Source: an uncultured Candidatus Saccharibacteria bacterium (GTDB lineage: Bacteria > Patescibacteriota > Andersenbacteria > UBA10190). From it: a stretch of DNA of 64,000 nt. Positions within the stretch are counted from its first letter, which is position 1. Every line of letters begins with the position of its first letter. The DNA lies in NCBI GenBank assembly GCA_964610055.1, contig CAZSUC010000001.1, positions 505,692 through 569,691 of the forward strand. The letters are read 5' to 3'. The translations under genes and the position numbers were made by a program. The notes below the pieces were generated by a model, which worked only from the letters and a program-made list of their open reading frames with translations, was not told the origin of the DNA and made no database searches. This document shows positions 1 through 64,000 of this stretch, piece by piece.

Positions 1-876
1 ACAACCCATTTGGGCTGGTTTCTGCGTCCCGTCCTCCTCTGTATACATAACCTTCATTGGTTCAGAATATTTCGTGCCTAATTGAAAAATATGCCCATTC
101 TCAACACAATTAATCGTTTTCATCTCTTTGCCACAATCTGGACACTGATTTTCTGTTTCCTCTGTTATTTCCGCATTCGCGACGTAACCACATTTTTCGC
201 AACGTAATATTTTATCTTCTCCACTTGCACACTCTACTTGAAATTCATGACTTACTTTACCTCCAATTGTACCGCTTTGAGCCCTGGCGACATGCACAGT
301 CAAATCGCATCGTTGGAAAATTTTTATATACGCTTCTTTAACCGCTTCATAATAAGTTTGTAAGTCTTCTAAATCACGATGAAAACTATACAAATCTTTC
401 ATGGTAAATTCCCTAACGCGTAACAATCCACCAGTCGCTCGAGCCTCATTCCGAAATTTTGTTTGAATCTGAAATACGGCCAAGGGTAAGTCTTTATATG
501 ATTCAATCGCGCTGCGACCTAGCACCGCCACTGCTTCTTCGTGCGTTGAAGCTAAAACTAAATCCTTTTCATGACGATCTTTAACGCGGAATAAAGGTGG
601 ATCCATGACGTCTAAACGACCACTTTCAGCCCATAAAGACGCCGGTTGCAATGCCGGCATCGATATTTCTTGTCCGCCAATCGCCCGCATTTCTTCTCGA
701 ATTATTGTTTCTACTTTCTGGGTTACTCGGTGCCCTAAAGGTAGTAAAGCAAAAATACCAGCACCAACCTGCTGTACATAACCAGCTCTAGTCAACAATT
801 TATGACTAACCGCCTCTGCGTCACTTGGGGCTTCTTTTCGTGCTTTACTGAATAGCTTGGCTTGATTTATCAGCAT
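1..876 (-). CDS. proS: Prolyl-tRNA synthetase, N-terminal 292 codons (gene continues beyond window start)
   Basis: Reverse-strand frame is open from an ATG at 874-876 to position 1 with no stop. Own translation reads MLINQAKLFSKARKEAPSDAEAVSHKLLTRAGYVQQ...DLVLASTHEE...EFTMKDLYSFH, which are class II ProRS N-terminus and motifs. Absent from the ORF track because it is truncated by the window edge. Confidence 0.85.
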   Translation of the reverse strand, partial: MLINQAKLFSKARKEAPSDAEAVSHKLLTRAGYVQQVGAGIFALLPLGHRVTQKVETIIREEMRAIGGQEISMPALQPASLWAESGRLDVMDPPLFRVKDRHEKDLVLASTHEEAVAVLGRSAIESYKDLPLAVFQIQTKFRNEARATGGLLRVREFTMKDLYSFHRDLEDLQTYYEAVKEAYIKIFQRCDLTVHVARAQSGTIGGKVSHEFQVECASGEDKILRCEKCGYVANAEITEETENQCPDCGKEMKTINCVENGHIFQLGTKYSEPMKVMYTEEDGTQKPAQMGC

Positions 877-885
877 AGTATTAAT

Positions 886-1968
886 TTAAAAAAATCTCTG
901 AATATCCTTAAAAGTGATCAAAAGCATGAGACCAATCAGTATCATAAATCCGATAGTATGGGTGCGCTGTTCAATTTGGGTCGCTAAACGCTTCCCTCGG
1001 ATCTTTTCTAACAGTACAAACAATATTCGTCCTCCATCAAGGGCTGGCAAAGGTAATATATTGATAATCGCTAAATTCAAACTAATTAAAGCGCCAAACT
1101 CTAAAATATACGCCCATCCTAATGAAGCGGCTTCTTTCGTATAAACCGCAATCCCAACCGGGCCAGCCAATTCAATCGTGCTGCCATTTCCTGTAATCAT
1201 CCGGCCAATAATTAAGCCAAATTGCGTCAAAATCGCTTTGAGCATTTCAAAAGTACGAACCAGTCCTTGCCACGGGGCTTGCCACCAGGGAAACTTTTGT
1301 AAACCAGTTGCTGCTAGCTCAATGCCTAATCGACCTTCTCCTTCTGGCGGATTATTGCGCACGGTCACAGTTACTGTTTCTTCTGTGCCCTGGCGATCTA
1401 CAACCATGGTGATTGCTTGTCCGGCCGCCGCTTCTGTTTCTGCCTGAATATCGTTAATACCAGGTTGTTCTATCTCATTAATTTTTATAATCCGATCCAA
1501 GCTTTGCAAGCCAGCTAGCTCAGCCGGTGATTCCGGAGCAACTCCTGTAATGTAAGTTTGAAAATCAGTCATATGCTGGTCGTTCTCTTGTTCCAGTAGC
1601 ATTGGTACCCCGACCACGCTTTGAGCAGATAATAAAATCCACGCCAGCACAACATTCATTACTACTCCGGCTGAAAGAATTATTATTCTCTGCCAAGCCG
1701 CTTTTGTCGCAAAGCTTCTTGGGCCGGGGTTATCATTTTCCATATCTTCTCCTTCAATCCGTACAAACCCACCAATCGGCAATAAATTAATCGAGTATTC
1801 CGTTTCTCCCCATTTATGCGACCAAAGTCGTGGCGGGAAACCAAATCCAAACTCTTCCACTAAACAGCCCGTTCTTTTAGCCGCTATAAAATGACCAAAT
1901 TCATGTATTAAAACAACTGCCAATAGCAGTCCGATAAACACTAAAGCGGCTAAGATAATCACATCCAT
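886..1968 (-). CDS. rseP: Site-2 protease RseP-type zinc metalloprotease (M50 family) with PDZ domain
   Basis: HEFGH zinc motif near the N-terminus, a central PDZ-like region, and an LDGG motif (NILPLPALDGG) in a polytopic membrane protein. Confidence 0.85.
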   Translation of the reverse strand: MDVIILAALVFIGLLLAVVLIHEFGHFIAAKRTGCLVEEFGFGFPPRLWSHKWGETEYSINLLPIGGFVRIEGEDMENDNPGPRSFATKAAWQRIIILSAGVVMNVVLAWILLSAQSVVGVPMLLEQENDQHMTDFQTYITGVAPESPAELAGLQSLDRIIKINEIEQPGINDIQAETEAAAGQAITMVVDRQGTEETVTVTVRNNPPEGEGRLGIELAATGLQKFPWWQAPWQGLVRTFEMLKAILTQFGLIIGRMITGNGSTIELAGPVGIAVYTKEAASLGWAYILEFGALISLNLAIINILPLPALDGGRILFVLLEKIRGKRLATQIEQRTHTIGFMILIGLMLLITFKDIQRFF

Positions 1969-2015
1969 ATAAAATACAGCTTACAAGGATAATAGCTGAC
2001 CGGCTAGAGGGAACA

Positions 2016-2576
2016 TTAAATTGTCCGCACTTCTTCTTCTTTGGCTTTAATTAGCTCAGCAATTCGGTCATTAGTTTTTCCGATCATCTCATCCAATACT
2101 TTTCTGCCACCAAAAAAATCATCTTCTGGGATTTCCCCGGATTTATGTTCTCGTTGTAACACGCTTAATCCTTCTTCTCGAGCTTGGCGTAATCTTACTC
2201 GAGCTTCCTCCGCTTTTTTATGCAATACCTTCACTGACTGCTCTCTCATCTCCTCTGTTAACATCGGAAAAGAAAGTCGCACAACTCGACCGTCCACGGT
2301 TGGCTGTGGTCCTAACTGGGCTTCAATAATAGCTTTTTGGATCGCCGGAATAGCTCCGGTATCCCAAGGTTGAATTACAATCGTACGGGCATCACTATTG
2401 GCGATTGAGGCTAATCCATTTAAAGGTGTGCGCGCCCCATAATGCTCAACCATCAAATTCTCTACCAAAGTCGCCGAAGCGCGTCCAGTTCTAATTTTAG
2501 TCAACTCATTTTTTAACCAAATCAAACTCTCGTCTGCTTTGGCCTGAAACTGATCCCGCACGTTGTTTATAGACAT
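2016..2576 (-). CDS. frr: Ribosome recycling factor
   Basis: 186 aa with RRF-typical sequence (LTEEMREQSVKVLHKKAEEARVRLRQAR) and length. Confidence 0.9.
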   Translation of the reverse strand: MSINNVRDQFQAKADESLIWLKNELTKIRTGRASATLVENLMVEHYGARTPLNGLASIANSDARTIVIQPWDTGAIPAIQKAIIEAQLGPQPTVDGRVVRLSFPMLTEEMREQSVKVLHKKAEEARVRLRQAREEGLSVLQREHKSGEIPEDDFFGGRKVLDEMIGKTNDRIAELIKAKEEEVRTI

Positions 2577-2641
2577 AAAAAATAATGCTAATAATCTTAT
2601 TTTAACTTAATCATCTTGCCGAAAAACCTCAATAGTGCTTT

Positions 2642-3397
2642 TCATGAAGGTAAGGAACCAATTAATAAATCACGTACCATACGCTCATTCCCTTTATGTG
2701 TAACTACGTAGTGATAATCCCTTAATCTTCCGAAAGCCTGTTTTATTTCCGGAGTCGGACCATATTCTCGTAATTTTGTTTCTAAAAACTCATAGATCGC
2801 CGTAAAATCACTTTCAGTTAAGGGCTCTTTACTCTGAGAATAACCAATTCTCTCTGTAGTAGTCTGAGTTAACCATGATGGCTGACCGTTCTCCTGTAAG
2901 GTATGCATAACCGGCATTCTTAACATCACACAACGAGAACGAATCGTTGGCAATACTCGCCGCCATCTTGTCGTCGTTAAGAGGAATCTGGTTAACTGTT
3001 TTGGTTCTTCTAGCGTTTTTAGCAACATATTAGCTGCCGCTAATTCCAAGCGATCAGCTTCAGTAATAATTACAATTCTCGGTCCAGTCCATGCTGATAA
3101 ATTCAGCCAGCTCTTAATTTGTCTAATCTCTTTAATTTTAATTCTATTATTCTCTTGAAATGTCGAGAGAATATTAGGATAACTCCCCTCTTTAATTTGT
3201 TTACAGCTTCGGCATTGTTCGCATGGCTCTAATTTTCCCTCTGTCTCGCAAAATAATTGCTGTTGCATAGTTAAAGCCGCTTTTGCCAAAGCATCCGCAC
3301 TATCTCCGTGTAATAATAACGGCTGCGGAATCGTTTCGCTTGCTATCCACTTATTAATTTGCTCTTGAAAAATATCTGTCTTATTCAGACTAGTCAT
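2642..3397 (-). CDS. holB: DNA polymerase III delta-prime subunit (clamp-loader AAA+ family)
   Basis: Clamp-loader-like sequence (LLLHGDSADALAKAALTMQQQLFCE...CEQCRSCKQI...IVIITEADRL...KTLEEP). The ORF as given overlaps secF, so the start is more likely the internal Met at 3397. That start forms an ATGA overlap with the secF stop. Confidence 0.7.
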   Translation of the reverse strand: MTSLNKTDIFQEQINKWIASETIPQPLLLHGDSADALAKAALTMQQQLFCETEGKLEPCEQCRSCKQIKEGSYPNILSTFQENNRIKIKEIRQIKSWLNLSAWTGPRIVIITEADRLELAAANMLLKTLEEPKQLTRFLLTTTRWRRVLPTIRSRCVMLRMPVMHTLQENGQPSWLTQTTTERIGYSQSKEPLTESDFTAIYEFLETKLREYGPTPEIKQAFGRLRDYHYVVTHKGNERMVRDLLIGSLPS

Positions 3398-4269
3398 CGC
3401 GCCGGTCTTCTCGCAAGCAAATCTAAGACTGGCGGAGCAACAAAAATTGACGAATATGTCCCCGCTATGATGCCCGTAATTAACGCTATCACAAACCATC
3501 TAATCGTTGTTCCACCAAGCAAAAGTAATGCCGTGAGAGTTAAGAGAGTTGTTAGAGAAGTGTTTAATGATCGAATTAAAGTTGCTCGCGCTGCTCGATC
3601 CATTAGTTCTGGCAAATTGGCTGATCGATCTAATATCCATTCTTGGCACATACGATTGAAAATAATGATCGTGTCATTGACGGAATATCCCAAAATCGCA
3701 AGCATTGCCGTGATAAACATTGTATCAATGCTTGCGCCTGTAAAATGACCAACTACAACAAATACTGCCGTTGTCACTAACAAATCATGAATCAATGCTA
3801 CCACCGCTGCTACTCCAAATTTCCAGGAAGAGACCAACCCATTACTTTGCCGAAAAGCATAGGCCAAATAGGCGATCATCCCGATAATCGACAATCCCAC
3901 GGCCATCCATGCCTTTTGCCTGAGCTCTGCCCCAATTGTTGGTCCAATCGACTCAAATCTTAACTCCTCAGTCATTAAATTAGATTCTTTAAGAGTATCT
4001 AGGACGCTTTGATGCTCTTCTTCGGATAACGGTGCTGTTCTGATAATCATTGTTCCATCCTGAGTCGATTGCACGGATACTTCGCGATCAGAAGCAGCCT
4101 GTAAAGCCGCACGTATATCAGCTGGAGCAGTTGTATTTGTCGAAATTTCCAACAATGAACCGCCCGTAAAATCTATTCCCCATAGCGGTTTTACTAACAC
4201 AATGATCGCCATAGAAGCTAGCAAGATAATTGCTAGGACATACATCCAAACGCGAGGATGCTTAATCAT
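3394..4269 (-). CDS. secF: Protein-export membrane protein SecF
   Basis: SecF-typical sequence (GIDFTGGSLLEI ... IHDLLVTTAVF ... SVNDTIIIFNRM) and membrane topology. Confidence 0.9.
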   Translation of the reverse strand: MIKHPRVWMYVLAIILLASMAIIVLVKPLWGIDFTGGSLLEISTNTTAPADIRAALQAASDREVSVQSTQDGTMIIRTAPLSEEEHQSVLDTLKESNLMTEELRFESIGPTIGAELRQKAWMAVGLSIIGMIAYLAYAFRQSNGLVSSWKFGVAAVVALIHDLLVTTAVFVVVGHFTGASIDTMFITAMLAILGYSVNDTIIIFNRMCQEWILDRSANLPELMDRAARATLIRSLNTSLTTLLTLTALLLLGGTTIRWFVIALITGIIAGTYSSIFVAPPVLDLLARRPAR

Positions 4270-5663
4270 ACTTTATCCTCCTGAATTGGCTTGGCTGATA
4301 ACAAGAACGGATTGCGACTAATTTTCAGCATTAACCATAATTTAAGAATAGGTTTAGTTACTACTACCGCAGTAAACATTGACAGAATAACTCCAAACGA
4401 AAAAGTAACCGCAAAACCACGAATCATTGAAGTGCCAAAGCTGTATAAAATAACCGCTGTAATCAGACTAGATACATTTGAAGCCAAAATAGAACTCCAG
4501 GCCTCTCGAAAGCCATCATTCACACTAAACATAACATCTTTACCGGCTCTCACATTTTCTCGAAAACGCTCAAAAATCAAGACATTAGCATCCACCGCCA
4601 TTCCAATCGAAAGAATAAGCCCGGCAATCCCAGCTAAAGTTAAAGTAACAGGCATTAACTTGATCAGAGTAATCAATACTGCCACGTATAAGGTTAAGGC
4701 TAAGGAAGCAATTAATCCGGGAGCACGGTAAAAAACAATCATCCACAACGCTACCGCCATCAATCCCAAAAGTGCGGCGGCTAAGCTTTGTTCAATTGAA
4801 CGTTGCCCCAAGGACGGACCAACAGTTTGCTGACCAATTAACTCAATCGGAACCGGTAACGCCCCAGCATTTAAACTCTGCGCCAAATCTTTTGCCTCTT
4901 GCACTGTAAAACCGCCTGAAATCACCGCGTGTCCATTAGTAATCTCAGATTGGACTACCGGTGCGCTAACTGGTACCCCGTCTAAATAAATAGCAATGCG
5001 TTTGTTCAAATTTTCTTTAGTTAGCTCCGCAAACAGCTCTTTCCCCTCATCGTTAAACTCCAAATTTACTTGCGGCGTGCCTGTAACCTGGTCAAATGAC
5101 ACAGTGGAATGTTTTAAATACTTGCCTGTTAGTTTAGTTCTTTCAAAAACTGGCCCCGTAATCTCACTAGTATCGTCTAAATTATATTGTTGTACTGCTT
5201 CTTCTTCACTAACCTCACGTCGAAAATCAAGCTGTGGAGTCTCTCCGATCAATTCAATCGCTTGATCAGAATCATGAATGCCAGCTAGCTCTACAATTAC
5301 CCGCTGCTCATCTCCAACTCGATTTGTTTGCACTACTGGTTCTGAAACACCAAAAGAGTTAACGCGTTTTTCAATTACATCTCGAACTCCGGCTAATGCA
5401 TCAGGGACTTCATCTGCTGACAAACCGCTTGTGTCGGCTCGATACACTAAATGCACCCCGCCCTGTAAATCTAAGCCAAGTTTAATGTTTAAATCTCGGT
5501 AAAAACTGCCTATATGAATGATGGGATGACTAGGCGAAGCAATCCAAAAACTAAACCCACCTAACAACGCAATCGCCCACACGGTTAACCATAAACGCAT
5601 TCGTTCTTGCATAAACCTACTATATCTATCTTTTGAGCTATTCGTAAAGCTCATAAAAAGCAT
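4266..5663 (-). CDS. secD: Protein-export membrane protein SecD
   Basis: SecD motifs (LGLDLQGGVHLVY, RTD-like C-terminal transmembrane bundle). Overlaps secF by 4 nt. Confidence 0.9.
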   Translation of the reverse strand: MLFMSFTNSSKDRYSRFMQERMRLWLTVWAIALLGGFSFWIASPSHPIIHIGSFYRDLNIKLGLDLQGGVHLVYRADTSGLSADEVPDALAGVRDVIEKRVNSFGVSEPVVQTNRVGDEQRVIVELAGIHDSDQAIELIGETPQLDFRREVSEEEAVQQYNLDDTSEITGPVFERTKLTGKYLKHSTVSFDQVTGTPQVNLEFNDEGKELFAELTKENLNKRIAIYLDGVPVSAPVVQSEITNGHAVISGGFTVQEAKDLAQSLNAGALPVPIELIGQQTVGPSLGQRSIEQSLAAALLGLMAVALWMIVFYRAPGLIASLALTLYVAVLITLIKLMPVTLTLAGIAGLILSIGMAVDANVLIFERFRENVRAGKDVMFSVNDGFREAWSSILASNVSSLITAVILYSFGTSMIRGFAVTFSFGVILSMFTAVVVTKPILKLWLMLKISRNPFLLSAKPIQEDKV

Positions 5664-5860
5664 CTGATTTTATGCGTTCTTGACATATAACATTAAACAT
5701 GATAAATTCTCATTAGGCCAAGCGGAATCACATTTTGCATCGCATCATGTGATTCACCCGGAGGTGTAATATTACAAGGGTATCGCTTGTTGTGGGAAGA
5801 TCGGTCCTCCCTGACGCTTCCAGTTCGGTCAGTCAGTCCTAGGCGCCTGACCCCGAACAA

Positions 5861-5912
5861 AGCAGTTACCAAGTCGAAAGGCGTATAGGTAACTGCTCTT
5901 TTTTATTTTCCG
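5861..5912. terminator. Bidirectional intrinsic terminator-like hairpin between secA and secD
   Basis: Stem AGCAGTTACC (5861-5870) pairs with GGTAACTGCT (5888-5897). Plus strand: followed by CTTTTTTATTTT. Minus strand: A-tract upstream and TTGTT downstream. It directly abuts the secA stop codon (5903-5905). Confidence 0.5.
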
Positions 5913-8500
5913 TGACACTTCTTAAACTTCTTTCCGCTCCCACAAGGACACAAATCATTGCGACCCACATTTTTATATTCATTCTTTACTGATTGTACCG
6001 GCTCTTGTTTCGGCTGTTGAGCTGTCGATAAATCAGCACCAATCCGATGCGGAGAGGTGGTATCACGATGTTGAGCAATGCCAGTTTGGGTCTCCTGTCG
6101 CACCGCCTGTGCCTTTAATACAGTCTCAATTAGTGATGCCTTAATCGTCGCTAATAAACGGACAAATAAGGTATAACCTTCTTTTTGATATTCAACTAAT
6201 GGATCACGTTGACCATACCCTCGTAACCCTATTCCCGTTCGCAAATAGTCCATCGTGTCTAAATGATCCATCCAATGCATATCAATTGATCGTAAGGCCG
6301 CCGCTTTTTCTAATTCCTTTAACATCTCAGGACCGAGTTGTTGTTTCTTAGCCTCAACTCCGGATAATAATATTTCAGTTGCCGCTTCAGTTAAAGCCTC
6401 TTGTCCCGCTTCGCTTCCGCGTCTTTGGGCAGTTTCAACTCCCGGCATCAATTTCTCTCGCCACTCGACAGTTTGTCCGCCTACCAAAGCATGTAATGAT
6501 TCTGCAATTTCCTCGATATCCCAATCAGACACTGATCTTACGCCGGTATGCACTTCAACTAACCCTCGTGCCTGATCAGATAATAAGGTTGGCACATATT
6601 CTTCAATCGGAACTGGTTCCTGACCCGATTCTTTCCAGGACCCGTTTAGCATTACCCCTTTTCGCAGAGTATAAATAGCGTTTCTCTGTTTATTCAAAAC
6701 ATTATCGTAAGATAAAACCTGTTTACGCATGTCAAAGTAATATCCTTCCACCCGCTCTTGCGCTCCTTCTAAAGCACGGCTCACCATACGACTTTCAATT
6801 GGTTGGTCTTCTGGCACTTTAAGACGCTGCATAATTCCTTTTAAGCGCTCGCCGCCAAAAATTCTCATGACATCATCTTCCAAACTCACAAAGAATTGAG
6901 TTGCTCCTGGATCTCCTTGCCGGCCCGATCTTCCTCGTAACTGATTATCAATACGTCGCGCTTCATGCCTTTCCGTACCTAATACAAACAAACCGCCTTT
7001 TTCCGCAATCCCTTCGCCAAGCTTAATATCCGTACCGCGTCCCGCCATATTTGTCGAAATTGTCACTGCTCCCGGTTGACCAGCTTTCGTAATAATTTCT
7101 GCTTCACGCTCATGGTGCTTGGCATTCAAAACTTCATGTGGCACTCCTTCTTTTTGCAAAAGTACTGATAAGTATTCTGATTTTTCAATGGCAACCGTAC
7201 CTACTAAAACTGGCTGCCCCGTTTCATGACGGCGCTTAATTTCCGTTGCGCATGCTTGAAACTTAGCTTTTTCTGTCGCAAAAATTCGATCCGGCAGATC
7301 TTGCCGGCGCATCTCTTTGTTAGTTGGAATTACAGATACATTTAAGTTATATACTTTCTCAAATTCCTCCGCGCTCGTAACTGCTGTTCCCGTCATACCA
7401 GCTAATCTGTTATATAGACGAAAATAATTTTGGAAAGTAATAGTCGCTAAAGTGCGGCTTTCTTGCTGTACTTTTACTCCTTCCTTAGCCTCAATCGCTT
7501 GGTGTAACCCCTCCGAATATCGACGTCCTTCCATCATCCTACCAGTAAATTCATCTACGATAATCACCTGCCCCTCCTTAACCACGTAATCTTTATCTCG
7601 GTGATACAAAGCGTACGCTCGCAAAGCTTGTTCTAAATGATGTACTACGCGCACACCGCGCTCCTCATAAATATTCTCTACTCCTAAAATACGTTCTACG
7701 CGCGCTATTCCTTCATCGGTCAAAACCGCAGCGCGTCTTTTTTCATCCACGTTATAATCCGTATTTTCTGTTAATTGCGGTACTAAACGAGAAAATTGCA
7801 CATATTCTTGAGTTGACTCAGCATCAGGCGCAGAAATAATTAAAGGCGTTCGGGCTTCATCAATTAAAATACTGTCCACTTCATCCACAATCGCGTAATA
7901 CAGAGGACGTTGCACCATTGCCGCTGGCATGACTGCCATATTATCTCGCAGATAATCAAAGCCAAACTCATTATTAGTTCCGTAAGTAATATCTGCTGCA
8001 TAAGCCTCTCTTTTCTCTTGCGGTTGCATTCCTGGCGCCACCACTCCGACTGTTAATCCAAAAAATTCATAGACTGGTCTCATCCAATCTGCATCGCGAC
8101 GGCTCAAGTAATCATTTGCGGTGACTAAATGTGCCCCTTTGCCCACCAAAGCATGTGTCACTAGAGGTAAGGTTGCGACCAAGGTTTTCCCTTCCCCAGT
8201 TTTCATTTCCGCAATTTCTCCGTCCAAAAGCGAAAGTCCACCCAAAAGCTGAACATCAAAATGACGCATGTTTAATGTCCTGCTCGCAGCCTCTCGCACC
8301 GCAGCAAAAATTTCATTCACATGCTGCTTAACCTGATCCCAATCTTGTCCTTGATATTGCGTTACTTTTTCTTTTAATTCTGCATCAGATAAACCCTCAA
8401 ACTTTGGCGCCAAAGACGTAATTTCACGTACTTGAGGCCAACGTGCTAAAGCAGCTCGCTCGTGACGACTTTTTATATTCAATAAACTTGTTAATCCCAT
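5903..8500 (-). CDS. secA: Preprotein translocase ATPase SecA
   Basis: 865 aa with DEAD-like motor motifs and a C-terminal zinc-binding tail (CPCGSGKKFKKCHGK). Confidence 0.95.
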   Translation of the reverse strand: MGLTSLLNIKSRHERAALARWPQVREITSLAPKFEGLSDAELKEKVTQYQGQDWDQVKQHVNEIFAAVREAASRTLNMRHFDVQLLGGLSLLDGEIAEMKTGEGKTLVATLPLVTHALVGKGAHLVTANDYLSRRDADWMRPVYEFFGLTVGVVAPGMQPQEKREAYAADITYGTNNEFGFDYLRDNMAVMPAAMVQRPLYYAIVDEVDSILIDEARTPLIISAPDAESTQEYVQFSRLVPQLTENTDYNVDEKRRAAVLTDEGIARVERILGVENIYEERGVRVVHHLEQALRAYALYHRDKDYVVKEGQVIIVDEFTGRMMEGRRYSEGLHQAIEAKEGVKVQQESRTLATITFQNYFRLYNRLAGMTGTAVTSAEEFEKVYNLNVSVIPTNKEMRRQDLPDRIFATEKAKFQACATEIKRRHETGQPVLVGTVAIEKSEYLSVLLQKEGVPHEVLNAKHHEREAEIITKAGQPGAVTISTNMAGRGTDIKLGEGIAEKGGLFVLGTERHEARRIDNQLRGRSGRQGDPGATQFFVSLEDDVMRIFGGERLKGIMQRLKVPEDQPIESRMVSRALEGAQERVEGYYFDMRKQVLSYDNVLNKQRNAIYTLRKGVMLNGSWKESGQEPVPIEEYVPTLLSDQARGLVEVHTGVRSVSDWDIEEIAESLHALVGGQTVEWREKLMPGVETAQRRGSEAGQEALTEAATEILLSGVEAKKQQLGPEMLKELEKAAALRSIDMHWMDHLDTMDYLRTGIGLRGYGQRDPLVEYQKEGYTLFVRLLATIKASLIETVLKAQAVRQETQTGIAQHRDTTSPHRIGADLSTAQQPKQEPVQSVKNEYKNVGRNDLCPCGSGKKFKKCHGK

Positions 8501-8510
8501 AGCGTGCAGC

Positions 8511-8816
8511 TTACCGGGTATTTGCTTTTTTGTCTCGTACTTTTTTAAGTTGTTGTTTAAGAGCTGTTAAAGCGGCATCAAAGACATCTTGAACATTTTC
8601 GCCATGACGCTCAGCATGCAAAACTTCCTTACCTTGGCTTACATTTAAAGCACACGTCACTACCTTGCCTTTAATATGGTGATTGCCTCGCTGAAAACGA
8701 ATATCAGCAATTCCGTGCTCATCCGCTAGTTTATCTAATTGCTGACATTTCTTCTGGATCAGCTCCAAATCAATTTCTGTTAATTCTAAACCTGTTTTTG
8801 AGATATTGTATTTCAT
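8511..8816 (-). CDS. hpf: Ribosome hibernation promoting factor / RaiA (short form)
   Basis: 101 aa with S30AE/YfiA-like sequence. Confidence 0.75.
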   Translation of the reverse strand: MKYNISKTGLELTEIDLELIQKKCQQLDKLADEHGIADIRFQRGNHHIKGKVVTCALNVSQGKEVLHAERHGENVQDVFDAALTALKQQLKKVRDKKANTR

Positions 8817-8821
8817 ATTAC

Positions 8822-9970
8822 TTAACTATAACCGTGGTTTTTATGGTGCGCTAGCGCCTTTTCTAGGATAGTTAAAACATTGTGCTGAAAATAGGTCTGA
8901 CTAAAACGTAAAGCCTGCTGTTGCGCTTTTTCCGAACGAAAACTGGTCTCTCGATTAATAAATTGCCGCATCGCTTCCGCTAACGCTTCTGGTGTTTGTT
9001 GATTATATAGCCAACCCGATTCCCCGTCCGCTACTATTTCTTGCGCGCCACCAACTTCATAAGCAATCACAGGACAACCACATGCTTGCGCTTCTGCCGC
9101 CGCCATTCCGAAATCTTCTTCCCCGGGCTGTAACAAGGCTCGAGCCTTACGATACAACTTCCGCAGCTCAATCTGGTCGACGTTACCAGCAAATCTAGTA
9201 TGCTTACCTGCGTATTGTCTTAATCTTTTTTCTTCTTCTCCGCGCCCAACAATAATTAAGCCAAAGCCTAATTTTTCACAAACTTCAATGGCATGATCAA
9301 AATGTTTACTGGAAGTTAAACGACCTACACACAAGAAAAAAGAGTTTTTTCGATTAACTCCTGTTTCATCAGGACAATAAAAAGTGGTATTAATCGGCGG
9401 ATAAATAACCGTGCTATTTTTACGATACAGCTGTTTAATTCTTTGCGCAGTCCATTCTGAATTTGCCATAAATAAATCTACTCGTTGCGCCGCCGCAAAA
9501 TCAGCTAAACGTAAGACATGTAACAACAAATGCGCTCCTGGTCTTTGCCAATTTGGCGCCCTTTTTAAAGCAGTTTGAGTAGTATCCCATAAGTACCGAG
9601 TCGGCGTGTGGCAATAACTTAAGTGTGGTACGTTAGCGCGCGTAATCACTCCTTTAGCAAATCCACTCGCTAAGCTAATCACAACATCGTAATCTGACAG
9701 ATCAAACTGTTCAGCGGCTTGCGGTAAAAACGGCAGCACTCTGCGCGGATGACGCCGAAACCAAATCGGCCAAGACTGTAAAAATGAAGTTCGTACTTTA
9801 TAAGTTTTTCCATCAACTGTAATTTGCGGCCGGCCAGCATATAAAGTGTACACATCTGCCTGGGGAAAAATGCGTAACATCTCTTCTAATACCACCTCCG
9901 CTCCACCACGCCGTGTTAATTCATCATGTACTAATGCAATCTTAACTTGGCTGGCTTTAAACATCATCAC
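8822..9970 (-). CDS. Glycosyltransferase family 4 (GT-B fold)
   Basis: C-terminal GT4 signature EDFGMAAAEAQACGCPVIAYEVGG (EX7E-like). Confidence 0.7.
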   Translation of the reverse strand: MMMFKASQVKIALVHDELTRRGGAEVVLEEMLRIFPQADVYTLYAGRPQITVDGKTYKVRTSFLQSWPIWFRRHPRRVLPFLPQAAEQFDLSDYDVVISLASGFAKGVITRANVPHLSYCHTPTRYLWDTTQTALKRAPNWQRPGAHLLLHVLRLADFAAAQRVDLFMANSEWTAQRIKQLYRKNSTVIYPPINTTFYCPDETGVNRKNSFFLCVGRLTSSKHFDHAIEVCEKLGFGLIIVGRGEEEKRLRQYAGKHTRFAGNVDQIELRKLYRKARALLQPGEEDFGMAAAEAQACGCPVIAYEVGGAQEIVADGESGWLYNQQTPEALAEAMRQFINRETSFRSEKAQQQALRFSQTYFQHNVLTILEKALAHHKNHGYS

Positions 9971-9999
9971 ATCATATTCAAAAAGCCGAACTCAAGCAA

Positions 10000-11010
10000 T
10001 CACCGACTCAATAATACACTTCGTTTATATTGCTCAAGATTTTCTAACGCCGCTCCTGCCCCTTTGGCAACACACACTAAGGGGTCATCCGCGATATAAC
10101 ATGGTACAGCTGTCGCACGCGTAATTAATTGCTCTATATTCCTCATTAAAGCACCACCACCACTGACCACAATTCCTGAGTCAATTACATCAGCTGCTAA
10201 CTCAGGTGGCGTTTCCTGTAAGACGTGTTTAATTGCTTGCAAGACATCATCTAAAGGTTCACGCAGCGCTTCTGTTACTTCGTGCGCAGAAATTACTAAT
10301 TCTTTTGGTAAACCTGATGCTACATCTCGCCCTCGAATCGATAGCTCTGTTGGGTTTTCTTGAGGTACCGCTGATGCAATTGAAACTTTAATATATTCAG
10401 CCGTCTGCTCCCCAATCACGACTCCGTAGCGACGTTTCATGTGATCAATAATTGCTTGATCAAAGCGATTCCCCCCGACTCGGGCAGAATGAGCTGTAAC
10501 AATTCCACCTAACGAAATGACTGCCACTTCTGTTGTCCCGCCACCAATGTCAACTATCATGTGTCCCGAACTCTCTCCAATCGGGATCCCGGCACCAATA
10601 GCGGCCGCAATCGGCTCCTTAATCAGATAAGCTGCCTTTGCTCCAGCTGACAAAGTAGCGTCAACTACGGCTCGTCTTTCCGTACTCGTTATCCCTGCCG
10701 GAACAGTAACCAATACTTCTGGCCGTAAAAACTTCACCGCCGTTCCCGCTTTTTGAATTAAATATTTCAACATTGCTTGTGTTACTCGGTAATCGGCAAT
10801 TACGCCATCCTTCAAAGGACGATGAGCAACGATGGTCTCCGGTGTTCTCCCAATCATCTCTTTTGCTTCTTTGCCAACGGCTAAGACGGCATTTTCATCA
10901 GTCGAAATTGCAACGACTGATGGCTCATTTAAAACAATTCCTTGTTTTGGCACATAAACTAAAGTGCTAGTTGTCCCTAAGTCAATCGCTATTTTCCGAT
11001 TAATTGCCAT
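10000..11010 (-). CDS. mreB: Rod shape-determining actin homolog MreB
   Basis: N-terminus IAIDLGTTSTLVYV and an actin-fold ATPase motif (DIGGGTTEVAVISLGG). Confidence 0.9.
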   Translation of the reverse strand: MAINRKIAIDLGTTSTLVYVPKQGIVLNEPSVVAISTDENAVLAVGKEAKEMIGRTPETIVAHRPLKDGVIADYRVTQAMLKYLIQKAGTAVKFLRPEVLVTVPAGITSTERRAVVDATLSAGAKAAYLIKEPIAAAIGAGIPIGESSGHMIVDIGGGTTEVAVISLGGIVTAHSARVGGNRFDQAIIDHMKRRYGVVIGEQTAEYIKVSIASAVPQENPTELSIRGRDVASGLPKELVISAHEVTEALREPLDDVLQAIKHVLQETPPELAADVIDSGIVVSGGGALMRNIEQLITRATAVPCYIADDPLVCVAKGAGAALENLEQYKRSVLLSR

Positions 11011-11012
11011 AT

Positions 11013-12272
11013 TTAACGGCGTTCAATTTTAGCTCCTAGAGTTCGCAAGCGCTCATCAATACGCGCATAACCCCGATCAATTACTTCCGCTTCGTCAATC
11101 ACTGTTTCACCGTTAGCTATTAATCCAGCCATGAGTAAAGTCATCCCTGATCTAATATCTAAGCTATTTAATTTAGCTCCTTGTAAATCACTGGGTCCCT
11201 CTACAATGATTCGGTGCGGATCGCACACAGTTATATTCGCGCCCATTTTTAGTAATTCATTGACATATTTAAATCGGCCTTCGTACATAGGGTCATGAAT
11301 CAAGCTAGACCCTTGTGCTTGAGTTGCTAAGACGGCAAAAGGAGCCTGTAAATCAGTCGCCAAACCAGGATGAGGTAAGGTTTGCACACGACGCCCTCTT
11401 AGTGAAGACGGATAAACTCGAATTCCGGTTTGCTCAGGCTTAAGTTTGACTCCAAAATCCTCCAATTTTTTCAAGAATAATAGCAAGTCATCTTGCGGTA
11501 CTGGATCTACTAAAATTTCCGACCGCGTGGCTGCAGCTAAAAGTAAAAATGATCCCGCCTCAATCATGTCATCAATATTTCTAAACTTTGCCCCTTTTAA
11601 TTTGTCTGAACCAGTAATCGTAATCGTATGTGTCCCAGCACCAGTTACATTCGCTCCCATTTGATTTAATAAATCAGCTAAAGCTTTAACATGGGGTTCA
11701 GCAGCCGCAATCTCAATCTTAGTTACTCCTGGCAATTGTGCCGCTAATAACATGACATTTTCTGTTGCTGTTACGGAAAACTCTCGTAAAATTACGCGCC
11801 CCGGTTTAGCTTTTCTACTATCCAATCCAATCAATCCGTTCTCTCGATTTACTTTTACGCCTAATTGTCCAAAAGCATCTAAATGCACATCAATCGGCCG
11901 TGCGCCAATCATATCGCCACCTGGCTCTGGCAGAGTAATTTTGCCTAATCTTCCGACTAATGCACCCATCAGCAAAACTGATCCTCGCAACTTGCCCACT
12001 AATTCGGTCGGTAAATTTTCCCAATTAATTTCCTTCGCTCTAATCCTGCAAGTTCCATCCACATGTTCTGCCTCAGCACCCATTCCGCGCATTATTTCTA
12101 ACAAACTATCAACATCCCGTAAAACTGGTATACGCTCCAATACAACCTCTTCATTAGTTAATAGAGCCGCAGTCAACAAGGGCAAGGCAGCATTTTTTGC
12201 TCCTTGTACCTCTATTCTACCGGCTAATTTTTCTTGTCCCGATATAATAAACTGGGTCATGGCTTGTAGCAT
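11013..12272 (-). CDS. murA: UDP-N-acetylglucosamine 1-carboxyvinyltransferase
   Basis: EPSP-synthase-fold sequence (IISGQEKLAGRIEVQGAKNAALPLL...) of typical MurA length. Confidence 0.9.
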   Translation of the reverse strand: MLQAMTQFIISGQEKLAGRIEVQGAKNAALPLLTAALLTNEEVVLERIPVLRDVDSLLEIMRGMGAEAEHVDGTCRIRAKEINWENLPTELVGKLRGSVLLMGALVGRLGKITLPEPGGDMIGARPIDVHLDAFGQLGVKVNRENGLIGLDSRKAKPGRVILREFSVTATENVMLLAAQLPGVTKIEIAAAEPHVKALADLLNQMGANVTGAGTHTITITGSDKLKGAKFRNIDDMIEAGSFLLLAAATRSEILVDPVPQDDLLLFLKKLEDFGVKLKPEQTGIRVYPSSLRGRRVQTLPHPGLATDLQAPFAVLATQAQGSSLIHDPMYEGRFKYVNELLKMGANITVCDPHRIIVEGPSDLQGAKLNSLDIRSGMTLLMAGLIANGETVIDEAEVIDRGYARIDERLRTLGAKIERR

Positions 12273-12359
12273 ACCGTTTCCCTCCTGCTATTCGCAAGAT
12301 AAATATTCTGTTCTAGTTTTTAGCTTTACTATTTACGCAAAAAGAGTCATAGTCGGCCT

Positions 12360-13721
12360 ATGCAACAATCTTTTCGGCGCATAATCGCTTTAATTGCCTT
12401 AGCGCTTTTTTTCATCTCCGCGCCCTTGGTAATTTTTTATGCTCTTGGGTATCGAGCCGGTTTTCAAGAAAAATTAACTCCTCAGCCTGTTGGCGTTCTG
12501 TCTATAGAAACATTCCCGACTCGTGCCGATGTTCAAGTTAATGGTCAAATAATTGGGCGTTCTCCTGAAATTGTTTCTGGTCTCATGCCGGGTACAGTCG
12601 ACGTTACTGTCACAAAAACCGGTTATCAGACTTGGCATAAACGCCTCACAATTGAACCTGGTCGTGCTACTGAAGCCCGAGATATTATTCTTTTTCCCAC
12701 TAATTTAACTTCAACTGACCTTGCTACTAATGTTACCCTTTTCTCGCTTTCACCTAACCGCAATTTATTAGTTTATGCTAATCAAGCTCATCAAGTTAGC
12801 GTCATTGATCAATCTGGTCAAGAAATTATTTCTCCTCTTGATGTCCCTGGTCAAATTAAATCACTATTATGGTCACCCGATGATTTATATGTCCTAGTCG
12901 GACTAACTTCTGGCAAGCAGTATCTACTTACGATCGAGAGTACTCCTGCGCTTATTCAACAGGATTTGCCTGATAACTTAGATAAAATTACCTGGGACCC
13001 TCATGCCACTGGAAGAGCTTTTTGGCAATCAAATACAGGATCACTATATGCTTTTCAAGTTTCCAATCAAGTTAATGCTGAGCTACAAACAGATATTACA
13101 AGTTTTGCGACTAGTAATCGTTACTTATATATCGTTACCCCGGATAACCAGCTATCCGCCTTAACCCTTCAAGGCGAATCAACTTCTTTGCAGATCCCGT
13201 CTTTGCCTGGTCAAATCAAAGAATTACATGCCACTCCCGGAGGATATTTAACAATTAAATTAGATAACGGTTCTTTATGGATATGGACCGGCACCAAGAA
13301 TTGGCAAAAGATTGTTGATCAAGTCCAAACATTTTCCTGGTCGCCAGACGAGCAATTACTCTTAATTGCGCCTGATAGTTATTCTTTATACGTTTATAAT
13401 TTTGACGCCGAACGCACCGGTATTGCCATGCAAGAATTAAGTTTAATTACTCGTTTAACGCACACAATTTATAATCCTCAATGGTTTGCTGGTAGCCGAC
13501 ATTTAATTTATCAGATTGAAGACGAGATCTGGGTTACTGAAATAGACACTCGCGATTATCCGCAGTCATACCAAATTGACACCACTAACAATGGGTCTTC
13601 CCAAATTACTGTCGGAGAATCTGGAAAATACTTGTATTATCTCCGAGAAAGTGGCGCTAACAGCACCTTAACTAGTAGCAGCTTAACGCTAAACAGTTCC
13701 GAATCAGAATCCGCAAATTAA
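12360..13721 (+). CDS. Membrane-anchored PEGA-domain protein with beta-propeller-like C-terminal repeats
   Basis: N-terminal transmembrane helix, then a PEGA-like module (ETFPTRADVQVNGQIIGRSPE...VDVTVTKTGYQTW), then repeated WSPD/W-rich beta-strand repeats. Function unknown. Confidence 0.5.
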   Translation: MQQSFRRIIALIALALFFISAPLVIFYALGYRAGFQEKLTPQPVGVLSIETFPTRADVQVNGQIIGRSPEIVSGLMPGTVDVTVTKTGYQTWHKRLTIEPGRATEARDIILFPTNLTSTDLATNVTLFSLSPNRNLLVYANQAHQVSVIDQSGQEIISPLDVPGQIKSLLWSPDDLYVLVGLTSGKQYLLTIESTPALIQQDLPDNLDKITWDPHATGRAFWQSNTGSLYAFQVSNQVNAELQTDITSFATSNRYLYIVTPDNQLSALTLQGESTSLQIPSLPGQIKELHATPGGYLTIKLDNGSLWIWTGTKNWQKIVDQVQTFSWSPDEQLLLIAPDSYSLYVYNFDAERTGIAMQELSLITRLTHTIYNPQWFAGSRHLIYQIEDEIWVTEIDTRDYPQSYQIDTTNNGSSQITVGESGKYLYYLRESGANSTLTSSSLTLNSSESESAN

Positions 13722-14119
13722 CGCTTGGAGAATTGTGGTGCGCGACGTGCTCTTTTTAAGCCAAACTTTTTACGTTCTTTAGCGCGTGCATCTCGTGTTA
13801 ATGTTCCCGCGTCTTTTAACTGTTTTCGGAAACTTTCATCTCTCGCAACAATTGCTCTCGCAATCGCTAAACGTAATGCTCCTGCTTGTGATTGTTTTCC
13901 ACCGCCAGAAACCTTCGCCTTAAATCCCGATACTTTTTCTTGACCTACCACACCAAGCGGATTCAAAACAACGTTTTGCATGCTCACTGTTGGAAAATAA
14001 GTTGCAAAATCAATCCCATTAACCGTCCGCTCTTTTTCGGTTCCCATTAAAATAACCTGCGCAATTGCTTCTTTGCGTCGCCCTAATCCATAAGCTCCGG
14101 TTGTACTTTTTTGTGCCAT
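13718..14119 (-). CDS. rpsI: 30S ribosomal protein S9
   Basis: Conserved C-terminus (RDARAKERKKFGLKRARRAPQFSKR) and GGGKQSQAGALRLAIARA. Confidence 0.9.
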   Translation of the reverse strand: MAQKSTTGAYGLGRRKEAIAQVILMGTEKERTVNGIDFATYFPTVSMQNVVLNPLGVVGQEKVSGFKAKVSGGGKQSQAGALRLAIARAIVARDESFRKQLKDAGTLTRDARAKERKKFGLKRARRAPQFSKR

Positions 14120-14127
14120 ATATGTAA

Positions 14128-14559
14128 TTAATCTTTCGACTTAGGGTTTGAAATTTGAGCCATATGAGGATGCTCCGCTCCGGTATACAGCTTTAAATGT
14201 TCTCGCATTTGATCTCGTAGCTTATTCTTTGGCAACATTCCGCTAACAGCATGCCAAATAATTTGCCGTGAATCCAATGCTCGTTGCGTTTTAACGTTTC
14301 TTTGCTTTAAGCCGCCAGTATAACCAGTAAAATGATAATACATCTTATCTTCTTCTTTATTTCCGGTTAAAACAACCTTATCCGTATTAACAATAACCAC
14401 ATAAACACTGGCCAGACGATTTGGTGCCCAATCTGGATGATGCTTACCTTGCAATAAAGTCGCGACTTTAGTTGCTAATCGTCCCAACACGGCTCCTTTA
14501 GCATCAATCAAGTGCCATTCACCTGGGATTACCGGACTAGTTGTGTCTTTTTTTGCCAT
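14128..14559 (-). CDS. rplM: 50S ribosomal protein L13
   Basis: L13 signature (WHLIDAKGAVLGRLATKVATLLQGKH). Confidence 0.9.
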   Translation of the reverse strand: MAKKDTTSPVIPGEWHLIDAKGAVLGRLATKVATLLQGKHHPDWAPNRLASVYVVIVNTDKVVLTGNKEEDKMYYHFTGYTGGLKQRNVKTQRALDSRQIIWHAVSGMLPKNKLRDQMREHLKLYTGAEHPHMAQISNPKSKD

Positions 14560-14562
14560 AGA

Positions 14563-14925
14563 TTATTTACTTTCATCAACCAACTCTAAACGCACCATTG
14601 GAGCATCGTCAATTCGACTCGTTGGTAACTTAATTACTCGAGTATACCCACCCGCTCGTTCTTTAGCTGCTTCAGCGACTTTCAGCAAAAACTCTAAATC
14701 CCTCTTATGACTCAATTGTCTCAATAAGTGTCGGCGACGCGCCAAAGTTAAATCACCCTTCGCTTCTGTGATTAATGGTTCGCAATAACGTTGCACAGCT
14801 TTTGCCTTAGCACTCGTGGTGGTAATACCGCCATGCTCAAACAAACTGCTCGCTAAACCTTTTAACAAGGCATTACGCTTGTCAGCTGTGCGTCCCAAGA
14901 TAATTTTTTTATTCTTATGCTTCAT
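14563..14925 (-). CDS. rplQ: 50S ribosomal protein L17
   Basis: L17 signature (KAKAVQRYCEPLITEAK...GGYTRVIKL). Confidence 0.9.
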   Translation of the reverse strand: MKHKNKKIILGRTADKRNALLKGLASSLFEHGGITTTSAKAKAVQRYCEPLITEAKGDLTLARRRHLLRQLSHKRDLEFLLKVAEAAKERAGGYTRVIKLPTSRIDDAPMVRLELVDESK

Positions 14926-15883
14926 TTTCGTTTAATTTAGCTGCCTTTGCTTGTCGAAACTTTTCTCTGGTTTCCAAAATATCCGCCACGGCTTTTTGAC
15001 CTAAACCAGGAATATCTTGAATTTGTTCTTCGCTTAACTCCAGAACCTGTTCAACAGTTGTTACACCCACTCTTTCTAAAGCGTTATGTACGCGAGACGG
15101 TAACTGTAGCAAACTCAATGTATTTTCTGGTTCTGTTTCTTCTAATTCAGTCTCTTCTTCGAATTGTTCAGTTGGACGCTCGGCTGTTAACTTTAGTTCA
15201 AAGTCACTAGCTAATTCTGAAAAATGATCTCGCAAAATAGCAGCCGCTTGTTTCAAAGCATCAATTGGAGCAACTGTACCGTCAGTTCCAATTGTCAGGA
15301 TTAACTTATGATAATTAGTGGCTTGGCCTACCCGCACGTTTTGAACTCGAAAACTAACGCGTTGTACGGGTGTGAAGATAGCGTCCATTGCGATCATTCC
15401 GATTTCGCGATTTTCTCGATCACGAGTTTCTGATGGGACATATCCTCGTCCGTTTTCCACCTTACACCGAATAGTTAGATCCGCATTATCTTCCGTAAGA
15501 TTTGCAATCACGAACTCAGGATTGGCAACTGTGATTTCAGGCGGTAATTCAAAATCTCCAGCTGTAACTTGCTTCTTACCTTTAACGTTCAAGGTAATTT
15601 CTTGAGGTTCATCGCTTGCATTCGCTAAGCGAACACGCTTCAGGTTTAAAACCAAACGCACGATATCCTCTTTCAAGCCATCTAGAGTTGTGAACTCATG
15701 ATCTGCCCCATCAATTTTAACTTGAGTAATTGCTGTGCCTGGCAAAGAAGACAGCAATACGCGCCGAAGCGCATTACCCACCGTCGGTCCGTACCCGGGG
15801 TGGTATGGGTGGATCGAGAAGGTTGTTGTATTATCCTTCTCTTCTTCAATCTCCACCTTTTCCGGTAAGTAAATTGGTTCCAT
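14915..15883 (-). CDS. rpoA: DNA-directed RNA polymerase alpha subunit
   Basis: N-terminal domain signature (GYGPTVGNALRRVLLSSLPG) and C-terminal domain helix-hairpin-helix (LLQLPSRVHNALERVGVTTVEQ). Confidence 0.9.
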   Translation of the reverse strand: MEPIYLPEKVEIEEEKDNTTTFSIHPYHPGYGPTVGNALRRVLLSSLPGTAITQVKIDGADHEFTTLDGLKEDIVRLVLNLKRVRLANASDEPQEITLNVKGKKQVTAGDFELPPEITVANPEFVIANLTEDNADLTIRCKVENGRGYVPSETRDRENREIGMIAMDAIFTPVQRVSFRVQNVRVGQATNYHKLILTIGTDGTVAPIDALKQAAAILRDHFSELASDFELKLTAERPTEQFEEETELEETEPENTLSLLQLPSRVHNALERVGVTTVEQVLELSEEQIQDIPGLGQKAVADILETREKFRQAKAAKLNENEA

Positions 15884-15906
15884 TATATTTAAAATAATTA
15901 TGAAAA

Positions 15907-16467
15907 CTATCTAGCGAATAATTCCACCACTGCGCGGATATCCACCCCTACCGCCGCTTCCTCCACTGACGGCGTATCCACTACCTTAAAGGCATACCCT
16001 TTTGGATCTAATTGGATCCAGCTAGGTAACGCAGCATTTTGCAACTTTTTCTCAAAGTTAGCAAAAACTTCTTTTGAACGCTTACTATCTTTTACCGCTA
16101 CCACGTCATCTTTTTTCAAGCGAATTGAGGGAATATTTATCACTCGTCCATTTACCGTTACTAATTTGTGACTAGCCATTTGTCGAGCTGATTTTCTAGT
16201 CGGTGCCCAGCCAGCCCGATACAAAGCATTATCAAGACGACGTTCCAATAACTCCACCAAAACTTGACCAGTCTGTGCTGTAGCCTTCTGTGCTTCTTTG
16301 TAATAACGCCGTAACTGTTCTTCACGAATACCGTATATTTCTTTCAACTGCTGTTTCTCTGACAACTGGGTGCCATAGCGACTACGATTGCGGCGACGAC
16401 CACGTTGCTGCTGTTGGATATTCGGTCTATTTGCCGGAACCGGCGTTTGATTATTAGTGTCATTCAT
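15907..16467 (-). CDS. rpsD: 30S ribosomal protein S4
   Basis: S4 domain (LERRLDNALYRAGWAPTRKSARQMASHKLVTVNGRVINIPS). Confidence 0.9.
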   Translation of the reverse strand: MNDTNNQTPVPANRPNIQQQQRGRRRNRSRYGTQLSEKQQLKEIYGIREEQLRRYYKEAQKATAQTGQVLVELLERRLDNALYRAGWAPTRKSARQMASHKLVTVNGRVINIPSIRLKKDDVVAVKDSKRSKEVFANFEKKLQNAALPSWIQLDPKGYAFKVVDTPSVEEAAVGVDIRAVVELFAR

Positions 16468-16490
16468 ACTAGTAATACCTGAATTACAAA

Positions 16491-16892
16491 CTAAACTCGA
16501 CGACGCTTAGGTGGCCGTACTCCATTATGAGGAATGGGAGTTAAGTCGCGAATAGACGTAATCACTAATCCTGCCGCAGCCAAAGCTCTAACTGCCGATT
16601 CACGCGCACTGCCAATTCCACGCACAAAAACTTTTACTTCTTCCATGTTTAATGGCTTCATTCGCTCAATCGTGTCAGCTACAACTTTCTGAGCGGCAAA
16701 CGGAGTTGCTTTGCGTGCTCCTGCAAAACCAATCCGCCCGGCGCTGCTCCAAGCCACCACATTACCTGACAAATCAGTTACGCTAACTAACGTATTATTA
16801 TATGTCGCTTGAATATATACGCATCCTTCTTTAACTTTGCGTATTTTTTTCTTTTTTGGCTTAAGTTTAGCCTTAGTCTTAGGTGCTACCAT
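16491..16892 (-). CDS. rpsK: 30S ribosomal protein S11
   Basis: S11 signature (YIQATYNNTLVSVTDLSGN...RKATPFAAQ). Confidence 0.9.
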   Translation of the reverse strand: MVAPKTKAKLKPKKKKIRKVKEGCVYIQATYNNTLVSVTDLSGNVVAWSSAGRIGFAGARKATPFAAQKVVADTIERMKPLNMEEVKVFVRGIGSARESAVRALAAAGLVITSIRDLTPIPHNGVRPPKRRRV

Positions 16893-16905
16893 ATCTCAAA
16901 ATAAA

Positions 16906-17298
16906 TTATGTCTTTTCGTTAGATGACTTGCGACCACTGCCCGCTGTGCGACGAACATTTCCTCTGACTGTTCGAGAATTAGTCTTTGTCCGTTGACCTC
17001 TTACTGGCAAATTACGTGTATGTCGCACCCCTCGATAACAACCAATATCTTTTAACCGCTTAACATTCATCAATATTTCTCGACGCAATTCACCTTCTAC
17101 TCGAACATTTTTTTCAATATAATCACGTAATTTTTGTTCTTCTGTTGAGGTTAAGTCCCGTGTTTTAGTCGAACTATCAATTGCTAAATCTTCTAATATT
17201 TTTACGCTTAAACTATTCCCAATTCCGTAAATTGAAGTCAAAGCAATCTTAATATGCTTATTATCTGGTAAATTAATTCCACTAATACGTACTGCCAT
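16906..17298 (-). CDS. rpsM: 30S ribosomal protein S13
   Basis: S13 signature ([25 protein letters not shown]...GCYRGVRH). Confidence 0.9.
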
Positions 17299-17300
17299 AG

Positions 17301-17414
17301 TTATCCTTGTCGTTGCTTATGTTTAGGATTTTCACAAATAACACGCACTCTCCGCTTGCGACGGATTACTTTACATTTTGCACACATTTTTTTAACTGAT
17401 GCTCTTACTTTCAT
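17301..17414 (-). CDS. rpmJ: 50S ribosomal protein L36 (37 aa; below the ORF-track size cutoff)
   Basis: Own reverse-strand translation of 17301-17414 gives [37 protein letters not shown], the L36 zinc-ribbon consensus. It sits in the canonical position between infA and rpsM. Confidence 0.8.
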
Positions 17415-17427
17415 ACTAAACGTCTAG

Positions 17428-17649
17428 TTATGATTCCATTCGCACTGTAATTCTTCCCTTAGACAAATCATAAGGCGACATCGCCACCTTTACTCTGTCC
17501 CCTGGGAGAACGCGTATGCGATGCATTCTCATTTTACCGCTTAAGTGGGCTACAATTTCCTGTCCGGCGTCTAATTGGACCTTGAATTGAGCATTAGGCA
17601 AATTTTCTAAAACTTCGCCTTCCACCTCTACCGTGTTCTGGTTAGACAA
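17428..17649 (-). CDS. infA: Translation initiation factor IF-1
   Basis: 73 aa S1-like OB fold ([47 protein letters not shown]). Confidence 0.9.
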
Positions 17650-17768
17650 AAGGATTATCCTTAAAACTAAAAAAATACAGCCGCACGCTCGGCCGACTCA
17701 ATTCGAAAGGCACATGCCCTCTAGTCTGCCGCACCTGCATTCCCCAGTGCAACAACGTGCGTACTAAA

Positions 17769-17797
17769 AACTTACAAGAACTGTACGAACCTGTCAA
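17769..17797 (-). promoter_or_regulatory. Candidate sigma-70-type promoter for the infA/ribosomal protein/rpoA operon
   Basis: On the minus strand: TTGACA (complement of 17792-17797), a 17-nt spacer, then TAAGTT (complement of 17769-17774), about 120 nt upstream of the infA start. The -10 element is weak and the leader contains a small GC hairpin followed by a T-run. Confidence 0.3.
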
Positions 17798-17807
17798 ATA
17801 TGATTCT

Positions 17808-19262
17808 TTAAGGCTGTCTTTCTGGGGTTAAATCTAATGTGATGCGCCCAGTAATTCTCGGCACAGAACTAACCCAAAACGGCCATAAATCAATCTTAGC
17901 TTGTTGCACTCCCGGCAGCCCTTCCAAGTACTGATTTGCCCCAGATTCGCTTTGTCCAGCCAATTTTTCAGTTAAAGTATCAATAGCAATTTTAGGAATA
18001 GTCGTATGAGTAACCCGAGCTTTTATTATTGCTGTGCTGTCCTCCCAATTAATATCATCAGCTGTTTTAGAAAAAGAAATTGGACCGGGGAATAGCATAT
18101 AATCATCCTCTAAATGACTCTCTAGAGCTTGAGCCAAGGCATCCTCCAGGGCTTGTTGCTCGTAACCAAACACTCTCATGGTAATGCGCCCGCTGTATGT
18201 TAACTCGGGTATTCGGGTACCAACCTCAGGAGTCGTTGTAAAATTATCAATTTCTGCATTCCAACTCTCGTCTAGCAAAGTCCAGCCTTCAGGCAACTCG
18301 CTTCTAATATCAACCTCAACTTCGCTCTTAGCTGCTTCTGCCGCCGCCTGACGAGCAGATTCTATATCCGCTTCCGATACGACTTGCACTTCTTCGCCCG
18401 ACCCACCAGTAAAGGTAGTTGTTGTTTCTGCGTACACTAAAGCCTGAGCAGCGTCACTTAATGCTGCAAAATTTAATCTCTGCGGCTCAATGTTACCCTC
18501 TGGCCCTGCTACAGCCGCTTCTACTGTAGCAGTGGCTTGTGTGACTCCGCTCGCACTAGCAGCTGGCACAGTTACATTTTTGTCTAGATAAAACAATTGC
18601 CCATCAGTAGTAACTAAACGGCTGTGCTCAATAATTTTTTGTTCGTCAAAAGACCGATTGATAATTTTCACTGTTCCTCGGGCTTTCTCGCCAATAGTTT
18701 CTTTACCCTGTACTTGTACTGTCCCCTGAACCTCTATTTCTCGAAAAAAAGAAGTTCCCGTAATCGTATTTTCCCCGCCTCCTTCCGCCGCAATTTTTAT
18801 TTCTTCCTCTAGTAATAAAGGCGCAGTTTTTAGCGTTAACTCAATCTTAGCTTTTGGTAAAAAAATCGCTCCTGCTAATAACGCCGCTACCAAACCAATC
18901 GCTAAAATACTTAAAACAACTGCTCGCTCACGTACTCCTAAATGCGCAGCGCGGACAGGTGACTGCTCCTTTGATTGTTTAGATTCTTTTACTGGAATTC
19001 TGGGGGGCAATTTTTGAATTGCCTCACCTAACTCAGGCGTTGGTTCTGGTTGTAACTGAGCTTCTGGTTGTAATGAACCCTTACGCATTCTGCGTCCAAT
19101 TGACTGACTTGGATACGCTTTACGACTAATATCAAAGCTACTCACTCCTCGCTTCGCTGGACGACGAGTATTTGGTTGGTTGATCTCATTCCACTCAGGA
19201 TGATTTGTTTCCGGAATATGCGACTTAGGAGTAATCGAGTGATTAGGCTTAATGTCTCTCAT
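17808..19262 (-). CDS. Hypothetical single-pass membrane protein with proline/charged-rich N-terminal region and large extracytoplasmic domain
   Basis: A roughly 110-aa low-complexity N-terminus, one hydrophobic helix (AVVLSILAIGLVAALLAGAIFL), then about 340 aa with no motif I recognise. Confidence 0.4.
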   Translation of the reverse strand: MRDIKPNHSITPKSHIPETNHPEWNEINQPNTRRPAKRGVSSFDISRKAYPSQSIGRRMRKGSLQPEAQLQPEPTPELGEAIQKLPPRIPVKESKQSKEQSPVRAAHLGVRERAVVLSILAIGLVAALLAGAIFLPKAKIELTLKTAPLLLEEEIKIAAEGGGENTITGTSFFREIEVQGTVQVQGKETIGEKARGTVKIINRSFDEQKIIEHSRLVTTDGQLFYLDKNVTVPAASASGVTQATATVEAAVAGPEGNIEPQRLNFAALSDAAQALVYAETTTTFTGGSGEEVQVVSEADIESARQAAAEAAKSEVEVDIRSELPEGWTLLDESWNAEIDNFTTTPEVGTRIPELTYSGRITMRVFGYEQQALEDALAQALESHLEDDYMLFPGPISFSKTADDINWEDSTAIIKARVTHTTIPKIAIDTLTEKLAGQSESGANQYLEGLPGVQQAKIDLWPFWVSSVPRITGRITLDLTPERQP

Positions 19263-19287
19263 GATGCCATTATACGCTGTTAAAAGG

Positions 19288-21069
19288 CTATTCCAAAACA
19301 GCTTTAATGCGACGAATGCCAGCTCCAGCCGATTCCTCTTTTTTTATCTTAAAATGGCCTAATTCTCCAGTGCGAGACACATGGGGACCTCCGCAAATCT
19401 CTTTTGAATAGTCACCAATCGTATAGACACTCACTTTTTCTTCATATTTATGGGTAAACAATCCAATCGCACCAGCAGCTTTTGCTTCACCCACTGTCAT
19501 CTCTTCTCTGATTACCGGTAAATTTTGTTCAATCTGTTCGTTAACCTGTTGCGTAACCTGGTCAATTTGTTCCGGAGTTAACTTCGCATCATGCGTAAAA
19601 TCAAATCGTAATCTTTCAGGATTTATATTGCTTCCTTTTTGTTGCACATGATCACCTATGATACGCCGCAAAGCCTGATGCAATAAATGTGTAGTCGTAT
19701 GATATCGAACTGATTGTTCCGAATGATCAGATAGGCCACCCGCAAAACGCCCTGCTGTTGCCGTGCGCGACGTATCGCGATGTTCTTGTAGCGCCTTATC
19801 AAAACCTGCGTGATCAATTTCTAACCCCTTTTCATGCGCAATCTCTTCAGTTAACTCTAACGGAAAACCATATGACTCATACAATCTAAACACAACATCG
19901 CCTGGAATTGTATCCTTCCAGTTAAAACCAGTCTTTGCTAATTCCTTTAACCCCCGATCTAAAGCTGACTGAAAACGTTGAATTTCTTGTCCCAACTCGT
20001 TCAAGACTAAATCTTGGTGCTTTCTTAAACTAGGATAAGATTCCGCATATTCATTAATTACACACTCCGCGCCCGCACGCATCAAAGTTTCAATATTTTT
20101 TATTCCCAAAATTCGCGCTGACCGAACTGCGCGTCGAATAATGCGACGTAAAACATAACCTTGTTCTGACTTACTAGGCGCAATCGGAACATCGTCCCCC
20201 AAGACAAAAGTCGCCGCTTTTATATGATCGGCTAAAATTCTTTCCTGTCTCTCGTCTGCTTGCGATTCATTTTGACGAATCAGTTCCATTAAAGGTTGAT
20301 AAGAGTCAATTTCATAAATCGAACTCAATCTATTCAAAACCATAACCGTTCGCTCTAAACCCATGCCAGTATCTACGTTTTGCTGTGGCAATGACTCATA
20401 TTCACCGCTATCCGTGCGGTTAAATTGCATAAATACGTCATTCCAAATTTCTACCCAAGAATTATTCTCTGGATCAAATTTAACTGGCGGATCGGATTCT
20501 CCGGTCCAAAAAAACATTTCTGTATCTGGCCCTTGCGGCCCCGGAGCCTTCCCTCCAGCTGGCCACCAGTTATCTTCTTTCCCTAAAAAGGCAATTCTTT
20601 CTTCTGGTACACCAACTGATTTCCACACTTCGAATGCTTCATTGTCCCGTTGGTTTTGCTTATCTCCTCCAAAGACACTTACTGCTAAATATTCAGGTTT
20701 GATTCCTAACCATCGCGCATCAGTCAAGAATTCCCAACTAAATCTAATTGCTTCTTCTTTAAAATAATCACCTAAAGACCAATTCCCTAACATTTCAAAT
20801 ACAGTGGCATGGGTCGGATCTCCCACAGCTTCAATATCGGTCGTGCGTAAACACTTTTGAACATCTGTTAAGCGCGTACCAGCTGGATGAGGCTGACCTT
20901 TTAAATACGGTACTAACGGGTGCATACCAGCCGTAGTAAACAAAACTGACGGATCATTTTCTGGTACTAAGGGTGCCGATGAGATACGTGCATGCCCTTT
21001 GCTTTCAAAAAAACGTTGATATGTTTCTCTTAAGTCTCGAGAGGTTAATTTCTGCATAAGTTGCAGCAT
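19288..21069 (-). CDS. alaS: Alanyl-tRNA synthetase, short form (catalytic and editing domains; no C-terminal C-Ala domain)
   Basis: Class II AlaRS N-terminus (FFESKGHARISSAPLVPENDPSVLFTTAGM) plus editing-domain motifs HTTTHLLHQAL and CGGPHV. At 593 aa it is far shorter than the roughly 870 aa of canonical AlaS. Confidence 0.85.
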   Translation of the reverse strand: MLQLMQKLTSRDLRETYQRFFESKGHARISSAPLVPENDPSVLFTTAGMHPLVPYLKGQPHPAGTRLTDVQKCLRTTDIEAVGDPTHATVFEMLGNWSLGDYFKEEAIRFSWEFLTDARWLGIKPEYLAVSVFGGDKQNQRDNEAFEVWKSVGVPEERIAFLGKEDNWWPAGGKAPGPQGPDTEMFFWTGESDPPVKFDPENNSWVEIWNDVFMQFNRTDSGEYESLPQQNVDTGMGLERTVMVLNRLSSIYEIDSYQPLMELIRQNESQADERQERILADHIKAATFVLGDDVPIAPSKSEQGYVLRRIIRRAVRSARILGIKNIETLMRAGAECVINEYAESYPSLRKHQDLVLNELGQEIQRFQSALDRGLKELAKTGFNWKDTIPGDVVFRLYESYGFPLELTEEIAHEKGLEIDHAGFDKALQEHRDTSRTATAGRFAGGLSDHSEQSVRYHTTTHLLHQALRRIIGDHVQQKGSNINPERLRFDFTHDAKLTPEQIDQVTQQVNEQIEQNLPVIREEMTVGEAKAAGAIGLFTHKYEEKVSVYTIGDYSKEICGGPHVSRTGELGHFKIKKEESAGAGIRRIKAVLE

Positions 21070-21110
21070 AGCTAATCTGTGCTATTCTGTCATCGTTGTT
21101 CTTATTTAAT

Positions 21111-21297
21111 GAGACTGTAGCTCAATGACAGAGCATGTGAATCCAGGACATAGGGTATGTCAAGTCCTATCTTCATAGAAAAACGGGATAAGTCAACTCC
21201 TCCCGATTTTTTGTGAATAGGGCGCAATTCTCTAATACAGAATTGCCGGCAGCACTATTGTCTTCACAGGTCGTGGGTTCAAATCCTACCAGTCTCA
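21111..21297 (+). tRNA. tRNA-like gene with a roughly 116-nt insertion within the anticodon arm. Anticodon unresolved (CCA/Trp if the insertion lies between positions 37 and 38).
   Basis: 21111-21140 reads GAGACTG-TA-GCTC-AATGACA-GAGC-A-TGTGA (acceptor 5' strand, D-arm, 5' anticodon stem). 21264-21297 reads TCACA-GGTC-GTGGG-TTCAAAT-CCTAC-CAGTCTC-A (3' anticodon stem, variable loop, canonical T-arm, and an acceptor 3' strand complementary 7/7 to 21111-21117, then the discriminator). No CCA is encoded. A plus-strand terminator follows. Confidence 0.5.
21179..21212. terminator. Bidirectional terminator-like hairpin located inside the tRNA insertion
   Basis: AAAAA, then CGGGA (21184-21188), a 12-nt loop, TCCCG (21201-21205), then ATTTTTT. 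The T-tract is present in both orientations. It could terminate the minus-strand LOG gene about 120 nt upstream. Confidence 0.45.
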
Positions 21298-21302
21298 TCT
21301 TT

Positions 21303-21329
21303 AGTCCCTTATTTATAAGGGACTTTCTT
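21303..21329 (+). terminator. Intrinsic terminator downstream of the tRNA-like gene
   Basis: A 9-bp stem, AGTCCCTTA (21303-21311) paired with TAAGGGACT (21316-21324), with a 4-nt loop, followed by TTCTT. The T-run exists only on the plus strand. Confidence 0.5.
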
Positions 21330-22017
21330 AAAAATACTTACGTTCTTTTGAATCCTTGATCAGATTGAAAGCTTCTTGAGCCGTATCTACGATTGTATAA
21401 ATTTCTGTATCTCCAGGCGCAATAGTTTTATATTTTTCCACTAAATGAGTTCTCACCCAACTATCAAGTGGACCCCAAAACTCAGCTCCTAGACAAATTG
21501 CTGGCACATCCTCCATTTTTTTAGTTTGCAGCAAAGTAATCATTTCAAAAAACTCGTCTAAAGTTCCAAACCCACCCGGAAAGAAAACATATGCCTGCGC
21601 TGAAGCTGACAGCATGACTTTACGAGTAAAGAAATAATGGAAACCAATACCTTTATCAACATATGGATTTCGTCGTTGTTCCGACGGTAATTCAATATCT
21701 AACCCTATCGATTCTCCACCGGCCTCATGTGCCCCCCGGTTACCAGCCTCCATAATTCCCGGCCCACCACCAGTAATCACAGTAAATCCTGCCTCTCCAA
21801 GTAATTGCCCTAACTCACGCGCTTGTTTATACCAAGGAGAATCTTCTGTTAAACGAGCTGACCCAAAAAAAGTTACTTCTTTTCTTAGTGGTGCTAAAAA
21901 TTCAAATCCAGAAATAAATTCAGCCATAATCCGAAAAATGCGCCAATTCGCATCCTCGGCAAAATTAAAAGGCTTATCAATATTGAACAAATCTACTTCC
22001 TTTGCAGTATTACGCAT
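21328..22017 (-). CDS. LOG-family protein (cytokinin riboside 5'-monophosphate phosphoribohydrolase / TIGR00730 family)
   Basis: Signature motifs GGGPGIMEA and PGGFGTLDE. Confidence 0.8.
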   Translation of the reverse strand: MRNTAKEVDLFNIDKPFNFAEDANWRIFRIMAEFISGFEFLAPLRKEVTFFGSARLTEDSPWYKQARELGQLLGEAGFTVITGGGPGIMEAGNRGAHEAGGESIGLDIELPSEQRRNPYVDKGIGFHYFFTRKVMLSASAQAYVFFPGGFGTLDEFFEMITLLQTKKMEDVPAICLGAEFWGPLDSWVRTHLVEKYKTIAPGDTEIYTIVDTAQEAFNLIKDSKERKYF

Positions 22018-22041
22018 AACTCAAACTATTATAGCACATTC

Positions 22042-23685
22042 TTAAAGCGGCAGAGGTGGTAAAACTTTTTGCGCTTCCTGCTGCTTATTTTTATCTTGTC
22101 TTACAATATCCCAACATTCTTTACAGTATGCTGGTTTCCCTTGAGTGGGCAGAAAAGGAACGTCCGCCTGTTTTCCGCAACGAGCACACGTAATGATGTG
22201 TTTATGCGTATTTTTATTCCGGCTTTTTTGCTGATCTTTTTGCAAAAAACTCGCCAGGTCATTAATCGGTGCTTCTTTTGACTTAAGCACCACCTCTTCT
22301 AAAGCATTAGAGGCAATCTCCGAAGCAGACGGAATAGCAGATGTTTGCTTACGAGTATTCACCTGATCATTGCTTTCTTCTCGTCCTTCTTCCTCAAAAG
22401 CAGAACCGCTCCAGCGTCTAATTTTATCTTCAACAATCTGTTTTTTTCTGCCAAAACGTTCTCGCGAAACTTTTCGCACCACTTCACCTTTTGTAAACTT
22501 AAGTTCTTCTGGTGGCAACGTTTTCATACTAAACGGACGACTACTAATTCCGTTAATCATCAACTTGATATACGCGTTATATTTATCCAAATTTACTAAA
22601 TCAGCTTGCGTAAACACCGGCACAAATTCTTGTTCTAAATACTCTGCATCCGCTGCCCCTACTCTAAACGATACGATCGTGCCTACGTTTCCAAAAACTG
22701 CATCAGTCACCTCTTCTTCCATCTGTTTCACGTATTGATGTGCAATGGTTAGGTTGAGACGATATTTTCTTGCCTCCGATAAAATATCAGCAAAAGATTC
22801 AGTCGCAAAATTCTGAAATTCGTCTACGTACAAATAAAAATCTTTGCGTTCTTCTTCTGGAATTGCTGCCCGATCCATCGCTGCTAACTGAATTCGATTG
22901 ATCAACATTGCGCCTAACAGCCCCGAGTTATCCTCGCCAATTTTGCCTTTCGAGACATTCACTAACAAAATCTTTCCTTCATTCATAATCTCGTTCATAT
23001 TGATCGTGCTTTTAGGCTGCGCCACGATATTACGAATAATAGATGAACTTAATAGCTGCCCCACTTTGTTTTGAATTGGAGAAATCGCCTCGGTTCGAAA
23101 ACGCTCGTTATAGTTGGCAAACTCAGTCGTCCAAAAAGCTTTCACCACCGGATCCTGGATACAATCCACTACTTTTTTACGATAAGTTTTATCTGACAAC
23201 ATCCGTAAAATACCTAGAATTGTACTCGACGGATAATCCAGTAACGCTAAAATTGTATTTCTCAAAATATATTCCAACCGTGGCCCCCATGAATCCGCCC
23301 AAATTTTCTTTAATGAGCTCACTAGTCCAGAAGCAATCAGATATTTATACTGCGGGTCAAAAGCTTCTAATACATTAAATGCCACCGGATAATCTACATC
23401 GGAAGGATCAAAATACACCACGTCATTTATCCGTTCTGGTGGAATTGCATTTAATAATTTCTCGACCGTGTCCCCGTGCGGATCGACATAACAGACTCCT
23501 TTCCCCTGCACGATATCCTGAATAATCATATTCTCTAGCAACGTCGACTTTCCTACTCCTGTCTTTCCAATTACATATACATGTCTGCGCCTATCATCAG
23601 GGTAAATACCAAATTGTCGGCGTTGATTACGAAAATTCGTCTCTCCTAACACGGTAATATCATTTGTTTTATTCTCATCCGCCAT
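22042..23685 (-). CDS. Soluble TraG/TraD/VirD4-like (FtsK-HerA superfamily) P-loop ATPase with C-terminal CxxC...CxxC zinc ribbon
   Basis: Walker A (YVIGKTGVGKST), Walker B (FYLYVDEFQNF), and a downstream block (RKYRLNLTIAHQYVKQ...NVGTIVSFRVGAADAEYL) resembling the TraG-D_C coupling-protein C-terminal domain. No N-terminal transmembrane segments. The C-terminus reads CARCGKQ...CKEC. Confidence 0.6.
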   Translation of the reverse strand: MADENKTNDITVLGETNFRNQRRQFGIYPDDRRRHVYVIGKTGVGKSTLLENMIIQDIVQGKGVCYVDPHGDTVEKLLNAIPPERINDVVYFDPSDVDYPVAFNVLEAFDPQYKYLIASGLVSSLKKIWADSWGPRLEYILRNTILALLDYPSSTILGILRMLSDKTYRKKVVDCIQDPVVKAFWTTEFANYNERFRTEAISPIQNKVGQLLSSSIIRNIVAQPKSTINMNEIMNEGKILLVNVSKGKIGEDNSGLLGAMLINRIQLAAMDRAAIPEEERKDFYLYVDEFQNFATESFADILSEARKYRLNLTIAHQYVKQMEEEVTDAVFGNVGTIVSFRVGAADAEYLEQEFVPVFTQADLVNLDKYNAYIKLMINGISSRPFSMKTLPPEELKFTKGEVVRKVSRERFGRKKQIVEDKIRRWSGSAFEEEGREESNDQVNTRKQTSAIPSASEIASNALEEVVLKSKEAPINDLASFLQKDQQKSRNKNTHKHIITCARCGKQADVPFLPTQGKPAYCKECWDIVRQDKNKQQEAQKVLPPLPL

Positions 23686-23688
23686 AGC

Positions 23689-24969
23689 TTATACGTACGG
23701 TAAATTATCAGGTGGTGTCGCCATACCACTCTTCGCCCAAGTAACTCCCGGAGTTCTAACATAACGAGTTGGCAAATGAAAGATTGTTGCTAGTTCTTCC
23801 GCTGTCATCATCTGACCCGACTCATCTCCCCAAAAATCACGGGATTGATAATTCACTAAGGCTACTCGTTTACGCCACATTCTTCGCGCATGCTTCATAA
23901 AATAATTTGGGCCATTAGTTTTATTTCTTGATGGCTTAAAACTATTTAAATGAAACGTATTAAATTGCTTAAAAGCACCAACGGCTTTACTGATATTGGG
24001 CTTATATAATTTTCCGGCCGGGGCAATATAAATCACTCGTATTTTTGCTAAAAACCCCGTTCGGGAAACTTTTTGCAATATTCCTTTCATGGCCGCATCT
24101 TCAGCCGGATTGCTAAACTTTAGGATACGTTCTTGTTTTTCTTCTTCCGCCACCAAAGCCTCAGGACCCTCAAAAGCCGCTTTCATCAGTAATAAGGGGA
24201 AAGATGCAATAGCTTGAACTGCGCGTACAAATAAATTGGGTTCCGGATCCTCCTGGGGCTTTCCTGATATTTTAGAAATTTCTTCTTGTCCTTTTTCCGC
24301 CCATTTTGCAATCGCTCCTGCATCTATCGGTCGGATAAGAACTTGTACCCAAAATTCTTCCCCCGAACCAACATTAGAATAAGCCTCCACTAATGCCTGA
24401 TGAGGATCCATAAACTTTATGTCTTCTGCCAAAGCTTCCTCGTATTCTCGATATACCCGAATCGGATAAATATCAGATTCCACCAATTCAATATCAGCGC
24501 TCCATAAATCGTATGTCTTCTCTAAATTACGATAATCAAAACGACGCGTATAATCTGGTGCTTCTTTCACTTCAGCAGAAGGATATTGTCCATAAATCAC
24601 TCCTTCAAAAAATTTTGCATGTGCTGTCGGAACTATCATGAAATAACGTACTTCATTTTGACGGCACCAGATTTCGCATGAATACCAAGCCAAGAAATAT
24701 CCCATAAAATATTTTTCAACCAAATCTGGATTTTTATGAATTCCACCCCACACTTCAAAAGCATTTTCCATTGCCTTTGGTGTTTGATCATTATCTTCTG
24801 GAATCGAAATCTCAAAAACAGTCCATTCAATCGTAGAAACGTATTCAATGTGCTTAATCAGACGATAAACCTCCCAGGCTATCCATAAAGCTAAGACCAT
24901 TACCAAAATCCAGCCCCACGCCAAAATAGCGTCAAGCAGCACCACCACGGCGGCGCCAAAATCTATCAT
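23689..24969 (-). CDS. Hypothetical membrane protein (N-terminal transmembrane helices plus a roughly 380-aa soluble domain), probably translationally coupled to the downstream ATPase
   Basis: N-terminal hydrophobic segments (AAVVVLLDAILAWGWILVMVLALWIAW). Only 3 nt separate it from the ATPase gene. No motif I recognise. Confidence 0.4.
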   Translation of the reverse strand: MIDFGAAVVVLLDAILAWGWILVMVLALWIAWEVYRLIKHIEYVSTIEWTVFEISIPEDNDQTPKAMENAFEVWGGIHKNPDLVEKYFMGYFLAWYSCEIWCRQNEVRYFMIVPTAHAKFFEGVIYGQYPSAEVKEAPDYTRRFDYRNLEKTYDLWSADIELVESDIYPIRVYREYEEALAEDIKFMDPHQALVEAYSNVGSGEEFWVQVLIRPIDAGAIAKWAEKGQEEISKISGKPQEDPEPNLFVRAVQAIASFPLLLMKAAFEGPEALVAEEEKQERILKFSNPAEDAAMKGILQKVSRTGFLAKIRVIYIAPAGKLYKPNISKAVGAFKQFNTFHLNSFKPSRNKTNGPNYFMKHARRMWRKRVALVNYQSRDFWGDESGQMMTAEELATIFHLPTRYVRTPGVTWAKSGMATPPDNLPYV

Positions 24970-24990
24970 GTTAATATTATAGCACTCCTC

Positions 24991-26046
24991 TTACGGACGA
25001 CGGAGGGTATATCGATTTTCAGCTGTCTTACGAAAACGCTTATGATTCTGTAAGCCTAATAAAATTGTATTTTTCTTGACTTGACGCTGATTTAAAACTC
25101 GTTTCACCACTTCATCTCGAGTTAACGGAGTATTGGCTTCAGTTAATAATTTTTCAATCACATCTGAAACAGTACCAGCGATATATCCCCACTCTGCCAA
25201 CCCATACAGACCGCGTCCAACCAATACAAAGCGCTTATCTTTAATTAATTCATTATGTACGGTTTGCGCATTGGCGCGTTTGTGGTCAAAATTTGCCGCA
25301 TTAATTAATTCTGTAATCTTAGTAAAATGCTCAGGATTCTTATGGCGTCGCATAACCACATAGGCCTTATCACCTACTCCGCGTGGCTTTGTTTCTGACC
25401 AATCTAATAGACCCCACTCAGCAAATGGCGTCTTATCAATATCTTTGCTTGCGGTTAGAAAAGCTAAAATATGTCTTTCTGGTAACGCTTTATCATCCGC
25501 TTTTAAGTTAGTTCGAATCATTGTTACTATTTCCGATTCTGGTAATGGATGATTATATTGACGTAAAACATTAATCGCTTCTTCTATCACACTTTCGCTT
25601 GTACTTGATACCATATCTGGTAATCGCCAATGAGGCTGGAATAAAGAATGGCGAGATTCTAAACGATAAGGAGGTAAAACATCTAAGTAAAATACAACCG
25701 CATTACGACCTAAATCTTGATGAGCAAATTCAGCAATTGCTGTTACCGCGTTCTCTTCCGTTAAAACTGAGCCGTATGCCAAAAATACCTCATTGATTAA
25801 ATCAGTAGCCGGGTCAGTCAAATGCTTTAGGCCCACCAGCGCCTTCTTGGCTTGAGACTGAATCTGTCGCACTCGTTCACGTGTAATTCCATACTCTCGT
25901 CCGATCGCCTCTAAGGTTTCCGGTTCGTCTTTATTTAATCCATATCGACGCGTCATTACGTCCCGAGAACGTTCGTCCAGAACCTTCATCAGGTTATCAA
26001 TGTTTTTCTTTAAATCAACATTTATTTTTGAGGCCATAGGTGTCAT
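24991..26046 (-). CDS. Sigma-70 region-4-like HTH DNA-binding protein with C-terminal domain of unknown function
   Basis: N-terminal segment (LDERSRDVMTRRYGLNKDEPETLEAIGREYGITRERVRQIQSQAKKAL) closely matches sigma-70 region 4.2. About 270 aa with no recognisable motif follow. Confidence 0.5.
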   Translation of the reverse strand: MTPMASKINVDLKKNIDNLMKVLDERSRDVMTRRYGLNKDEPETLEAIGREYGITRERVRQIQSQAKKALVGLKHLTDPATDLINEVFLAYGSVLTEENAVTAIAEFAHQDLGRNAVVFYLDVLPPYRLESRHSLFQPHWRLPDMVSSTSESVIEEAINVLRQYNHPLPESEIVTMIRTNLKADDKALPERHILAFLTASKDIDKTPFAEWGLLDWSETKPRGVGDKAYVVMRRHKNPEHFTKITELINAANFDHKRANAQTVHNELIKDKRFVLVGRGLYGLAEWGYIAGTVSDVIEKLLTEANTPLTRDEVVKRVLNQRQVKKNTILLGLQNHKRFRKTAENRYTLRRP

Positions 26047-26093
26047 TTATTATTCTTGCTCGTATTTATAGTAAATAATTCTTAATATTGCAA

Positions 26094-26122
26094 ATTATAA
26101 CACTACATTGACTCTAAGTCAA
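26094..26122 (-). promoter_or_regulatory. Near-consensus sigma-70 promoter for the HTH gene. The -35 overlaps a perfect palindrome.
   Basis: On the minus strand: TTGACT (complement of 26117-26122), a 17-nt spacer, then TATAAT (complement of 26094-26099). The palindrome TTGACTCTAAGTCAA (26108-26122) contains the -35 hexamer. Confidence 0.5.
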
Positions 26123-26213
26123 GGATACTGCTTCTTAACATACCACCCTACACTAAGCCTCTATTTTTGTACAGCACTGGCTTATTTTCAATATGTCAAA
26201 TCTGATTGACAAA

Positions 26214-27482
26214 CTAGTTAAATAACTCCCTTGCAATACCATCTAAATATCCTGCCGAAAATATGACAATTAAGCCAAAATATTGCGATTCTTTCTGTAA
26301 TATTTCCTTTAATTCTGACCAGTCAGTCAGTGCTATGACGGGCTTATTTTTTGTCTCTAATTCATCTGCTAGTACTGTACTCTCTATTTTATTTTTACCT
26401 TCTTGTCTGGCTCGATAGACCGGACCAACAACTACTTTATCTGCCTCGCTCAAGGCCTCAACAAAATCATGTTGAAACTCTTGGAGACGATCCTCAGTGT
26501 GCGGTTCAATAATTGCCAAGATCTTTTTATCCGCATAATGAGCCCGCGCACCTTTAATTGTAGCCATAATTTCAGTTGGGTGATGGCCATAATCGCTAAC
26601 AATTAACGCTCGATTCAAGTTCCCGATAATTTCAAAACGACGTCCTAATCCCGGAAAAGTAGCTAGCGCCGCTTCCGCTTGGTGACGAGCAACTCCTAAC
26701 AATTCCGCCACCTTGACTGCCAAAGCCGCGTTATGCTGCATATGTTGACCCGGTATCGGTATTTTTATTTCACCCACTAAATCATTTCCAATTGTAATTA
26801 ATTGATTATTTTTAATAACCGGTTTCCATTCACTATATGTTTGTTCATCAGTAATCAATTTTCCTGTAGCCGGTAATTTATCAACCATGACTTGAAAACT
26901 CTGATAAACATCTTTTTTTGATTTGAAAAAATCAGGATGATCAAAATCTAAACTTGTGACAATTAAATATTCCGGATTTAACTTCCAAAAATGATTGCGA
27001 TATTCATCTGCTTCCACTACTAACCACTCATTTTTACCTACCCAGGCATTACCCAGCGGCCACCCCGGAACTTTTGCCCCTAAAAGTATACTCGCTTCAA
27101 CCTTATTATTTAGCAGAATATGCCCCAAAAAAGCTGTTGTTGATGATTTTCCATGCGTACCCGCTACAGCAATAACGTGATAATCCTGACTAAAATCACC
27201 TAACTCTTCTTGATATGGACGCAATGAAATATTAAATTCTTGCGCCATCATCAGTAACGGATGCTGGGCAGTTAAAGCATCCGAGTACACAACCCTTTGA
27301 CATGTTTGAATGCGATCCCGCATTTCCTTTTCGGTTATCAATTCAAATTCTTTTAAATCAGGATCATTAAATATGTCTTGATTTTGGTCACAACCACACA
27401 CTCTCACTCCCTTTGACTGCTCGAGTGCCGCTAACGCTCTCATTCCTGCCCCTCCAATTCCTAGAAAGCAAACTTGACTCAT
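26214..27482 (-). CDS. murC: UDP-N-acetylmuramate--L-alanine ligase
   Basis: N-terminus FLGIGGAGMRALA and Mur-ligase P-loop GTHGKSSTTA. Confidence 0.9.
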   Translation of the reverse strand: MSQVCFLGIGGAGMRALAALEQSKGVRVCGCDQNQDIFNDPDLKEFELITEKEMRDRIQTCQRVVYSDALTAQHPLLMMAQEFNISLRPYQEELGDFSQDYHVIAVAGTHGKSSTTAFLGHILLNNKVEASILLGAKVPGWPLGNAWVGKNEWLVVEADEYRNHFWKLNPEYLIVTSLDFDHPDFFKSKKDVYQSFQVMVDKLPATGKLITDEQTYSEWKPVIKNNQLITIGNDLVGEIKIPIPGQHMQHNAALAVKVAELLGVARHQAEAALATFPGLGRRFEIIGNLNRALIVSDYGHHPTEIMATIKGARAHYADKKILAIIEPHTEDRLQEFQHDFVEALSEADKVVVGPVYRARQEGKNKIESTVLADELETKNKPVIALTDWSELKEILQKESQYFGLIVIFSAGYLDGIARELFN

Positions 27483-27487
27483 GGGAA

Positions 27488-28675
27488 CTAATTTAATCCA
27501 GTTTCATACGCAGCTGCAAATCCTGCTCCTAATCGCAAAGCTAAGTCAGCAATCTGCGCGCCTGCTTGCGGTGTATCTAGCTTCGCAATATTTTGTGCTA
27601 GCCGCTGACGTGTCGCGGGATCGGAAATTAGAGTATGTAAATTATGTTTAAACAATTCCTTACCCGAATTAGCTGGCGGTTCAAGTACAAATACTGCTCC
27701 CGCACGTTCAAAGACCTGAGCATTTTTAATCTGATGATTAGCCGCCGAATGCTCCAGCGGAATTATTAAAGCTGGCTTATGGCATCGTGCCAATTCTGCT
27801 AAAGTTGTTGCTCCGGCTCGCGAAACCACAATGTCAGCTGCCGCCAATGCAATTTCCATGTCATCGCTTAGATAAGGGAAAGGTTTATATTGCTCTTTCC
27901 GAGGAGAATTATTAATTAATTCTTGTGCAACCGTTACCACCGCTTGATAGTGATCCTGACCAGTCACATGAATAATGCTGGCTTCCGCAATAAAAAAAGG
28001 CAAGTGATGCAACAGCAATTCATTCAATTGTTGCGCACCTTGACTGCCGCCAAACATAAAAACTACAACTTCGTTAGCAGCAAAACCAAATTGACGCTTT
28101 GCTGATACTTGGTCAATAGTTCCTAAATTAGTCCGAACCGGAATGCCTGTCACAAATATTTTATTTTTGTATTTTCCCATTTCTTCTCGCGCTTCAGCGA
28201 AACCAACTGCAATCGTTGTCGCAAAACGACTCAACCAACGGTTTGATAAACCCGGTACCGCATCAGATTCATGTAATAAAACTGGAATTCGAAAAAAAAC
28301 AGCTGCTAATACAACCGGAACACTTCCATAACCTCCTTTACTAATAATAACATCCGGCATTTGGCGCCAAACTACAACTAAGGCTTTGGCAATTCCTAGC
28401 GGTAAGTTAACTAATAAGTCGACTATGTTTTTCCAAGAAGCATAACGACGTAATTTACCTGAAACGATATTTGTGACTTTAACATCATATTGGCCAAATA
28501 AGTCTTGTGCCGCCTGATTAACAACTCCCGCAAACACAATTTCTAATTCATTTGGATCAACCCGTGCTGGTAATTTATCTTGCTGCTCAATAAATCTTGT
28601 GCGCAAAGATTCAATCATCGGCACAAATGGTATTAAATGTCCGGCCGTTCCACCGCCGGTCAACATTATCCTCAT
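27488..28675 (-). CDS. murG: Undecaprenyl-PP-MurNAc-pentapeptide N-acetylglucosaminyltransferase
   Basis: N-terminus MLTGGGTAGHLIP and GT28 fold. Confidence 0.9.
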   Translation of the reverse strand: MRIMLTGGGTAGHLIPFVPMIESLRTRFIEQQDKLPARVDPNELEIVFAGVVNQAAQDLFGQYDVKVTNIVSGKLRRYASWKNIVDLLVNLPLGIAKALVVVWRQMPDVIISKGGYGSVPVVLAAVFFRIPVLLHESDAVPGLSNRWLSRFATTIAVGFAEAREEMGKYKNKIFVTGIPVRTNLGTIDQVSAKRQFGFAANEVVVFMFGGSQGAQQLNELLLHHLPFFIAEASIIHVTGQDHYQAVVTVAQELINNSPRKEQYKPFPYLSDDMEIALAAADIVVSRAGATTLAELARCHKPALIIPLEHSAANHQIKNAQVFERAGAVFVLEPPANSGKELFKHNLHTLISDPATRQRLAQNIAKLDTPQAGAQIADLALRLGAGFAAAYETGLN

Positions 28676-28696
28676 ATGTCTAGATTATCACGCTAT

Positions 28697-29806
28697 TTAC
28701 TCTTTGGCATAGCGGCTAATATTCAACAGCATGCCGGCTGCAAAGAGCGTGGTTGCTAAAGCCGATCCTCCATAACTAATAAACGGCAAAGGAATTCCCG
28801 TCATCGGAGTAACTCCTAAAATTGATCCAATATTGATAAACGCCTGCACAATAATCCAAGAAGTAATTCCAACCGCTAATAACCTACCAAAGATATCTGG
28901 TGTTTTTCGCGCAATACTAAATCCTCGCCACGCCAAGATCGCAAACACAAAAATTACCAAAGTACTTCGAATAAATCCTAATTCTTCCGCAATTACTGCA
29001 TAAATAGAATCCCCGGCAGGTTCAGGCAAATATTGATACTTTTGTCGACTTCGCCCAAATCCTAATCCCCAGATTCCACCTGATCCAGCTGCCAATAATG
29101 CTTGATTAATCTGATAGCCAATGCCTTGTGGATCTAATTCCGGATGCAAATAAACCATAATACGGTTCAATCGGTAACTCGCCGTTTTAACTAATATGCC
29201 TAAAATAACCAAACCACTCAGACCTAATAGAGATAAGTGCCTTAATCTAATGCCTCCCGCGTAAATCATGGCACTTCCAATCGCTAAAATACTGATTAAA
29301 GTGCCTAAATCTGGCTGCATGATAATTAAAATACTGATAATGCCCATAATAATTAAAAATGGCATCACCCCTTCTTTAAAATTCCGAATATGAGCACTCC
29401 TAGTTTCCAATAAAGCGGCTAAATAAATAATAAAAGCTAATTTCGTTAACTCCGTCGGCTGAATTGTAATCGGCCCGATTCCAATCCACCGCGCTGCTCC
29501 ACCTGAAGCCACCTGTAATTGCGGAATAAAGACTAAGACAAGCAAAATTAATGACGCTAACAATACCGGTAATGCCATTGGCCGCCAGCTTCTGTAAGGA
29601 ATATACATTCCGGCTAATAAAGCAATCAGACCAACAGAACCGCCATAAAGAAGCTGATGTTTCAAAAAATAAAAAGGATCCTGACTAAATCTTTCCGCAA
29701 TTACTGAAGAAGCTGAAGCCACCATCATTAAACCAAACAAAGTTAACCCTACAATCACTGCCAATAAAACAATATCAAATGGTCGGCTAGGTTTATTCTG
29801 CGTCAT
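28697..29806 (-). CDS. ftsW: SEDS-family peptidoglycan glycosyltransferase / cell division protein FtsW
   Basis: Ten-transmembrane SEDS topology with characteristic PEPAGDSIYA-type motif. Sits in the division/cell-wall cluster context. Confidence 0.85.
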   Translation of the reverse strand: MTQNKPSRPFDIVLLAVIVGLTLFGLMMVASASSVIAERFSQDPFYFLKHQLLYGGSVGLIALLAGMYIPYRSWRPMALPVLLASLILLVLVFIPQLQVASGGAARWIGIGPITIQPTELTKLAFIIYLAALLETRSAHIRNFKEGVMPFLIIMGIISILIIMQPDLGTLISILAIGSAMIYAGGIRLRHLSLLGLSGLVILGILVKTASYRLNRIMVYLHPELDPQGIGYQINQALLAAGSGGIWGLGFGRSRQKYQYLPEPAGDSIYAVIAEELGFIRSTLVIFVFAILAWRGFSIARKTPDIFGRLLAVGITSWIIVQAFINIGSILGVTPMTGIPLPFISYGGSALATTLFAAGMLLNISRYAKE

Positions 29807-31199
29807 ATTTCAATTGTAACACCGCCTTTTTAAAAGCCTCTCCTCTTTCAAACTCATTTTTAAATGATCCAAAACTTGTTGCTCCTGGTGACATTAAAAC
29901 CACTTCTCCAGCCTGAGCCGTATCTCGAGCTAATTGCACCGCGTCTTCTATCGTTGATGCCGCTGTCATTGGTACAGTGCATTGCAATAAACGCAAAGCA
30001 TCTTGCATTATATTAGTTGCATCACCTGGCAACCAAATTATATGTCCCAACTTCGCATTCATTACACATTTTGCCCAATTGTCGTACTTCAACCCTTTAT
30101 TATTTCCTCCCGCGATTAACACTATTTTTTGTTCGTGCCAATGCTCTAAAGCCGCACAACTAGCCTCCGGTATCGTTGCTGCTGAATCATTCACAAATGT
30201 CACCCCTTTATTTTCAGCTATGATTTCTTGTCGATGTGGTACACCAGTCCAAGACTTAAGTGCTAATCGCAACTTTTCAATAACGCCAAAATGCATTGCC
30301 AAAAATATACCAGGCAATAAATTCATCTGTCCTATCGCTCCGACATCCGGTAAATCACTTATTTTACATATTTCTGTCTTGATTCCATCTTTTACATAAA
30401 CAATTTTGTTAGCCTCGCAGCCAATACCATTTTGAGGAACCGTGCTGCGACTAAACCAATACTTACGTCCATTCCCTGTATCTTCCCATTTTCTAATATT
30501 AGGGTCGTCATAGTTCAAAAGAGCTAATTGATCGTTATTTTGTAGCGCAACTACTGAACGTTTTACAGCGTAATAGTCTTCTAACGATTCATATGTATTC
30601 AAATGATCCGGATATAAAGAAGTAACCACTACCACTGGAATATTTAAATTATGTTCAGCTAAAGCCTCTAAGCGCCAACTCGATAGCTCTACAACAATCG
30701 CATCTGTCGATTTGATTTTTGATAAATTTCCTAAAAGAGATTCTCCGTCAACTCCAATCATCCAAACTTTAGCATATATCGAACGTAAAATATGTCCTAT
30801 AAAGTGTGCTGTTGTCGTTTTTCCTTTTGTTCCTGTTATCGCAAAAATATTTTTTGTTGGTGCATATCTGATCAACAAACTACTGTCCATTTCAATTGGA
30901 ACCCCCGCCATACGCGCCATTTTTAGCCATTTTGAGTCACTTCTGACCGCTGGATTACGCACAACTAGATCGGCTTGTGTAAACCATTCCGGCTGATGCT
31001 CACCTAAATGCCATTCAAGTTCCGGACAATCAATTAATCTGTTTTTAATTTCTGCTAATTCCTGTTCTGTTTTTAAATCAGTCACTAAAACTCTAGCTCC
31101 TTGCTCGCATAACCATCGCACAGCACCTTCACCGCCACCTAGCTGACCTAAACCCATGACAGTAACTTTGCTTCCCTTTAAATCAGTAATCATGTCCAT
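29793..31199 (-). CDS. murD: UDP-N-acetylmuramoylalanine--D-glutamate ligase
   Basis: N-terminus KVTVMGLGQLGGGEGAVRWL and Mur-ligase P-loop GTKGKTTT. The ORF as given overlaps mraY, so the start is probably the Met at 31199 or the one at 31193. The Met at 31193 gives an ATGA overlap with the mraY stop. Confidence 0.85.
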   Translation of the reverse strand: MDMITDLKGSKVTVMGLGQLGGGEGAVRWLCEQGARVLVTDLKTEQELAEIKNRLIDCPELEWHLGEHQPEWFTQADLVVRNPAVRSDSKWLKMARMAGVPIEMDSSLLIRYAPTKNIFAITGTKGKTTTAHFIGHILRSIYAKVWMIGVDGESLLGNLSKIKSTDAIVVELSSWRLEALAEHNLNIPVVVVTSLYPDHLNTYESLEDYYAVKRSVVALQNNDQLALLNYDDPNIRKWEDTGNGRKYWFSRSTVPQNGIGCEANKIVYVKDGIKTEICKISDLPDVGAIGQMNLLPGIFLAMHFGVIEKLRLALKSWTGVPHRQEIIAENKGVTFVNDSAATIPEASCAALEHWHEQKIVLIAGGNNKGLKYDNWAKCVMNAKLGHIIWLPGDATNIMQDALRLLQCTVPMTAASTIEDAVQLARDTAQAGEVVLMSPGATSFGSFKNEFERGEAFKKAVLQLKYDAE

Positions 31200-32260
31200 T
31201 GTCCTCGTCCTACAATTGCAATCACCAAACCAATACCAGCCGAAACCGCCGCAATAATCCAAAAGCGCATTGTTACTTTTGTTTCCGGCCACCCCTTAGC
31301 TTCAAAATGATGATGAACTGGAGCTGACAAGAAGACTTTCTTCTTTAGTATTTTTTTTGAAGCCACTTGAATAATGACAGACGCTGATTCTAAAACTAAC
31401 GGAAACGCAATAATAGGCAAAACCAAAGCAGAGTTAGTCAGCATTGCAATAATTCCTAGGGTTGTGCCTAAACTCATCGCTCCCGTATCACCAATAAAAA
31501 ATCGAGCCGGATAAATATTAAACCATAAGAATGCCATTAGTGCCCCCACTATTGCCGCACAAAACATTGCTAATTCCATCCTCCCAATCACAAACGCTAA
31601 AGCTGTATAAGCCCCAAAACAAAATAACAAAATTCCACCGGCTAAACCATCTAAACCATCCGACTCATTAACTGAAAAAGCAGTTGAAACAATTACTAAA
31701 ATAAATAACGGCACATACCACCAACCAATTTCAAAATCATTTACTCCCGGCACATGAATTACGCTCCAACCAAGCTTCACGTAAAACCAATATGCTCCCC
31801 CCGCAGCAACCGCTGTATAGAGCAATAGTCTTTGCGTCATATTCATACCGCCAGTTTTTCCGCGTTTATGTACATTTAAATAGTCATCCCATAGCCCTAA
31901 TAACGCTGCAATCACTAGTGCCCCCAAAGGTAGCCAGGTTTGTGAGCGACTAAGAAAATTTAAATATTGTAACCATGGCCACGGCAAAATATATGCTCCC
32001 AGCCAAAATAATAACGCCAAGCCTAAAACTGTTCCCCAAACAATAATACCTCCTCCCACCGGAGTCCCCGCTTTTTCTGCATGCAACTTAGAGTAAATTG
32101 GCGTATTACCATTGTCTCTAATGCTTTTACCAAACTTATATTTATACAAAAAATGAGTTAAAACTGGCGTTAACCCCAAGGCGACTAAAAAAGTAATCAT
32201 TGCCAGTCCAATAACCCGCACCACGTCTATTACTAATTTTGGATCAGAAAATTGCAACAT
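31190..32260 (-). CDS. mraY: Phospho-N-acetylmuramoyl-pentapeptide transferase
   Basis: MraY/WecA-family polytopic membrane protein with conserved DD and HHH motifs (VHHHFE). Confidence 0.9.
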   Translation of the reverse strand: MLQFSDPKLVIDVVRVIGLAMITFLVALGLTPVLTHFLYKYKFGKSIRDNGNTPIYSKLHAEKAGTPVGGGIIVWGTVLGLALLFWLGAYILPWPWLQYLNFLSRSQTWLPLGALVIAALLGLWDDYLNVHKRGKTGGMNMTQRLLLYTAVAAGGAYWFYVKLGWSVIHVPGVNDFEIGWWYVPLFILVIVSTAFSVNESDGLDGLAGGILLFCFGAYTALAFVIGRMELAMFCAAIVGALMAFLWFNIYPARFFIGDTGAMSLGTTLGIIAMLTNSALVLPIIAFPLVLESASVIIQVASKKILKKKVFLSAPVHHHFEAKGWPETKVTMRFWIIAAVSAGIGLVIAIVGRGQWT

Positions 32261-33169
32261 TTATCCTCCGTACCGGGTTGTATCCGGCCATGAATAATTA
32301 CGTTCTATCCACTCCATGACTAATTTAGTATCTACAAAACGCTGATCACTTCCTAAAACAACAATTCCCACCGTATGACGATCGTTTGTTTGACTAATCA
32401 CTGCCAAATTTTCTTTGGCTTCCAAAGTAAACCCAGTTTTCCCTGCTAAAATTGGTATATAAGTGCCTAACAATTCATTCGTCGTTTTATATTTTAACTT
32501 CGACCCTTCAACAGACGTAATCTCACCGACCGACGCCGCTAAATCTGCTCGTAAAACATCGTCAGCATAAGCTAATTCTAGCATTTTTCTCACATCAGTT
32601 GCTGTCGCATACTGATCCCCGCCAGACAACCCTGTTGCATTAGTGGCTTTTGTTTCGGCCATTCCGTGAGTTAAGGCATAAATATTCATTTTGTTCACAA
32701 AATCATTTTCACTACCTGCACACGCCTGAGCCAATGCGATCATCGCATCATTTGCGGATGGCACTAAACCAGCTTTTAAAAGTTCGCTCACTAATACGTG
32801 CTCACCCGGAACTAATTTTACATCAACCCCTGCTTGCTGAGCCTTACGTACCTCGGTTGGAATTACTACTACTTGGCTCAAATCTAAACATTCCCTCACG
32901 GTTAAAGCTGACAATAACTTAGTTACACTTGCAATTGGACGTTGCTGATGCGAATTTTTTTCATATAAAATCTGTCCACTCTCTATATCCCAAGCTAAAA
33001 CCGATTCAGCTGTGGTTACCAAATCCATAGCTGGTCCAGTCTTTGTTGGAGCCGATATCTGTACTCCCGCCACGTTAGCTGTTGTTATCTGCTCCGGATC
33101 TTCGCACCACGAACCATTTGCATTTGTCAGCATACACGTCAAAGCAATTAATAACGCTTTAGCAATCAT
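32261..33169 (-). CDS. Serine-type D-Ala-D-Ala carboxypeptidase (peptidase S11, PBP5/6-like)
   Basis: SxxK active-site motif (IASVTKLL), an SAN-like motif (PSANDAM) and a KTG motif (AGKTGFT). Confidence 0.75.
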   Translation of the reverse strand: MIAKALLIALTCMLTNANGSWCEDPEQITTANVAGVQISAPTKTGPAMDLVTTAESVLAWDIESGQILYEKNSHQQRPIASVTKLLSALTVRECLDLSQVVVIPTEVRKAQQAGVDVKLVPGEHVLVSELLKAGLVPSANDAMIALAQACAGSENDFVNKMNIYALTHGMAETKATNATGLSGGDQYATATDVRKMLELAYADDVLRADLAASVGEITSVEGSKLKYKTTNELLGTYIPILAGKTGFTLEAKENLAVISQTNDRHTVGIVVLGSDQRFVDTKLVMEWIERNYSWPDTTRYGG

Positions 33170-33699
33170 GAATTCGCTTGGTTAAGTAACTGTTCTATTT
33201 TATCGTCTTGCGACAACTCTTCAAAATTAGGTAAATCATCCGTCTTAATCACGCCCAGCTGTCGTAAAAATTCCTCTGTAATCACATATTTTGCTGGAAT
33301 CTTTTGATTCGCAGCACGAACCAAGGCTCGCTGTTGTAAATGAGTCACCACTCGCCGAGAATCTACCCCACGTAAAGCATCGATTTCATGCATGGTGACT
33401 GGACCCCGATAAGCAATAATCGCTAAAGTCTCAGCTGCTGCTGCTGATATCTTTCTTGTTTCCTCGGCTAAATATTTTGCTACAAAATCCGCCACCACTG
33501 GACTCGTTACCATTTGCACATGAGTTAAGGTAGTCATAATAGCCAAACCACGACCTTGCCAGATTTTTTTTAGATCATCAATACATTTATCAAGATCTTC
33601 CGTATTATTTTGGCCTAATAAACGTATTAATTCTTTTTTTGAAACCGCATCCCCGGCCAAAAAAAGCAAGGCCTCAAGTTTTTGTGTCTCATTCTTCAT
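33166..33699 (-). CDS. scpB: Segregation and condensation protein B
   Basis: ScpB winged-helix N-terminus (LEALLFLAGDAVSKKEL). Confidence 0.8.
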   Translation of the reverse strand: MKNETQKLEALLFLAGDAVSKKELIRLLGQNNTEDLDKCIDDLKKIWQGRGLAIMTTLTHVQMVTSPVVADFVAKYLAEETRKISAAAAETLAIIAYRGPVTMHEIDALRGVDSRRVVTHLQQRALVRAANQKIPAKYVITEEFLRQLGVIKTDDLPNFEELSQDDKIEQLLNQANS

Positions 33700-34417
33700 A
33701 ATGATTCGGTATTTCCGATTTTACCGCCTTAATCTCAATCTCGCCAAATATTTGCTCTTGCTGACACTTTGCTTGATTATTTTTTTCTAATTCTAACGCT
33801 GCTAATAACGAAGTTGCCACTGTTTGGTGGTCAGCATCACGAATAATTTCGCTAAACCATACTTGTGGCATTTCTTGTAAGCGTCGTCTCAGGGTTGCTA
33901 AACATTCTTGTACTCTTTTGCCCTGAGGTCTTAAATGACGCCGCTTATCTAAAGGAGTCGGTAATTTATCCCGCATTTGCACAAATGCATGTGCTAAATC
34001 ATTACCAGTAATTTGCGGCCAAACCGGTTCTGCTTCCAAGTGCAAATGCAATGGACCAGGTAATAATGGATATTTTCCCCATTGCTCTTGCCATTTCTTC
34101 GCTTGTTCTCGATATAACGCATATATTCTGACACGCCAAGACAAATCATCAATCACGTCCTCTTCTTCAGCCGTAAGGTCAGGAAGCAGACAACGTAATT
34201 TCATAACTAACAACAAAGCCGCTGTCCGAGCAAAATCAGCTTGCTGCTCTACTGAAATCGTTTGGTCTAATTCAGTCGCTTTTAAAAAATCATCAGTAAT
34301 ATCAGCTAAATTGACTGTACTAATATCTAACTTGTGCGCTCGTATTAATTCCAATAACAAATCAAATGGTCCTTCAAACTCCTCGATCTTAACTACCGGC
34401 GCATTGCCATGGTCCAT
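33689..34417 (-). CDS. scpA: Segregation and condensation protein A
   Basis: ScpA N-terminus (FEGPFDLLLELIRAHKLDISTVNLADITDDFL). Confidence 0.8.
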   Translation of the reverse strand: MDHGNAPVVKIEEFEGPFDLLLELIRAHKLDISTVNLADITDDFLKATELDQTISVEQQADFARTAALLLVMKLRCLLPDLTAEEEDVIDDLSWRVRIYALYREQAKKWQEQWGKYPLLPGPLHLHLEAEPVWPQITGNDLAHAFVQMRDKLPTPLDKRRHLRPQGKRVQECLATLRRRLQEMPQVWFSEIIRDADHQTVATSLLAALELEKNNQAKCQQEQIFGEIEIKAVKSEIPNHYEE

Positions 34418-34418
34418 A

Positions 34419-35225
34419 TTATTTAACTTTCGGCATCGGCCGATTACGATATTTCCAAAAATACTTACCAGCCGAACGAATGTGCTCTCGTGTTGCCCAA
34501 TTAGTTATCACGCCTAATAAAGAGCTCGCCCCACTGCTTCTTTGGTGAAAATGAGAAAACACTGCTTCAGGTACATATGTTACACGCCAATGTTTTTCCC
34601 AAAAACGTCGGCACCAATCCACGTCTTCAAAATACAAAAAGAAATTCTCATCCATGCCACCAACTTCTGCTACTGCTGTCTTACGTAACATCAGGCAAGA
34701 GCCCATTAACCACTCCACGTCTCTGACTGTGTGATGGTCAAAATCTTGCATCAAAAAACGATCAACTTCCTTTTTTCCCCAATATGTTTGGCCTAGCCAA
34801 GTCCGACGATATACTACAGTCATTAAACGATAAAAACGAAAACAAGACGCTTGCAATGCTCCGTTCGGTGAAATTAACTGCCCTCCTGCTATACCAACAC
34901 CTGAATTCTCGTCCATAAACCGAACTAATTCTTGCACGGCACCCGGTGTGGCAACAATATCAGGATTTAAAACTAGATAATATTCCCCTTCTGCTTGTTT
35001 CAAAGCTTGATTAACCGCTTTTGCTAAACCAAGATTATGCTTGTTCGCTATAACTTGAATAGTTGGCCAATCTGATCGTAAAAATTCTACACTTTGGTCT
35101 CGAGAAGCATTATCTACTACGATAACTTCTGTTTCGTAAGATAATTTCTGCCAACGCAAAGATTCTAAACAAGTATGTGTCAAAGCCCCAGTATTGTAAT
35201 TCACAATGATAATCGAGAGTTTCAT
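34419..35225 (-). CDS. Glycosyltransferase family 2
   Basis: N-terminus LSIIIVNYNTG...VVDNASRD and GT-A fold. Confidence 0.7.
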   Translation of the reverse strand: MKLSIIIVNYNTGALTHTCLESLRWQKLSYETEVIVVDNASRDQSVEFLRSDWPTIQVIANKHNLGLAKAVNQALKQAEGEYYLVLNPDIVATPGAVQELVRFMDENSGVGIAGGQLISPNGALQASCFRFYRLMTVVYRRTWLGQTYWGKKEVDRFLMQDFDHHTVRDVEWLMGSCLMLRKTAVAEVGGMDENFFLYFEDVDWCRRFWEKHWRVTYVPEAVFSHFHQRSSGASSLLGVITNWATREHIRSAGKYFWKYRNRPMPKVK

Positions 35226-36187
35226 ATTACTAGCTTACGCTTATGCCACATTTTTATCAGTCCTTTTCCCGCTTCAATCCATGCTTTTCCGAGCGGCCAA
35301 TATCCTAAAGTCAATCCAAACCATACTAACCCACGCATTACTATAAAAATAGCCCGAGCGACTAATTCTCTGAAAGTTATATTTTTAACCAGCATCCATA
35401 TCCAGTTTCGCAAACTATAATACGTACGTTTATTTTGTAAACGTTTGTATATAGCTTGTGGTGCCATCCCCCAATTCAACCATCCCTTACGTCCAAGAGT
35501 ACGATAATGAAAACCACATCCGACTGGCTCATACTTTATCTGCCAGCCAGCACGTCGTAAGCGCCAACTTAAATCAACATCATCCTTATACGCAAAAAAA
35601 TCAGTGTCAAAATATTCCTTTTCACTGTATCGAACCGAACGCAGAGCTTCCATGCGATACAAGCTCCCTGCTCCAGTTGTCGCAGCAACATCAATCGCTT
35701 GATCAAACTGACCGTTATCAATCTGACCCGCTCCTCGTTCACTTCCATTACAAGCACGGGTCATTTCAATTCCGGCCGAGTCAATCACTAATTCTTGTTT
35801 AGATTTTGCTCGCCATAATTTACCTTGCACTGCTCCGACTTTCGGATTAAGACGCATAACTTCTAATAATCTCATCAGCCCTTCTGGCACAAGCTCTAAA
35901 TCAGGATCGTGCGTAAAAACATAAGGAGTATCACAACGTTCCAATCCAATATTATGTGCCCCTGTAAATCCAAAATTTTGATCTAAAGCTACGATTTCTG
36001 CCTCTGGCAAATTTTGACGCACAATAGCAATTGAATTATCCCGCGAAGCATTATCCAGATAACAAATTTTTGCTATTCCTATTGGTAGTTTCGTCAAAGC
36101 AGCGACTGCCATTGGCAATGTTTTTTCACTGTTCCAGCCGACAATCTGAATCGTGACCTGCTCTTTCGTCTGCATATGATCGCTCAT
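35222..36187 (-). CDS. Glycosyltransferase family 2
   Basis: GT-A fold with DxD region (LDNASRDNS ... FTHDPDLEL). Confidence 0.65.
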   Translation of the reverse strand: MSDHMQTKEQVTIQIVGWNSEKTLPMAVAALTKLPIGIAKICYLDNASRDNSIAIVRQNLPEAEIVALDQNFGFTGAHNIGLERCDTPYVFTHDPDLELVPEGLMRLLEVMRLNPKVGAVQGKLWRAKSKQELVIDSAGIEMTRACNGSERGAGQIDNGQFDQAIDVAATTGAGSLYRMEALRSVRYSEKEYFDTDFFAYKDDVDLSWRLRRAGWQIKYEPVGCGFHYRTLGRKGWLNWGMAPQAIYKRLQNKRTYYSLRNWIWMLVKNITFRELVARAIFIVMRGLVWFGLTLGYWPLGKAWIEAGKGLIKMWHKRKLVI

Positions 36188-36227
36188 ATATTCATGATAA
36201 AGTATAGATACTAACTAGAGCTAATTC

Positions 36228-37817
36228 ATGCTGTCAATCACCATTATTATACTCATCCTAGTCGGGGCTAGTACTATTACAGCGACAATTTTTTCCCAAG
36301 CATACTTTTGGCAACGCAAAGAATACCGTTGGGATCGGATGCGCTCTCTTCTAACTAGTGAAGAGCGCCAAGGTCCTTTCAGTTTTTGGCTCTTTTTAGG
36401 CATTACCTGTTTATTTTTTGCTTGGCTGGCTGTTTTTGAACAGCTATCTTTTGCCTCAGCCCTTAGCTTCATTAGTTTAATTGGTTTCAGTTTTCATCAC
36501 TTTTGGCGTATTTATCAACGCGGAATTTACCGCCCTGCCGTAACTGTAAAAGCCCTACTCGTCATCTTCTTTTCTGCTATCAGTCTAATGAGCTTGATTT
36601 TCTTAACCTATGAATCGACTTTATTATTAACGCTGCAATGGGCTTCCTTTATCTTCCTTGTCCCTTTCTTAACCGCATTTTCTGTCGGGCTAGTAAACCT
36701 GATAACTTATCCGCAACGACAACGCATTATTAATCACGCCCACTTATTACGTCGTAATCTTCCTACTCTTACCGTTGTTGGTATTACTGGTAGCTTTGGT
36801 AAAACTTCGACTAAATACTTTCTTAGTCAAATCCTTACTCACGCTAAACTCACTCATGTTTCTAGTCGTCACCACCGCAATTCAGAGTTAGCTATTGCTC
36901 AAGATATGATAACACAGCTATCACCTAAAACTAAGATTTATATCGCTGAAATGGGTGCCTATACTAAAGGAGAAATTGCTGCCTTAGCTCGCCTAACTCA
37001 GCCGCGACTCGGTATCATTACTAACATCGGCAACCAACATCTTGCTTTGTTTGGTTCACCTGAAAACTTAGCGACTGCTAAATGGGAACTCGCTCAAGAA
37101 TTGCCCCCAGATGGCACTCTGATCTTAAACCAGGACAACCCTATTCTGCGTGACAAAGCTCATAATTTCTCTGGACGCATTATCTGGTTTAGTACCGTTG
37201 CCGATGCCCAAATTAGAGCTGAAAGTATTGTCTCCTCTCCCCGTCAACTTGATTTCACTCTGCATATAAATAACGACCAACGCCATGTCACTATTCCGCT
37301 ATTAAGCCAAGCTCCTATCTCTAATATTCTGGCCGCCGTCGCTGGGGCGATGGCTCTCGGAGTTAATTCAAATGACATTTTTGCGGCACTTTCTCATCTT
37401 CAACCCATGCCTCGTACCATGGAATTAATAACTAAAAAAAATGGTCAAACTGTTATTGATGATAGCTATAGTGCTAATGAAACTGGCGTCTTAGAAGCAA
37501 TTCGTCATTTAGCTACTTTTCCTGATAAGCATAAAATTATTTTTCTTTCCCCTTTAATTGAACTTGGCTCACGCGCACATTTAACACATGAATTAATCGG
37601 CCAAGCGCTCAGTTCAGTTGATGCTCAAGTATATTTAACTAATTCGCATTATTCAGTCGACATTAAACATGGTTTCGGAACTGACTCATCCTCAAACCTG
37701 AAAATCGCGTCCAAACCAACTGAAATTAAAGCCGCCTTAGCCCAAATTCCTCCCGCAAGCGTAATCTTACTTGAAGGACGAATTCCTGAACTTGTCCGTA
37801 AATCCCTACTAAGTTAA
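36228..37817 (+). CDS. murF: MurF-like Mur ligase whose N-terminal domain is replaced by a roughly 170-aa five-transmembrane membrane domain
   Basis: P-loop VVGITGSFGKTSTK appears at about aa 185. MurF-specific motifs follow: ITNIGNQHLALFGS and VIDDSYSANETG (DDSYNAN-type). The first ~170 aa are five hydrophobic helices. Confidence 0.7.
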   Translation: MLSITIIILILVGASTITATIFSQAYFWQRKEYRWDRMRSLLTSEERQGPFSFWLFLGITCLFFAWLAVFEQLSFASALSFISLIGFSFHHFWRIYQRGIYRPAVTVKALLVIFFSAISLMSLIFLTYESTLLLTLQWASFIFLVPFLTAFSVGLVNLITYPQRQRIINHAHLLRRNLPTLTVVGITGSFGKTSTKYFLSQILTHAKLTHVSSRHHRNSELAIAQDMITQLSPKTKIYIAEMGAYTKGEIAALARLTQPRLGIITNIGNQHLALFGSPENLATAKWELAQELPPDGTLILNQDNPILRDKAHNFSGRIIWFSTVADAQIRAESIVSSPRQLDFTLHINNDQRHVTIPLLSQAPISNILAAVAGAMALGVNSNDIFAALSHLQPMPRTMELITKKNGQTVIDDSYSANETGVLEAIRHLATFPDKHKIIFLSPLIELGSRAHLTHELIGQALSSVDAQVYLTNSHYSVDIKHGFGTDSSSNLKIASKPTEIKAALAQIPPASVILLEGRIPELVRKSLLS

Positions 37818-37826
37818 GGTGCATCC

Positions 37827-39056
37827 ATGCGCAATATTCTTACATCAGTTTCCCCAAACCTTGAGAACGACGACGCTAAACTCGCTCTTAAGCAATTGTT
37901 CTCTCCTTGGAATTGGTTTAATCCTCATTATGTCAAAATTTTAACTGATCGCCTCCTCGCCCTTTATCCTAATCGTCACGCTATTCTCACAAGTTCAGGT
38001 CGTAGCGCTCTTTATGCGGTCCTTGCTCAATTAAAACTACGTCCTGACGACGAAGTTATTATTCAAGCTTTTACCTGCGTCACTGTTCCGGCTGCAATTC
38101 AATGGGCCGGCGGCAAACCAGTATATGCGGATATCAAACCTCGTACGTACAATTTAGACCCCGAATCTGTCTTACAAGTTATTACGTCTCACACCAAAGC
38201 TATTATTATCCAGCACACCCTCGGTTTACCGGCTGACCTATCAGTTTTTCAAGAAATTGCTCGACAACATAACATTTTCCTAATTGAAGATTGTGCCCAT
38301 GCTTTTGGCGCTAGCTATGCCGGACAATTAGTCGGATCCTTTGGTGACGCCGCCATTCTTAGTTTTGGCCGTGACAAAGCTTTATCCGGAGTTTTTGGTG
38401 GCACTGTTATTACTCCTAATTCTGATTTTGCTGATAAAATTCGCGCTGCTCAAGCAAGTCTACCTTTACCCCCTGTCTGGTGGATCATTCAACAGCTTTT
38501 ACATCCTCTTGTCTCTCGCTTAGTTATTCCTTTGTATTTCACGAGCAAAATCGGTCGTATTATTCTGGTTATCAGCCAAAAACTCAACCTTATTAGTAAA
38601 GCCGTTACTCCTTCTGAGCGAACGGGTGCCAAACCTTCATTGCTTTTTTGGCGCATGTCTCCCGCTTTAGCTATTTTAACTTCTCATCAACTCGATAAAC
38701 TGCTCCGTTTTACTTCTCATCGCCGTCATATTGCTCAAATTTATCTCGACCATTTAGCTAATCCACCTATTATCCCGACTACAGCTGAGCCATCTTGGTT
38801 ACGCTTTCCTCTAACAACGAAATATCCTCGTCGTTTACATATGCAAGCTCGTCGTTTACACATCCTTCTTGGTGATTGGTACGATGCCCCTATCGCCCCT
38901 CGCACTGTTAATCCAGCCGATTTTGGTTATCAGTCAGGTAGTTGTCCTGTTGCTGAATCAACTGCTCGTCGTATTGTTAATCTGCCAACTAATATTTTTG
39001 TCACTGAAAGCGACGCGCATCGTTTAATTCATTTAATTCAAAACCATGTCGCTTGA
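37827..39056 (+). CDS. DegT/DnrJ/EryC1/StrS-family PLP-dependent sugar aminotransferase
   Basis: Fold-type I aminotransferase with a putative Lys-bearing segment (SFGRDKALSG) and a sugar-aminotransferase-like N-terminus. Confidence 0.65.
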   Translation: MRNILTSVSPNLENDDAKLALKQLFSPWNWFNPHYVKILTDRLLALYPNRHAILTSSGRSALYAVLAQLKLRPDDEVIIQAFTCVTVPAAIQWAGGKPVYADIKPRTYNLDPESVLQVITSHTKAIIIQHTLGLPADLSVFQEIARQHNIFLIEDCAHAFGASYAGQLVGSFGDAAILSFGRDKALSGVFGGTVITPNSDFADKIRAAQASLPLPPVWWIIQQLLHPLVSRLVIPLYFTSKIGRIILVISQKLNLISKAVTPSERTGAKPSLLFWRMSPALAILTSHQLDKLLRFTSHRRHIAQIYLDHLANPPIIPTTAEPSWLRFPLTTKYPRRLHMQARRLHILLGDWYDAPIAPRTVNPADFGYQSGSCPVAESTARRIVNLPTNIFVTESDAHRLIHLIQNHVA

Positions 39057-40074
39057 AGTTCAGATCATTACTAATCAAACTGACTGGGAAAAATTAGTTC
39101 TCGCTGCTCATCCCAACACTTTTCTGCAATCATGGGCCTGGGGAGAAACTCAACTTGCTGATAACGAACAAATACAACGTCTTGTTGTTTTAGATCACAA
39201 TCACCCGATTGCCCTCGCAACCGTTATTTTAGTTAACGCCCGTCGTGGACGCCATTATTTAATTCCACACGGACCGCTTTATTTACAACCAGATCTCACC
39301 CCTCAAGCCTTAGATGCTATTATTGCGCATTTAAACACCACTGCTTCTATTGACCATGCTGTCGCCTTACGCATCGCCCCCCTACTTCTTACTTCGCCAG
39401 ATTCAAAGCAATTATTTAAATCACGAAATTTTCATCCTGCCCCCCTTCACGTTCACACTGAATTAACTTGGGTTTTAGACATTTCTCGTCCCAGTGACGA
39501 GTTACTTGCTGGTATGCGCAAAACTACTCGTCATGCTATCCGTAAAGCTGAACAAGCCGGGATCAGTTGTGAAATTATTACTGATATTTCTGCGCTTGAT
39601 CGTTTCTGGCCGCTTTACGATAAAACTCGACAACGGCATGGCTTCGTGCCCTTCAATTTAAAGTTTCTTACTAATCAATGGCATGCTTTTGAGTCTCATA
39701 ATCATATTTTTGCTGTCATTGCTCGTTATCATGATCAAGACGTCGCTGCTGGTATATTCATTGATTATGCCGGTACTGTTTTTTACCATCACGGCGCTTC
39801 TCTTAAACTGCCTAGCAATGTTCCTGCCGCCCACGCTGTTCAATGGCATGCTATCCAAGAAGCGCAACATCGTGGTGCCACTAATTTTAATTTCTGGGGC
39901 ATTGCGCCCGCTAATCAACCCAACCACCCATTCACTGGCATTCGGATTTTTAAAACTGGATTTGGCGGCCAAGCGTTTGATTATCTGCATGCCCAAGACC
40001 TCCCTTTCTCATGGCGCTATTGGTTCCTTTGGGGCGTAGATACTTATCGAAAATACCGTCGCGGATTCGCCTAG
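39046..40074 (+). CDS. FemAB-family aminoacyl-tRNA-dependent peptidoglycan peptidyltransferase (GNAT-like tandem fold)
   Basis: Length and sequence organisation of FemX/FemAB enzymes. Lies adjacent to murF and cell-wall genes. Confidence 0.65.
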   Translation: MSLEVQIITNQTDWEKLVLAAHPNTFLQSWAWGETQLADNEQIQRLVVLDHNHPIALATVILVNARRGRHYLIPHGPLYLQPDLTPQALDAIIAHLNTTASIDHAVALRIAPLLLTSPDSKQLFKSRNFHPAPLHVHTELTWVLDISRPSDELLAGMRKTTRHAIRKAEQAGISCEIITDISALDRFWPLYDKTRQRHGFVPFNLKFLTNQWHAFESHNHIFAVIARYHDQDVAAGIFIDYAGTVFYHHGASLKLPSNVPAAHAVQWHAIQEAQHRGATNFNFWGIAPANQPNHPFTGIRIFKTGFGGQAFDYLHAQDLPFSWRYWFLWGVDTYRKYRRGFA

Positions 40075-41498
40075 CTTGATCTACTTGCTAAAACTCCAGC
40101 CATCAACCAAAAAATTAAATTCGTTGGAAATATATCCCAAATATCAATAAATAGAGCTTGTAGACCAAACGCAGCCAAAAAACCTAATCCCCATAATCCC
40201 ATCACCACACCGTCTTTGTTGTTATTCATTACTAATTTCCATCCTTGCTTCGCTATCACCCAATAGATCCAAACATAAATCAAAATCCCAACCAACCCCA
40301 TCTCAATAAATGTTTTTAAATACTGATTATCAACTAAAGTACTGTCTTTGGCTAACTGAATTGTCCGACTCTCTCCCGAAACAATATCATAACCGCTGAC
40401 ATCTGTATCTCGAAAATTTTGTTGCAAAACATTTCCCAATCCCGCACCAAACAAAGCCTGAGCATTACTTACAGGCGCAATCAAACGTACCATGAATTCA
40501 ATTCTTTCCTCATTACTGCCGTAAGTCGGATCAAATATTGAACGAACAAATACTTTGGCATTTGTAAACATTAAAATTCCTGCCAGCGTTAGACTACCCA
40601 ACACACCTATTAAAGTTACACCTCGTACTAATTTTCGTTTTGTAACTTTCTGCTTCACTAAAAACCATGCATACGTCATTCCTATTACACCTAATCCAAC
40701 TAGCATCCCCATCCATACCGCTCGCGAATATGTCAGATAAATGAGTATAGCAACCATCCCCGCACTTAACAGAGCCGCCCAGCGCCATTTGGACTTATTT
40801 CCTAAGAATATTGCTGTTAATAAACATATTCCCATGATCAGATACTCTCCAAAAACACTCGGGTGCCCCATAACACTTGAGACTCTCGGAATCCATATAT
40901 TTTGCCCTGGATCAAAACGTAACACCGCGCTGTCTACTGCCCACCACCACTGATAAACCGCTAGTATCATTGTTATTCCCAGCGCCAACAGACCCCAGTT
41001 CAACCACTGCCTTTCTCGACTCTTGTTTTTAGGCATATAAATCACAGCAAAATATAACAATACATACAAGCCTATTTCCCGCGCACGTAACACACCTAGC
41101 ACTAAACTATCTGCTCGTAACATACTCACTATCGTCCAAATTCCTAATGCCAAAACTGGCCACCACAACACATTTCGTCGATAAGGTAATGTTTGTGTTA
41201 TAAATGGCCAAGCACATAAACGTACAAACAATACCGCAATCATTACGTCTTTAATCAGTGTAAACGTTCCTATTGTTTGAGTTATTTTAAAACTCGGTAA
41301 TAACGGCATTAAAACCACTAAAAAACTCACCGCCGCAACCGGATTCTGCCATGTCCACCAACCCGCTGCTAATCCTACTAAAAACCATACCCCAACCTGA
41401 AGATTTACAAACAAAGCTAACACGGCTGCCACTCCTACTCCTACCAATATCCAAATAAATTCTCGCCGTACTTTTTGATTACTTACTATCTCTAGCAT
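40071..41498 (-). CDS. O-antigen ligase/polymerase-family (Wzy_C) polytopic membrane protein
   Basis: About 12 transmembrane helices with the conserved loop motif LIYLTYSRAVWMGM (SRxxW). Confidence 0.6.
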   Translation of the reverse strand: MLEIVSNQKVRREFIWILVGVGVAAVLALFVNLQVGVWFLVGLAAGWWTWQNPVAAVSFLVVLMPLLPSFKITQTIGTFTLIKDVMIAVLFVRLCAWPFITQTLPYRRNVLWWPVLALGIWTIVSMLRADSLVLGVLRAREIGLYVLLYFAVIYMPKNKSRERQWLNWGLLALGITMILAVYQWWWAVDSAVLRFDPGQNIWIPRVSSVMGHPSVFGEYLIMGICLLTAIFLGNKSKWRWAALLSAGMVAILIYLTYSRAVWMGMLVGLGVIGMTYAWFLVKQKVTKRKLVRGVTLIGVLGSLTLAGILMFTNAKVFVRSIFDPTYGSNEERIEFMVRLIAPVSNAQALFGAGLGNVLQQNFRDTDVSGYDIVSGESRTIQLAKDSTLVDNQYLKTFIEMGLVGILIYVWIYWVIAKQGWKLVMNNNKDGVVMGLWGLGFLAAFGLQALFIDIWDIFPTNLIFWLMAGVLASRSS

Positions 41499-42403
41499 AA
41501 TTTCTTTGTATTAAGCTTTTTTTCTCGCAAATGTTTTGGGCTCGAAACCAAGGATAAAACCAATGCTAATGGACTTAAAATATCTAAAATTATTCCCGCC
41601 AACCATCCTAAATGTTTCTTTGCATAATATCGGCTGCTTTTAATCCAGGGCTTACTTTTAGCTAATCCAAGTAATTGATTAAAACTAGCGCCTCCGTAAT
41701 GCACTGTTTCTCCATCAGGAGTATACCAAATCTCAAATCCTTCTTTTTGAACTCTTTTGCAGAAATCAACTTCTTCAAACCAGATCCAAAAATTTTCATC
41801 TAACCCATTCAGCTTATTCCATACCTCTCTTCTGACCATAAAAACTGCCCCCATAACCTGATCCACCACTTGCTGTTTTGTGTAATCAAAATCTAATTTC
41901 AGATATTGTCTCCACGCCGGCCACGAAGGATACAACCACGGTAATTTAAACCAAACTCCTAATAAGAGGATTAATCCCGGAAATTCTCGAACCGACAATT
42001 GCAAACTGCCATCCTGATTCAATAATTTTGGCCCAACCACTCCTGCTTTTGGCTTATCATCAAGAACCTGGCCTAAAGCTTTTAAGCAGCCCGGCTTCAT
42101 TCTCGTATCTGGATTAAGTAATAGAATATCGCTTTGCTCGTTACCCTCTTCCCGACACATTTTAATTCCTAAATTATTAGCAGCGGCAAAACCAAAGTTA
42201 CTGTCCATTCGTTTCCAACGCACCGTATCCCAACTTTGCGTTATTTTTTGCGCTTGCCGCAGCGAATCATCTTCAGAGTTATTATCAACCACTACAACAC
42301 GGCTAATTAAATCTTTTTCTGGTAATCCTTGTAAAGCTTGCAAACATTCTGCTAATAATTTTCCTGTATTCCAATTTACGATTATTATAGCTACTTTTCT
42401 CAT
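41492..42403 (-). CDS. Glycosyltransferase family 2
   Basis: N-terminus VAIIIVNWNTG...VVDNNSEDDS. Confidence 0.7.
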   Translation of the reverse strand: MRKVAIIIVNWNTGKLLAECLQALQGLPEKDLISRVVVVDNNSEDDSLRQAQKITQSWDTVRWKRMDSNFGFAAANNLGIKMCREEGNEQSDILLLNPDTRMKPGCLKALGQVLDDKPKAGVVGPKLLNQDGSLQLSVREFPGLILLLGVWFKLPWLYPSWPAWRQYLKLDFDYTKQQVVDQVMGAVFMVRREVWNKLNGLDENFWIWFEEVDFCKRVQKEGFEIWYTPDGETVHYGGASFNQLLGLAKSKPWIKSSRYYAKKHLGWLAGIILDILSPLALVLSLVSSPKHLREKKLNTKKLC

Positions 42404-43506
42404 ACTAGTGATTTTATCACTTCTAACGTTGCTCTAGTTGTCCTTTCCCAGGTAAATTTAGCTGCCCAAGTTAATCCCTGAGAGATTAATTGATCTTTCC
42501 TTTGCCTTACTGAACTAATTCCGTCAGCAATCTCAGTCTTATTATCAGGATTAACTAAAATTGCTGCATCTCCCGCAACTTCCGGTAAAGATGACACATT
42601 ACTTGTTACTACTGGACAACCGCACGCCTGCGCCTCTAAAACAGTCATTCCAAATCCTTCATAAAAACTTGGTAACGCTAAAACTTCTGCGTGCCAATAT
42701 AATGGTGTCAATAAACTTTCTGGAACCCGTCCTGTAACAATAATCCTTTGTGATACTGAGCTATTCTGGATACGTTTTAGAATAGGATCTTGCAACCACC
42801 CATGCCCACCTGCAATGACCAACTGCAAATCAGTATCTTTTTGCGCTAAAATTTCAAAAGCTCCCACTAAACCAGTAATATTCTTACGCGGCTGAATCTG
42901 ACCAACAAACAAAATATATGGCCGTGTTAATTTTGATTGCCAAGTTTTCAGTTTATCCCACGCTAATTCATGCTCATTAATGTTTATAGGTCGTCGAAAT
43001 TTTTTATGATCAACTCCATGAGGAACTACAGTTACGTGCTTACTTCGCCCATAATATTCCAGAACATCATTAGCAGTTGCTTGCGAAACAGCAATAATCT
43101 CATCCGCTTCGCGCGCTACCTGCGCACTAAACCAATGCAGTAACACCCAATCTTTGCGTCGAAATTGTTGCGGAAATTTGTGTACCGCCAAATCGTGAAT
43201 AACAGCCACCGTTTTCATTTTGCTAGATCGCATTAGTGGCAACTGTTGAATCGGCATAAATAAAACATCGGCTGGATGCCGATACAGCTCCCATGGTAAA
43301 CGCGCCTGAGTCCAATACTTAATAAACGGAGAGATATGTTTTGTTGCGTTAGCATGAGATTGCAAATCAAAATCAGTAGGAGCATGCCAATCCCACTGTA
43401 TTTCTGGCGCTAATCTCGGTAACCTCTCTGCTAGTTCACGAGTATAACGAGTAGTGCCATCGGCCCGATTTGTACTTAAATCTGATGCGTCAAATGCTAC
43501 CTTCAT
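42400..43506 (-). CDS. Glycosyltransferase family 4
   Basis: GT4 motif FYEGFGMTVLEAQACGCPVVTSNVSSLPEV. Confidence 0.75.
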   Translation of the reverse strand: MKVAFDASDLSTNRADGTTRYTRELAERLPRLAPEIQWDWHAPTDFDLQSHANATKHISPFIKYWTQARLPWELYRHPADVLFMPIQQLPLMRSSKMKTVAVIHDLAVHKFPQQFRRKDWVLLHWFSAQVAREADEIIAVSQATANDVLEYYGRSKHVTVVPHGVDHKKFRRPININEHELAWDKLKTWQSKLTRPYILFVGQIQPRKNITGLVGAFEILAQKDTDLQLVIAGGHGWLQDPILKRIQNSSVSQRIIVTGRVPESLLTPLYWHAEVLALPSFYEGFGMTVLEAQACGCPVVTSNVSSLPEVAGDAAILVNPDNKTEIADGISSVRQRKDQLISQGLTWAAKFTWERTTRATLEVIKSLV

Positions 43507-43507
43507 A

Positions 43508-46144
43508 TTAATCTTTATTTATCATAGCTATTAATAATTTTTCTAATTCCTCAGTTCTTTTTTCCCAAGAATGGCTTCGTGCTAATTCAATTCTTTGCCC
43601 TGCCTGCACATCGGGAACATGTAGCCATTTTTCTGCTGCCTTAACTAATTCCTCTGCCCCTTTAACATAACTAATCTGATCTTGATACCGTTTTAATTCC
43701 GGTACTCCAGATGCAATCACAGGTTTACCACTGGCCATAAATTCCCAAAACTTTAAGGGGAAACTTGCTTCATTGTATTTGTTAACTCGATAAGGAATTA
43801 AACAAATATCAAAATACGAAACATATGCCGGTGCTAACTCCTGCGCAATTGCTGGCAAGATCGTAATATTTTTTAGATTTCCTATTTTTTCAACTTCTCC
43901 ATCTCGATCAACTACTGGTTTACCAACTAAAACAAACTGCCATTCTGGTCGCAACTCAGCTGCTCGATACAACATCTTTACGTCTATCTTATACGCATCC
44001 AACGCCCCAATCGAGCCTAAAACTGGACCAGTTAAACTAGATAATTCTGGCGGTGCTTGCTTATTTCCCGCTCCAGCCAAAAACAACTCGACATTTCCAG
44101 CATTTAAAACTAAATTTACATTCTTATTCTGTTTGTGTTTATCGTCCCATAATTTATGTGACGTTACTGTCACTAAATCAGCTCGTTGCATAATTTCATT
44201 TTCTTCTCGGCGTACCCGCTCAGCGTTCCGATTCGGGCCTGCTTGAGCCGCATGATCGTCTACACAGTCATATACCACTTTCCCTTGCCAAGTAGATAAA
44301 TACTCTGCTGCTTCCGTATCATAAATCCACATCACTGTTTTTTTACGACTAAAGCCTAATAGTCCCGCTAATAACCAGACATTGTACCGATTCAACCAAT
44401 GATTCATGCGACTTATTCCCTCTGATTCACGTGACCATGGAATTAGATTCCATTGAGATTTAATAAATAATCCCGTCTCTGCTTGCTCAAACCAAATAAT
44501 TCTCCATAATAAACGTCCAATCTCTCGCCAGTCTTTCCTTCGTAACCACAACGCCCGAACCAGCCATACTCGCGGTTCTATATATAAAACTGGATATTTT
44601 TTACTCAATCTTTTCATGATTTGCTGTCGATTCGTTAACGGCAAAGCGTCATATGCTGCTCCGGCAAAACATACAATGCCTATCTGTCCATCCCGCACTT
44701 TGCGTTTCCACAAATTTGGCAATAAATCAGACTTACCTATCCACCATCCAGTAAGTCCAATTAAAACTATGAAGACGATCCCGCGCAGCCATATATTTGG
44801 ATCAAAGAATAGCCAAGCAATCACTCCCACTACACTCGCTAGTACAATCAATACATCTTGATCCACTAGTGCTAAATCTAAACGTTTCAAACTATACCAA
44901 AGCGACAATACATAAGCCAAAGAAACTCCGCTCAATACCGCAATTGCCGCTAGCATAGCATCTGGGCGTTGCCACAATAGAAACGCGATAATCACCGCCG
45001 ATACCACGGTCATAATGCCAAAAAGCACTGCTCGATCTCTTGGTTTATCAGCCGCGACTAAAGCACTGCTCGTCCCAACGTCTAATAAGGCATATAGAAA
45101 AAAAGCCAATGTCATTATTAAAATTAGATGTCGTGCTGGTAAATATTCTGCCCCCACCACGTATTGCAATATCTCTGGCACAAAAAAGACTAATCCTACC
45201 GTTAACGCCGCCAAAACCACCAAAACCCGTTTCATATTCCGTGACACAATTCGTGCAAAGACCGCTTTATCTTGCATATACACTGAACTCATCCAGGCCA
45301 AATTAACTTCTGATAAAGCCATGGCCACAATTGTTAGTTTTGATCCGAAGGTTAACGAAACATTAATGTGCCCCAACTCATCCGCTGTTAGCACTCCTCC
45401 TAACAGCAACAACGGCAATCTTTGCCATACCACAAAGAATATCCGAGCCAAATACATGTAAATGCCAATCCTCATTACTCGTCGGCCATATTGCCTAATT
45501 TCTGGCCAACCAGGCCAACTCAAGTCTCCTGTCAACTCCTTACGCACTAACCCTGCCAGCAAGATTACCATGATCAATGTCGTTATAATCATAGCCGCAA
45601 AGAATCCATTTGCTGCATATTGCCAAGTCAACCACCCAAAAACACCCACGTTAATCAAGGCTGTTAAAATCTGCACTTTATACAAAGAAACAAATCTCTT
45701 TAATCCAGTTACTGTTGCTCCCATGACGTCTTGTAATCCCTGTAAAACTAAGACAGCTGCAAACATTTTAATTAACCCTGCTATTTCTGGACGACCATAC
45801 AAAGAACCAGCAATCCAGCTCGCTAACAATAAAAGTGCAATTGATAACGGTACTGTCACGACTTGTCTTACAATCTGAGATACCCAAAATACTGTTCCTT
45901 GCGCTTTCTTGTCTTTTAAAATCGCAATTTCCCTAATTGTCCCATCTACAATACCCAAATGTTGAGTCACTCCTACCACTCCGCCAATTGAAGTAACCAA
46001 ACCAATCAATCCATATTCTGCCGGGGACAAAACACGGATTACAATCACACTTTGAATAATCCCTAATATTGTCGTTATCGCCTTAGTAACCAATGACAAA
46101 AATTGAGTACGCGCCAGACTCATATTGCTCTTTCTTTTATCCAT
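43508..46144 (-). CDS. Fusion protein: N-terminal MOP-superfamily (Wzx-like) polysaccharide flippase domain plus C-terminal GT4-like glycosyltransferase domain
   Basis: The first ~480 aa carry about 12-14 transmembrane helices typical of polysaccharide biosynthesis/flippase proteins. The C-terminal ~390 aa show a GT-B pattern (FPLKFWEFMASGKPVIASGVPEL). Confidence 0.6.
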   Translation of the reverse strand: MDKRKSNMSLARTQFLSLVTKAITTILGIIQSVIVIRVLSPAEYGLIGLVTSIGGVVGVTQHLGIVDGTIREIAILKDKKAQGTVFWVSQIVRQVVTVPLSIALLLLASWIAGSLYGRPEIAGLIKMFAAVLVLQGLQDVMGATVTGLKRFVSLYKVQILTALINVGVFGWLTWQYAANGFFAAMIITTLIMVILLAGLVRKELTGDLSWPGWPEIRQYGRRVMRIGIYMYLARIFFVVWQRLPLLLLGGVLTADELGHINVSLTFGSKLTIVAMALSEVNLAWMSSVYMQDKAVFARIVSRNMKRVLVVLAALTVGLVFFVPEILQYVVGAEYLPARHLILIMTLAFFLYALLDVGTSSALVAADKPRDRAVLFGIMTVVSAVIIAFLLWQRPDAMLAAIAVLSGVSLAYVLSLWYSLKRLDLALVDQDVLIVLASVVGVIAWLFFDPNIWLRGIVFIVLIGLTGWWIGKSDLLPNLWKRKVRDGQIGIVCFAGAAYDALPLTNRQQIMKRLSKKYPVLYIEPRVWLVRALWLRRKDWREIGRLLWRIIWFEQAETGLFIKSQWNLIPWSRESEGISRMNHWLNRYNVWLLAGLLGFSRKKTVMWIYDTEAAEYLSTWQGKVVYDCVDDHAAQAGPNRNAERVRREENEIMQRADLVTVTSHKLWDDKHKQNKNVNLVLNAGNVELFLAGAGNKQAPPELSSLTGPVLGSIGALDAYKIDVKMLYRAAELRPEWQFVLVGKPVVDRDGEVEKIGNLKNITILPAIAQELAPAYVSYFDICLIPYRVNKYNEASFPLKFWEFMASGKPVIASGVPELKRYQDQISYVKGAEELVKAAEKWLHVPDVQAGQRIELARSHSWEKRTEELEKLLIAMINKD

Positions 46145-47262
46145 TTAATCAGCTCAGCTGCTCGTTTTGACCATTGCCATTCTCGCTGTGCCATTTCCTG
46201 ACCCTTGTTTCCCCAAACTTCACGTTCCTCCTTATTTTCAATTAAATTTTCTAGTCCGTTCTTAACCGCCTTAATATCATTTGGTGCGACTAAAATTCCA
46301 GTCTGACGATCTACAACCGCTTTTACGACTCCTCCAGTTCTAGTTGCCAATACTGCTCGTCCTGCTGCCGAAGCTTCTGTATAGACCATTCCGAACCCCT
46401 CCTTGTCACCTGGCAAATCTTTAGGTGTCATCGCAAAAAACTCAGCTGCTCGATAAAGAACTGGTAAATGACGGTTTGGTACATTAGTTAGAAATCTCAC
46501 ACTCTTTTCTGCAAAATTCGAACGCACCAATTCTCTTAAATAATCTAATTCCGGACCATTGCCAACTATGACTAATTGCCAATCGCCAAATTTAACTTGG
46601 TCTAACTCAGTAAAAGCTTCTATTAAAACATCAAAACCTTTACGTTGAACCAAACGTCCAACACTTAAAATAAAGGGCGATTTTACTCCATAGTGTCTCA
46701 ATATTCCTAACATCACTTCTTCTGGCCATACTCGGCTGAAACGCTCCTGGACTCCAGGCAAAACTTCAATGAGCTGCTCTTTACTTGCCCCTAGTTTGCA
46801 CAAAATTTGCTTCGTTTCGTCATTAATGTACAAAATTTTCTCTGCTTCTTTTATAACCTTTTGTAGCTGTTTACGTGTTCGACGTCGTTGCATCCATTGC
46901 TCAATCTCCATACCATACGTACAAACCATATACCCCACACCAGTTTTACGCTTAATCCGACGAGCAATTAGTCCTTCGCACAAGGCCTTACCGCACCATA
47001 CTAAATCAATTTTATCTTTTAATACTTGTTTTTTTAGTTTGCGATATAGCCAAAACCACCTCGGTCTCACCCAACGGTTAAAAAAGCGATAACGAGCAAC
47101 TAATACCTTATCTTGAACTCGATCGTGAAAATTTATTTCCGTAACTGGAGCGATTACTTGCACTCTTCCAATCTTAGCTATTTCCTGACTTAAAGCAGCT
47201 AAATAATTTTCAATTCCGCCTATTCGTGGCGCCCAATTTTCAGTAATCAATAATATCTTCAT
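46120..47262 (-). CDS. Glycosyltransferase family 4
   Basis: GT4 motif EGFGMVYTEASAAGRAVLATRTGG. Confidence 0.75.
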   Translation of the reverse strand: MKILLITENWAPRIGGIENYLAALSQEIAKIGRVQVIAPVTEINFHDRVQDKVLVARYRFFNRWVRPRWFWLYRKLKKQVLKDKIDLVWCGKALCEGLIARRIKRKTGVGYMVCTYGMEIEQWMQRRRTRKQLQKVIKEAEKILYINDETKQILCKLGASKEQLIEVLPGVQERFSRVWPEEVMLGILRHYGVKSPFILSVGRLVQRKGFDVLIEAFTELDQVKFGDWQLVIVGNGPELDYLRELVRSNFAEKSVRFLTNVPNRHLPVLYRAAEFFAMTPKDLPGDKEGFGMVYTEASAAGRAVLATRTGGVVKAVVDRQTGILVAPNDIKAVKNGLENLIENKEEREVWGNKGQEMAQREWQWSKRAAELIKWIKERAI

Positions 47263-47314
47263 AGCTACCTCTCAGCCTAGCAGATTATTCAATTTTATGC
47301 CCTATCTCCTAACC

Positions 47315-48787
47315 TTAGTACGTCTTAACTAATTTTATATCTTTATAGTAATAATGCAGTATCTTCTGGAAACTCCACCCCTCAGCTTTTGCAAACCCAT
47401 AAGCTCCTTGTGCACTCATACCTACACAATGTCCTGAGCAAGATGTTGCGACATGATAAGGATCTTTAACTGATTGCTGTAAATGTGGAAAACGATCAGT
47501 GTTCCACACTTCCTTCGCACTCCGCGTTCGTCCGTCAGAATCAGAGAAGTAAATTGTTGACACCAGTTCATCAGCTTCACTATCAGTTGCTACAATCCCC
47601 TTTACTTTATTAAATATTGAGGACATCCGAGGAGTTATTATTTCATACTCATACCCACGATACACCTGATCGTCAGCCGTTCGTCCGATATCGTATCCTC
47701 GAGCTTCATTTCGCCCTCCCGTTACCACCTTGTGATACAAAACATATGTCCGCGCTGCAATCCCTAAGGCCTTGATATATTCTTCGGGACCCTCTCCGCT
47801 GGTCTCAGCCAAACCGCGCAAATAATATTCCGTCCGCAATTCATTAATTGCCCATAATTCACTACAAGTAGTACACTTCCGAATCTCAATTACGCCTCGA
47901 AATCGATTATAATTCTTGCCGGAAATAGTCGTAGATAAATCAGAATAGCTTTTAATTTGCATAATCCCTGAGTTCAAAGGCACTAGCCTAATCTCTGTTT
48001 TAGTGTCAAAAGATAAGCCTGATCCTCGTACATGGTACTTACCATCAGACCAGCTTACCTGCACGACGTCATCCTTACCCAAAGTCGCTTTTATTGTGGA
48101 ACGACCTTCTCGTACCTGAAACTGAGAATTAGCCGTAACTTGAATAGCGCTACCATCAGTATTAAATATCCCAATTCTAACTTCATCTCCCATTGTGTGA
48201 GTTGAAACACCAGCTAATTGTTTTGTAATCACACCGCTAGTGCTTGTCGTCGCAGTAGTCGTGCTCGCCGTCTGGCCACAAATAGAATCACTGCCTTTAC
48301 GTGCGCCCTTAGATTTATGATATTTCATGGAATTTTCTAATTCCGTCAGACTCTTAATTTCTCCACACGAAATTCTTTTTCTCCACCAAGCCTTCTCTGC
48401 AGCAGTCGGGTCATTGCCGTAAATTTGCACAAATAACGGCAAAACCGCCACAATCATTTCTTGTTTTGTGTTAGTTGTGGTCGCTGATTTGGTTGTCGTT
48501 GATATTGCAGATGCGCTCGTAGTTGTCGCCATTGTTTGTCCTTGTGCTTTTTGATAAGCCATTGCTCCCTGTAAAGCCGCAAATGTTGTTTTCTCTTTAT
48601 TTACTACCCGCGTCACCCAGTATGTATTTTCTGCAGCTGTCGGATTACGACCAAATACCCCGCGAAATGCCTCATTAACTCGACTCTCTAAACCAGCCGC
48701 CTGTACTGGGACTGTTATGATAAACACAAAACTAATTACAGCTAGCCCTAATAGCCACGTTTTTTTTGAAAGAAGGAAACTTAACAT
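47315..48787 (-). CDS. Secreted SpoIID/LytB-domain protein (amidase enhancer-like) with Ser/Thr-rich linker
   Basis: Signal peptide, Thr/Ser-rich low-complexity regions, and a C-terminal SpoIID-like domain (GHCVGMSAQGAYGFAKAEGWSFQKILHYYY). Confidence 0.65.
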   Translation of the reverse strand: MLSFLLSKKTWLLGLAVISFVFIITVPVQAAGLESRVNEAFRGVFGRNPTAAENTYWVTRVVNKEKTTFAALQGAMAYQKAQGQTMATTTSASAISTTTKSATTTNTKQEMIVAVLPLFVQIYGNDPTAAEKAWWRKRISCGEIKSLTELENSMKYHKSKGARKGSDSICGQTASTTTATTSTSGVITKQLAGVSTHTMGDEVRIGIFNTDGSAIQVTANSQFQVREGRSTIKATLGKDDVVQVSWSDGKYHVRGSGLSFDTKTEIRLVPLNSGIMQIKSYSDLSTTISGKNYNRFRGVIEIRKCTTCSELWAINELRTEYYLRGLAETSGEGPEEYIKALGIAARTYVLYHKVVTGGRNEARGYDIGRTADDQVYRGYEYEIITPRMSSIFNKVKGIVATDSEADELVSTIYFSDSDGRTRSAKEVWNTDRFPHLQQSVKDPYHVATSCSGHCVGMSAQGAYGFAKAEGWSFQKILHYYYKDIKLVKTY

Positions 48788-48892
48788 AACCCCATACTAC
48801 CAAACCAGCTCAATCAATCAAATTTATCTTCATCTTACCTTTACGAATAGCCTATAGATTTTTCCCCTAGTCATCCGCTACTATAAGTATGT

Positions 48893-49921
48893 ATGCCACC
48901 CGTCCCATACAATGGAATCTTGTCACATGAATCACCTGCCGATAGCCGTCTGGCAAAATTAGTCGTTATTATCCCTGCCCTCAACGAAGAGCAAACCATT
49001 GCTCATGTTATTCAAAAAGTACCTCGCCAGATCACCCAGACTCGTGATATCGAAATCCTGGTTGTCGATGATGGCTCAACCGATCAAACTACCGCTTACG
49101 CCCAAAATGCCGGAGCTTTAGTTGTTCGTCATGGTCATAATCTTGGCGTTGGTGCTGCTTTCCAGACTGGTATTCGTGAAGCATTACGTCTTGGAGCTGA
49201 CATTATTGTTAACATGGACGCTGATGGTCAATTCAATCCCCAAGACATTCCCGCTTTAATTCAACCTATTCAATCCGGCCAAGCCTCTTTTGTTACCGCC
49301 ACTCGCTTTGCTCGTCCTGAATTAATACCAGAAATGCCGGCTATCAAACTCTGGGGAAATCAATGGATGGCTCGTTTAATTAATTTTATCACTCGTAAAC
49401 ACTTCACTGACGTTTCCTGTGGCTTTAGAGCTTATACTCGTGAAGCCGCCTTACGTCTTACTCTTTTTGGCCATTTCACTTACACCCAAGAAACTTTTAT
49501 TGACCTAGCCTTTAAAGATATCGCCATGACGGAGGTACCGCTCAAAGTACGTGGCGAGCGTGAGTTTGGACAATCTCGAGTAGCTGCTAATCTGTGGCGT
49601 TATGGATTAAAATCAGCCGCTATTATCTTTCGCGCTGCGCGTGATTATCGTCCTCTTTATTTCTTTGGTATTCCCGGAATTATTGTTTTTACTCTCGGTA
49701 TCCTGAGCGGACTTTTCCTACTCGTTCATTTCCTGCAAACCGGTCAAACATATCCTTATCGTTCTCTCGTTCAGTTATCTAGCGTTTTAATTATTCTTGG
49801 CTTCTTATTACTGTTCCAATCCATGCTCGCAGATATGATGTATCGCAATCGTATTGTTACCGAAGAAGCTGTTTATCATGCGCGCAAAGCTGCCTACCGT
49901 CGTGTCTCAACCATCTCCTAA
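48893..49921 (+). CDS. GT2 polyprenol-phosphate glycosyltransferase (DPM1/GtrB-like) with C-terminal transmembrane helices
   Basis: Motifs VVIIPALNEE...VVDDGSTDQT, a DAD motif (NMDADGQ), and two C-terminal transmembrane helices. The start may lie downstream of the annotated Met. Confidence 0.7.
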   Translation: MPPVPYNGILSHESPADSRLAKLVVIIPALNEEQTIAHVIQKVPRQITQTRDIEILVVDDGSTDQTTAYAQNAGALVVRHGHNLGVGAAFQTGIREALRLGADIIVNMDADGQFNPQDIPALIQPIQSGQASFVTATRFARPELIPEMPAIKLWGNQWMARLINFITRKHFTDVSCGFRAYTREAALRLTLFGHFTYTQETFIDLAFKDIAMTEVPLKVRGEREFGQSRVAANLWRYGLKSAAIIFRAARDYRPLYFFGIPGIIVFTLGILSGLFLLVHFLQTGQTYPYRSLVQLSSVLIILGFLLLFQSMLADMMYRNRIVTEEAVYHARKAAYRRVSTIS

Positions 49922-51014
49922 TTCAAATCTACGCATTCTTTTCATTAGTCGCGCTCATGGCTTGAACGCTGGCGGAATGGAGCGTTTAAGTCATCATATC
50001 TTATCCGAATACCAGCAAAATCCTCGAATTACCGTCCACGCTCTAGTTCATCGCCCCGTCACTCATCGCTCACTATTTATTCACCGCCTATCCTCCTTAT
50101 GTTTCACCCTATCTTTAATTCCACGAGCACTTTTTCTAGCTCGCACAGTTGATGCTGTTCATCTAGGCGATCCTGTTTTAGCTCTCATCGGACGACTTAT
50201 TCAATTAGTTTGGCATAAGCCAATTGCTGTGACTGTTCATGGTTTAGACATAACTTATCCTCACGCTATTTATCAGTCTTATCTACGTTCTTTTTTCACT
50301 CAATTTAACGCCTACTTCCCTATCAGCACTCACACTGCTAAGTTATTGCAATCATTTAACCTAACTGGATCAGTGACTATTATTCAACCAGGAACAGATG
50401 ATTGGTTTACTCCTCACGAATACACCCATTCTGATTTAAGCCAGTTTTTAGGCCGCTCTATTACTAACCAAGTCATACTTCTCACAATTGGACGCCTTGT
50501 GCCTCGAAAGGGTCACTTATGGTTTATTCAAAAAGTTTTGCCCTCTCTTCCACCTCATACTCTTTATGTAATCGCCGGTATCGGTCCTGAATATTCCACT
50601 TTGCGTGTTTATCTTGATCAACATCCCGAAATCAGCCAACAGGTATGTTTGTCAGGACGAGTCAGTGACCAAAACTTACGCTTACTTTATAACACTGCCG
50701 ATGCTTTTATTGAACCAAATATATCGACTCAGAATGACTCCGAAGGATTTGGACTTGTTCTACTTGAAGCAGCGATGTGCGGTCTGCCTGTTTTTGCGGC
50801 TGACCTTGAGGGCATTCGTGATGCAATTACCCCTAATCAGAATGGGACTCTCCTACCTTCTGCCCAGGCTCAAATTTGGATTGATACTCTTTTCGGTTTC
50901 ATCAATCATCCCTATAAAAATTCCCACGCTCGTAAATATACTCTCACTCATTTTAACTGGTCCTACGTAAGCAACAAATATATTCACGCTCTGAAGCAAA
51001 TTGTAAAAAAATAA
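49854..51014 (+). CDS. Glycosyltransferase family 4
   Basis: GT4 motif DSEGFGLVLLEAAMCGLPVFAADLEGIRD. The 5' end overlaps the preceding gene by about 68 nt, so the exact start is uncertain. Confidence 0.7.
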   Translation: MLPKKLFIMRAKLPTVVSQPSPNSNLRILFISRAHGLNAGGMERLSHHILSEYQQNPRITVHALVHRPVTHRSLFIHRLSSLCFTLSLIPRALFLARTVDAVHLGDPVLALIGRLIQLVWHKPIAVTVHGLDITYPHAIYQSYLRSFFTQFNAYFPISTHTAKLLQSFNLTGSVTIIQPGTDDWFTPHEYTHSDLSQFLGRSITNQVILLTIGRLVPRKGHLWFIQKVLPSLPPHTLYVIAGIGPEYSTLRVYLDQHPEISQQVCLSGRVSDQNLRLLYNTADAFIEPNISTQNDSEGFGLVLLEAAMCGLPVFAADLEGIRDAITPNQNGTLLPSAQAQIWIDTLFGFINHPYKNSHARKYTLTHFNWSYVSNKYIHALKQIVKK

Positions 51015-51023
51015 TCAGCTCTA

Positions 51024-51368
51024 TCAATCCCTACGCTCCATTGCTTCAAAAGCCATATTCACTAGCGACAAAACTACACTAAACAGCAATGCCCACCAAA
51101 AACTGGCCACTTCAAATCCAGATACAATTTTACTCGCCAATAAAACCATAAAAGCATTAATCACAAACGCAAACAATCCTAGGCTTACAACTGTCAGAGG
51201 CAAAGTTAAAATTAACAATAAAGGTCTTAAAACAGCGTTTAAAATGCCTAAAACTAATGCCGTTACCGCTGCCGCCGCTATGCTTGTTACCATAACTCCC
51301 GGCAACAACCAAGTTGTAACCCCAATCGCTAAAGTTGCCACTAGCCATTTAAGCAATAATTTCATCAT
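51024..51368 (-). CDS. Small four-transmembrane protein of the phage-holin-4/DUF360-like family
   Basis: 114 aa with four hydrophobic helices and a pattern (LLPGV...LNAVLRPLLLILTLP) resembling PF04020-type proteins. Confidence 0.45.
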   Translation of the reverse strand: MMKLLLKWLVATLAIGVTTWLLPGVMVTSIAAAAVTALVLGILNAVLRPLLLILTLPLTVVSLGLFAFVINAFMVLLASKIVSGFEVASFWWALLFSVVLSLVNMAFEAMERRD

Positions 51369-51389
51369 AAGCTTAGTATACCATAAGCG

Positions 51390-52016
51390 TTATTTTACTC
51401 GTCGTACAGTCGTTAATAACCTCGTCTTCTGTTCAAGCGTGCCCATATCTCCTCGTCGATATGACGGTAATTCTTTACAAGCAAACGTACAGCGTCCATC
51501 TGGCCAGATTTTTCCGCTATAACTCCAACGTTTCAACCAAATCTTAACTATAGATTCCAAATCAACTTTCCAAATAACATTATTGTATTGAAATGCTTCG
51601 GGAAACATTTTGTGTAAACTTTTCAGTTCAGCCCCCATGCTCTCGAATATAAAATGATCCTTACATATATGTGGACCCATATACACCCCTTCAAGATCAT
51701 AAATATTTAAATAATCTTCTATCGCTCCCAAAATACCCGCGACTAATGATTTTCGGCTTACATGTGCGATTATGGCTTTCTCCTTACCTAGTAACCCTAG
51801 CGGCAAACAATCAGAAGTATATACCCCAGCCTCTATATTTTTCTCAGCAACCAAAATTCCATCGGCCACAGTCACTCCCCGCAATATTTTTTCTGCGGCC
51901 AGAATTACACCAGTATGTTGTTGTTTTGCCAATACTACCGGACTTTTAAAATCACGCTCTTGGCCACACCTCACCCGCCAGTTCCCGATCTCCAGAATTA
52001 AGATGGGCACATCCAA
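51390..52016 (-). CDS. pgeF: YfiH/PgeF-family (DUF152) laccase-domain protein / peptidoglycan editing factor
   Basis: Conserved Cys/His positions (TSDCLPL, IAHVSRKS, MGPHIC). Confidence 0.7.
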   Translation of the reverse strand: MDVPILILEIGNWRVRCGQERDFKSPVVLAKQQHTGVILAAEKILRGVTVADGILVAEKNIEAGVYTSDCLPLGLLGKEKAIIAHVSRKSLVAGILGAIEDYLNIYDLEGVYMGPHICKDHFIFESMGAELKSLHKMFPEAFQYNNVIWKVDLESIVKIWLKRWSYSGKIWPDGRCTFACKELPSYRRGDMGTLEQKTRLLTTVRRVK

Positions 52017-53776
52017 ATTCCAACCTCATTATTGAAAAACACAGCATCTTGTTTTTGAAGAAAATTCTCCCAAACTTGATATTCATCTTGAGACAGTAAT
52101 ATAAAATCTGCTTGTTTGCAGACTCGCGCCTGAGATTCAATATTCCCCGCAAAAGCTAACTGAATTTCGGCTAATAATTCATCATTCACAGATAACCAGT
52201 AATCTTTAGTACGTACTACAGTTCGTCCTGTAAACATTGGTATACTCCAAAAACTATCTGGATTTTGCAAAAATATAGCTGACTCAGCGGTTTGATCCTT
52301 AATCCACCTCAAAGCCTGTATTTCTTCACGACTCACTCGCTTTTCGTCTTGAAATAACAAACTATCCATTGTTGTCGCCATACTTGCCCCGACCGGCATC
52401 AGCATAATCATCACTATACTCAAACCACCTGCTAACCAAATTAACTGCATTATTCGCTCTTTCTTAAAGCTAATCCATATACCAACCCAACCTTTAATTA
52501 CTTTCTCAAATACTCCGACCGTCATTGGCCAAAGCAACAAAACTGCGTGATACCAAAACCGAGATGCATTTGCTATTACAAGCTCACGCTCCGAAAAAAT
52601 AAATGACACTAACCCTAACAGAACTAAAGTCACACCTAATCCAACTAAAATTGGCTTTTGCCGAAAATACAGAGCTGACCCTAAGCTTGTAATTATTATT
52701 AGCGGTGCTAATTTCATCGCGTCCAATGCCGCTGTGTATGAAAATTGAGGAACAATCGCTATTCCTCCCTCCCCAGGGGTAAACTTTAGAAAAATCACCA
52801 ACCACAACCCAATTCCTAAAACATATACCCAGCGAATTACTTTAGAATTTTGCGAATTTAACGCTTGCATTCCGTAACTCGCACAAATTAAACCTAAAGC
52901 CGCTGTTCCTGTAACCGCATTACTTAGGAGTAAAACTAAAGCAAATACAGCAGCTAATCCCCACTGCCACAAAGTTAGTTTATCCTTGTTGCTTTGTACC
53001 CTGTTCAATAAACCAACTAATCCTAAAAATATTCCCGTTAAGAAAAAATGACTTTGAGGATAAACAAAATTATCCCAACTCGTACCAATAACGTAGATCG
53101 CCATCAAACCTGTTAAAATAAGCATCATTCTACTGTTTAAATGTTGCGCAAACATTCGATCGTACCCCCAAAACAACAAAGGAATCGTGATTAAAACTTG
53201 TCCTAAGACCAACCACGGTAAGATAATTAACCAGTTATCAGCTAAACCCATCACCAAAACCAAGGTTGCTAATCCGCCGTGCAATAAAGTTGGATATTCT
53301 AAACCAGGTGAATACGAAAACGGGTTACGATCAAACAATCCCTGTTCCATTAACGAACCATTAACTAATGCGGATAAAGTCGCAGTATCTCCGTTATAAT
53401 ATCCATGTGCAATCCAACCACCATTCACCCAACCGTTCCGAGATAACACAATTATAGCCCCTAAAAAAACTAGGCTTGTTACTAAAACAACCGGCACCTC
53501 TTTTTTCCAAGTTTTTATTAAGACTTCTGGTAGCCGCCACTTTTTCCTATTCCAAAATCCTATCAACAAAAACAACACTGTTCCGATACCATACACATAT
53601 ATACTTGGCCAATTCGACCAAACCATACGATCAGCTATGGTTAGCACTAACCATTCTGCCTCCACCATAACACCAACTAGGGCTAGCCACACCGTCCATC
53701 TCTCTATTTTTCCGCACAATGATACTCCCAATACAGCTGAGCTCAATAAGCCTAAACCAATTAATAACCACATCAT
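51998..53776 (-). CDS. Polytopic membrane protein with C-terminal soluble domain (GT-C-like putative glycan polymerase/transferase)
   Basis: Twelve or more transmembrane helices followed by a ~170-aa hydrophilic C-terminus. Sits in a glycan-biosynthesis context. No definitive motif. Confidence 0.3.
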   Translation of the reverse strand: MMWLLIGLGLLSSAVLGVSLCGKIERWTVWLALVGVMVEAEWLVLTIADRMVWSNWPSIYVYGIGTVLFLLIGFWNRKKWRLPEVLIKTWKKEVPVVLVTSLVFLGAIIVLSRNGWVNGGWIAHGYYNGDTATLSALVNGSLMEQGLFDRNPFSYSPGLEYPTLLHGGLATLVLVMGLADNWLIILPWLVLGQVLITIPLLFWGYDRMFAQHLNSRMMLILTGLMAIYVIGTSWDNFVYPQSHFFLTGIFLGLVGLLNRVQSNKDKLTLWQWGLAAVFALVLLLSNAVTGTAALGLICASYGMQALNSQNSKVIRWVYVLGIGLWLVIFLKFTPGEGGIAIVPQFSYTAALDAMKLAPLIIITSLGSALYFRQKPILVGLGVTLVLLGLVSFIFSERELVIANASRFWYHAVLLLWPMTVGVFEKVIKGWVGIWISFKKERIMQLIWLAGGLSIVMIMLMPVGASMATTMDSLLFQDEKRVSREEIQALRWIKDQTAESAIFLQNPDSFWSIPMFTGRTVVRTKDYWLSVNDELLAEIQLAFAGNIESQARVCKQADFILLSQDEYQVWENFLQKQDAVFFNNEVGIWMCPS

Positions 53777-53865
53777 ACTCTATAACAATGCCAAAGTTTT
53801 CTTAAAAACAAAAGCACACCTTAACACGGGTTTTCTTTTTTCCTGCCCCCTGATACCTTAAATAT

Positions 53866-54579
53866 ATGAAACTTTCTTTAGTTATTCCGGCCTATAACGA
53901 GACTAAACGCATTGGTCCTTTCTTACATAGCATCGCAACATATTACCAGCATCACCAGGCACATATTCGCGAAGTTATTGTAGTTGATGATGGCAGCCAA
54001 GATGATACTGTTAAAATTGTAAATCAGTATATTCATCGCTTACCGCTACGTGTCCTGATCCATTCCGTTAACCAAGGAAAAGGAGCAGCCGTTCAAACTG
54101 GCATGCTAGCTGCTCGCGGTGACGCTATTATTTTTATGGACGCTGATGGAGCTACGCCAATTGGAGAATTACCGAAAATGATTGACAGTTTAGAAAAATC
54201 AGATATTGCGGTTGGTAATCGCTGGATAAGAGGAGCAAAAACAGAACGCCATTCTATTCTCAGATCATTTAGCGGTTGGACATACCGTACTTATATGCGT
54301 CTTTTGGGTCTAGGAAAAATTGACACCATGTGCGGATTCAAAGGCTATCATTTTAATGTTGCTCAAGATTTATTCGCTAACCTCCAAGAAAAAGGCTGGC
54401 TTTTTGACACCGAAATCGCCTATAAATCCATCCGTCGCGGCTATACTACCGCTAATTTCCCTATTCGCTGGACCAGTCAAGACGGAAGCAAGCTCTCTAC
54501 ATATACTCTTATTAAATCAGCTCTAAAGATTTGGCCATTAATTAGACGCTTGCGCCAAACTGAACCAAAATCTAAATAA
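53866..54579 (+). CDS. GT2 polyprenol-phosphate glycosyltransferase (DPM1-like)
   Basis: Motifs MKLSLVIPAYNE...VVDDGSQDDT...FMDADGATP. Confidence 0.75.
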   Translation: MKLSLVIPAYNETKRIGPFLHSIATYYQHHQAHIREVIVVDDGSQDDTVKIVNQYIHRLPLRVLIHSVNQGKGAAVQTGMLAARGDAIIFMDADGATPIGELPKMIDSLEKSDIAVGNRWIRGAKTERHSILRSFSGWTYRTYMRLLGLGKIDTMCGFKGYHFNVAQDLFANLQEKGWLFDTEIAYKSIRRGYTTANFPIRWTSQDGSKLSTYTLIKSALKIWPLIRRLRQTEPKSK

Positions 54580-54584
54580 CCGCT

Positions 54585-55754
54585 GTGCGCATTGTTTTTG
54601 TCACAACTCTTTCTTTATCCGGCTCCACTAACCGCGGCCGCATTATTCCTCTCGCTCAACAACTCTCCCGTCACCACAATGTTCATTTACTTACATTACG
54701 ATCCCACACCTCCGACTCTTCATCCTGTCCGACTGGTTTATCCTGTCACATAGTTGGCACTGAACCTTTTTATCGCCATCAAAACGGAAAAAAACGTCTC
54801 AAAAATATCAGTTTATTTGTTAACATGTTAGCGACTGCCTGGCATATTTTTCGCACTTTAACTCATCTGCGTCCTGACTGTGTTATTGTTTCCAAACCAC
54901 TTCCGCACAACACTCTCGGTGTCTTACTATGGCATTGGTTTAGCCGTCTTCATACCTCTATTATCTTAGATGTTGACGACTTCGAATTGTCCGCTAACCA
55001 ACTCTCTTCTTGGCTTCAACGCGCTAGTATTCATTGGTCGGAACGTATGGCTACGTCTTTAAGCAACCAAATTATTGCCGCCACCCCTTTTCTTGTTGAT
55101 CATTTTCAATTTTTAAAACCTAGTGCTTCAGTTCATTTGATTCCTACCGGCATTAATCCTGTCTCTTTGCCACTTCATCAGACATCTCACTCTTCGCAAC
55201 CCATTATTACTTATTTAGGTAGTTTATCGCGCTCATCAGGCCATCCAATTGAGTTATTACCAGCCATAATGAAAGAATTGGTTACTTTTCAGCCTAGCGC
55301 CCAACTCTTGATTGCCGGTTCTGGCGATGACGAGTCTTTCTTGCGCCAAAAAATACAAGAACTCCACTTATCAAAACAGGTGATTTGGTATGGAGCCTTT
55401 ACTCCAAACAATTTATCTGACATCTTAACACGCACTACTATAATCATTGATCCAATCAATAACAGTGTAACCGAAAGAGCAAAAAGCAGCTTTCGTTCCG
55501 TTTTAGCTATAGTTACCGGAAAACCATTAGTAACTAGCAATATTGGCATTCGCGCCGATATCGTGCCTCCTTCTTTTCATGATCGTTTTTTTGCCGAACC
55601 AAACAATGTTCATGCTTATGCCAAAGTAATTAACCATTTAATTACGAACCCACTTTCAACTTCCGAATCGTCTACTTTAATAGCTTACGGTCAAAAATAT
55701 ACTTGGCCCATTCTCGCTAATTCCTATAACTCAATTATTAACCACGCATCATGA
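54585..55754 (+). CDS. Divergent GT-B-fold glycosyltransferase (GT4-like)
   Basis: Two-domain architecture. The C-terminal half resembles GT4 but lacks a clear EX7E motif. Confidence 0.35.
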   Translation: MRIVFVTTLSLSGSTNRGRIIPLAQQLSRHHNVHLLTLRSHTSDSSSCPTGLSCHIVGTEPFYRHQNGKKRLKNISLFVNMLATAWHIFRTLTHLRPDCVIVSKPLPHNTLGVLLWHWFSRLHTSIILDVDDFELSANQLSSWLQRASIHWSERMATSLSNQIIAATPFLVDHFQFLKPSASVHLIPTGINPVSLPLHQTSHSSQPIITYLGSLSRSSGHPIELLPAIMKELVTFQPSAQLLIAGSGDDESFLRQKIQELHLSKQVIWYGAFTPNNLSDILTRTTIIIDPINNSVTERAKSSFRSVLAIVTGKPLVTSNIGIRADIVPPSFHDRFFAEPNNVHAYAKVINHLITNPLSTSESSTLIAYGQKYTWPILANSYNSIINHAS

Positions 55755-58018
55755 TTACTGTTATTTTGTCTGTCATTGCACCACTCCTCTTTTTTTTCAT
55801 CCCCGGATGTATTTTTATTCGTTCACGGCAATCCATTATTCACGCTTCAGCGTTAATTTTTCTTACTAGCTTAGTTTTCTTTACTTTAACTAGTTTTGTC
55901 CTCACTTATTTCCATCTGTCTTTATGGTGGTGCTGGGGACTTGCTTTTTTAATTACTTTCTATGGATTTTGGCACCACCGTCACGAATTAATCGCCGCAC
56001 GACACCATTTCTTATTAATTCTTAGTGTTTTTCTCTTATTATTTGGCATTTTTTCTCTGCCGCTTCTTTTATTACGTGACGGACTGCCAACCGGAGACAG
56101 CCAAAAAGCCATTTACTGGGCCGAGCATATTTATACTAATCATCACCTTCCTGATTACAGTCAGAGCATAGAACTATTTAATCGTGATCCTGTCGACTTC
56201 TATACTCCTGGACTGCATACCCTAGTCGCCGCTTTACTACCAATCACTAGCCTTGCTCTTATCAGCGTGTCCTTCCTATCAATTGCCCTAAGTATTGCCA
56301 CTGCTTTTGTCTTGGCCGCTACTGCTCGTCTTATTTTCCCCCATATTGCCCGTCTACCTCTTATCTTTTTGACTATTTTTCTTATTCTCACCAACCTTAG
56401 ATTCTCTCGATATCTCATTGATCCTGGCTATCACTTACAAAACATTGCCGGAGAATTTTTCTTATTCGGAGCAATATATCTTTGTCTTTTATTAGTTCGA
56501 CATCATTTAACCTGGCCTCGCGTCACTCTTTTAGCCGCGCTCTTAGTCGCGCTATTTATCACCCATCAATTCTCTGCCTTTATTGCGGCTTTTGTCCTCC
56601 TGCCTTTTGCCGTCCCCCTCACACTTAAAGCTTTTGCCTCTGCTCGCAATCGTTATCGCTTTTTGCCCTTTATTCTTGGGATTCTGATTGCAACTCTAAT
56701 ATTAATTGCCTTTCAGCTAGGCTTGCATCAAAAAATTGGTGATTTCTTTACTACGACTCCGCATTTGCTTGCAGATACTCCGAACTTATCCGACTACCCT
56801 CGTCTTCTGGGCATCACCTGGACCTTCTTAAGTTTAACCGGAATTGGCTTATTCATTATTTCTCTACGCTCATCTTCTCAACGTTCATTGCATCTAACCT
56901 ACTTGATTTCCCTTCTGGTCTTACTTGCTCTTTCCCAAGCCCCACATTTTGGTCTTGATATCCCCCCTGTGCGCGCTTTGTTCTACGTTATTGCACCTCT
57001 AAGTATTTTTGCTGCTTTTGCTTGGATAGAAATTTATAAATTAATGCTTACCTGGCGTTCTAATCGTTGGCGTTATATTTTACCTACTTTATCTTCAATT
57101 ATACTAATTACAATTATTACTATTCCAGCCATTGCTTCATACCAACCCAATTTTTCTGTTCGTACTAATTCAACCTTACAACCCGAAATTATAGCGGCCT
57201 TATCCGAACTTAACTTACTCTCTGACAAATCCGGTTTAGTTGCTGACGATTACAATCAGCGCAGCACCTCTTGGTTTCTTTTATCTAGCCACCCCGTTTT
57301 TTCTCGATCCGCTGATGACTTAAGTCGCATTATGGCTGAATCCAATCAATCTGAATTACGTCACACTATTTACTTAAACCAACTTGACTACGAAAAAATA
57401 TTTGATCTAGGCAATTCCGACTGTTTACCAGCTCTACTGAATGCTCATGACATCAATTGGATTGTCGCCGACAATGACACATCTACCTCAAGCTTTACTC
57501 GTAATCAAAACCTTCAAACAGTTTTTACCGGCTCAACTTTCACTATCTTTCATTATAACGAGCAAGATATTAATGATTCTTCTCCTCTCTGTTCCTGGCT
57601 CTTGAAATCAAGCACTTTAGCTAATGACTTAGGTGATGACGAAGATATTTACTTGCACTTACCTGCCAGCTTACGCACTACTCGCCTCGATGATAACGGC
57701 AATACTACTGCTCCTATCATCCCACTATATTTTAACGTCGGTACCTACAATCAAGCTCTTATTGATCAAGACAAAAATCAGTACCCTGATTCATCCTTAC
57801 AGCTTTATCTTAGTTTCAACACTTCTCCCCATACTAATCTCACAGTTCAAACACCCAGCGGAACAATTTTACCCATTACTTCCGATTCCGCACTGAAAAT
57901 CGAACCACAACAACTTAAAATCGATAATGAAGGATTTATTGTTCTTAATCTCTTAAATCCCCAACAAAGTCTTGTTAATCTTGATCTTATTGCTTTAGGT
58001 TTAGCTAATACCCCATGA
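55751..58018 (+). CDS. Large polytopic membrane protein with C-terminal extracytoplasmic domain (GT-C / PMT-ArnT-like candidate)
   Basis: About 13 transmembrane helices. An early loop (DGLPTGDSQKAIYWAEHIYTNHHLPDY) is reminiscent of GT-C acceptor-loop regions. The C-terminal ~300 aa are soluble. Confidence 0.3.
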   Translation: MITVILSVIAPLLFFFIPGCIFIRSRQSIIHASALIFLTSLVFFTLTSFVLTYFHLSLWWCWGLAFLITFYGFWHHRHELIAARHHFLLILSVFLLLFGIFSLPLLLLRDGLPTGDSQKAIYWAEHIYTNHHLPDYSQSIELFNRDPVDFYTPGLHTLVAALLPITSLALISVSFLSIALSIATAFVLAATARLIFPHIARLPLIFLTIFLILTNLRFSRYLIDPGYHLQNIAGEFFLFGAIYLCLLLVRHHLTWPRVTLLAALLVALFITHQFSAFIAAFVLLPFAVPLTLKAFASARNRYRFLPFILGILIATLILIAFQLGLHQKIGDFFTTTPHLLADTPNLSDYPRLLGITWTFLSLTGIGLFIISLRSSSQRSLHLTYLISLLVLLALSQAPHFGLDIPPVRALFYVIAPLSIFAAFAWIEIYKLMLTWRSNRWRYILPTLSSIILITIITIPAIASYQPNFSVRTNSTLQPEIIAALSELNLLSDKSGLVADDYNQRSTSWFLLSSHPVFSRSADDLSRIMAESNQSELRHTIYLNQLDYEKIFDLGNSDCLPALLNAHDINWIVADNDTSTSSFTRNQNLQTVFTGSTFTIFHYNEQDINDSSPLCSWLLKSSTLANDLGDDEDIYLHLPASLRTTRLDDNGNTTAPIIPLYFNVGTYNQALIDQDKNQYPDSSLQLYLSFNTSPHTNLTVQTPSGTILPITSDSALKIEPQQLKIDNEGFIVLNLLNPQQSLVNLDLIALGLANTP

Positions 58019-59478
58019 ATAAATCCAATACCCCTCAATCACGTTTAACCGGCGCCGTCGCCCTACTCATTTCACAAGCCATTGTCTTAGTTTTTGGCTA
58101 TGTTGCCCACCTTTGGATCGGAAGACATCTTGGTCCCGAAGCCTATGGTACATACGGCATCGTTCTGTCTTTACAAACTATCTTTGGCTTAATTCTTACA
58201 CTCGGCGTTCCTGTTGCAATTTCCCGTTTTGTCGCTCAAGACACTACGCACGCTCGAGCTATTTTAAGACGCGGCTTAACCTTACAACTTGGCATTAGCT
58301 TAATCGTTGCGAGTCTTGTTGCTTCTTTCAGTCCACTCCTCGCCCGCATTCTTGGCGACAATAGCCTAACTCCATATATTATTTTTGTCGCTATCGTTAT
58401 CTTTTTTCAGTCCTTTTATCCTGTCTTCTCACAATATTTAAGCGGAGCCCATCAATTTAATCGTCAGGCCCTATTAACCAGTTTATATGCAACCGCAAAA
58501 CTCGCTGGAGCCCTTGCTCTTATGTACACCTTTCATGTCTATGGCGCCTTAGCCGGTTTTATTGTCGGTGGAATTTTTGCCGGAATTCTCGGTTGGTATT
58601 GGACCAAACCACACTTGCAACCCGGAGTATCACCTCACTCTTATCGCGCATATCTTTCTTTCGCCGGTATTTATGTTCTTGTCCTTGTTGGTTTGCAATT
58701 ACTGATTAGTCTGGATTTATTTATGGTTAAAGCCTTGCTTCGTTCCGACGAACTAACTGGTTACTACAATGCCGCCGTTACTTTGTCACGCATTCCCTTT
58801 ACCTTACTCCAATCCCTCGCCTTTATTCTTTTACCAAGCGTTTCCCGTCTCACTAAGCCTGGCGAATCTCACGTTATCGCTGCCCAGTTCATTTCCGACA
58901 CTATTCGTTATCTTATCGCCTTAATCGTACCTGGAACATTACTCGCCGCTACCACAAGCCAAACGCTTATTACCTTATTTTATTCCCATGCCTATGATCC
59001 TGCCTCTTCTATCTTGTCAATTTTAATTATTGGATTAGGCGCTTTAGCTTTCTTCCAATTACTAGTTAGTATTGTGGCTGGAGCCGGACGTCCTGGCATT
59101 GCTTTGTACATTACTATTTTCTTATGCCTTCTCAGTATTAGTCTTGGATTTATCTTGATTCCTACATTTGGCACCATAGGAGCTGCTTGGCAAACGACTA
59201 TCTCTGGTATCGCTGGGCTCATCTTGCTCGGTGCCTACACTTTCCGATCATTCCATATTCCTTTGCCAATCAAAAGCATTATCAATATTCTCATGGCATC
59301 TATTATTGCCGTATTGCCAACTTATTTGTGGCACACTAACTCTATTACTATTATTCCAACATATCTCTTAGCTGGCTTGATTTATCTACTCATATTGTTT
59401 GCCTTACAGGAAGTAAAGCCCTCTGATCGCTCTCGCTTGTCTCGCATCCACCCCTGGCTTAAATGGGTTGCTCCCTAA
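58015..59478 (+). CDS. MOP-superfamily oligosaccharide/polysaccharide flippase (Wzx-like)
   Basis: Fourteen-transmembrane topology and sequence style of polysaccharide biosynthesis proteins. Confidence 0.6.
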   Translation: MNKSNTPQSRLTGAVALLISQAIVLVFGYVAHLWIGRHLGPEAYGTYGIVLSLQTIFGLILTLGVPVAISRFVAQDTTHARAILRRGLTLQLGISLIVASLVASFSPLLARILGDNSLTPYIIFVAIVIFFQSFYPVFSQYLSGAHQFNRQALLTSLYATAKLAGALALMYTFHVYGALAGFIVGGIFAGILGWYWTKPHLQPGVSPHSYRAYLSFAGIYVLVLVGLQLLISLDLFMVKALLRSDELTGYYNAAVTLSRIPFTLLQSLAFILLPSVSRLTKPGESHVIAAQFISDTIRYLIALIVPGTLLAATTSQTLITLFYSHAYDPASSILSILIIGLGALAFFQLLVSIVAGAGRPGIALYITIFLCLLSISLGFILIPTFGTIGAAWQTTISGIAGLILLGAYTFRSFHIPLPIKSIINILMASIIAVLPTYLWHTNSITIIPTYLLAGLIYLLILFALQEVKPSDRSRLSRIHPWLKWVAP

Positions 59479-60041
59479 TACCTATGTCCCGCCTATTAAT
59501 TGTTTTCAGCTCACTATTTCTCGCTATCTTTTTAGTTGCCATACCCATCCTATTTCCTCGTGCTGTTACACCAGTTTCATCGCTTGAAAATATTCATGGC
59601 ATTCCGTTTCCACACAACAACTCTAATCTCTTAATTACCGAGCCACTTGCCCACACTGATATTAAACTTAATCAATCTACTTTCGGTCGCGATCTTCATC
59701 TTATCGTCACCTTTAATCCTGGTAATCTACAATCACTCATGGTCGGCATCCGTGAGAACAGTTTTTGGCTTAGTTATCCTCAGATACCTATCTGGGAAGC
59801 AAATCCTGGTGTCGCTTCTCCCGACACAGTTACTAGCGCTATTACTATTCCATTAACTGATAAATTAGCTGCTTCTGACCAGTCAGTTGATTTAATGTTT
59901 TTTGCCACACCAGCAATTAGCACAGACAACACTCTATGGACATTACAAGACATATCTTTAACTACTACTTACTCGTGGCCAACTCTTGACGCTTTTAAGG
60001 ATATAATAAAAAGCATTCTTTACCGTGAACGACTCTTATGA
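59463..60041 (+). CDS. Hypothetical protein with N-terminal transmembrane anchor
   Basis: ORF with N-terminal hydrophobic helix. No motif. Confidence 0.3.
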   Translation: MGCSLIPMSRLLIVFSSLFLAIFLVAIPILFPRAVTPVSSLENIHGIPFPHNNSNLLITEPLAHTDIKLNQSTFGRDLHLIVTFNPGNLQSLMVGIRENSFWLSYPQIPIWEANPGVASPDTVTSAITIPLTDKLAASDQSVDLMFFATPAISTDNTLWTLQDISLTTTYSWPTLDAFKDIIKSILYRERLL

Positions 60042-60223
60042 TTAACACTACTCATTCTCTTTCACATTTCGGTATTTCTTTTTTACTCGCCGGTTATTTT
60101 GCTATCTCTCTGAATCTAATGCAACCCGGTTTAATTACTAAGACACCAAGCTATATTTTTTTAAGCGTCGCAATCGTTCTCTTCTTATTATCTGTCGCTT
60201 TAAGGCCTGCTCACAATGACTGA
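60038..60223 (+). CDS. Small hypothetical membrane protein (61 aa, two hydrophobic helices)
   Basis: ORF only. Tightly packed with 4-nt overlaps between its neighbours. Confidence 0.2.
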   Translation: MINTTHSLSHFGISFLLAGYFAISLNLMQPGLITKTPSYIFLSVAIVLFLLSVALRPAHND

Positions 60224-61784
60224 GTCTCATCAAACTATTTCCACTGCTAGTTTTATCGGATTTGCCGCTACTGGTGGTGCCATTGTTGGTTTTTTTCTCC
60301 AACTGATTGTCGCTCATTATTTCGGCGCTTCTTCTCAAACTGACGCTTACTTCATGGCTGTTTCTACATCTGAAATGCTGGGTAAATTACTCTTAGGCGG
60401 ATCGATTACTGCTGTTTTCTTACCTATGTTTGTCGAGCGTTTCACTCACAATCAACATGCCTCTGCTTGGAATCTTGCCGTTACTCTTATTAATTTAACC
60501 ACGGGCATTATGCTGGCTTTATTACTTCTCATCGCTCTCTTTGCTCGTCCATTTGTTAGTTTTATTGCGCCTGGATTTTCGCCTGAAACTGCTGCCTTGA
60601 CCATTAATCTTCTGCGCCTCATGTTGCCAGCATTTTTATTCCTGTTCTTGGTCGACCTTATTACCGCTATCTTACATTCGCTACGCGATTTCACTGTACC
60701 TGCTTTATTGCGCATTATCACACCTACTATTTCCATTGTTACAATCCTGCTTACAGTTCATCGTCTTGGCATTTATGCCCTTGCTCTCGGCACACTTTTA
60801 GGCTCAATTATTCAGCTCGCCCTGGTATGGTGGAAAGCTAGCCGTCATGGATTTAATTATCGTTTTACTTGTGATCCTCGCGGGTCTGGCCTCGGTCATT
60901 TGCTTTACTTGGTTTACCCTTTTATCTTTTCCATGCTTGCTACTCAAGCCGCTGGAATTACTTATCGCATTTTAGCCTCAGATCTCTCAACCGGCAGTCT
61001 CTCTGCTCTAAAATACGCTGAAAAAATTACTCAGCTTTTAACTATTATCTTTCTTAACTCTGTCACCACTGTCATCTATCCTCTCTTATCTACAAAAGCT
61101 GCTCAAAAAGATACATTCGGATTTACTCAAACAACCGGTTCTGCCTTACGACTGACTCTCTTAGTTGCTGCCCCCCTAGCCATCGGAGTAGCTTACTTAC
61201 GTCAACCTTTTATTAGTTTGATTTATGAACACGGATCGTTTTCCACTGACGCGGCCCTTATGACTAGCACTGCCCTTGGCCTATTAGTTATTGGCCTTGT
61301 CACCAACACTTTTAGCTCGATCTTCGGGCATGCCGTGCTTGCCATCCAAAAAACTCGTGCTGCTGTTTTAATTACTATTTTTTCTCAATTAACCGCCATC
61401 TTGTTATTTATTACTTTAGTTCCTCGCCTACAGTTTGCCGGTTTAGCGTTAGCTTCATCTTTAGTGCCGCTAAGCTCAGCTCTCTTGTATTACTTATATT
61501 TACATCGTCGCGTACCCGAACTTATTTCTATTTTTCATCATAGCGCTTACCTAAAAATTATTGTTTTATCCGGATTCCTTTGGTTAACTCTCGTCCTAAC
61601 TTCACGCATTACACCTTCCTTTTCTGATTCCCTAATTACACATAATATCTTAGCAATTCTAATTCCTACTATTATGGGTTGTATCGTATTTTTCGGCGGC
61701 GCTTATCTGTGGCATATTCCTGAAATACACGACATCCAACGCATTGTATCGCAAAAAGTCAGTAAATATTCTTCTCGTTTATGA
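60216..61784 (+). CDS. murJ: Lipid II flippase MurJ/MviN
   Basis: MOP-family N-terminus (LQLIVAHYFGASSQTDAYFMAVSTSEMLGKLLLGGSITAVFLPMF) matches the MurJ consensus. Confidence 0.75.
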   Translation: MTESHQTISTASFIGFAATGGAIVGFFLQLIVAHYFGASSQTDAYFMAVSTSEMLGKLLLGGSITAVFLPMFVERFTHNQHASAWNLAVTLINLTTGIMLALLLLIALFARPFVSFIAPGFSPETAALTINLLRLMLPAFLFLFLVDLITAILHSLRDFTVPALLRIITPTISIVTILLTVHRLGIYALALGTLLGSIIQLALVWWKASRHGFNYRFTCDPRGSGLGHLLYLVYPFIFSMLATQAAGITYRILASDLSTGSLSALKYAEKITQLLTIIFLNSVTTVIYPLLSTKAAQKDTFGFTQTTGSALRLTLLVAAPLAIGVAYLRQPFISLIYEHGSFSTDAALMTSTALGLLVIGLVTNTFSSIFGHAVLAIQKTRAAVLITIFSQLTAILLFITLVPRLQFAGLALASSLVPLSSALLYYLYLHRRVPELISIFHHSAYLKIIVLSGFLWLTLVLTSRITPSFSDSLITHNILAILIPTIMGCIVFFGGAYLWHIPEIHDIQRIVSQKVSKYSSRL

Positions 61785-62893
61785 AATTTGCTGTTCTTGA
61801 ATATACTTCAAAATCAGGATTAGTTTGGCATCATACCGATAACAAACCAAATTATCTTTGTAATCCTGTCACAGAAATTGATCCGACTAGTTTCGGCTGT
61901 TACGTTTCAGCACTCAAAGGCGAGCACATTCCTTTAACTGGTCTTATTTTAGGTCCAGTCAACAATATTTCGCCTAGCGTAAAATTTTACCGCAAAGTCA
62001 TCAAACGAGCTTTTCGATTCTGGCCTGGATATTCTCTCAAATATCTGCAATCATTTGATGCTCTTTTAGTTGTTCACCAACTAAGCGAAACCAAAGAACT
62101 TAATCGTGCCCTCCAAAGGCTACGCCATCTACAACCTCACCCAGTTATTGTCGGAGTTCCTACCCAACCTTTTGGCATTTTAAATCATGCTTTTGCGACT
62201 ACTTTTGATGCTTTGCATGATTTTCGAAATTTCATGTCATATTGCGATGTTTTCGTTTCAATCGTTCAAAGCACTGTACCTTTTTATCAAGCTCACACTC
62301 AAACCCCAGTTGTTTACTTACCTCAACCATATCCAGCTGCTTTTGCTAGTCAATTTTTCCAACCCCTCTCTCAAAAAGACAAGACTATCCTAGTAGCCGG
62401 GGTTACACAACGCGACAATATTAAAAAAGGCCAACTTGTTGCCAAGGCCATCCAAGCCCTTTATCCCGAATATACTATTCTTATACCCAAAGTCGCGGAT
62501 CTAGATTATGACTTCTCCAATTTAACTGGTACTCGCTATCAAGTTTTACCTTTTGAAATGTGGCAAACTCACCTCCAAACCTTAGCCCACACTAGTTTAG
62601 TTATTAATACTGACTACACTGCTACTCGTGGTCGCGTTCAAGCTGATTGTGCCGCTGTTGGCACTATTAGCTTAGGGTCTAATTCTGACGCCCAAGCTGA
62701 TCTATTCCCTGATCAATTTTCTCACCCCGATGCTACTGTGAAACAATTATTAGCTTCCGCCCGTCAACTTTTAGACAATCCCAGCTATTACGCTAAAACT
62801 GCCAACTATGCTCGTTCTGGCTTAGCAAAATATGATTATCCCGCTTCAGCCGAACGTTTTCGCAATTTAATCACAGAATATCAAAATGACTGA
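61781..62893 (+). CDS. Hypothetical protein, possibly divergent GT-B glycosyltransferase
   Basis: The C-terminal half has a GT-B-like alternating pattern. No catalytic motif identified. Confidence 0.3.
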   Translation: MKFAVLEYTSKSGLVWHHTDNKPNYLCNPVTEIDPTSFGCYVSALKGEHIPLTGLILGPVNNISPSVKFYRKVIKRAFRFWPGYSLKYLQSFDALLVVHQLSETKELNRALQRLRHLQPHPVIVGVPTQPFGILNHAFATTFDALHDFRNFMSYCDVFVSIVQSTVPFYQAHTQTPVVYLPQPYPAAFASQFFQPLSQKDKTILVAGVTQRDNIKKGQLVAKAIQALYPEYTILIPKVADLDYDFSNLTGTRYQVLPFEMWQTHLQTLAHTSLVINTDYTATRGRVQADCAAVGTISLGSNSDAQADLFPDQFSHPDATVKQLLASARQLLDNPSYYAKTANYARSGLAKYDYPASAERFRNLITEYQND

Positions 62894-63980
62894 TCTTTCC
62901 CGTCTCGGCCCTCGACCTCGCTTTTTAGTTAAGCATGTCGGCAACCTTGGCGACATGATCTTTTTTGTTCCACCAATTCTTACTACCCTCAAGCGTCTTT
63001 GGCCAGAGAGTCATGTCACTTTTGTTACGGCCTGGGGATTTAAAACAAGACATCGGCACTTTGGTTTTGGGCCTAAATTTGATTTTTGGGGACCTCGTAA
63101 TCAAAGTGGTTTTTGTTTACACGCCATTCAAACTAATCCATACATCGACCAGCTAGTTCATTATCACAGCACTCGCACTTCATTAACTGGTGATATCTGC
63201 ACTGAGGACGGTGTCTCTTATCCAACCTGGAGTCAGTCTTACTACGAAAAGCAAAAACAATCAGACAACTACGATGCTGTTTTTGAGCTCGACATTGGGC
63301 TTAGTCATACTGGCAATCCCTTAACAGAATTATATCGACATATTGGACTACCAAACGAAACATATTCAAAATATGAGATTTTTCTCACTGATCACGATAA
63401 AGAAATAGCTAGTATCGTCACTAAATCATGGCCTCATCCACGTATAGTTATTTTAGAATCAATCGAGAGCAGCACTACGCGCGGCTGGGACCCTAAAAAA
63501 ATTCCTATTCTCGAACAAGCCATAACTTCCACTTATAGCGTCCCTCCCATTTGGTTTGGAGCTAAATACACTCCCAATTATCACAATCAGCCTTTAACCT
63601 TAAGACAAAATATTGCCACTTTAACTTTTGCCGATATCGCCATCGGAGTCCTTTCCGGTCCCTTACACATGGCAGCAGCGGTCAATACCCCAACTATTAC
63701 TCTATATGCTGACTCCACTATTGAACGTGCTGCTCCTGCTTATTTTTTGAATAAATACATTGATGATCCTAATCGTCGTCACCACACAATTATAGCTCCG
63801 GACACGCTTCCATATCACATTTTAAAAAGCACTACTCCACCAGCTAGCCTAACTCCTGTCGAATTAAAATTTCAAAAATATCGTAGCTGGCAAAATCCTG
63901 GTCAACAATCCACAAAATCTTCGTTAGCTGCTATCACTGTCGACGAGGTCATGGAGACATTGCGTTTTGCTCTTCCTTAG
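62886..63980 (+). CDS. Glycosyltransferase family 9 (heptosyltransferase-like)
   Basis: N-terminus (FLVKHVGNLGDMIFFVPPILTTLKRLWPESHVTFVT) matches the GT9 consensus (...LGDvi...p....lk...P.a.i..l.). Confidence 0.6.
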   Translation: MTDLSRLGPRPRFLVKHVGNLGDMIFFVPPILTTLKRLWPESHVTFVTAWGFKTRHRHFGFGPKFDFWGPRNQSGFCLHAIQTNPYIDQLVHYHSTRTSLTGDICTEDGVSYPTWSQSYYEKQKQSDNYDAVFELDIGLSHTGNPLTELYRHIGLPNETYSKYEIFLTDHDKEIASIVTKSWPHPRIVILESIESSTTRGWDPKKIPILEQAITSTYSVPPIWFGAKYTPNYHNQPLTLRQNIATLTFADIAIGVLSGPLHMAAAVNTPTITLYADSTIERAAPAYFLNKYIDDPNRRHHTIIAPDTLPYHILKSTTPPASLTPVELKFQKYRSWQNPGQQSTKSSLAAITVDEVMETLRFALP

Positions 63981-64000
63981 TCTTATTTACACCTCTCCTT

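Follow-up and report, generated by a model that had tools for sequence, protein, structure and literature searches.

Introns in the tRNA genes of archaea and eukaryotes lie at position 37/38 and are cut at what is termed a bulge-helix-bulge motif (BHB), in which two 3-nt bulges with a 4-bp helix between them bracket the splice sites; the archaeal tRNA-Trp intron is about 100 nt in length. EndA is not known in the bacterial host of the present case. The tRNA fold is also found in modules that do not decode, among them the tRNA-like domain of tmRNA, the bacterial Y RNA YrlA, and engineered scaffolds in which an insert replaces the anticodon loop. Bacterial rRNA genes, for their part, can carry intervening sequences that are excised by RNase III without religation.

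Interrupted tRNA genes have been described in bacteria as well. A set of 333 bacterial tRNA group I introns covers lengths of 184-894 nt and occupies every anticodon-loop position except 37/38, and tRNA introns are common in Patescibacteria, where group I introns are frequent in tRNA genes (PMC13011429; the main text of that paper never mentions Trp). Some CPR bacteria carry an extra tRNA-Trp of archaeal identity with A73 (Mukai et al. 2017, PMC5370408), and the published genes of this kind are found in Microgenomates, where ORF1 and TrpRS-A are part of the same operon, and are described with no mention of an intron. Bacterial Trp identity uses G73, and the combination of G1-C72 with A73 is archaeal-type (PMC5370408).

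The window analysed here, the whole stretch of 64 kb, comes from a Candidatus Andersenbacteria genome, as judged from AlaRS and LOG homologues; the LOG protein is listed for a contig of 698,565 bp. A host within the CPR/Patescibacteria is in line with a sequence-only reading of the same DNA. On the plus strand, positions 21111-21297 make up a complete tRNA cloverleaf whose halves lie ~116 nt apart (Table 1). The earlier description of a cloverleaf split by an insertion of ~116 nt in the anticodon loop was upheld when the sequence was read again, and also by ARAGORN with its intron option, which called tRNA-Trp(CCA) at 21110-21299 with an intron of 116 nt. ARAGORN in default mode found no tRNA anywhere in the window; Rfam at gathering score likewise gave no match over the whole window. 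When the window was shuffled 40 times with its dinucleotides preserved (2.56 Mb in total), no intron-mode call was obtained, which rules out a chance match. An assembly artefact is unlikely, since L081, assembled independently from SRR8925805, has a spacer with no difference; the DNA of the source community is also represented by run SRR8925775. The locus resembles the described bacterial and Patescibacteria tRNA group I introns in being a tRNA-shaped CPR gene interrupted in the anticodon loop, and in being missed by default annotation tools and found with the ARAGORN intron mode (PMC13011429; bioRxiv 10.1101/2020.01.27.920355).

Table 1. Positions of the RNA gene, its insert and its neighbours in the window
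Feature	Position	Strand	Basis or remark
alaS (alanyl-tRNA synthetase), divergent neighbour	19288..21057	-	homologue searches
Conserved promoter block between alaS start and RNA gene	21061..21093	.	~90% identical between window and orthologue L084; adjacent spacer diverged
5′ half of tRNA-like body	21111..21140	+	acceptor 21111-17, U8 A9, D arm 21120-34, A26, anticodon-stem strand 21136-40
5-nt bulge AUCCA (positions 32-36)	21141..21145	+	predicted fold; only anticodon-like triplet, CCA; GCGC in L084
P1 helix, 5′ strand GGACATAGGG	21146..21155	+	predicted fold; pairs with 21253-21263, stacked on anticodon stem
Hairpin A of insert, long	21164..21223	+	predicted fold
Hairpin B of insert	21224..21246	+	8-bp stem GCAATTCT/AGAATTGC, 7-nt loop CUAAUAC
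P1 helix, 3′ strand CACTATTGTCT	21253..21263	+	predicted fold; structural alignment with L084
3′ half of tRNA-like body	21264..21297	+	anticodon-stem strand 21264-68, variable loop, T arm 21273-89, acceptor 21290-96, A21297
Terminator-like hairpin AGTCCCTTA-TTTA-TAAGGGACT, then TTCTT	21303..21329	+	read directly; abuts LOG stop codon
LOG/TIGR00730-family gene, convergent neighbour	21328..22017	-	homologue searches

The body of the RNA has the 7-, 4-, 5- and 5-bp stems of a canonical decoding tRNA. The acceptor stem pairs at all seven positions (GAGACTG with CAGTCTC), the D stem at all four (GCTC/GAGC) and the anticodon stem at all five (TGTGA with TCACA; six of six if A21141-T21263 is counted), and the T arm reads GTGGG-TTCAAAT-CCTAC, with a T loop of the GTTCRAATC type. 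The variable loop is 4 nt long (GGTC), the first acceptor pair is G1-C72 and the discriminator is A21297, after which no CCA end is encoded. The D loop, AATGACA, departs from the G18/G19 pattern of decoding tRNAs by having A in place of G19, a base that is near-universal in tRNA D loops and pairs as G19-C56. When the body was typed by its nearest neighbours in a set of 785 tRNAs called by ARAGORN, the outcome was a generic Thr/Arg/Met/Lys-like one. The predicted fold of the 187-nt RNA is a cloverleaf with a structured insert (z = -5.9).

Within the predicted fold, the 3′ strand of P1 stacks directly on the anticodon stem with no bulge there, and the first P1 pair in the window copy is G21146.U21263. 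The core of hairpin A (AAAAACGGGA...TCCCGATTTTTT, 21179-21212) resembles a bidirectional terminator. The 8-bp hairpin with a CTAATAC loop that had been pointed out earlier is present, although at 21224-21246 and not at 21223-21245. CCA stood as the best reading of the anticodon. The placing of the insertion at 37/38 was loosened: the exon boundary in the window copy may fall at 37/38 or at 38/39, the latter being the choice of ARAGORN, and both are compatible with the sequence; in L084 no reading agrees with an insertion at 37/38.

Alignment with related genomes, which the sequence-only reading had proposed as a check, was carried out and yielded one insert-bearing orthologue. This locus, L084, whose LOG protein is 85% identical, holds in the same place a tRNA-shaped sequence with an insert of 105-110 nt, next to the same conserved promoter block. 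One architecture is common to the two copies: the anticodon stem has 5 bp, a bulge of 4-5 nt lies on the 5′ side, and the P1 helix opens with a G.U pair (window, GGACAUAGGG; L084, GAAGAAUGGG). The homologue of the P1 5′ strand in L084 is GAAGAATGGG, and two of the first five P1 pairs are compensatory. The T loop, U8 and the D stem are intact in both copies, and the D loop of L084 (AAGCGGTA) is canonical.

The pairing was compared on a manual structural alignment, because the anticodon stem came out misaligned when RNAalifold was given a MAFFT alignment of both RNAs. The comparison took in 26 pairs, made up of the four cloverleaf stems (acceptor, D, anticodon, T) and the first five pairs of P1, with stems defined in each copy by its own complementarity; between these two sequences, the only independent ones known and hence a single pair, 17 pairs were unchanged, one had changed on one side, eight had changed on both sides and none was broken. 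Not one of 200,000 neutral simulations run at the observed stem substitution rate kept all pairs intact. The third codon positions of LOG are 47.5% identical between the window and L084, and neutral sites are therefore near saturation. Eight doubly changed pairs and no broken pair at such divergence indicate that the stems, and with them the fold, are under selection. The RNA gene is real and structurally conserved.

The remainder of the RNA has diverged. Hairpin A is not kept in L084 and hairpin B has no counterpart there; the stability z-score of the insert is -5.8 in the window against -1.5 in L084, where the insert is no stabler than shuffled sequence, and the interior sequence is also unshared. 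The equivalents of the anticodon loop are unlike each other, the window having AUCCAGG and L084 GCGCGAA. A CCA is missing from L084, and none of its splice choices leaves a 7-nt loop that combines U33 with a purine at 37, the options being GCGCGAA (C33) or CUCUUUA (U37). ARAGORN calls Lys(CUU) in L084, with U37 and a shifted stem that contains a G.A mismatch. The exons of the two copies are ~72% identical, which is far below what would be expected of orthologous tRNAs at such divergence.

The distribution of the gene is patchy. LOG and alaS stand side by side in every relative examined, and between them there is either an empty spacer or one with unrelated sequence in L001-L006, L014, L082, L085, L087, L168-L171 and L253; the LOG protein of L082 is 86% identical to that of the window. 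Different relatives have different inserts in this spacer. Among the contigs with LOG homologues, L084 was the single orthologue found, and a search with the AlaRS N terminus gave no further one. An AlaRS scan of genome contigs returned conserved LOG-alaS pairs with empty spacers, and a scan of metagenomes with LOG gave, among the matches listed, distant relatives only and none with the RNA gene. Pattern scans of viral contigs and BLAST against phages detected ordinary tRNAs or tandem tRNA arrays only. Since the gene is absent from related spacers, it is unlikely to be the only tRNA-Trp of the cell.

The RNA gene is furnished with a terminator and probably also with a promoter of its own. The hairpin that follows the gene in the window does not appear in the list from a simple terminator scan, and the same place in L084 is occupied by a stronger plus-strand terminator, GCCCCCAA...TTGGGGGC followed by T7. 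The conserved promoter block can be read on both strands. On the minus strand a promoter scan found ATGACA-N17-TATGCT, which probably drives alaS; the true start of that gene is likely the ATG at 21057, with the mechanical ORF beginning at 21069. The plus strand has TTGCAG-N16-TATTCT, which was read by eye, lies below the threshold of the promoter scan and may drive the RNA gene.

It could be asked whether the minus strand carries the functional element, which would then be a structured leader or an operator for alaS, or whether the call is an effect of chance or software. The element stands directly upstream of alaS, LOG and alaS are close and co-directional in relatives, and the ARAGORN intron mode does give spurious calls in tRNA-dense phage DNA. 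However, read on the minus strand, the G.U pairs that both copies have in the T stem and in P1 would turn into C.A mismatches; a canonical T loop, and in L084 a canonical D loop, is seen on the plus strand only, and the L084 terminator works on that strand only. The plus strand was taken as the functional one because of the G.U pairs, the canonical T loop and the strong plus-strand terminator in L084, and an alaS leader on the minus strand was rejected on the pairs, the T loop and the polarity of the terminator. The silence of ARAGORN over the shuffled sequence tells against an artefact, and no other tRNA is present in the window or in the ~10 kb past its ends to lend a ghost exon. Taken together, a minus-strand element or an artefact is very improbable.

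A second explanation is that the gene is a non-functional relic, a supernumerary tRNA gene that was disrupted by an insertion in its anticodon loop and is now decaying, with a mobile element or phage as a possible origin. The patchy distribution and the varied contents of the spacer across relatives agree with this, and each copy has a decoding defect of its own, A19 in the window and the want of a valid loop in L084; the exons evolve fast, and the L084 insert has no excess stability. Set against these points are the eight double compensatory changes and the lack of a single broken pair among 26 when neutral divergence is near saturation, together with the T loop, U8 and D stem intact in both copies and the terminator that both retain, strong in L084. 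No second copy of the insert is present in the window or in ~170 other loci, and no target-site duplication is evident at its borders. The suggestion in the sequence-only reading of a tRNA gene inactivated by a miniature insertion is opposed by the conserved stems and by the want of a second copy in the window and those loci, this want also being the ground on which a MITE or other miniature mobile insertion was rejected. Decay of a disrupted tRNA gene is accordingly regarded as unlikely, and were the locus only an extra tRNA in decay it would be of little importance.

The insert was compared with known classes of intron and RNA. Rfam models for Intron_gpI, group II introns and ribozymes, searched at E<=10, had no match in 20950-21450 or in the L084 copy, and the earlier impression that no P/Q/R/S core elements could be recognised in the insert held under this covariance check. 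The boundary rule for group I introns, a 5′ exon ending in U or C and an intron ending in G with a 7-nt loop left behind, fails for all eight boundary choices: the sole 5′ exon that ends in U (after U33) offers no intron ending in G that leaves a 7-nt loop, and the CCA readings have G as the last base of the exon and U or C as that of the intron. The insert differs from the bacterial tRNA group I introns in its 116 nt, below the range of 184-894 nt, in having no match to the catalytic core and no U-1/omega-G, in its site at 37/38 (or 38/39), and in the unconserved anticodon loop of the orthologue. For a group II intron, which would be several hundred nt or more in length, no match to domain V/VI was obtained. 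Group I, group II and small ribozyme identities were rejected on these grounds. An SRP RNA, 6S RNA or Y RNA inside the insert was likewise rejected, there being no Rfam match.

A small or degenerate self-splicing intron of group I or group II would find precedent in the group I introns often held by Patescibacteria tRNA genes (PMC13011429). With no model matched in either copy at E<=10, a length of 116 nt against 184-894 nt, no such intron reported at 37/38 (PMC13011429) and no boundary that combines a preceding U and a final G with a 7-nt loop, this is hardly credible.

An archaeal type of intron was considered in the same way. A strict script search for a BHB bracketing the exon junctions found none in the window copy or in L084; a relaxed search produced hundreds of meaningless matches and was disregarded. 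The predicted fold has instead a single 4-5-nt bulge, on the 5′ strand only, beside the anticodon stem, the opposite handedness to the archaeal splice motif. The insert resembles the archaeal tRNA-Trp intron in the reading as a Trp(CCA) with G1-C72/A73, in its place one base 3′ of the anticodon if the ambiguous boundary is set at 37/38, in its length near 100 nt and in its variable interior, and differs from it in having no BHB, a 4-5-nt 5′ bulge on the wrong side with no bulge on the 3′ strand, no box C/D motifs, and a bacterial host. In sum, the insert fits no known intron type.

One interpretation of these data is nevertheless that the window codes for a genuine tRNA-Trp(CCA) of archaeal identity (G1-C72, A73, G37), with a 116-nt intron at or beside 37/38 that is removed by a mechanism new to bacteria. 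The ARAGORN cloverleaf is clean, and the loop left after removal, AUCCAGG or AUCCAGU, has U33, CCA and a purine at 37. Compensatory changes preserve the exon helices and the insert's interior drifts, as in introns, and the architecture at the base of the insert, being common to both copies, might serve as a recognition motif. Precedent exists both in the extra A73 tRNA-Trp of archaeal identity documented in CPR bacteria (PMC5370408) and in the tRNA introns that Patescibacteria commonly carry (PMC13011429). The likeness to the former extends to the CPR host, the CCA reading, A73 with G1-C72, and a supernumerary and rare gene (PMC5370408). As possible routes of removal, a structure-specific endonuclease acting at the junction of bulge and P1 together with an RtcB-type ligase, or an unrecognised small ribozyme, may be put forward.

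Several observations, however, weigh against a spliced tRNA-Trp. The junctions have no BHB, no group I, group II or ribozyme model matches and the U-1/omega-G rule cannot be satisfied, and L084 has neither CCA nor a valid anticodon loop. The A19 of the window copy would break G19-C56, and a valid U33/R37 frame is expected by chance in about one in eight random loops by our own estimate. In the 64 kb and ~10 kb of flanks covered, out of a genome of ~700 kb, no gene for EndA, a ligase or any other splicing enzyme was seen. No TrpRS-A/ORF1 operon adjoins the RNA gene, unlike the published A73 tRNA-Trp genes, from which it also differs in its insert and in an orthologue that is not Trp-like (PMC5370408). 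A genuine intron of tRNA-Trp at the archaeal position has against it the absent BHB, the loop of L084, the A19 and A73 of the window copy and the absence of the gene in relatives, and we consider a spliced tRNA-Trp of archaeal identity unlikely. The broader proposal, a new class of bacterial tRNA intron of ~105-116 nt that is neither group I, group II nor BHB and that yields an archaeal-identity tRNA-Trp(CCA) in the lineage of the window, is likewise unlikely; recognition would take place through the anticodon stem, the 5′ bulge and the P1 helix starting in G.U, and removal would fall to an undescribed endonuclease/ligase pair or a minimal ribozyme.

The explanation that is tentatively preferred, and that gives the best fit among the three options of the sequence-only reading, is a tRNA-derived RNA. 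We suggest, well short of certainty, that the gene specifies a lineage-restricted RNA without a decoding role, which would undergo tRNA-type maturation and owe its action to its tRNA-like body, the insert being tolerated or scaffolded. Such an RNA is more likely than a spliced tRNA-Trp. The A19 and A73 of the window copy, the unlike loop equivalents of the two copies, and an insert interior conserved neither in sequence nor in stability all bear against decoding, and the window copy lacks the G73 of bacterial Trp identity (PMC5370408). At least one ordinary tRNA-Trp, called by tRNAscan-SE, is listed for each of ~60 of 95 complete Patescibacteria genomes in Table 2 of supplementary file 2 of PMC13011429 (Nakagawa et al.), and from its occurrence in all of these ~60 genomes one would be expected elsewhere in the present genome. 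For the Dojkabacteria genome GCA_016699595.1, a possible parallel, the counts disagree, with two tRNA-Trp from ARAGORN in intron mode and one from tRNAscan-SE. Note, however, that the anticodon loop of the window copy is formally valid (U33, CCA, G37), that its G1-C72 and A73 form the Trp identity set of archaeal type, that this combination fits a real tRNA-Trp, and that an unconstrained insert interior is equally to be expected of an intron.

As a non-decoding RNA, the transcript would form a cloverleaf with an opened anticodon loop, in which the 5-bp anticodon stem leads by way of the 4-5-nt 5′ bulge into a P1 of ~9-10 bp, and beyond P1 into ~90 nt of freely evolving hairpins. Selection preserves the tRNA-like body and, in the insert, its base, but neither an anticodon loop nor the insert interior. 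The RNA would presumably be processed as a tRNA is, by RNase P at the 5′ end, by trimming at the 3′ end and by addition of CCA, and would not be spliced to a decoding tRNA. The body might then present itself to a tRNA-binding enzyme as a stable mimic of tRNA, as a decoy or as an adaptor, which is a guess, and the insert would be an expansion that is either tolerated or scaffolded.

The proposed RNA shares with tmRNA, YrlA and the tRNA scaffolds an acceptor, T and D body that is kept, an unrelated extended helix at the anticodon end, and no expectation of decoding. It differs from tmRNA in having no G3.U70 and no tag reading frame; the tmRNA mode of ARAGORN found none, and the only tmRNA match in Rfam was an 18-nt T-arm match of 9.5 bits (20950-21450, E<=10). 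Pair 3:70 is G-C in both the window copy and L084, and a tmRNA-like function, or charging with alanine beside alaS, was rejected for that reason. Unlike YrlA, the RNA ends at its acceptor stem and not at the extended helix. Neither of the partner genes smpB and rsr was seen in the window, and the locus differs from both of these natural modules in having no Rfam match. The insert also recalls the intervening sequences of rRNA, which are likewise fast-evolving, helical and patchy among relatives, and sit on a conserved base helix; here, in contrast, the host RNA is tRNA-shaped, and cutting without ligation would leave a nicked, non-decoding tRNA. A bacterial tRNA-shaped gene with an insert of ~110 nt could represent a natural reuse of the tRNA body as a non-decoding RNA, and under this reading as under that of an intron, default tRNA annotation overlooks such genes in CPR genomes.

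The surroundings of the gene are ordinary for the Andersenbacteria group in their order. On the alaS side stand the genes for S9, L13, L17, RpoA, S4, S11 and S13, then an unassigned 484-aa ORF and alaS; on the other side LOG is followed by genes for a VirD4-like ATPase, a DUF8128 protein and a sigma-70-region-4/HARE-HTH protein, and by mur/ftsW genes. The RNA gene lies on the plus strand between alaS and LOG, both of which are on the opposite strand, as are nearly all genes near it, and the GC skew there is strongly negative.

The insert that interrupts the anticodon loop of the RNA gene at 21.1 kb, a tRNA-shaped gene, was analyzed with a strict script for bulge-helix-bulge (BHB) motifs, and a BHB-like geometry was detected inside its long hairpin (hairpin A) at window positions 21173-21223, corresponding to RNA positions 63-113. 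Here, UCU/UCAU/AGA/AAAA pairs with UUUU/GUGA/AUA/GGG. The geometry identified by this script did not bracket the exon junctions of the RNA gene, and its occurrence within hairpin A is probably due to chance.

Candidate interrupted tRNA genes were also noted elsewhere. The ARAGORN intron mode called a tRNA-Asn(GTT) on each of two viral contigs, L182 (1496-1779) and L202 (5522-5813), with introns of 208 and 218 nt, respectively, located one base past the first anticodon position in ARAGORN's own numbering. These candidate introns, in this case on viral contigs, resemble the group I introns at 35/36 that Nakagawa et al. reported (PMC13011429). In addition, the entry for the Dojkabacteria genome GCA_016699595.1 in Table 2 of supplementary file 2 of that study gives two tRNA-Trp genes by ARAGORN intron mode versus one by tRNAscan-SE. 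The extra call may represent a further tRNA-Trp-like gene with an interruption, again from a CPR genome.

The interval between the LOG/TIGR00730-family gene and alaS, which flank the RNA gene, is a hot spot for change among relatives (L001, L002, L005, L014 and L253), with repeats, hairpins or small ORFs (see table), and has a length of just 25-110 nt in other relatives. Within window 21057-21093, the mechanical ORF for alaS starts at 21069, and the alignment of relatives begins at the ATG at 21057. A conserved minus-strand ATGACA-N17-TATGCT element ends 8 nt ahead of this ATG, a spacing that suggests a leaderless or very short-leadered alaS mRNA in this subclade.

The whole window displayed a strong negative GC skew (-0.17 to -0.31). 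Almost all genes between 0 and 36 kb lie on the minus strand, and the RNA gene (21111-21297) is one of two plus-strand features there.

Other features of the window and of the LOG-alaS spacer in relatives
Feature	Location	Positions	Strand
Mur-ligase-like, DegT-type aminotransferase and FemAB-family genes, grouped	window	36228-40074	+
FemAB-family gene	window	39046-40074	+
Long run of glycosyltransferase, polysaccharide-flippase, O-antigen-ligase-like and MurJ genes	window	40071-63980	
Phage-holin-family small protein, within this run	window	51024-51368	
Large ORFs (370-755 aa) without Pfam match at the thresholds used	window	17808-19262, 23689-24969, 51998-53776, 55751-58018, 61781-62893	
~25-nt repeat (GCGAAGCGAGTCGTAGGGTGCC), three copies	L014 spacer	about 2740-3000	
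GC-rich hairpins	L005 spacer		
Small additional ORFs	L002 and L253 spacers		

Aminoacyl-tRNAs serve FemAB enzymes as donors in building the peptide branches of the cell wall, and non-decoding tRNA-like species are known from this process. The large ORFs unmatched in Pfam include the 484-aa gene adjoining alaS and a 426-aa gene, relatives of which carry DUF8128.

Follow-up and report, generated by a model that had tools for sequence, protein, structure and literature searches.

Domain architecture of the three proteins

Three minus-strand ORFs follow one another in the window (the whole 64-kb stretch of DNA that was analysed): gene 1 (24991..26046), gene 2 (23689..24969), and gene 3 (22042..23685). 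The ORF list gave exactly the coordinates of an initial annotation, and all of the motifs, the promoter, and the palindrome quoted there were recovered by translation and sequence scan. Genes 1 and 2 are separated by 21 nt and genes 2 and 3 by 3 nt, and the gene 3 ATG is in frame with the gene 2 stop codon. The trio is an operon conserved in the ultra-small Patescibacteria (CPR) and encodes a split coupling ATPase (membrane anchor and soluble motor) and a DNA-binding partner. In the window it stands at the end of a mraY-murD-ftsW-murG-murC cluster. VirB4, VirB6, and relaxase were not found among the examined ORFs of the window, in agreement with the earlier statement that no type IV secretion system (T4SS) locus lies nearby. 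The called genes of three distant CPR genomes likewise contain no T4SS genes within 10 kb of the trio.

Gene 1 encodes a 351-aa DNA-binding protein, annotated with Pfam, NCBIfam, and a PDB sequence search. It comprises sigma-70 region 4, a central region, a HARE-HTH domain, and a further winged-helix-like segment. Sigma region 4 (4.1 + 4.2; residues 10-72, 25831..26019, minus strand) contains the recognition-helix motif TRERVRQI. Pfam Sigma70_r4 matched residues 19-69 (E 6e-14), residues 10-72 matched RpoS/SigA region 4 in the PDB search (E 1e-10), and the stretch 'eTLe.IG..ygiTRERVRQIE' is at least 80% conserved in 75 orthologues. Sigma region 2 or 3 was not found in a Pfam search of the protein. 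The initial annotation had recognized sigma region 4 but described the remainder as being of unknown function. Within this remainder a HARE-HTH domain of the type known from the RNA polymerase delta subunit (N-terminal domain), not recognized at the time, occupies residues 227-286 (25189..25368, minus strand; Pfam E 5.5e-12). It is the best-conserved part of gene 1, with a mean column conservation of 0.70. The NCBIfam model RNAP_delt_lowGC scored 34.5 bits, under its 42-bit cut-off.

Gene 2 encodes a 426-aa protein of the DUF8128 family (PF26449), for which 2,185 cluster representatives (clustering at 50% identity) were counted at E<=1e-3. The family was identified through precomputed protein-database annotation; the local Pfam, NCBIfam, and PADLOC libraries gave no match. 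The protein consists of a single N-terminal transmembrane helix and an alpha/beta domain of ~380 aa (AlphaFold2 model: pLDDT 80.7, pTM 0.76). An N-terminal membrane segment had been predicted before, but as more than one helix, and no motif had been recognized in the large soluble domain. The helix (residues ~5-35, 24865..24957, minus strand) was located by a hydropathy scan and falls within a long helix (4-46) in the model. With acidic residues on its N-terminal side and R36, K39, and H40 on its C-terminal side, the positive-inside rule makes the large domain probably cytoplasmic. In the family alignment the most conserved stretch of DUF8128 is a C-terminal motif, EELAT-x2-H-x-P ... G-x3-PP-x-NLPY (residues 391-425, 23695..23799, minus strand), with invariant columns E392, T395, H398, P400, P420, P424, and Y425. 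The motif is mostly retained in alignment A2, at 25-32% identity. The low pLDDT of residues 403-426 points to a possible docking tail or linker. Foldseek reported a likeness between gene 2 and the N-terminal domain of VirB4 (TM 0.32-0.38), but sequence comparison gave no support.

Gene 3 encodes a 547-aa soluble P-loop ATPase that also contains a disordered linker and, at its C terminus, a zinc ribbon; it has more than 8,000 homologues. Five Pfam families matched above their cut-offs: TrwB_AAD_bind (spanning profile positions 12-313 of 387), DUF87, TraG-D_C, T4SS-DNA_transf, and zf_Tbcl_2. Translation places Walker A, GKTGVGKST, at residues 40-48 (23542..23568, minus strand) and Walker B, LYVDEF, at residues 285-290 (22816..22833, minus strand; within DFYLYVDEF, 282-290). 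G40, K41, T42, G43, V44, G45, and K46 are invariant in 39 sequences, and D288 and E289 of Walker B are also invariant. The TraG-D_C-like block reads IVSFRVGAADAEYL in the translation. A predicted all-alpha insertion (residues ~111-221, 23023..23355, minus strand; helices 111-221 in the model, moderate confidence) lies between Walker A and B, which is the position of the all-alpha domain in coupling proteins. A hydropathy scan detected no hydrophobic segment in gene 3.

The AlphaFold2 model of gene 3 is of moderate confidence (pLDDT 66.7). In Foldseek searches the coupling proteins DotL (2e-11), Cag-beta (3.5e-9), and TrwB (~1e-8) ranked above HerA (1e-8) and the VirB4 C-terminal domain (4e-6). 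TrwB aligns to the model over 410-430 columns, with a TM of 0.52-0.57 normalised to TrwB. The PDB sequence search returned TrwB (5.8e-7) and DotL (1.8e-4), and the closest curated full-length model is a CD1115-family VirD4-like protein. By sequence and predicted fold, gene 3 is assigned to the TrwB/VirD4 family of coupling ATPases, and the earlier VirD4/TraG-like call was borne out. The possibility of an FtsK fragment was also considered and rejected: FtsK_SpoIIIE covers only 22 P-loop residues, with an E of 0.033.

The treble-clef zinc ribbon of gene 3, CxxC-x17-CxxC (residues 496-526, 22108..22200, minus strand), was also correctly recognized in the initial annotation; it matches Pfam zf_Tbcl_2 (E 1.5e-12) and NCBIfam TIGR04272, the model for the CxxC-x17-CxxC domain (E 8e-13). 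All four cysteines (C500xxC503-x17-C521xxC524) are invariant. The ribbon was found in 29 of 51 diverse and 21 of 23 close orthologues, and is therefore frequent but accessory. Domains of the zf_Tbcl_2/TIGR04272 type bind zinc in small proteins of Methanosarcina (PMC12704099).

Promoter and palindrome upstream of gene 1

The operon is preceded by a sigma-70-type promoter (26094..26122, minus strand) whose hexamers TTGACT and TATAAT are 17 nt apart and which also has an extended -10 TG. With 11 of 12 consensus positions matched, it is the top-scoring site within 21000-27000; the gene 1 ATG begins 48 nt downstream of its end. TTGACA and an extended -10 also precede gene 1 in orthologous diverse loci. 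Upstream of gene 1 TTGACA is 12-fold enriched, and it is present in 28 of 51 diverse loci.

The -35 hexamer of this promoter is overlapped by the palindrome TTGACTTAGAGTCAA (26108..26122), which has the form TTGACT-TAG-AGTCAA. The window contains a single occurrence of the pattern TTGAC-N5-GTCAA, where 0.04 would be expected by chance. In 18 related loci, the distant locus L025 among them, exactly one copy per locus was found, each time just 5' of gene 1, and it was kept despite divergence of the sequence around it. The exact palindrome was present in only one of 51 diverse metagenome loci and is absent from most of the distant lineages; it is therefore lineage-restricted. Its two half-sites are -35-like and inverted, and it probably serves as an operator. 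The trio was previously described as a self-contained unit, and its own strong promoter and operator-like palindrome agree with this.

Gene order, fusions, and conservation

Gene order was assessed in a diverse sample of 80 metagenome loci, with counts taken over assessable cases. Gene 3 follows gene 2 on the same strand in 52 of 56 loci, and a gene 1 orthologue stands directly 5' of gene 2 in 54 of 62. The latter also holds for L023-L025, which represent three distant CPR classes and preserve the order and strand of the trio amid different, unrelated flanks. The trio is therefore not an orphan module, as it was first called, but a strongly syntenic and widely conserved operon. Gene 3 identity across CPR classes is 51-61%, the same range as that of alanyl-tRNA synthetase (AlaRS), and the operon appears to have been vertically inherited. 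It commonly lies next to housekeeping genes: secDF, the dcw (cell-wall/division) cluster, and alaS. The dcw linkage is limited to an Andersenbacteria-like lineage. In 31 of 49 diverse loci the strand of the trio also carries secD-secF immediately 5' of it, and in L025 and L072 secA lies ahead of these genes. A second, paralogous gene pair is present in L066 and L072.

This conservation bears on the earlier suggestion of a defence module, in which a HerA/FtsK-superfamily ATPase, paired with a membrane protein and controlled by a dedicated regulator, would act against phages or plasmids. PADLOC matched gene 3 to mad8 (E 6.8e-18) and weakly to HerA, and MzaA matched gene 1 at sigma region 4. The fold search lists HerA-based defence complexes at lower ranks, and the unit is self-contained, with its own probable operator. 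However, the mad8 and HerA matches are generic P-loop matches, only one of eight MADS genes was matched, and nuclease, Sir2, and methyltransferase partners were not found. Defence islands are patchy and fast-evolving, but this module is near-universal in the phylum, collinear with housekeeping genes, and diverges at a slow, housekeeping-like rate. No homologue was found in phage records, and 2.9 million viral contigs yielded a single partial match. The base composition at 22-26 kb is the same as in the remainder of the window. A defence function is therefore considered highly improbable.

Natural fusions connect genes 2 and 3. DUF8128 is fused to a gene 3 homologue in P0383, L096, L027, and L112. 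P0383 is a 956-aa fusion whose gene 3 part is 63% identical to that of the window, and L096 contains two tandem fused ORFs. The sources of such fusions are CPR contigs, megaplasmids of Bacillaceae, and a conjugation cluster of Embleya. In the 819-aa Embleya protein, hhalign matched residues 45-403 to the DUF8128 profile (E 4e-6, 345 columns), and residues 407-812 share 31% identity with gene 3 (E 5e-77). The C-terminal motif of gene 2 directly adjoins the ATPase in fused homologues and also aligns in the Embleya fusion. The Embleya cluster has the order VirB6/TrbL_4, PrgI, VirB4-like, fusion, Replic_Relax relaxase. In Pontibacillus, genes for a pilin-like protein, a CD1110-family VirB4, and a cell-wall hydrolase are located at distances of 3-14 kb from the copy. 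Every non-CPR homologue found was in or beside a T4SS gene set.

Because of their adjacency, the 3-nt in-frame gap, and these fusions, genes 2 and 3 are regarded as one functional unit, and the pairing of membrane protein and ATPase proposed at the outset holds. Gene 2 is the separately encoded N-terminal part of a coupling protein and provides the anchor absent from gene 3. The lack of a transmembrane anchor in gene 3 had been noted correctly, and its apparent difference from real coupling proteins is resolved by the anchor part being encoded in gene 2 and fused in homologues. The Embleya and Pontibacillus homologues support a probable ancestry of the two-piece motor in conjugation.

Type IV secretion in CPR and the proposed role of the trio

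The T4SSs of CPR are of the monoderm conjugation type, and their VirD4-like genes are mostly distant from virB4: only 148 of 5,713 are close to it, and distant VirD4-like ATPases were counted in 2,918 of 3,035 genomes (PMC12102498). Relaxases are nearly absent, with 109 in the same 3,035 genomes (PMC12102498), so classical conjugative DNA processing is not available. Neither a coupling protein nor a relaxase was seen by Wang et al. in the Southlakia T4SS cluster (PMC10633639).

The favoured reading, to which about an even chance is given, is that the locus encodes a Patescibacterial type IV coupling protein (T4CP; VirD4/TrwB family) as two polypeptides, co-transcribed with a dedicated DNA-binding protein and feeding the CPR T4SS. 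Gene 2 would insert into the membrane through its one N-terminal helix, and its cytoplasmic alpha/beta domain and conserved C-terminal tail would tether gene 3. The latter, a RecA-like ATPase with an all-alpha domain between its Walker motifs and presumably hexameric, would spend ATP to drive a polymer, most likely DNA, toward a membrane channel. The most likely channel is a monoderm-type T4SS, encoded elsewhere on the chromosome in most CPR genomes. Gene 1 would bind the inverted -35-like half-sites at the operon's own promoter and so autoregulate it. It may in addition pass DNA to the motor, a role comparable to that of relaxosome accessory proteins for TraD or TrwB; the zinc-ribbon tail of gene 3 could be the point of contact.

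Coupling to a T4SS is opposed by the absence of T4SS genes near the trio, its housekeeping neighbours, the small share of CPR VirD4-like genes close to virB4, the dispensable Southlakia homologue, the finding of Wang et al. on the Southlakia T4SS cluster, and the rarity of CPR relaxases.

It is less probable, though still a serious candidate, that the two-piece machine was co-opted as a T4SS-independent, membrane-tethered DNA translocase with a housekeeping job in CPR, such as DNA uptake or nucleotide scavenging, or clearing or segregation of chromosomal DNA at the division site in the manner of FtsK/SpoIIIE. Gene 1 would then be a DNA-loading and regulatory factor. Co-option of VirD4-like proteins has been raised as a possibility, and Southlakia can dispense with the VirD4-like homologue but not with its T4SS (PMC12102498). 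The two paralogues could, however, hide essentiality in a transposon screen. VirD4-like genes were counted in 96% of CPR genomes vs 80% for virB4 (PMC12102498), but by our own arithmetic this gap is expected at ~80% genome completeness with two VirD4 paralogues and one virB4 per genome, and is thus not evidence for independent occurrence. The AlaRS-like conservation of gene 3, the scarcity of VirD4-like genes beside virB4, the lack of a relaxase to prepare a conjugative substrate, and the housekeeping neighbours throughout (mraY-murD-ftsW-murG-murC here, secDF elsewhere) would all fit co-option. Against it, the dcw linkage is lineage-restricted, Pfam found no FtsK-specific features in gene 3, and the non-CPR homologues are all associated with T4SS genes.

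A motor for proteins appears unlikely. Such a motor would bring effectors or pilin-like substrates to the CPR T4SS, in the manner of DotL and Cag-beta, or aid envelope protein export alongside Sec, and gene 1 would be just the transcription factor of the operon. The top structural matches, DotL and then Cag-beta, both come from effector-translocating systems, but their ranking over TrwB reflects small E-value differences on a moderate-confidence model. Protein export has been proposed for the CPR T4SS, which lacks relaxases (PMC12102498, PMC10633639). The position of secD-secF (and secA) 5' of the trio would also fit, yet it may be just inherited gene order and is broken in the window, where secDF is ~18 kb away. 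The conserved partner, gene 1, is moreover a multi-domain DNA-binding protein, and the Embleya fusion adjoins a relaxase in a layout typical of DNA conjugation.

Layout and conservation of the three-gene operon

The three genes lie on the minus strand of the window in the order gene 1 (24991-26046), gene 2 (23689-24969) and gene 3 (22042-23685), and their coordinates and the spacers of 21 nt and 3 nt were confirmed exactly as in the initial annotation. The gene 2 stop codon and the gene 3 ATG share one reading frame. In public gene calls gene 1 starts three codons later, giving a 348-aa protein. The GC content and GC skew of the trio region are those of the remaining window, and the genes around it are housekeeping: mraY-murD-ftsW-murG-murC upstream, a LOG-family gene, alaS and a conserved unknown membrane protein downstream, and farther out SecA, SecD, SecF, Mur ligases, MurJ and polysaccharide genes. 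Neither tRNA genes nor Rfam matches were found in the window. The earlier observation that no type IV secretion system (T4SS) locus accompanies the trio held up: no T4SS gene or relaxase was detected among the window ORFs examined, nor in the gene calls within 10 kb of the trio at L023-L025, three distant loci from other Patescibacteria (CPR). Searches of 1.3 Mb of CPR loci with phmmer, using the VirB4, VirB6, PrgI and relaxase proteins of Embleya, Pontibacillus and Priestia as queries, also returned no match, at a low sensitivity at which the P-loops of gene 3 were missed too.

Homologues are abundant. The word-indexed search for gene 2 yielded 415, all from Andersenbacteria or other CPR sources, and an exhaustive profile search gave 2,185 representatives of 50%-identity clusters (E<=1e-3), 720 of them below 1e-30; gene 3 has more than 8,000 homologues. 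The first scan of the genome collection used very specific peptide patterns and yielded close relatives only, collinear over 20 kb. In 21 related genomes the stretch from the cell-wall/division cluster (dcw) through the trio and the LOG gene to alaS is collinear throughout. This is inheritance and says little about functional linkage, and the synteny argument therefore rests on L023-L025 and on a set of diverse loci.

Three distant cases, from a complete Moraniibacteriota genome, a Yanofskybacteria scaffold and another contig of CPR origin, have the trio in the same order on one strand between differing flanks. The order is Sigma70_r4 (with or without HARE-HTH), DUF8128, and DUF87/TrwB_AAD_bind/TraG-D_C (with or without a zinc finger). 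Across those CPR classes identity to the window is 51-61% for gene 3, 51% for alanyl-tRNA synthetase (AlaRS), 34-38% for gene 1 and 26-30% for gene 2; by this measure gene 3 is conserved to the same degree as AlaRS. The diverse set comprised 80 metagenome loci with gene 2 identities of 27-34%, except for L029 (52%). Gene 2 is followed by gene 3 in 52 of the 56 loci where this could be assessed and preceded by gene 1 in 54/62, and the trio is complete in 39/46. The exceptions are simple losses or relocations: without gene 1, secF abuts gene 2, and without gene 3, nusA or yceG comes after gene 2. The module had been described as an orphan, and this description has to be abandoned: the operon is deeply conserved, with its order kept in both distant CPR and diverse metagenome loci.

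Of the 49 assessable loci among L029-L108, 31 have secD-secF directly before the trio and in the same orientation, as do L024, L025 and L072. These two sec genes are often preceded by secA in the diverse CPR loci; in the window secA-secD-secF (3397-8566) lies on the same strand about 18 kb from the trio. Some other features of the window were also recorded. GC skew is negative across all 2-kb bins of positions 1-64000 (-0.17 to -0.37), and between 13.7 and 36.2 kb every ORF of at least 120 aa that does not overlap a longer one is on the minus strand, consistent with one replichore and a strong gene-strand bias. The murD ORF as mechanically called (29793-31292, minus strand; GTG start, 499 aa) overlaps the mraY-like ORF upstream (31190-32260, minus strand) by about 100 nt, and the real murD start is probably a codon farther downstream. 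Next to alaS, all Andersenbacteria-like loci have a protein (484 aa; 17808-19262 of the window, minus strand) that has one predicted membrane helix and matches no Pfam family, and a weak relative (24% identity) is found near alaS in L025.

The coupling-type ATPase and its DUF8128 partner

The translation of gene 3 contains a Walker A motif (GKTGVGKST), a Walker B motif within YLYVDEF, the stretch IVSFRVGAADAEYL and a CxxC-x17-CxxC motif, all as initially read. Profile searches supported the VirD4/TraG-like call, placing gene 3 above the Pfam cut-offs for families of type IV coupling proteins (T4CPs): TrwB_AAD_bind (30.8 bits, cut-off 20.5), T4SS-DNA_transf (24.2, cut-off 20.1) and TraG-D_C (25.5, cut-off 22), with DUF87 at 26.3 (cut-off 23.2). 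A sequence search of the PDB returned TrwB (E 5.8e-7) and also DotL. The AlphaFold2 model of gene 3 (pLDDT 66.7, pTM 0.61) was compared using Foldseek, and the coupling proteins DotL (2e-11), Cag-beta (3.5e-9) and TrwB (about 1e-8; TM 0.52-0.57, normalised to TrwB length) ranked ahead of HerA (1e-8 to 7e-7), DndH and the VirB4 C-terminal domain (4e-6, 40th). Sequence and predicted fold both point to a coupling-protein-family ATPase. In this moderate-confidence model the stretch from Walker A to Walker B contains seven helices (residues 111-221), at the position of the all-alpha domain of T4CPs, and the Foldseek alignment of TrwB with gene 3 spans 410-430 columns; the all-alpha insertion typical of T4CPs is therefore provisionally assigned to gene 3. 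The protein would thus resemble TrwB, VirD4, TraD and TraG, including DotL and Cag-beta, which are its best sequence and fold matches, in having a P-loop domain, an all-alpha insertion and a TraG-D_C block. The catalytic and Walker residues are invariant in 39 sequences.

A C-terminal extension past the motor is common to T4CPs and gene 3. The C-terminal region of TraD binds the DNA-binding protein TraM, as the Pfam name of TraG-D_C also says. In gene 3 a disordered linker is followed by a zinc ribbon, and this earlier call was upheld by a match above cut-off to Pfam zf_Tbcl_2 (treble-clef zinc finger) and by the NCBIfam CxxC-x17-CxxC domain. The ribbon is frequent and not universal, being present in 29/51 diverse orthologues and 21/23 close ones. 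Domains of its family bind zinc in small proteins of Methanosarcina (PMC12704099).

The matches to DotL and Cag-beta, together with the frequent secDF neighbour (31/49 loci), would fit a motor that acts on protein substrates, a role that nonetheless seems quite improbable. Other members of the superfamily were also compared. FtsK/SpoIIIE and HerA are ring-shaped DNA pumps. They belong to the same ASCE P-loop superfamily as gene 3, as reflected in the DUF87 score just above cut-off and in the HerA hits of the fold search, but the gamma domain, the multi-pass membrane domain and a NurA or nuclease partner are absent from the trio. The initial annotation had named an FtsK fragment without conserved synteny as the alternative to check. 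That reading is rejected: FtsK_SpoIIIE (PF01580) matches 22 P-loop residues only (34-55, E 0.033), gene 3 lacks a gamma or winged-helix domain, the single helix of gene 2 is not a polytopic membrane domain, and the trio is syntenic in distant CPR.

No hydrophobic segment was found in gene 3, and the membrane anchor that T4CPs carry on their own polypeptide is absent. That absence had been noted before and stands, but it is no longer a puzzle: gene 2 provides the anchor, and in P0383 (a natural gene 2-gene 3 fusion) and in loci L096, L027 and L112 it is fused to the motor. The membrane-anchor feature of T4CPs thus belongs to the gene 2-gene 3 pair and not to gene 3 alone. Gene 2 had no match in the local Pfam, NCBIfam and PADLOC libraries, the Pfam copy being one without PF26449. 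This family (DUF8128) is the precomputed annotation of the identical protein P0001 and of nearly all gene 2 homologues. Basic residues come after the one transmembrane helix at the N-terminus of gene 2, and so by the positive-inside rule the bulk of the protein should be cytoplasmic. Whereas the anchor of T4CPs consists of two helices and a short loop, the trio has for this purpose a protein of its own, 426 aa long and with a large cytoplasmic domain. The best-conserved stretch of gene 2 is the C-terminal tail EELAT..H.P...PP.NLPY.

Fused relatives were found inside and outside CPR. In P0383 (956 aa) the DUF8128 profile covers residues 7-419, and identity to gene 3 is 63% over residues 421-869; L096 has two fused ORFs in tandem. 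Outside CPR, gene 2 homologues in the plasmid collection are confined to Bacillaceae megaplasmids, where the sequence runs straight into a gene 3-like part. The Pontibacillus fusion has a pilin-like conjugal protein, a CD1110-family VirB4 and a cell-wall hydrolase 3-14 kb away. An ORF of 819 aa in Embleya sp. NBC_00888 aligns at residues 45-403 to the DUF8128 profile (hhalign E 4e-6, 345 columns, tail motif included), and its residues 407-812 are 31% identical to gene 3 (E 5e-77). The gene order in this locus (L112 260-10328) is VirB6/TrbL_4, PrgI (VirB3), VirB4-like, fusion and Replic_Relax relaxase.

Several side observations concern these replicons. The Bacillaceae fused genes are not degraded but interrupted by group I/group II introns (Pontibacillus, L026 10075-11493; Priestia, L027 10233-10811). 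The self-splicing introns score 60-98 Rfam bits, with two group I introns each in Pontibacillus and Priestia and a group II intron in Pontibacillus as well. In L026 the adjoining gene for the ribonucleotide reductase large subunit is likewise split into two ORFs. The compact Embleya cluster lies on a 5.7-Mb linear replicon labelled as a plasmid (NZ_CP108785), at a position where the gene table of the plasmid collection lists nothing. A gene 2-like match was also obtained in Streptomyces sp. BHT-5-2 (NZ_CP081497).

From the fusions in P0383, L096, Bacillaceae and Embleya it follows that DUF8128 is the N-terminal domain of a T4CP subtype from monoderm conjugation systems, and the CPR operon is that T4CP split at the domain boundary. 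In the one-polypeptide proteins of Embleya (NZ_CP108785), Pontibacillus (NZ_CP062975) and Priestia (pFDU301A) the DUF8128-like domain aligns over its full length, including the EELA..H.P...PP..P tail, and the gene 3-like ATPase comes directly after it (31-58% identity in aligned segments). These proteins differ from the trio in being fused rather than split, in lacking the zinc ribbon, in having no adjoining sigma region 4 + HARE-HTH partner and, for the Embleya and Pontibacillus copies, in sitting with T4SS genes. The split-T4CP reading fits the placement of the CPR T4SS in the monoderm conjugation lineage by Quinonero-Coronel et al. 2025 (PMC12102498).

A resemblance to VirB4 was also seen. 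The gene 2 model is good (pLDDT 80.7, pTM 0.76), and its 13 best PDB matches in Foldseek are all R388 TrwK/VirB4 chains (E 2e-5 to 1e-3), with a TM of only 0.32-0.38. Two weak tests gave no support: the DUF8128 profile found nothing meaningful among PDB sequences, and hhalign of gene 2 against one VirB4 gave a probability of 0.1%. A VirB4-N-terminal-like fold predicted from the model is therefore a lead, not a result. The gene 2 protein and the gene 3 motor together have about the length and the N-/C-terminal-domain layout of VirB4 (TrwK, R388). Against this, gene 3 resembles coupling proteins more than it does the C-terminal domain of VirB4, the VirB4-type profile TIGR00929 matches 21 P-loop residues of gene 3 only, and the loci with a fused homologue encode a separate, genuine VirB4. 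If gene 2 does share the VirB4 N-terminal fold, DUF8128-type T4CPs would keep an ancestral two-domain layout common to VirB4 and VirD4, and would be an evolutionary intermediate between these two T4SS ATPases.

Gene 1 and the palindromic promoter

The sigma region 4 call for gene 1 was well founded (Pfam Sigma70_r4, E 6e-14). The domain occupies residues 10-72 and matches region 4 of RpoS (E 1e-10), and a HARE-HTH domain is present at residues 227-286 (E 5.5e-12). The -35 hexamer is read by sigma region 4, which also binds the RNA polymerase beta-flap; the delta subunit of the polymerase has an N-terminal domain with the HARE-HTH fold. The 75 orthologues compared share a conserved recognition-helix motif, TRERVRQIE, and are most strongly conserved in the HARE-HTH part. 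Two known identities were considered and rejected. Gene 1 does not qualify as a sigma factor, since region 4 is present but regions 2 and 3 are missing, and its NCBIfam sigma-factor matches cover just the last ~65 profile positions, far below cut-offs. Nor is it RNA polymerase delta (RpoE), as TIGR04567 scores 34.5 bits against a cut-off of 42 and the segment after HARE-HTH is basic, not acidic. Compared with primary sigma factors, the recognition helix is near-identical, with a delta-type HARE-HTH added and no acidic delta tail. No described counterpart of the sigma region 4 + HARE-HTH combination, or of its linkage to a T4CP, was found.

The near-consensus promoter reported for this gene was recovered as TTGACT-17-TATAAT with an extended -10 TG (11/12 consensus positions), and the palindrome TTGACTTAGAGTCAA does overlap its -35 element. 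The 64-kb window has a single copy of the pattern TTGAC-N5-GTCAA, where chance would give 0.04. Each of 18 related loci, the distant L025 included, likewise has exactly one, always just upstream of gene 1, and the -10 element usually lies 17 nt past the left half-site. The palindrome consists of two inverted -35 hexamers, and the adjoining gene 1 codes for a domain that reads -35 sequences. The simplest reading is autoregulation, in which a gene 1 dimer would bind the palindrome in competition with the housekeeping sigma factor. The palindrome is not a universal operator: the exact pattern was found in 1 of 51 diverse loci only and is thus lineage-restricted. What is general across the diverse loci is a strong TTGACA + extended -10 promoter before gene 1.

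Relation to known systems and possible roles

The ATPase family, its wide presence in CPR and DUF8128 as an uncharacterised Pfam family were already known. In the searchable literature neither the three-gene operon, the sigma region 4/HARE-HTH partner and the palindromic -35 operator, nor DUF8128 as the detached N-terminal domain of a T4CP subtype with fused relatives in conjugation clusters, was found; queries on DUF8128/PF26449 and on HARE-HTH with sigma returned nothing relevant. The VirD4-like CPR homologues of Quinonero-Coronel et al. 2025 are very probably the same ATPase family as gene 3, and the accessible text of that paper (PMC12102498) does not mention a DUF8128 partner, a split or fused architecture, a sigma region 4/HARE-HTH gene, an operon or an operator. 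The trio is not a new kind of system; rather, a near-universal CPR gene set gains a concrete, testable architecture. An unexplained 'orphan ATPase' becomes a defined three-part system, with a DUF8128 membrane partner, a DNA-binding partner, an operator-like palindrome, one-polypeptide conjugation relatives and testable interactions, and a role is assigned to a domain of unknown function.

Patescibacteria account for much of bacterial diversity, cannot make nucleotides and live attached to hosts; in the one species tested, growth required the T4SS (PMC12102498). The trio offers an entry point to whether their cells move DNA through the membrane with the gene 3 motor. The gene 2-gene 3 pair could serve the CPR T4SS as its coupling motor, with gene 2 as the tether, the channel genes at another site, and gene 1 as regulator and perhaps a DNA adaptor; the chances of this reading are judged to be about even. 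Every non-CPR homologue found sits with T4SS genes. Unlike T4CPs borne on mobile elements, the trio has no T4SS genes or relaxase nearby and is chromosomal, apparently vertically inherited and phylum-wide.

The initial annotation had also raised a defence module, a claim that is rejected here. The matches on which it could draw, to mad8 (E 6.8e-18; a gene for which the MADS preprint gives no function) and DUF87, cover the shared P-loop core only. The partner genes of HerA-NurA, Sir2-HerA, DUF4297-HerA and MADS are lacking, with no nuclease, Sir2 or methylation gene alongside, and genes 1 and 2 have no system-specific PADLOC matches. The module is absent from phage records, with one partial match in 2.9 million viral contigs. 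A defence role is accordingly extremely improbable.

The main rival to a T4SS coupling motor is that the same machine was co-opted for a T4SS-independent housekeeping job in DNA handling; a conjugation protein would then have gained a new housekeeping use. The housekeeping-level conservation and the housekeeping neighbours of the trio speak for co-option, and the authors of PMC12102498 raise it as a possibility for the VirD4-like ATPase. The same paper reports that the VirD4-like copy of Southlakia is dispensable though its T4SS is essential, and that relaxases are nearly absent from the phylum. Co-option is possible but rather doubtful. An own-right CPR-wide machine that no longer serves conjugation or a T4SS, stated jointly with the VirB4-VirD4 intermediate reading, seems unlikely. 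Such a machine would be a membrane-tethered DNA pump loaded by a protein of two RNA-polymerase-derived DNA-binding modules (sigma region 4 and a delta-type HARE-HTH). It might meet a core need of reduced symbionts, either DNA uptake or movement across the single membrane, or DNA clearing or segregation at division.

Gene counts do not decide between T4SS coupling and co-option. As given in PMC12102498, 5,713 VirD4-like homologues are spread over 2,918 of 3,035 CPR genomes, and only 148 are near virB4. The difference between 96% (VirD4-like) and 80% (virB4) is uninformative because, by our own arithmetic, a completeness of about 80% with one virB4 and two ATPase paralogues per genome gives these rates. 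Paralogue redundancy could also hide essentiality in a transposon screen. A second gene pair is present straight after the trio in two of the compared loci (L072 9854-13121; L066 10724-12208), and it may account for the approximately two VirD4-like genes per CPR genome in the same source. The first member of the pair is a soluble, Cys-rich protein of 569 aa that has CxxC...CxxC ribbons at either end and matches no Pfam family; the second is a gene 3 paralogue that lacks the zinc ribbon and is 46% identical to gene 3 of the window. The L072 partner is a different protein from DUF8128, with a negative hhalign result.

Follow-up and report, generated by a model that had tools for sequence, protein, structure and literature searches.

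A MurF-type Mur ligase fused to a five-helix membrane domain near the dcw cluster of an Andersenbacteria genome

The ligases MurC to MurF are textbook soluble cytoplasmic enzymes, in which the N-terminal domain takes hold of the precursor by its UDP moiety. One ORF in the window (the whole 64-kb stretch of DNA that was analysed) raises the question of what a MurF might do in the membrane: the initial annotation described it as a MurF homologue whose N-terminal domain is replaced by five membrane helices. In MurF, that domain (domain 1) forms the uridine–ribose pocket for UDP-MurNAc-tripeptide (PMC11569785). No membrane-embedded MurF was found described in the full-text literature on MurF, on membrane Mur ligases or on the peptidoglycan of CPR bacteria and Andersenbacteria.

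Ligase and membrane domains

The ORF encodes a MurF-type Mur ligase, here called TM-MurF, consisting of a five-TM N-terminal domain followed by MurF-type central and C-terminal domains (ligase part, aa 171–529). Its features are:

36228..37817, + strand: TM-MurF ORF, ATG start, 529 aa (ORF call, Pfam, NCBIfam, AF2, PDB fold search)
36228..36722, + strand: membrane domain, aa 1–165, five TM helices, N-terminus out and C-terminus in (hydropathy, AF2, K+R)
36309..36338, + strand: motif W28-Q-R-K-E-Y-R-W-D-R37, cytoplasmic interface directly after TM1 (conservation in 43 sequences)
36522..36551, + strand: motif G99-xx-R102-P103-xx-T106-x-K108, cytoplasmic loop between TM3 and TM4 (conservation)
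36708..36767, + strand: basic linker, aa 161–180 (AF2 secondary structure; K+R mean 6.1)
36780..36815, + strand: ATP-binding P-loop GITGSFGKTSTK, aa 185–196 (G188, G191, K192 and K196 invariant)
36783..37343, + strand: Mur ligase central (ATP-binding) domain, aa 186–372 (Pfam PF08245, Mur_ligase_M, 5e-34)
37419..37778, + strand: Mur_ligase_C domain, aa 398–517 (Pfam PF02875, 5e-8)
37458–37481, + strand: MurF-type motif DDSYSANE, aa 411–418 (aligns with PaMurF 'DDSYNANP')

The motifs on which the initial annotation relied are all present, with GITGSFGKTSTK at aa 185–196, NIGNQHLALFGS at aa 266–277 and DDSYSANETG at aa 411–420. The P-loop reads GITGSFGKT and fits the GxxGK(T/S) pattern of the Mur ligase superfamily, and PF08245 and PF02875 both score above their gathering scores. 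In a residue-level alignment to PaMurF (4cvk), E241 (within AEMGA), N269-Q270-H271 and K285-x-E287 are matched; the catalytic residues are intact, and they are invariant across homologues. At the C-terminal motif the consensus of the Microgenomates TM-MurFs is DDTYNANP. Among NCBIfam models TIGR01143 murF scores highest, with 223.5 bits, as against 97 for murD, 84 for murC and 65 for murE. MurF chains rank first in a phmmer search of the PDB, and the AF2 model (pLDDT 92.9, pTM 0.91) gives MurF as each of the top 9 Foldseek matches in the PDB (9/10 of the top ten). Canonical MurF (E. coli 1GG4, P. aeruginosa 4CVK-M, A. baumannii 4QF5, T. maritima 3ZL8; TIGR01143) is the best match in both sequence and fold, sharing with TM-MurF the central and C-terminal domains, the P-loop, the Glu/His/Lys catalytic residues and a DDxYNAN-type motif. 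With its motifs in place, TIGR01143 as best model and MurF folds ranking highest, the assignment as a MurF-type ligase is borne out.

The absence of the canonical N-terminal domain is likewise confirmed. A Pfam search found no Mur_ligase N-terminal domain (PF01225) in TM-MurF, and the TIGR01143 match spans only profile positions 65–403 of 418, leaving positions 1–64 unmatched; the N-domain part of MurF is therefore missing, and because of this the score lies below the curated cut-off of 288.6 bits. The region is occupied instead by 165 aa with five TM helices and invariant cytoplasmic motifs, making TM-MurF, unlike canonical MurF, an integral membrane protein with a sub-cut-off score and with obligate DegT-like and FemAB-like operon partners.

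Whether the membrane domain replaced domain 1 is a separate matter. In sister CPR lineages, soluble MurF-type ligases and MurE also lack the N-terminal domain, with only 25–35 aa before the P-loop, as in these two examples:

L114:14760-16010: soluble MurF-type ligase, 416 aa, in a Microgenomates dcw cluster
L037:905-2062: MurE without the N-terminal domain, 385 aa, in a Microgenomates dcw cluster

Since the sister-lineage enzymes are truncated too, domain 1 is lost more broadly among CPR bacteria, and TM-MurF is a truncated ligase of this kind to which a membrane domain has been added. The absence and the addition that were proposed both hold, but the notion of a simple replacement does not. 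These soluble ligases share with TM-MurF the lack of domain 1, the dcw context and the broad organism group, but carry no membrane domain, and their loci are without the DegT-like and FemAB-like genes. The truncated MurE was considered as evidence for a lipid-linked substrate tied to TM-MurF, and was dropped as it also occurs beside soluble MurF-type ligases.

The five-helix membrane domain was predicted consistently by hydropathy, AF2 and charge alternation. Five hydrophobic segments lie inside aa 1–161, and AF2 places helices at 4–30, 52–68, 73–98, 107–127 and 134–176. The number of K+R per loop in homologues (n=36) alternates 5.4 / 0.1 / 4.6 / 0.4 / 6.1, which puts the N-terminus outside, the C-terminus inside and the ligase in the cytoplasm; the outward-facing loops are short (~3–7 aa). 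TM5 runs on as one helix (134–176) into the first strand of the ligase in the AF2 model. The conserved domain is unannotated: it had no Pfam match at E<=1 and no match in a PDB fold search (best E 1.1).

In a set of 43 sequences from Andersenbacteria, Microgenomates, Peribacteria and others, W28, Q29, E32, Y33, R34 and D36 are invariant and K31 and R37 are at least 90% conserved; this motif by itself pulled 33 loci out of GTDB genomes. In the TM3/TM4 loop, P103 is invariant across the family and T106 at least 90% conserved, with G99 and R102 invariant inside Andersenbacteria. The two motifs, WQ(R)KEYRxDR and RPxxT, are as invariant as the catalytic residues. Invariant motifs that face the cytoplasm suggest that the membrane domain is more than an anchor, and the earlier view of it as a tether only is revised accordingly.

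The dcw neighbourhood and the operon partners

The genes around TM-murF that bear on its role are:

26214..32260, − strand: dcw block murC, murG, ftsW, murD, mraY (Pfam)
26214–27482, − strand: murC (Pfam; NCBIfam murC 326 bits)
31190–32260, − strand: mraY (Pfam)
32261..33169, − strand: S11 D-Ala-D-Ala carboxypeptidase-like gene, in the slot upstream of mraY (Pfam Peptidase_S11 7e-44)
37827..39056, + strand: DegT/DnrJ/EryC1-like PLP enzyme, 409 aa, with SFGRDK lysine motif (Pfam, NCBIfam, PDB QdtB)
39046..40074, + strand: FemAB-family (aminoacyl-tRNA-dependent peptidyl transferase-like) protein, 342 aa (Pfam FemAB 1.6e-25)

Just three Mur ligases are found in the 64-kb window, the murD scoring 334 bits against its NCBIfam model. 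TM-murF is located 4 kb from the dcw block and divergent to mraY; the usual slot upstream of mraY in the window holds neither murE nor murF. Synteny is conserved in loci L001–L031, and in some 30 Andersenbacteria TM-murF lies 4 kb from mraY, again with no murF in the usual slot, while the S11 carboxypeptidase-like gene keeps its position beside mraY in relatives. In three further loci, L033, L037 (complete genome CP066685.1) and L038, TM-murF is within the cluster itself, in the order murE-murC-murB-murA-glmU-glmS-hydrolase-TMmurF-degT-fem-(dgkA)-mraY-ftsW-murG-ftsA-ftsZ, separated from mraY by just degT, fem and sometimes dgkA. The statement that the gene is not in the dcw cluster was therefore misleading, given the 4-kb distance here and the position inside the cluster in Microgenomates. 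Lying in or adjoining the dcw cluster, upstream of mraY, the gene is placed as expected of a murF; canonical murF is likewise found by the dcw cluster, and the Microgenomates TM-murF occupies the slot upstream of mraY.

The DegT-like gene is immediately downstream of TM-murF in 32 of 33 loci. Its product matches QdtB in the PDB (2e-36) in two stretches that flank an insert of ~80 aa with a hydrophobic core at about aa 215–262; the KD19 maximum of this insert is 1.5–2.5 in four lineages (1.6–2.5 in three). The third member of the triad, the FemAB-like gene, accompanies TM-murF in 28 of 29 loci, and the best PDB match of its product is the S. aureus lipid II:glycine glycyltransferase FemX (6snr, 3.6e-8). 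The adjacency of these two genes was correctly noted in the initial annotation, which took them for the head of a glycan locus. Since nearly all loci keep them, and the triad is also present in dcw clusters without glycan genes, they are instead near-obligate partners of TM-MurF.

Role and substrate

TM-MurF is probably the organism's own MurF, working at the membrane and adding the terminal dipeptide to the MurNAc-tripeptide precursor. The five N-terminal helices would embed the enzyme in the membrane, and TM5, continuing as a rigid helix into the ligase, would set the catalytic cleft on the cytoplasmic side of the membrane, in the place that the uridine-binding domain 1 has in canonical MurF. 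The WQ(R)KEYRxDR and RPxxT loops may hold the diphosphate/nucleotide end of the substrate or may dock partners, and the finished precursor could be passed directly to MraY. The suggestion that the final cytoplasmic step is tethered beside MraY is thus a reasonable one. TM-MurF would act together with the co-transcribed DegT-like PLP enzyme with its hydrophobic insert and the FemAB-like transferase.

The dipeptide added would be D-Ala-D-Ala. A DD-carboxypeptidase gene beside mraY implies stem peptides that end in D-Ala-D-Ala; no ddl gene is present in any cluster examined. Near-obligate partners that are absent from the textbook MurF step hint at chemistry beyond D-Ala-D-Ala addition.

By the same reading TM-MurF would be the sole MurF of the genome. 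No second MurF-type gene was found in the 64-kb window or in 44 TM-MurF loci, a result at the level of loci. Among 80 metagenome loci around murE (the TM-form loci L037–L039 being counted apart), 6 hold TM-murF, 9 hold a MurF-type gene without TM helices and none holds both; soluble MurF-type ligases and TM-MurF never occur together in one locus. The TIGR01143 scores of TM-MurFs (223–242 bits) fall inside the range of the soluble MurFs of such clusters (147–264 bits). The scans covered loci, and murD and murE themselves lie outside some clusters, as a second, canonical murF might.

A less probable alternative is that this MurF-derived ligase takes lipid-linked undecaprenyl-PP-MurNAc-peptide (lipid I or lipid II) as its substrate in place of the UDP-linked form. 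Polyprenyl diphosphate would then be bound by the membrane domain with its Arg/Lys/Trp/Tyr motifs, and the triad would work as a module at the membrane face, completing or altering the stem peptide once MraY has acted. The missing uridine-binding domain is consistent with this, as are the invariant basic and aromatic motifs placed precisely where the membrane meets the cytoplasm, the hydrophobic insert of the DegT-like partner and the use of lipid II by FemX, the nearest solved FemAB relative. However, soluble MurF-type ligases and MurE of sister lineages also lack domain 1, so its loss alone is not a sign of a lipid substrate.

A precedent for a lipid-linked substrate exists in MurT/GatD, whose MurT is homologous to Mur ligases, lacks domain 1 and works on lipid II at the membrane face. 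MurT (S. aureus, 6GS2/6H5E) resembles TM-MurF in having a Mur-ligase fold without the UDP-binding N-terminal domain, but is soluble and possesses a DUF1727 C-terminal domain and a glutaminase partner. Against the lipid-linked substrate, the similarity of TM-MurF to MurT is marginal (21 bits for NF052464, whose cut-off is 800; E ~1e-4 in the PDB), and no GatD-like neighbour was found in the window or in relatives' loci. PgsB/CapB, the poly-gamma-glutamate synthetase, is an amide ligase of the Mur-ligase family, anchored in the membrane and working there as part of a complex. It differs from TM-MurF in its single anchor helix and its reaction, and the sequence match is weak (TIGR04012, 16 bits). 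More doubtful still is the specific proposal that in Andersenbacteria and many Microgenomates the last peptide step is carried out after MraY by an integral-membrane MurF whose five-TM domain would recognise the tripeptide of lipid I/II in place of the UDP-linked one, with a membrane-associated DegT-like PLP enzyme and a FemX-like transferase as its partners.

It is improbable that TM-MurF is a paralogue that works for the neighbouring glycan locus (O-antigen- or teichuronopeptide-like), with a normal murF elsewhere, although the window offers some grounds for the idea. The triad is followed there by a Wzy_C ligase-like gene, glycosyltransferases and a Wzx-type flippase, and DegT-family enzymes are usually sugar aminotransferases; the ligase could furnish a carboxylated sugar polymer with an amino acid or a peptide, the amino sugar coming from the DegT-like enzyme. 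Yet the glycan genes are largely missing where the triad occurs elsewhere: in Microgenomates and in a complete Levyibacteriota genome its place is within the dcw cluster, after glmS and before mraY, where the neighbourhood is free of glycan genes, and the Peribacteria locus L032 has the triad without glycan genes in the part examined. The ligase is moreover specifically MurF-like, including its DDxYxAN motif.

Spread of the fused form and its meaning

That the membrane region is a separate upstream gene or a frameshifted fusion, the true ligase starting internally, is hardly credible, since the ORF is single and unbroken and aa 150–185 contain none of the start codons ATG, GTG and TTG, the fusion is kept across hundreds of independent assemblies, the continuous AF2 helix 134–176 bridges the junction and the N-terminal motifs do not vary among the protein sequences. 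A mis-called start, one of the doubts raised about the gene at the outset, is thereby ruled out. More than 240 full-length homologues retain the fusion of membrane domain and ligase, with at least 120 full-length matches in each of two lineage groups, and the fused architecture persists at 24–46% identity in all homologues among the matches listed. An HMM of the membrane domain returned 686 clusters at 50% identity, nearly all of ~490–570 aa and with the domain at the N-terminus. Judged from these comparisons, the fusion is genuine and ancient, and the form is widespread in CPR bacteria, including Andersenbacteria, many Microgenomates and others.

A large, ancient CPR family (at least 686 clusters at 50% identity) thus dispenses with MurF domain 1, builds MurF into the membrane and places it in an operon with two enzymes foreign to the standard pathway, a distinct architecture that the plain database label 'MurF' conceals. 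TM-MurF makes it possible to test which stem-peptide chemistry CPR bacteria use and how the cytoplasmic steps of cell-wall synthesis are linked to those at the membrane. Substrate channelling to MraY, and even lipid-linked peptide assembly, become testable; the latter, if true, would amount to a re-ordered, membrane-face version of the textbook pathway.

Architecture of the membrane-domain MurF

The gene termed TM-murF encodes a MurF-type ligase preceded by a membrane domain (aa 1–165):

36228..37817 (+), TM-murF, one uninterrupted 529-aa frame, ATG start

Pfam matches in the product comprise Mur_ligase_M (aa 186–372, 5e-34) and Mur_ligase_C (aa 398–517), with none to the N-terminal Mur ligase domain. 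Among NCBIfam models, TIGR01143 (murF) ranks first at 223.5 bits, followed by murD (97), murC (84) and murE (65); the score lies under the curated TIGR01143 cut-off of 288.6 because profile positions 65–403 of 418 alone are matched. MurF of P. aeruginosa, E. coli and A. baumannii are the top PDB sequence matches, and the NxxxxH, KxE and DDSY(N/S)AN motifs of MurF are retained in that alignment. Foldseek comparison of the predicted structure with the PDB returns MurF at places 1–9 (4qf5, E 5.6e-25), then MurC and MurE. The initial annotation had called the protein MurF-type and lacking the canonical N-terminal domain. The NCBIfam, PDB and Foldseek rankings bear out the former, and its three motifs are present (aa 185–196, 266–277 and 411–420); the missing Pfam match and uncovered TIGR01143 positions 1–64 agree with the latter. 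It had also raised a mis-called start, with the TM region as a separate upstream gene. The only methionines among residues 1–220 are M1, M38 and M121, and no ATG, GTG or TTG codon lies within aa 150–185, so a separate ligase from an internal start is unavailable. An annotation or assembly artefact is excluded with near certainty.

Five hydrophobic segments are found in aa 1–161 (hydropathy scan, 19-residue window). An AlphaFold2 model built with 36 homologues is very confident (pLDDT 92.9, pTM 0.91) and places helices at 4–30, 35–42, 52–68, 73–98, 107–127 and 134–176, the last of which leaves the membrane and continues unbroken as far as the first ligase-domain strand. Mean K+R in successive loops of the 36-sequence alignment is 5.4, 0.1, 4.6, 0.4 and 6.1, which by the positive-inside rule gives a predicted topology of five TM, N-out and C-in, and would thus put both basic loops on the cytoplasmic side together with the ATP-dependent ligase. 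These three lines agree with the five-helix domain originally proposed. With outward-facing loops of just ~3–7 residues, the protein is unlikely to act as a sensor or receptor. The membrane domain falls in no Pfam family and resembles no solved structure.

In an alignment of 43 sequences from several lineages, 24–44 % identical to the window protein, W28, Q29, E32, Y33, R34, D36 and P103 are invariant, and K31, R37 and T106 reach at least 90 % conservation, a level that matches the catalytic Glu and His as well as the P-loop lysine. TM1 is followed by the motif WQ(R)KEYRxDR and TM3 by RPxxT; both are in cytoplasmic loops on the ligase side, adjoining the entry point of the chain into the central domain. 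That entry point is where canonical MurF has domain 1, with its uridine-ribose pocket (PMC11569785). Judged from this alignment, the membrane domain would be more than an anchor; a putative role of the motif loops is binding the diphosphate/nucleotide end of the substrate or docking partner proteins.

Distribution and operon partners

A first database search returned at least 120 matches (36–46 % identity, ~490–580 aa, query coverage 94–100 %), most of those listed from Candidatus Andersenbacteria and several already called MurF by NCBI or JGI. A Gottesmanbacteria seed added at least 120 full-length matches from Gottesmanbacteria, Levybacteria and other Microgenomates. A membrane-domain-only HMM matched 686 proteins at E<=1e-3 (177 at E<=1e-10) among 1.84 billion cluster representatives. 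Nearly all are 490–570 aa with the membrane domain N-terminal, and short ones look like fragments. Parcubacteria and Levybacteria are among the named distant members of the family. In a scan of one genome per GTDB species, the peptide WQRKEYRxD occurred in 33 loci: ~30 Andersenbacteria, some deposited with generic Saccharibacteria or Woesearchaeota labels, and one each from Peribacteria, Gottesmanbacteria and a bin labelled Limisphaerales (Verrucomicrobiota). The divergent gene of this last bin (L036:7923-9608, 561 aa, motif WQRKEYRIDK) has no Mur_ligase_C Pfam match in its product and no DegT-like or Fem-like partner beside it; the gene could be mis-binned, horizontally acquired or a copy in decay.

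Across 44 TM-MurF loci, counting those with enough downstream DNA, a DegT-like gene lies directly 3′ of TM-murF in 32/33 and a FemAB-like gene follows in 28/29, L036 being the sole exception. The DegT-like protein retains the PLP lysine motif SFGRDK, and its N-terminal half matches sugar aminotransferases (QdtB, 2e-36, PDB). An ~80-residue insert, found in none of the sugar aminotransferases among the PDB matches, splits its two matched halves:

37827-39056, DegT-like gene of the window, insert at aa about 208-290
L033:9518-10756, Microgenomates, DegT-like gene with insert
L037:11587-12822, Microgenomates, DegT-like gene with insert

The insert core (about aa 215–262) is hydrophobic in four lineages (19-residue hydropathy maximum 1.5–2.5), which suggests membrane association; the insert is probably a membrane-associating hairpin. 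The insert, itself conserved, has the core pattern W-x-x-QQ-x-x-HP...PLY...IGK. Among solved structures, S. aureus FemX, a lipid II:glycine glycyltransferase, is closest to the FemAB-like protein (3.6e-8).

Relation to the dcw cluster

TM-murF had been described as lying outside dcw. It does form a separate operon in the window, divergent from the last of two GT2 genes with a gap of 40 bp, yet dcw genes stand 4 kb away:

31190-32260 (-), mraY, 4 kb from TM-murF
29793-31292 (-), murD
between murD and murC (-), ftsW and murG
26214-27482 (-), murC

Upstream of mraY comes an S11 DD-carboxypeptidase-like gene, then scpB, scpA and the GT2 genes. The 64-kb window contains three Mur ligases only, together with murA, mreB and murJ; neither murE nor ddl was found within it. 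This arrangement is kept across Andersenbacteria at ~40 % protein identity. In Microgenomates TM-murF is inside the cluster; the complete genome CP066685.1 (L037) reads ftsI-murE-murC-murB-murA-glmU-x-glmS-hydrolase-TMmurF-degT-fem-mraY-ftsW-murG-x-ftsA-ftsZ, and L038 and L033 share this order with dgkA ahead of mraY. The DegT/FemAB pair thus accompanies TM-murF into dcw clusters without glycan genes; hence, contrary to the initial annotation, it does not head the glycan locus found downstream in the window.

Directly 5′ of TM-murF in Microgenomates and Peribacteria is an alpha/beta-hydrolase gene (~235–250 aa), missing from that position in the window and Andersenbacteria and overlapping the TM-murF start codon in L037–L039:

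L033:7194-7910, L037:9300-10004, L038:9282-10004, L039:9282-10004 and L032:7168-7923 (Peribacteria), alpha/beta-hydrolase

Elsewhere in the window, plus-strand GC skew is strongly negative throughout 1–64000 (-0.17 to -0.37, 2-kb windows), regardless of whether genes are on the minus (1–36 kb) or plus strand (36–40 kb, 54–64 kb). Other features are:

43508-46144 (-), 878-aa fusion of a Wzx-type flippase domain (Polysacc_synt_3) and a C-terminal GT4 glycosyltransferase, kept in Andersenbacteria L001–L003
19288-21069 (-), alanyl-tRNA synthetase of just 593 aa, ending right past the second additional domain; it seems to lack the C-terminal portion usual in bacterial AlaRS
17808-19262, 23689-24969, 51998-53776, 55751-58018 and 61781-62893, five large ORFs (370–755 aa) with no Pfam match at E<=1e-6

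Loss of domain 1 and the likely role

Among 80 metagenome loci around MurE of Microgenomates clusters, 6 contain TM-MurF (as do L037–L039 in addition to these 80), 9 have a MurF-type ligase lacking the membrane domain, and none has both. TIGR01143 scores are 223–242 bits for TM-MurF and 147–264 for the soluble forms, which likewise lack domain 1: the L114 ligase matches the profile from position 65, ~29 residues ahead of the P-loop, and L094-type ligases have the P-loop at residue 36.

L114:14760-16010, L094:8638-9984, L109:5852-7171 and L119:3533-4873, soluble domain-1-less MurF-type ligases
L037:905-2062, L038:546-1793, L039:351-1643 and ~75 further loci of L040–L119, domain-1-less MurE

A 416-aa soluble form lies directly upstream of mraY, and a divergent one (~445 aa, 147–184 bits) between ftsI and murE; neither shares a locus with TM-MurF in the loci examined. 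The Microgenomates dcw MurE also lacks its N-terminal (UDP-binding) domain (385–430 aa, TIGR01085 from position 71, P-loop at ~residue 32), starts 33–44 bp past ftsI in L037 and L038, and accompanies TM-MurF as well as the soluble forms. Taken together, these truncated sequences point to domain 1 loss from MurE and MurF as a wider CPR trait. The initial annotation of a ‘replaced’ N-terminal domain therefore stands as to the absence of domain 1, but the membrane domain is an addition; TM-MurF is best described as a truncated MurF plus an added conserved membrane domain.

Exclusive dcw occupancy, MurF-like scores and the neighbouring DD-carboxypeptidase lead us to favour, with some reserve, TM-MurF as the housekeeping MurF. 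Action on lipid I or lipid II, once MraY has acted, is rather unlikely: the missing uridine pocket, the basic and aromatic motifs at the membrane interface, the hydrophobic insert of the DegT-like partner and the FemX-like partner would all suit a lipid-linked substrate, but sister lineages have soluble ligases that also lack domain 1. Service to the adjacent glycan locus is improbable, being contradicted by the Microgenomates contexts.

Many members of the family already carry the database label ‘MurF’, and full-text searches of the literature turned up no description of a membrane-embedded MurF. What we classify as new is the distinct, conserved architecture of this MurF-type ligase and its partnership within the operon. 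The enzyme runs against the picture of a ‘soluble cytoplasmic Mur ligase’, which is of interest to cell-wall specialists, and opens the coupling of cytoplasmic and membrane steps to experiment.
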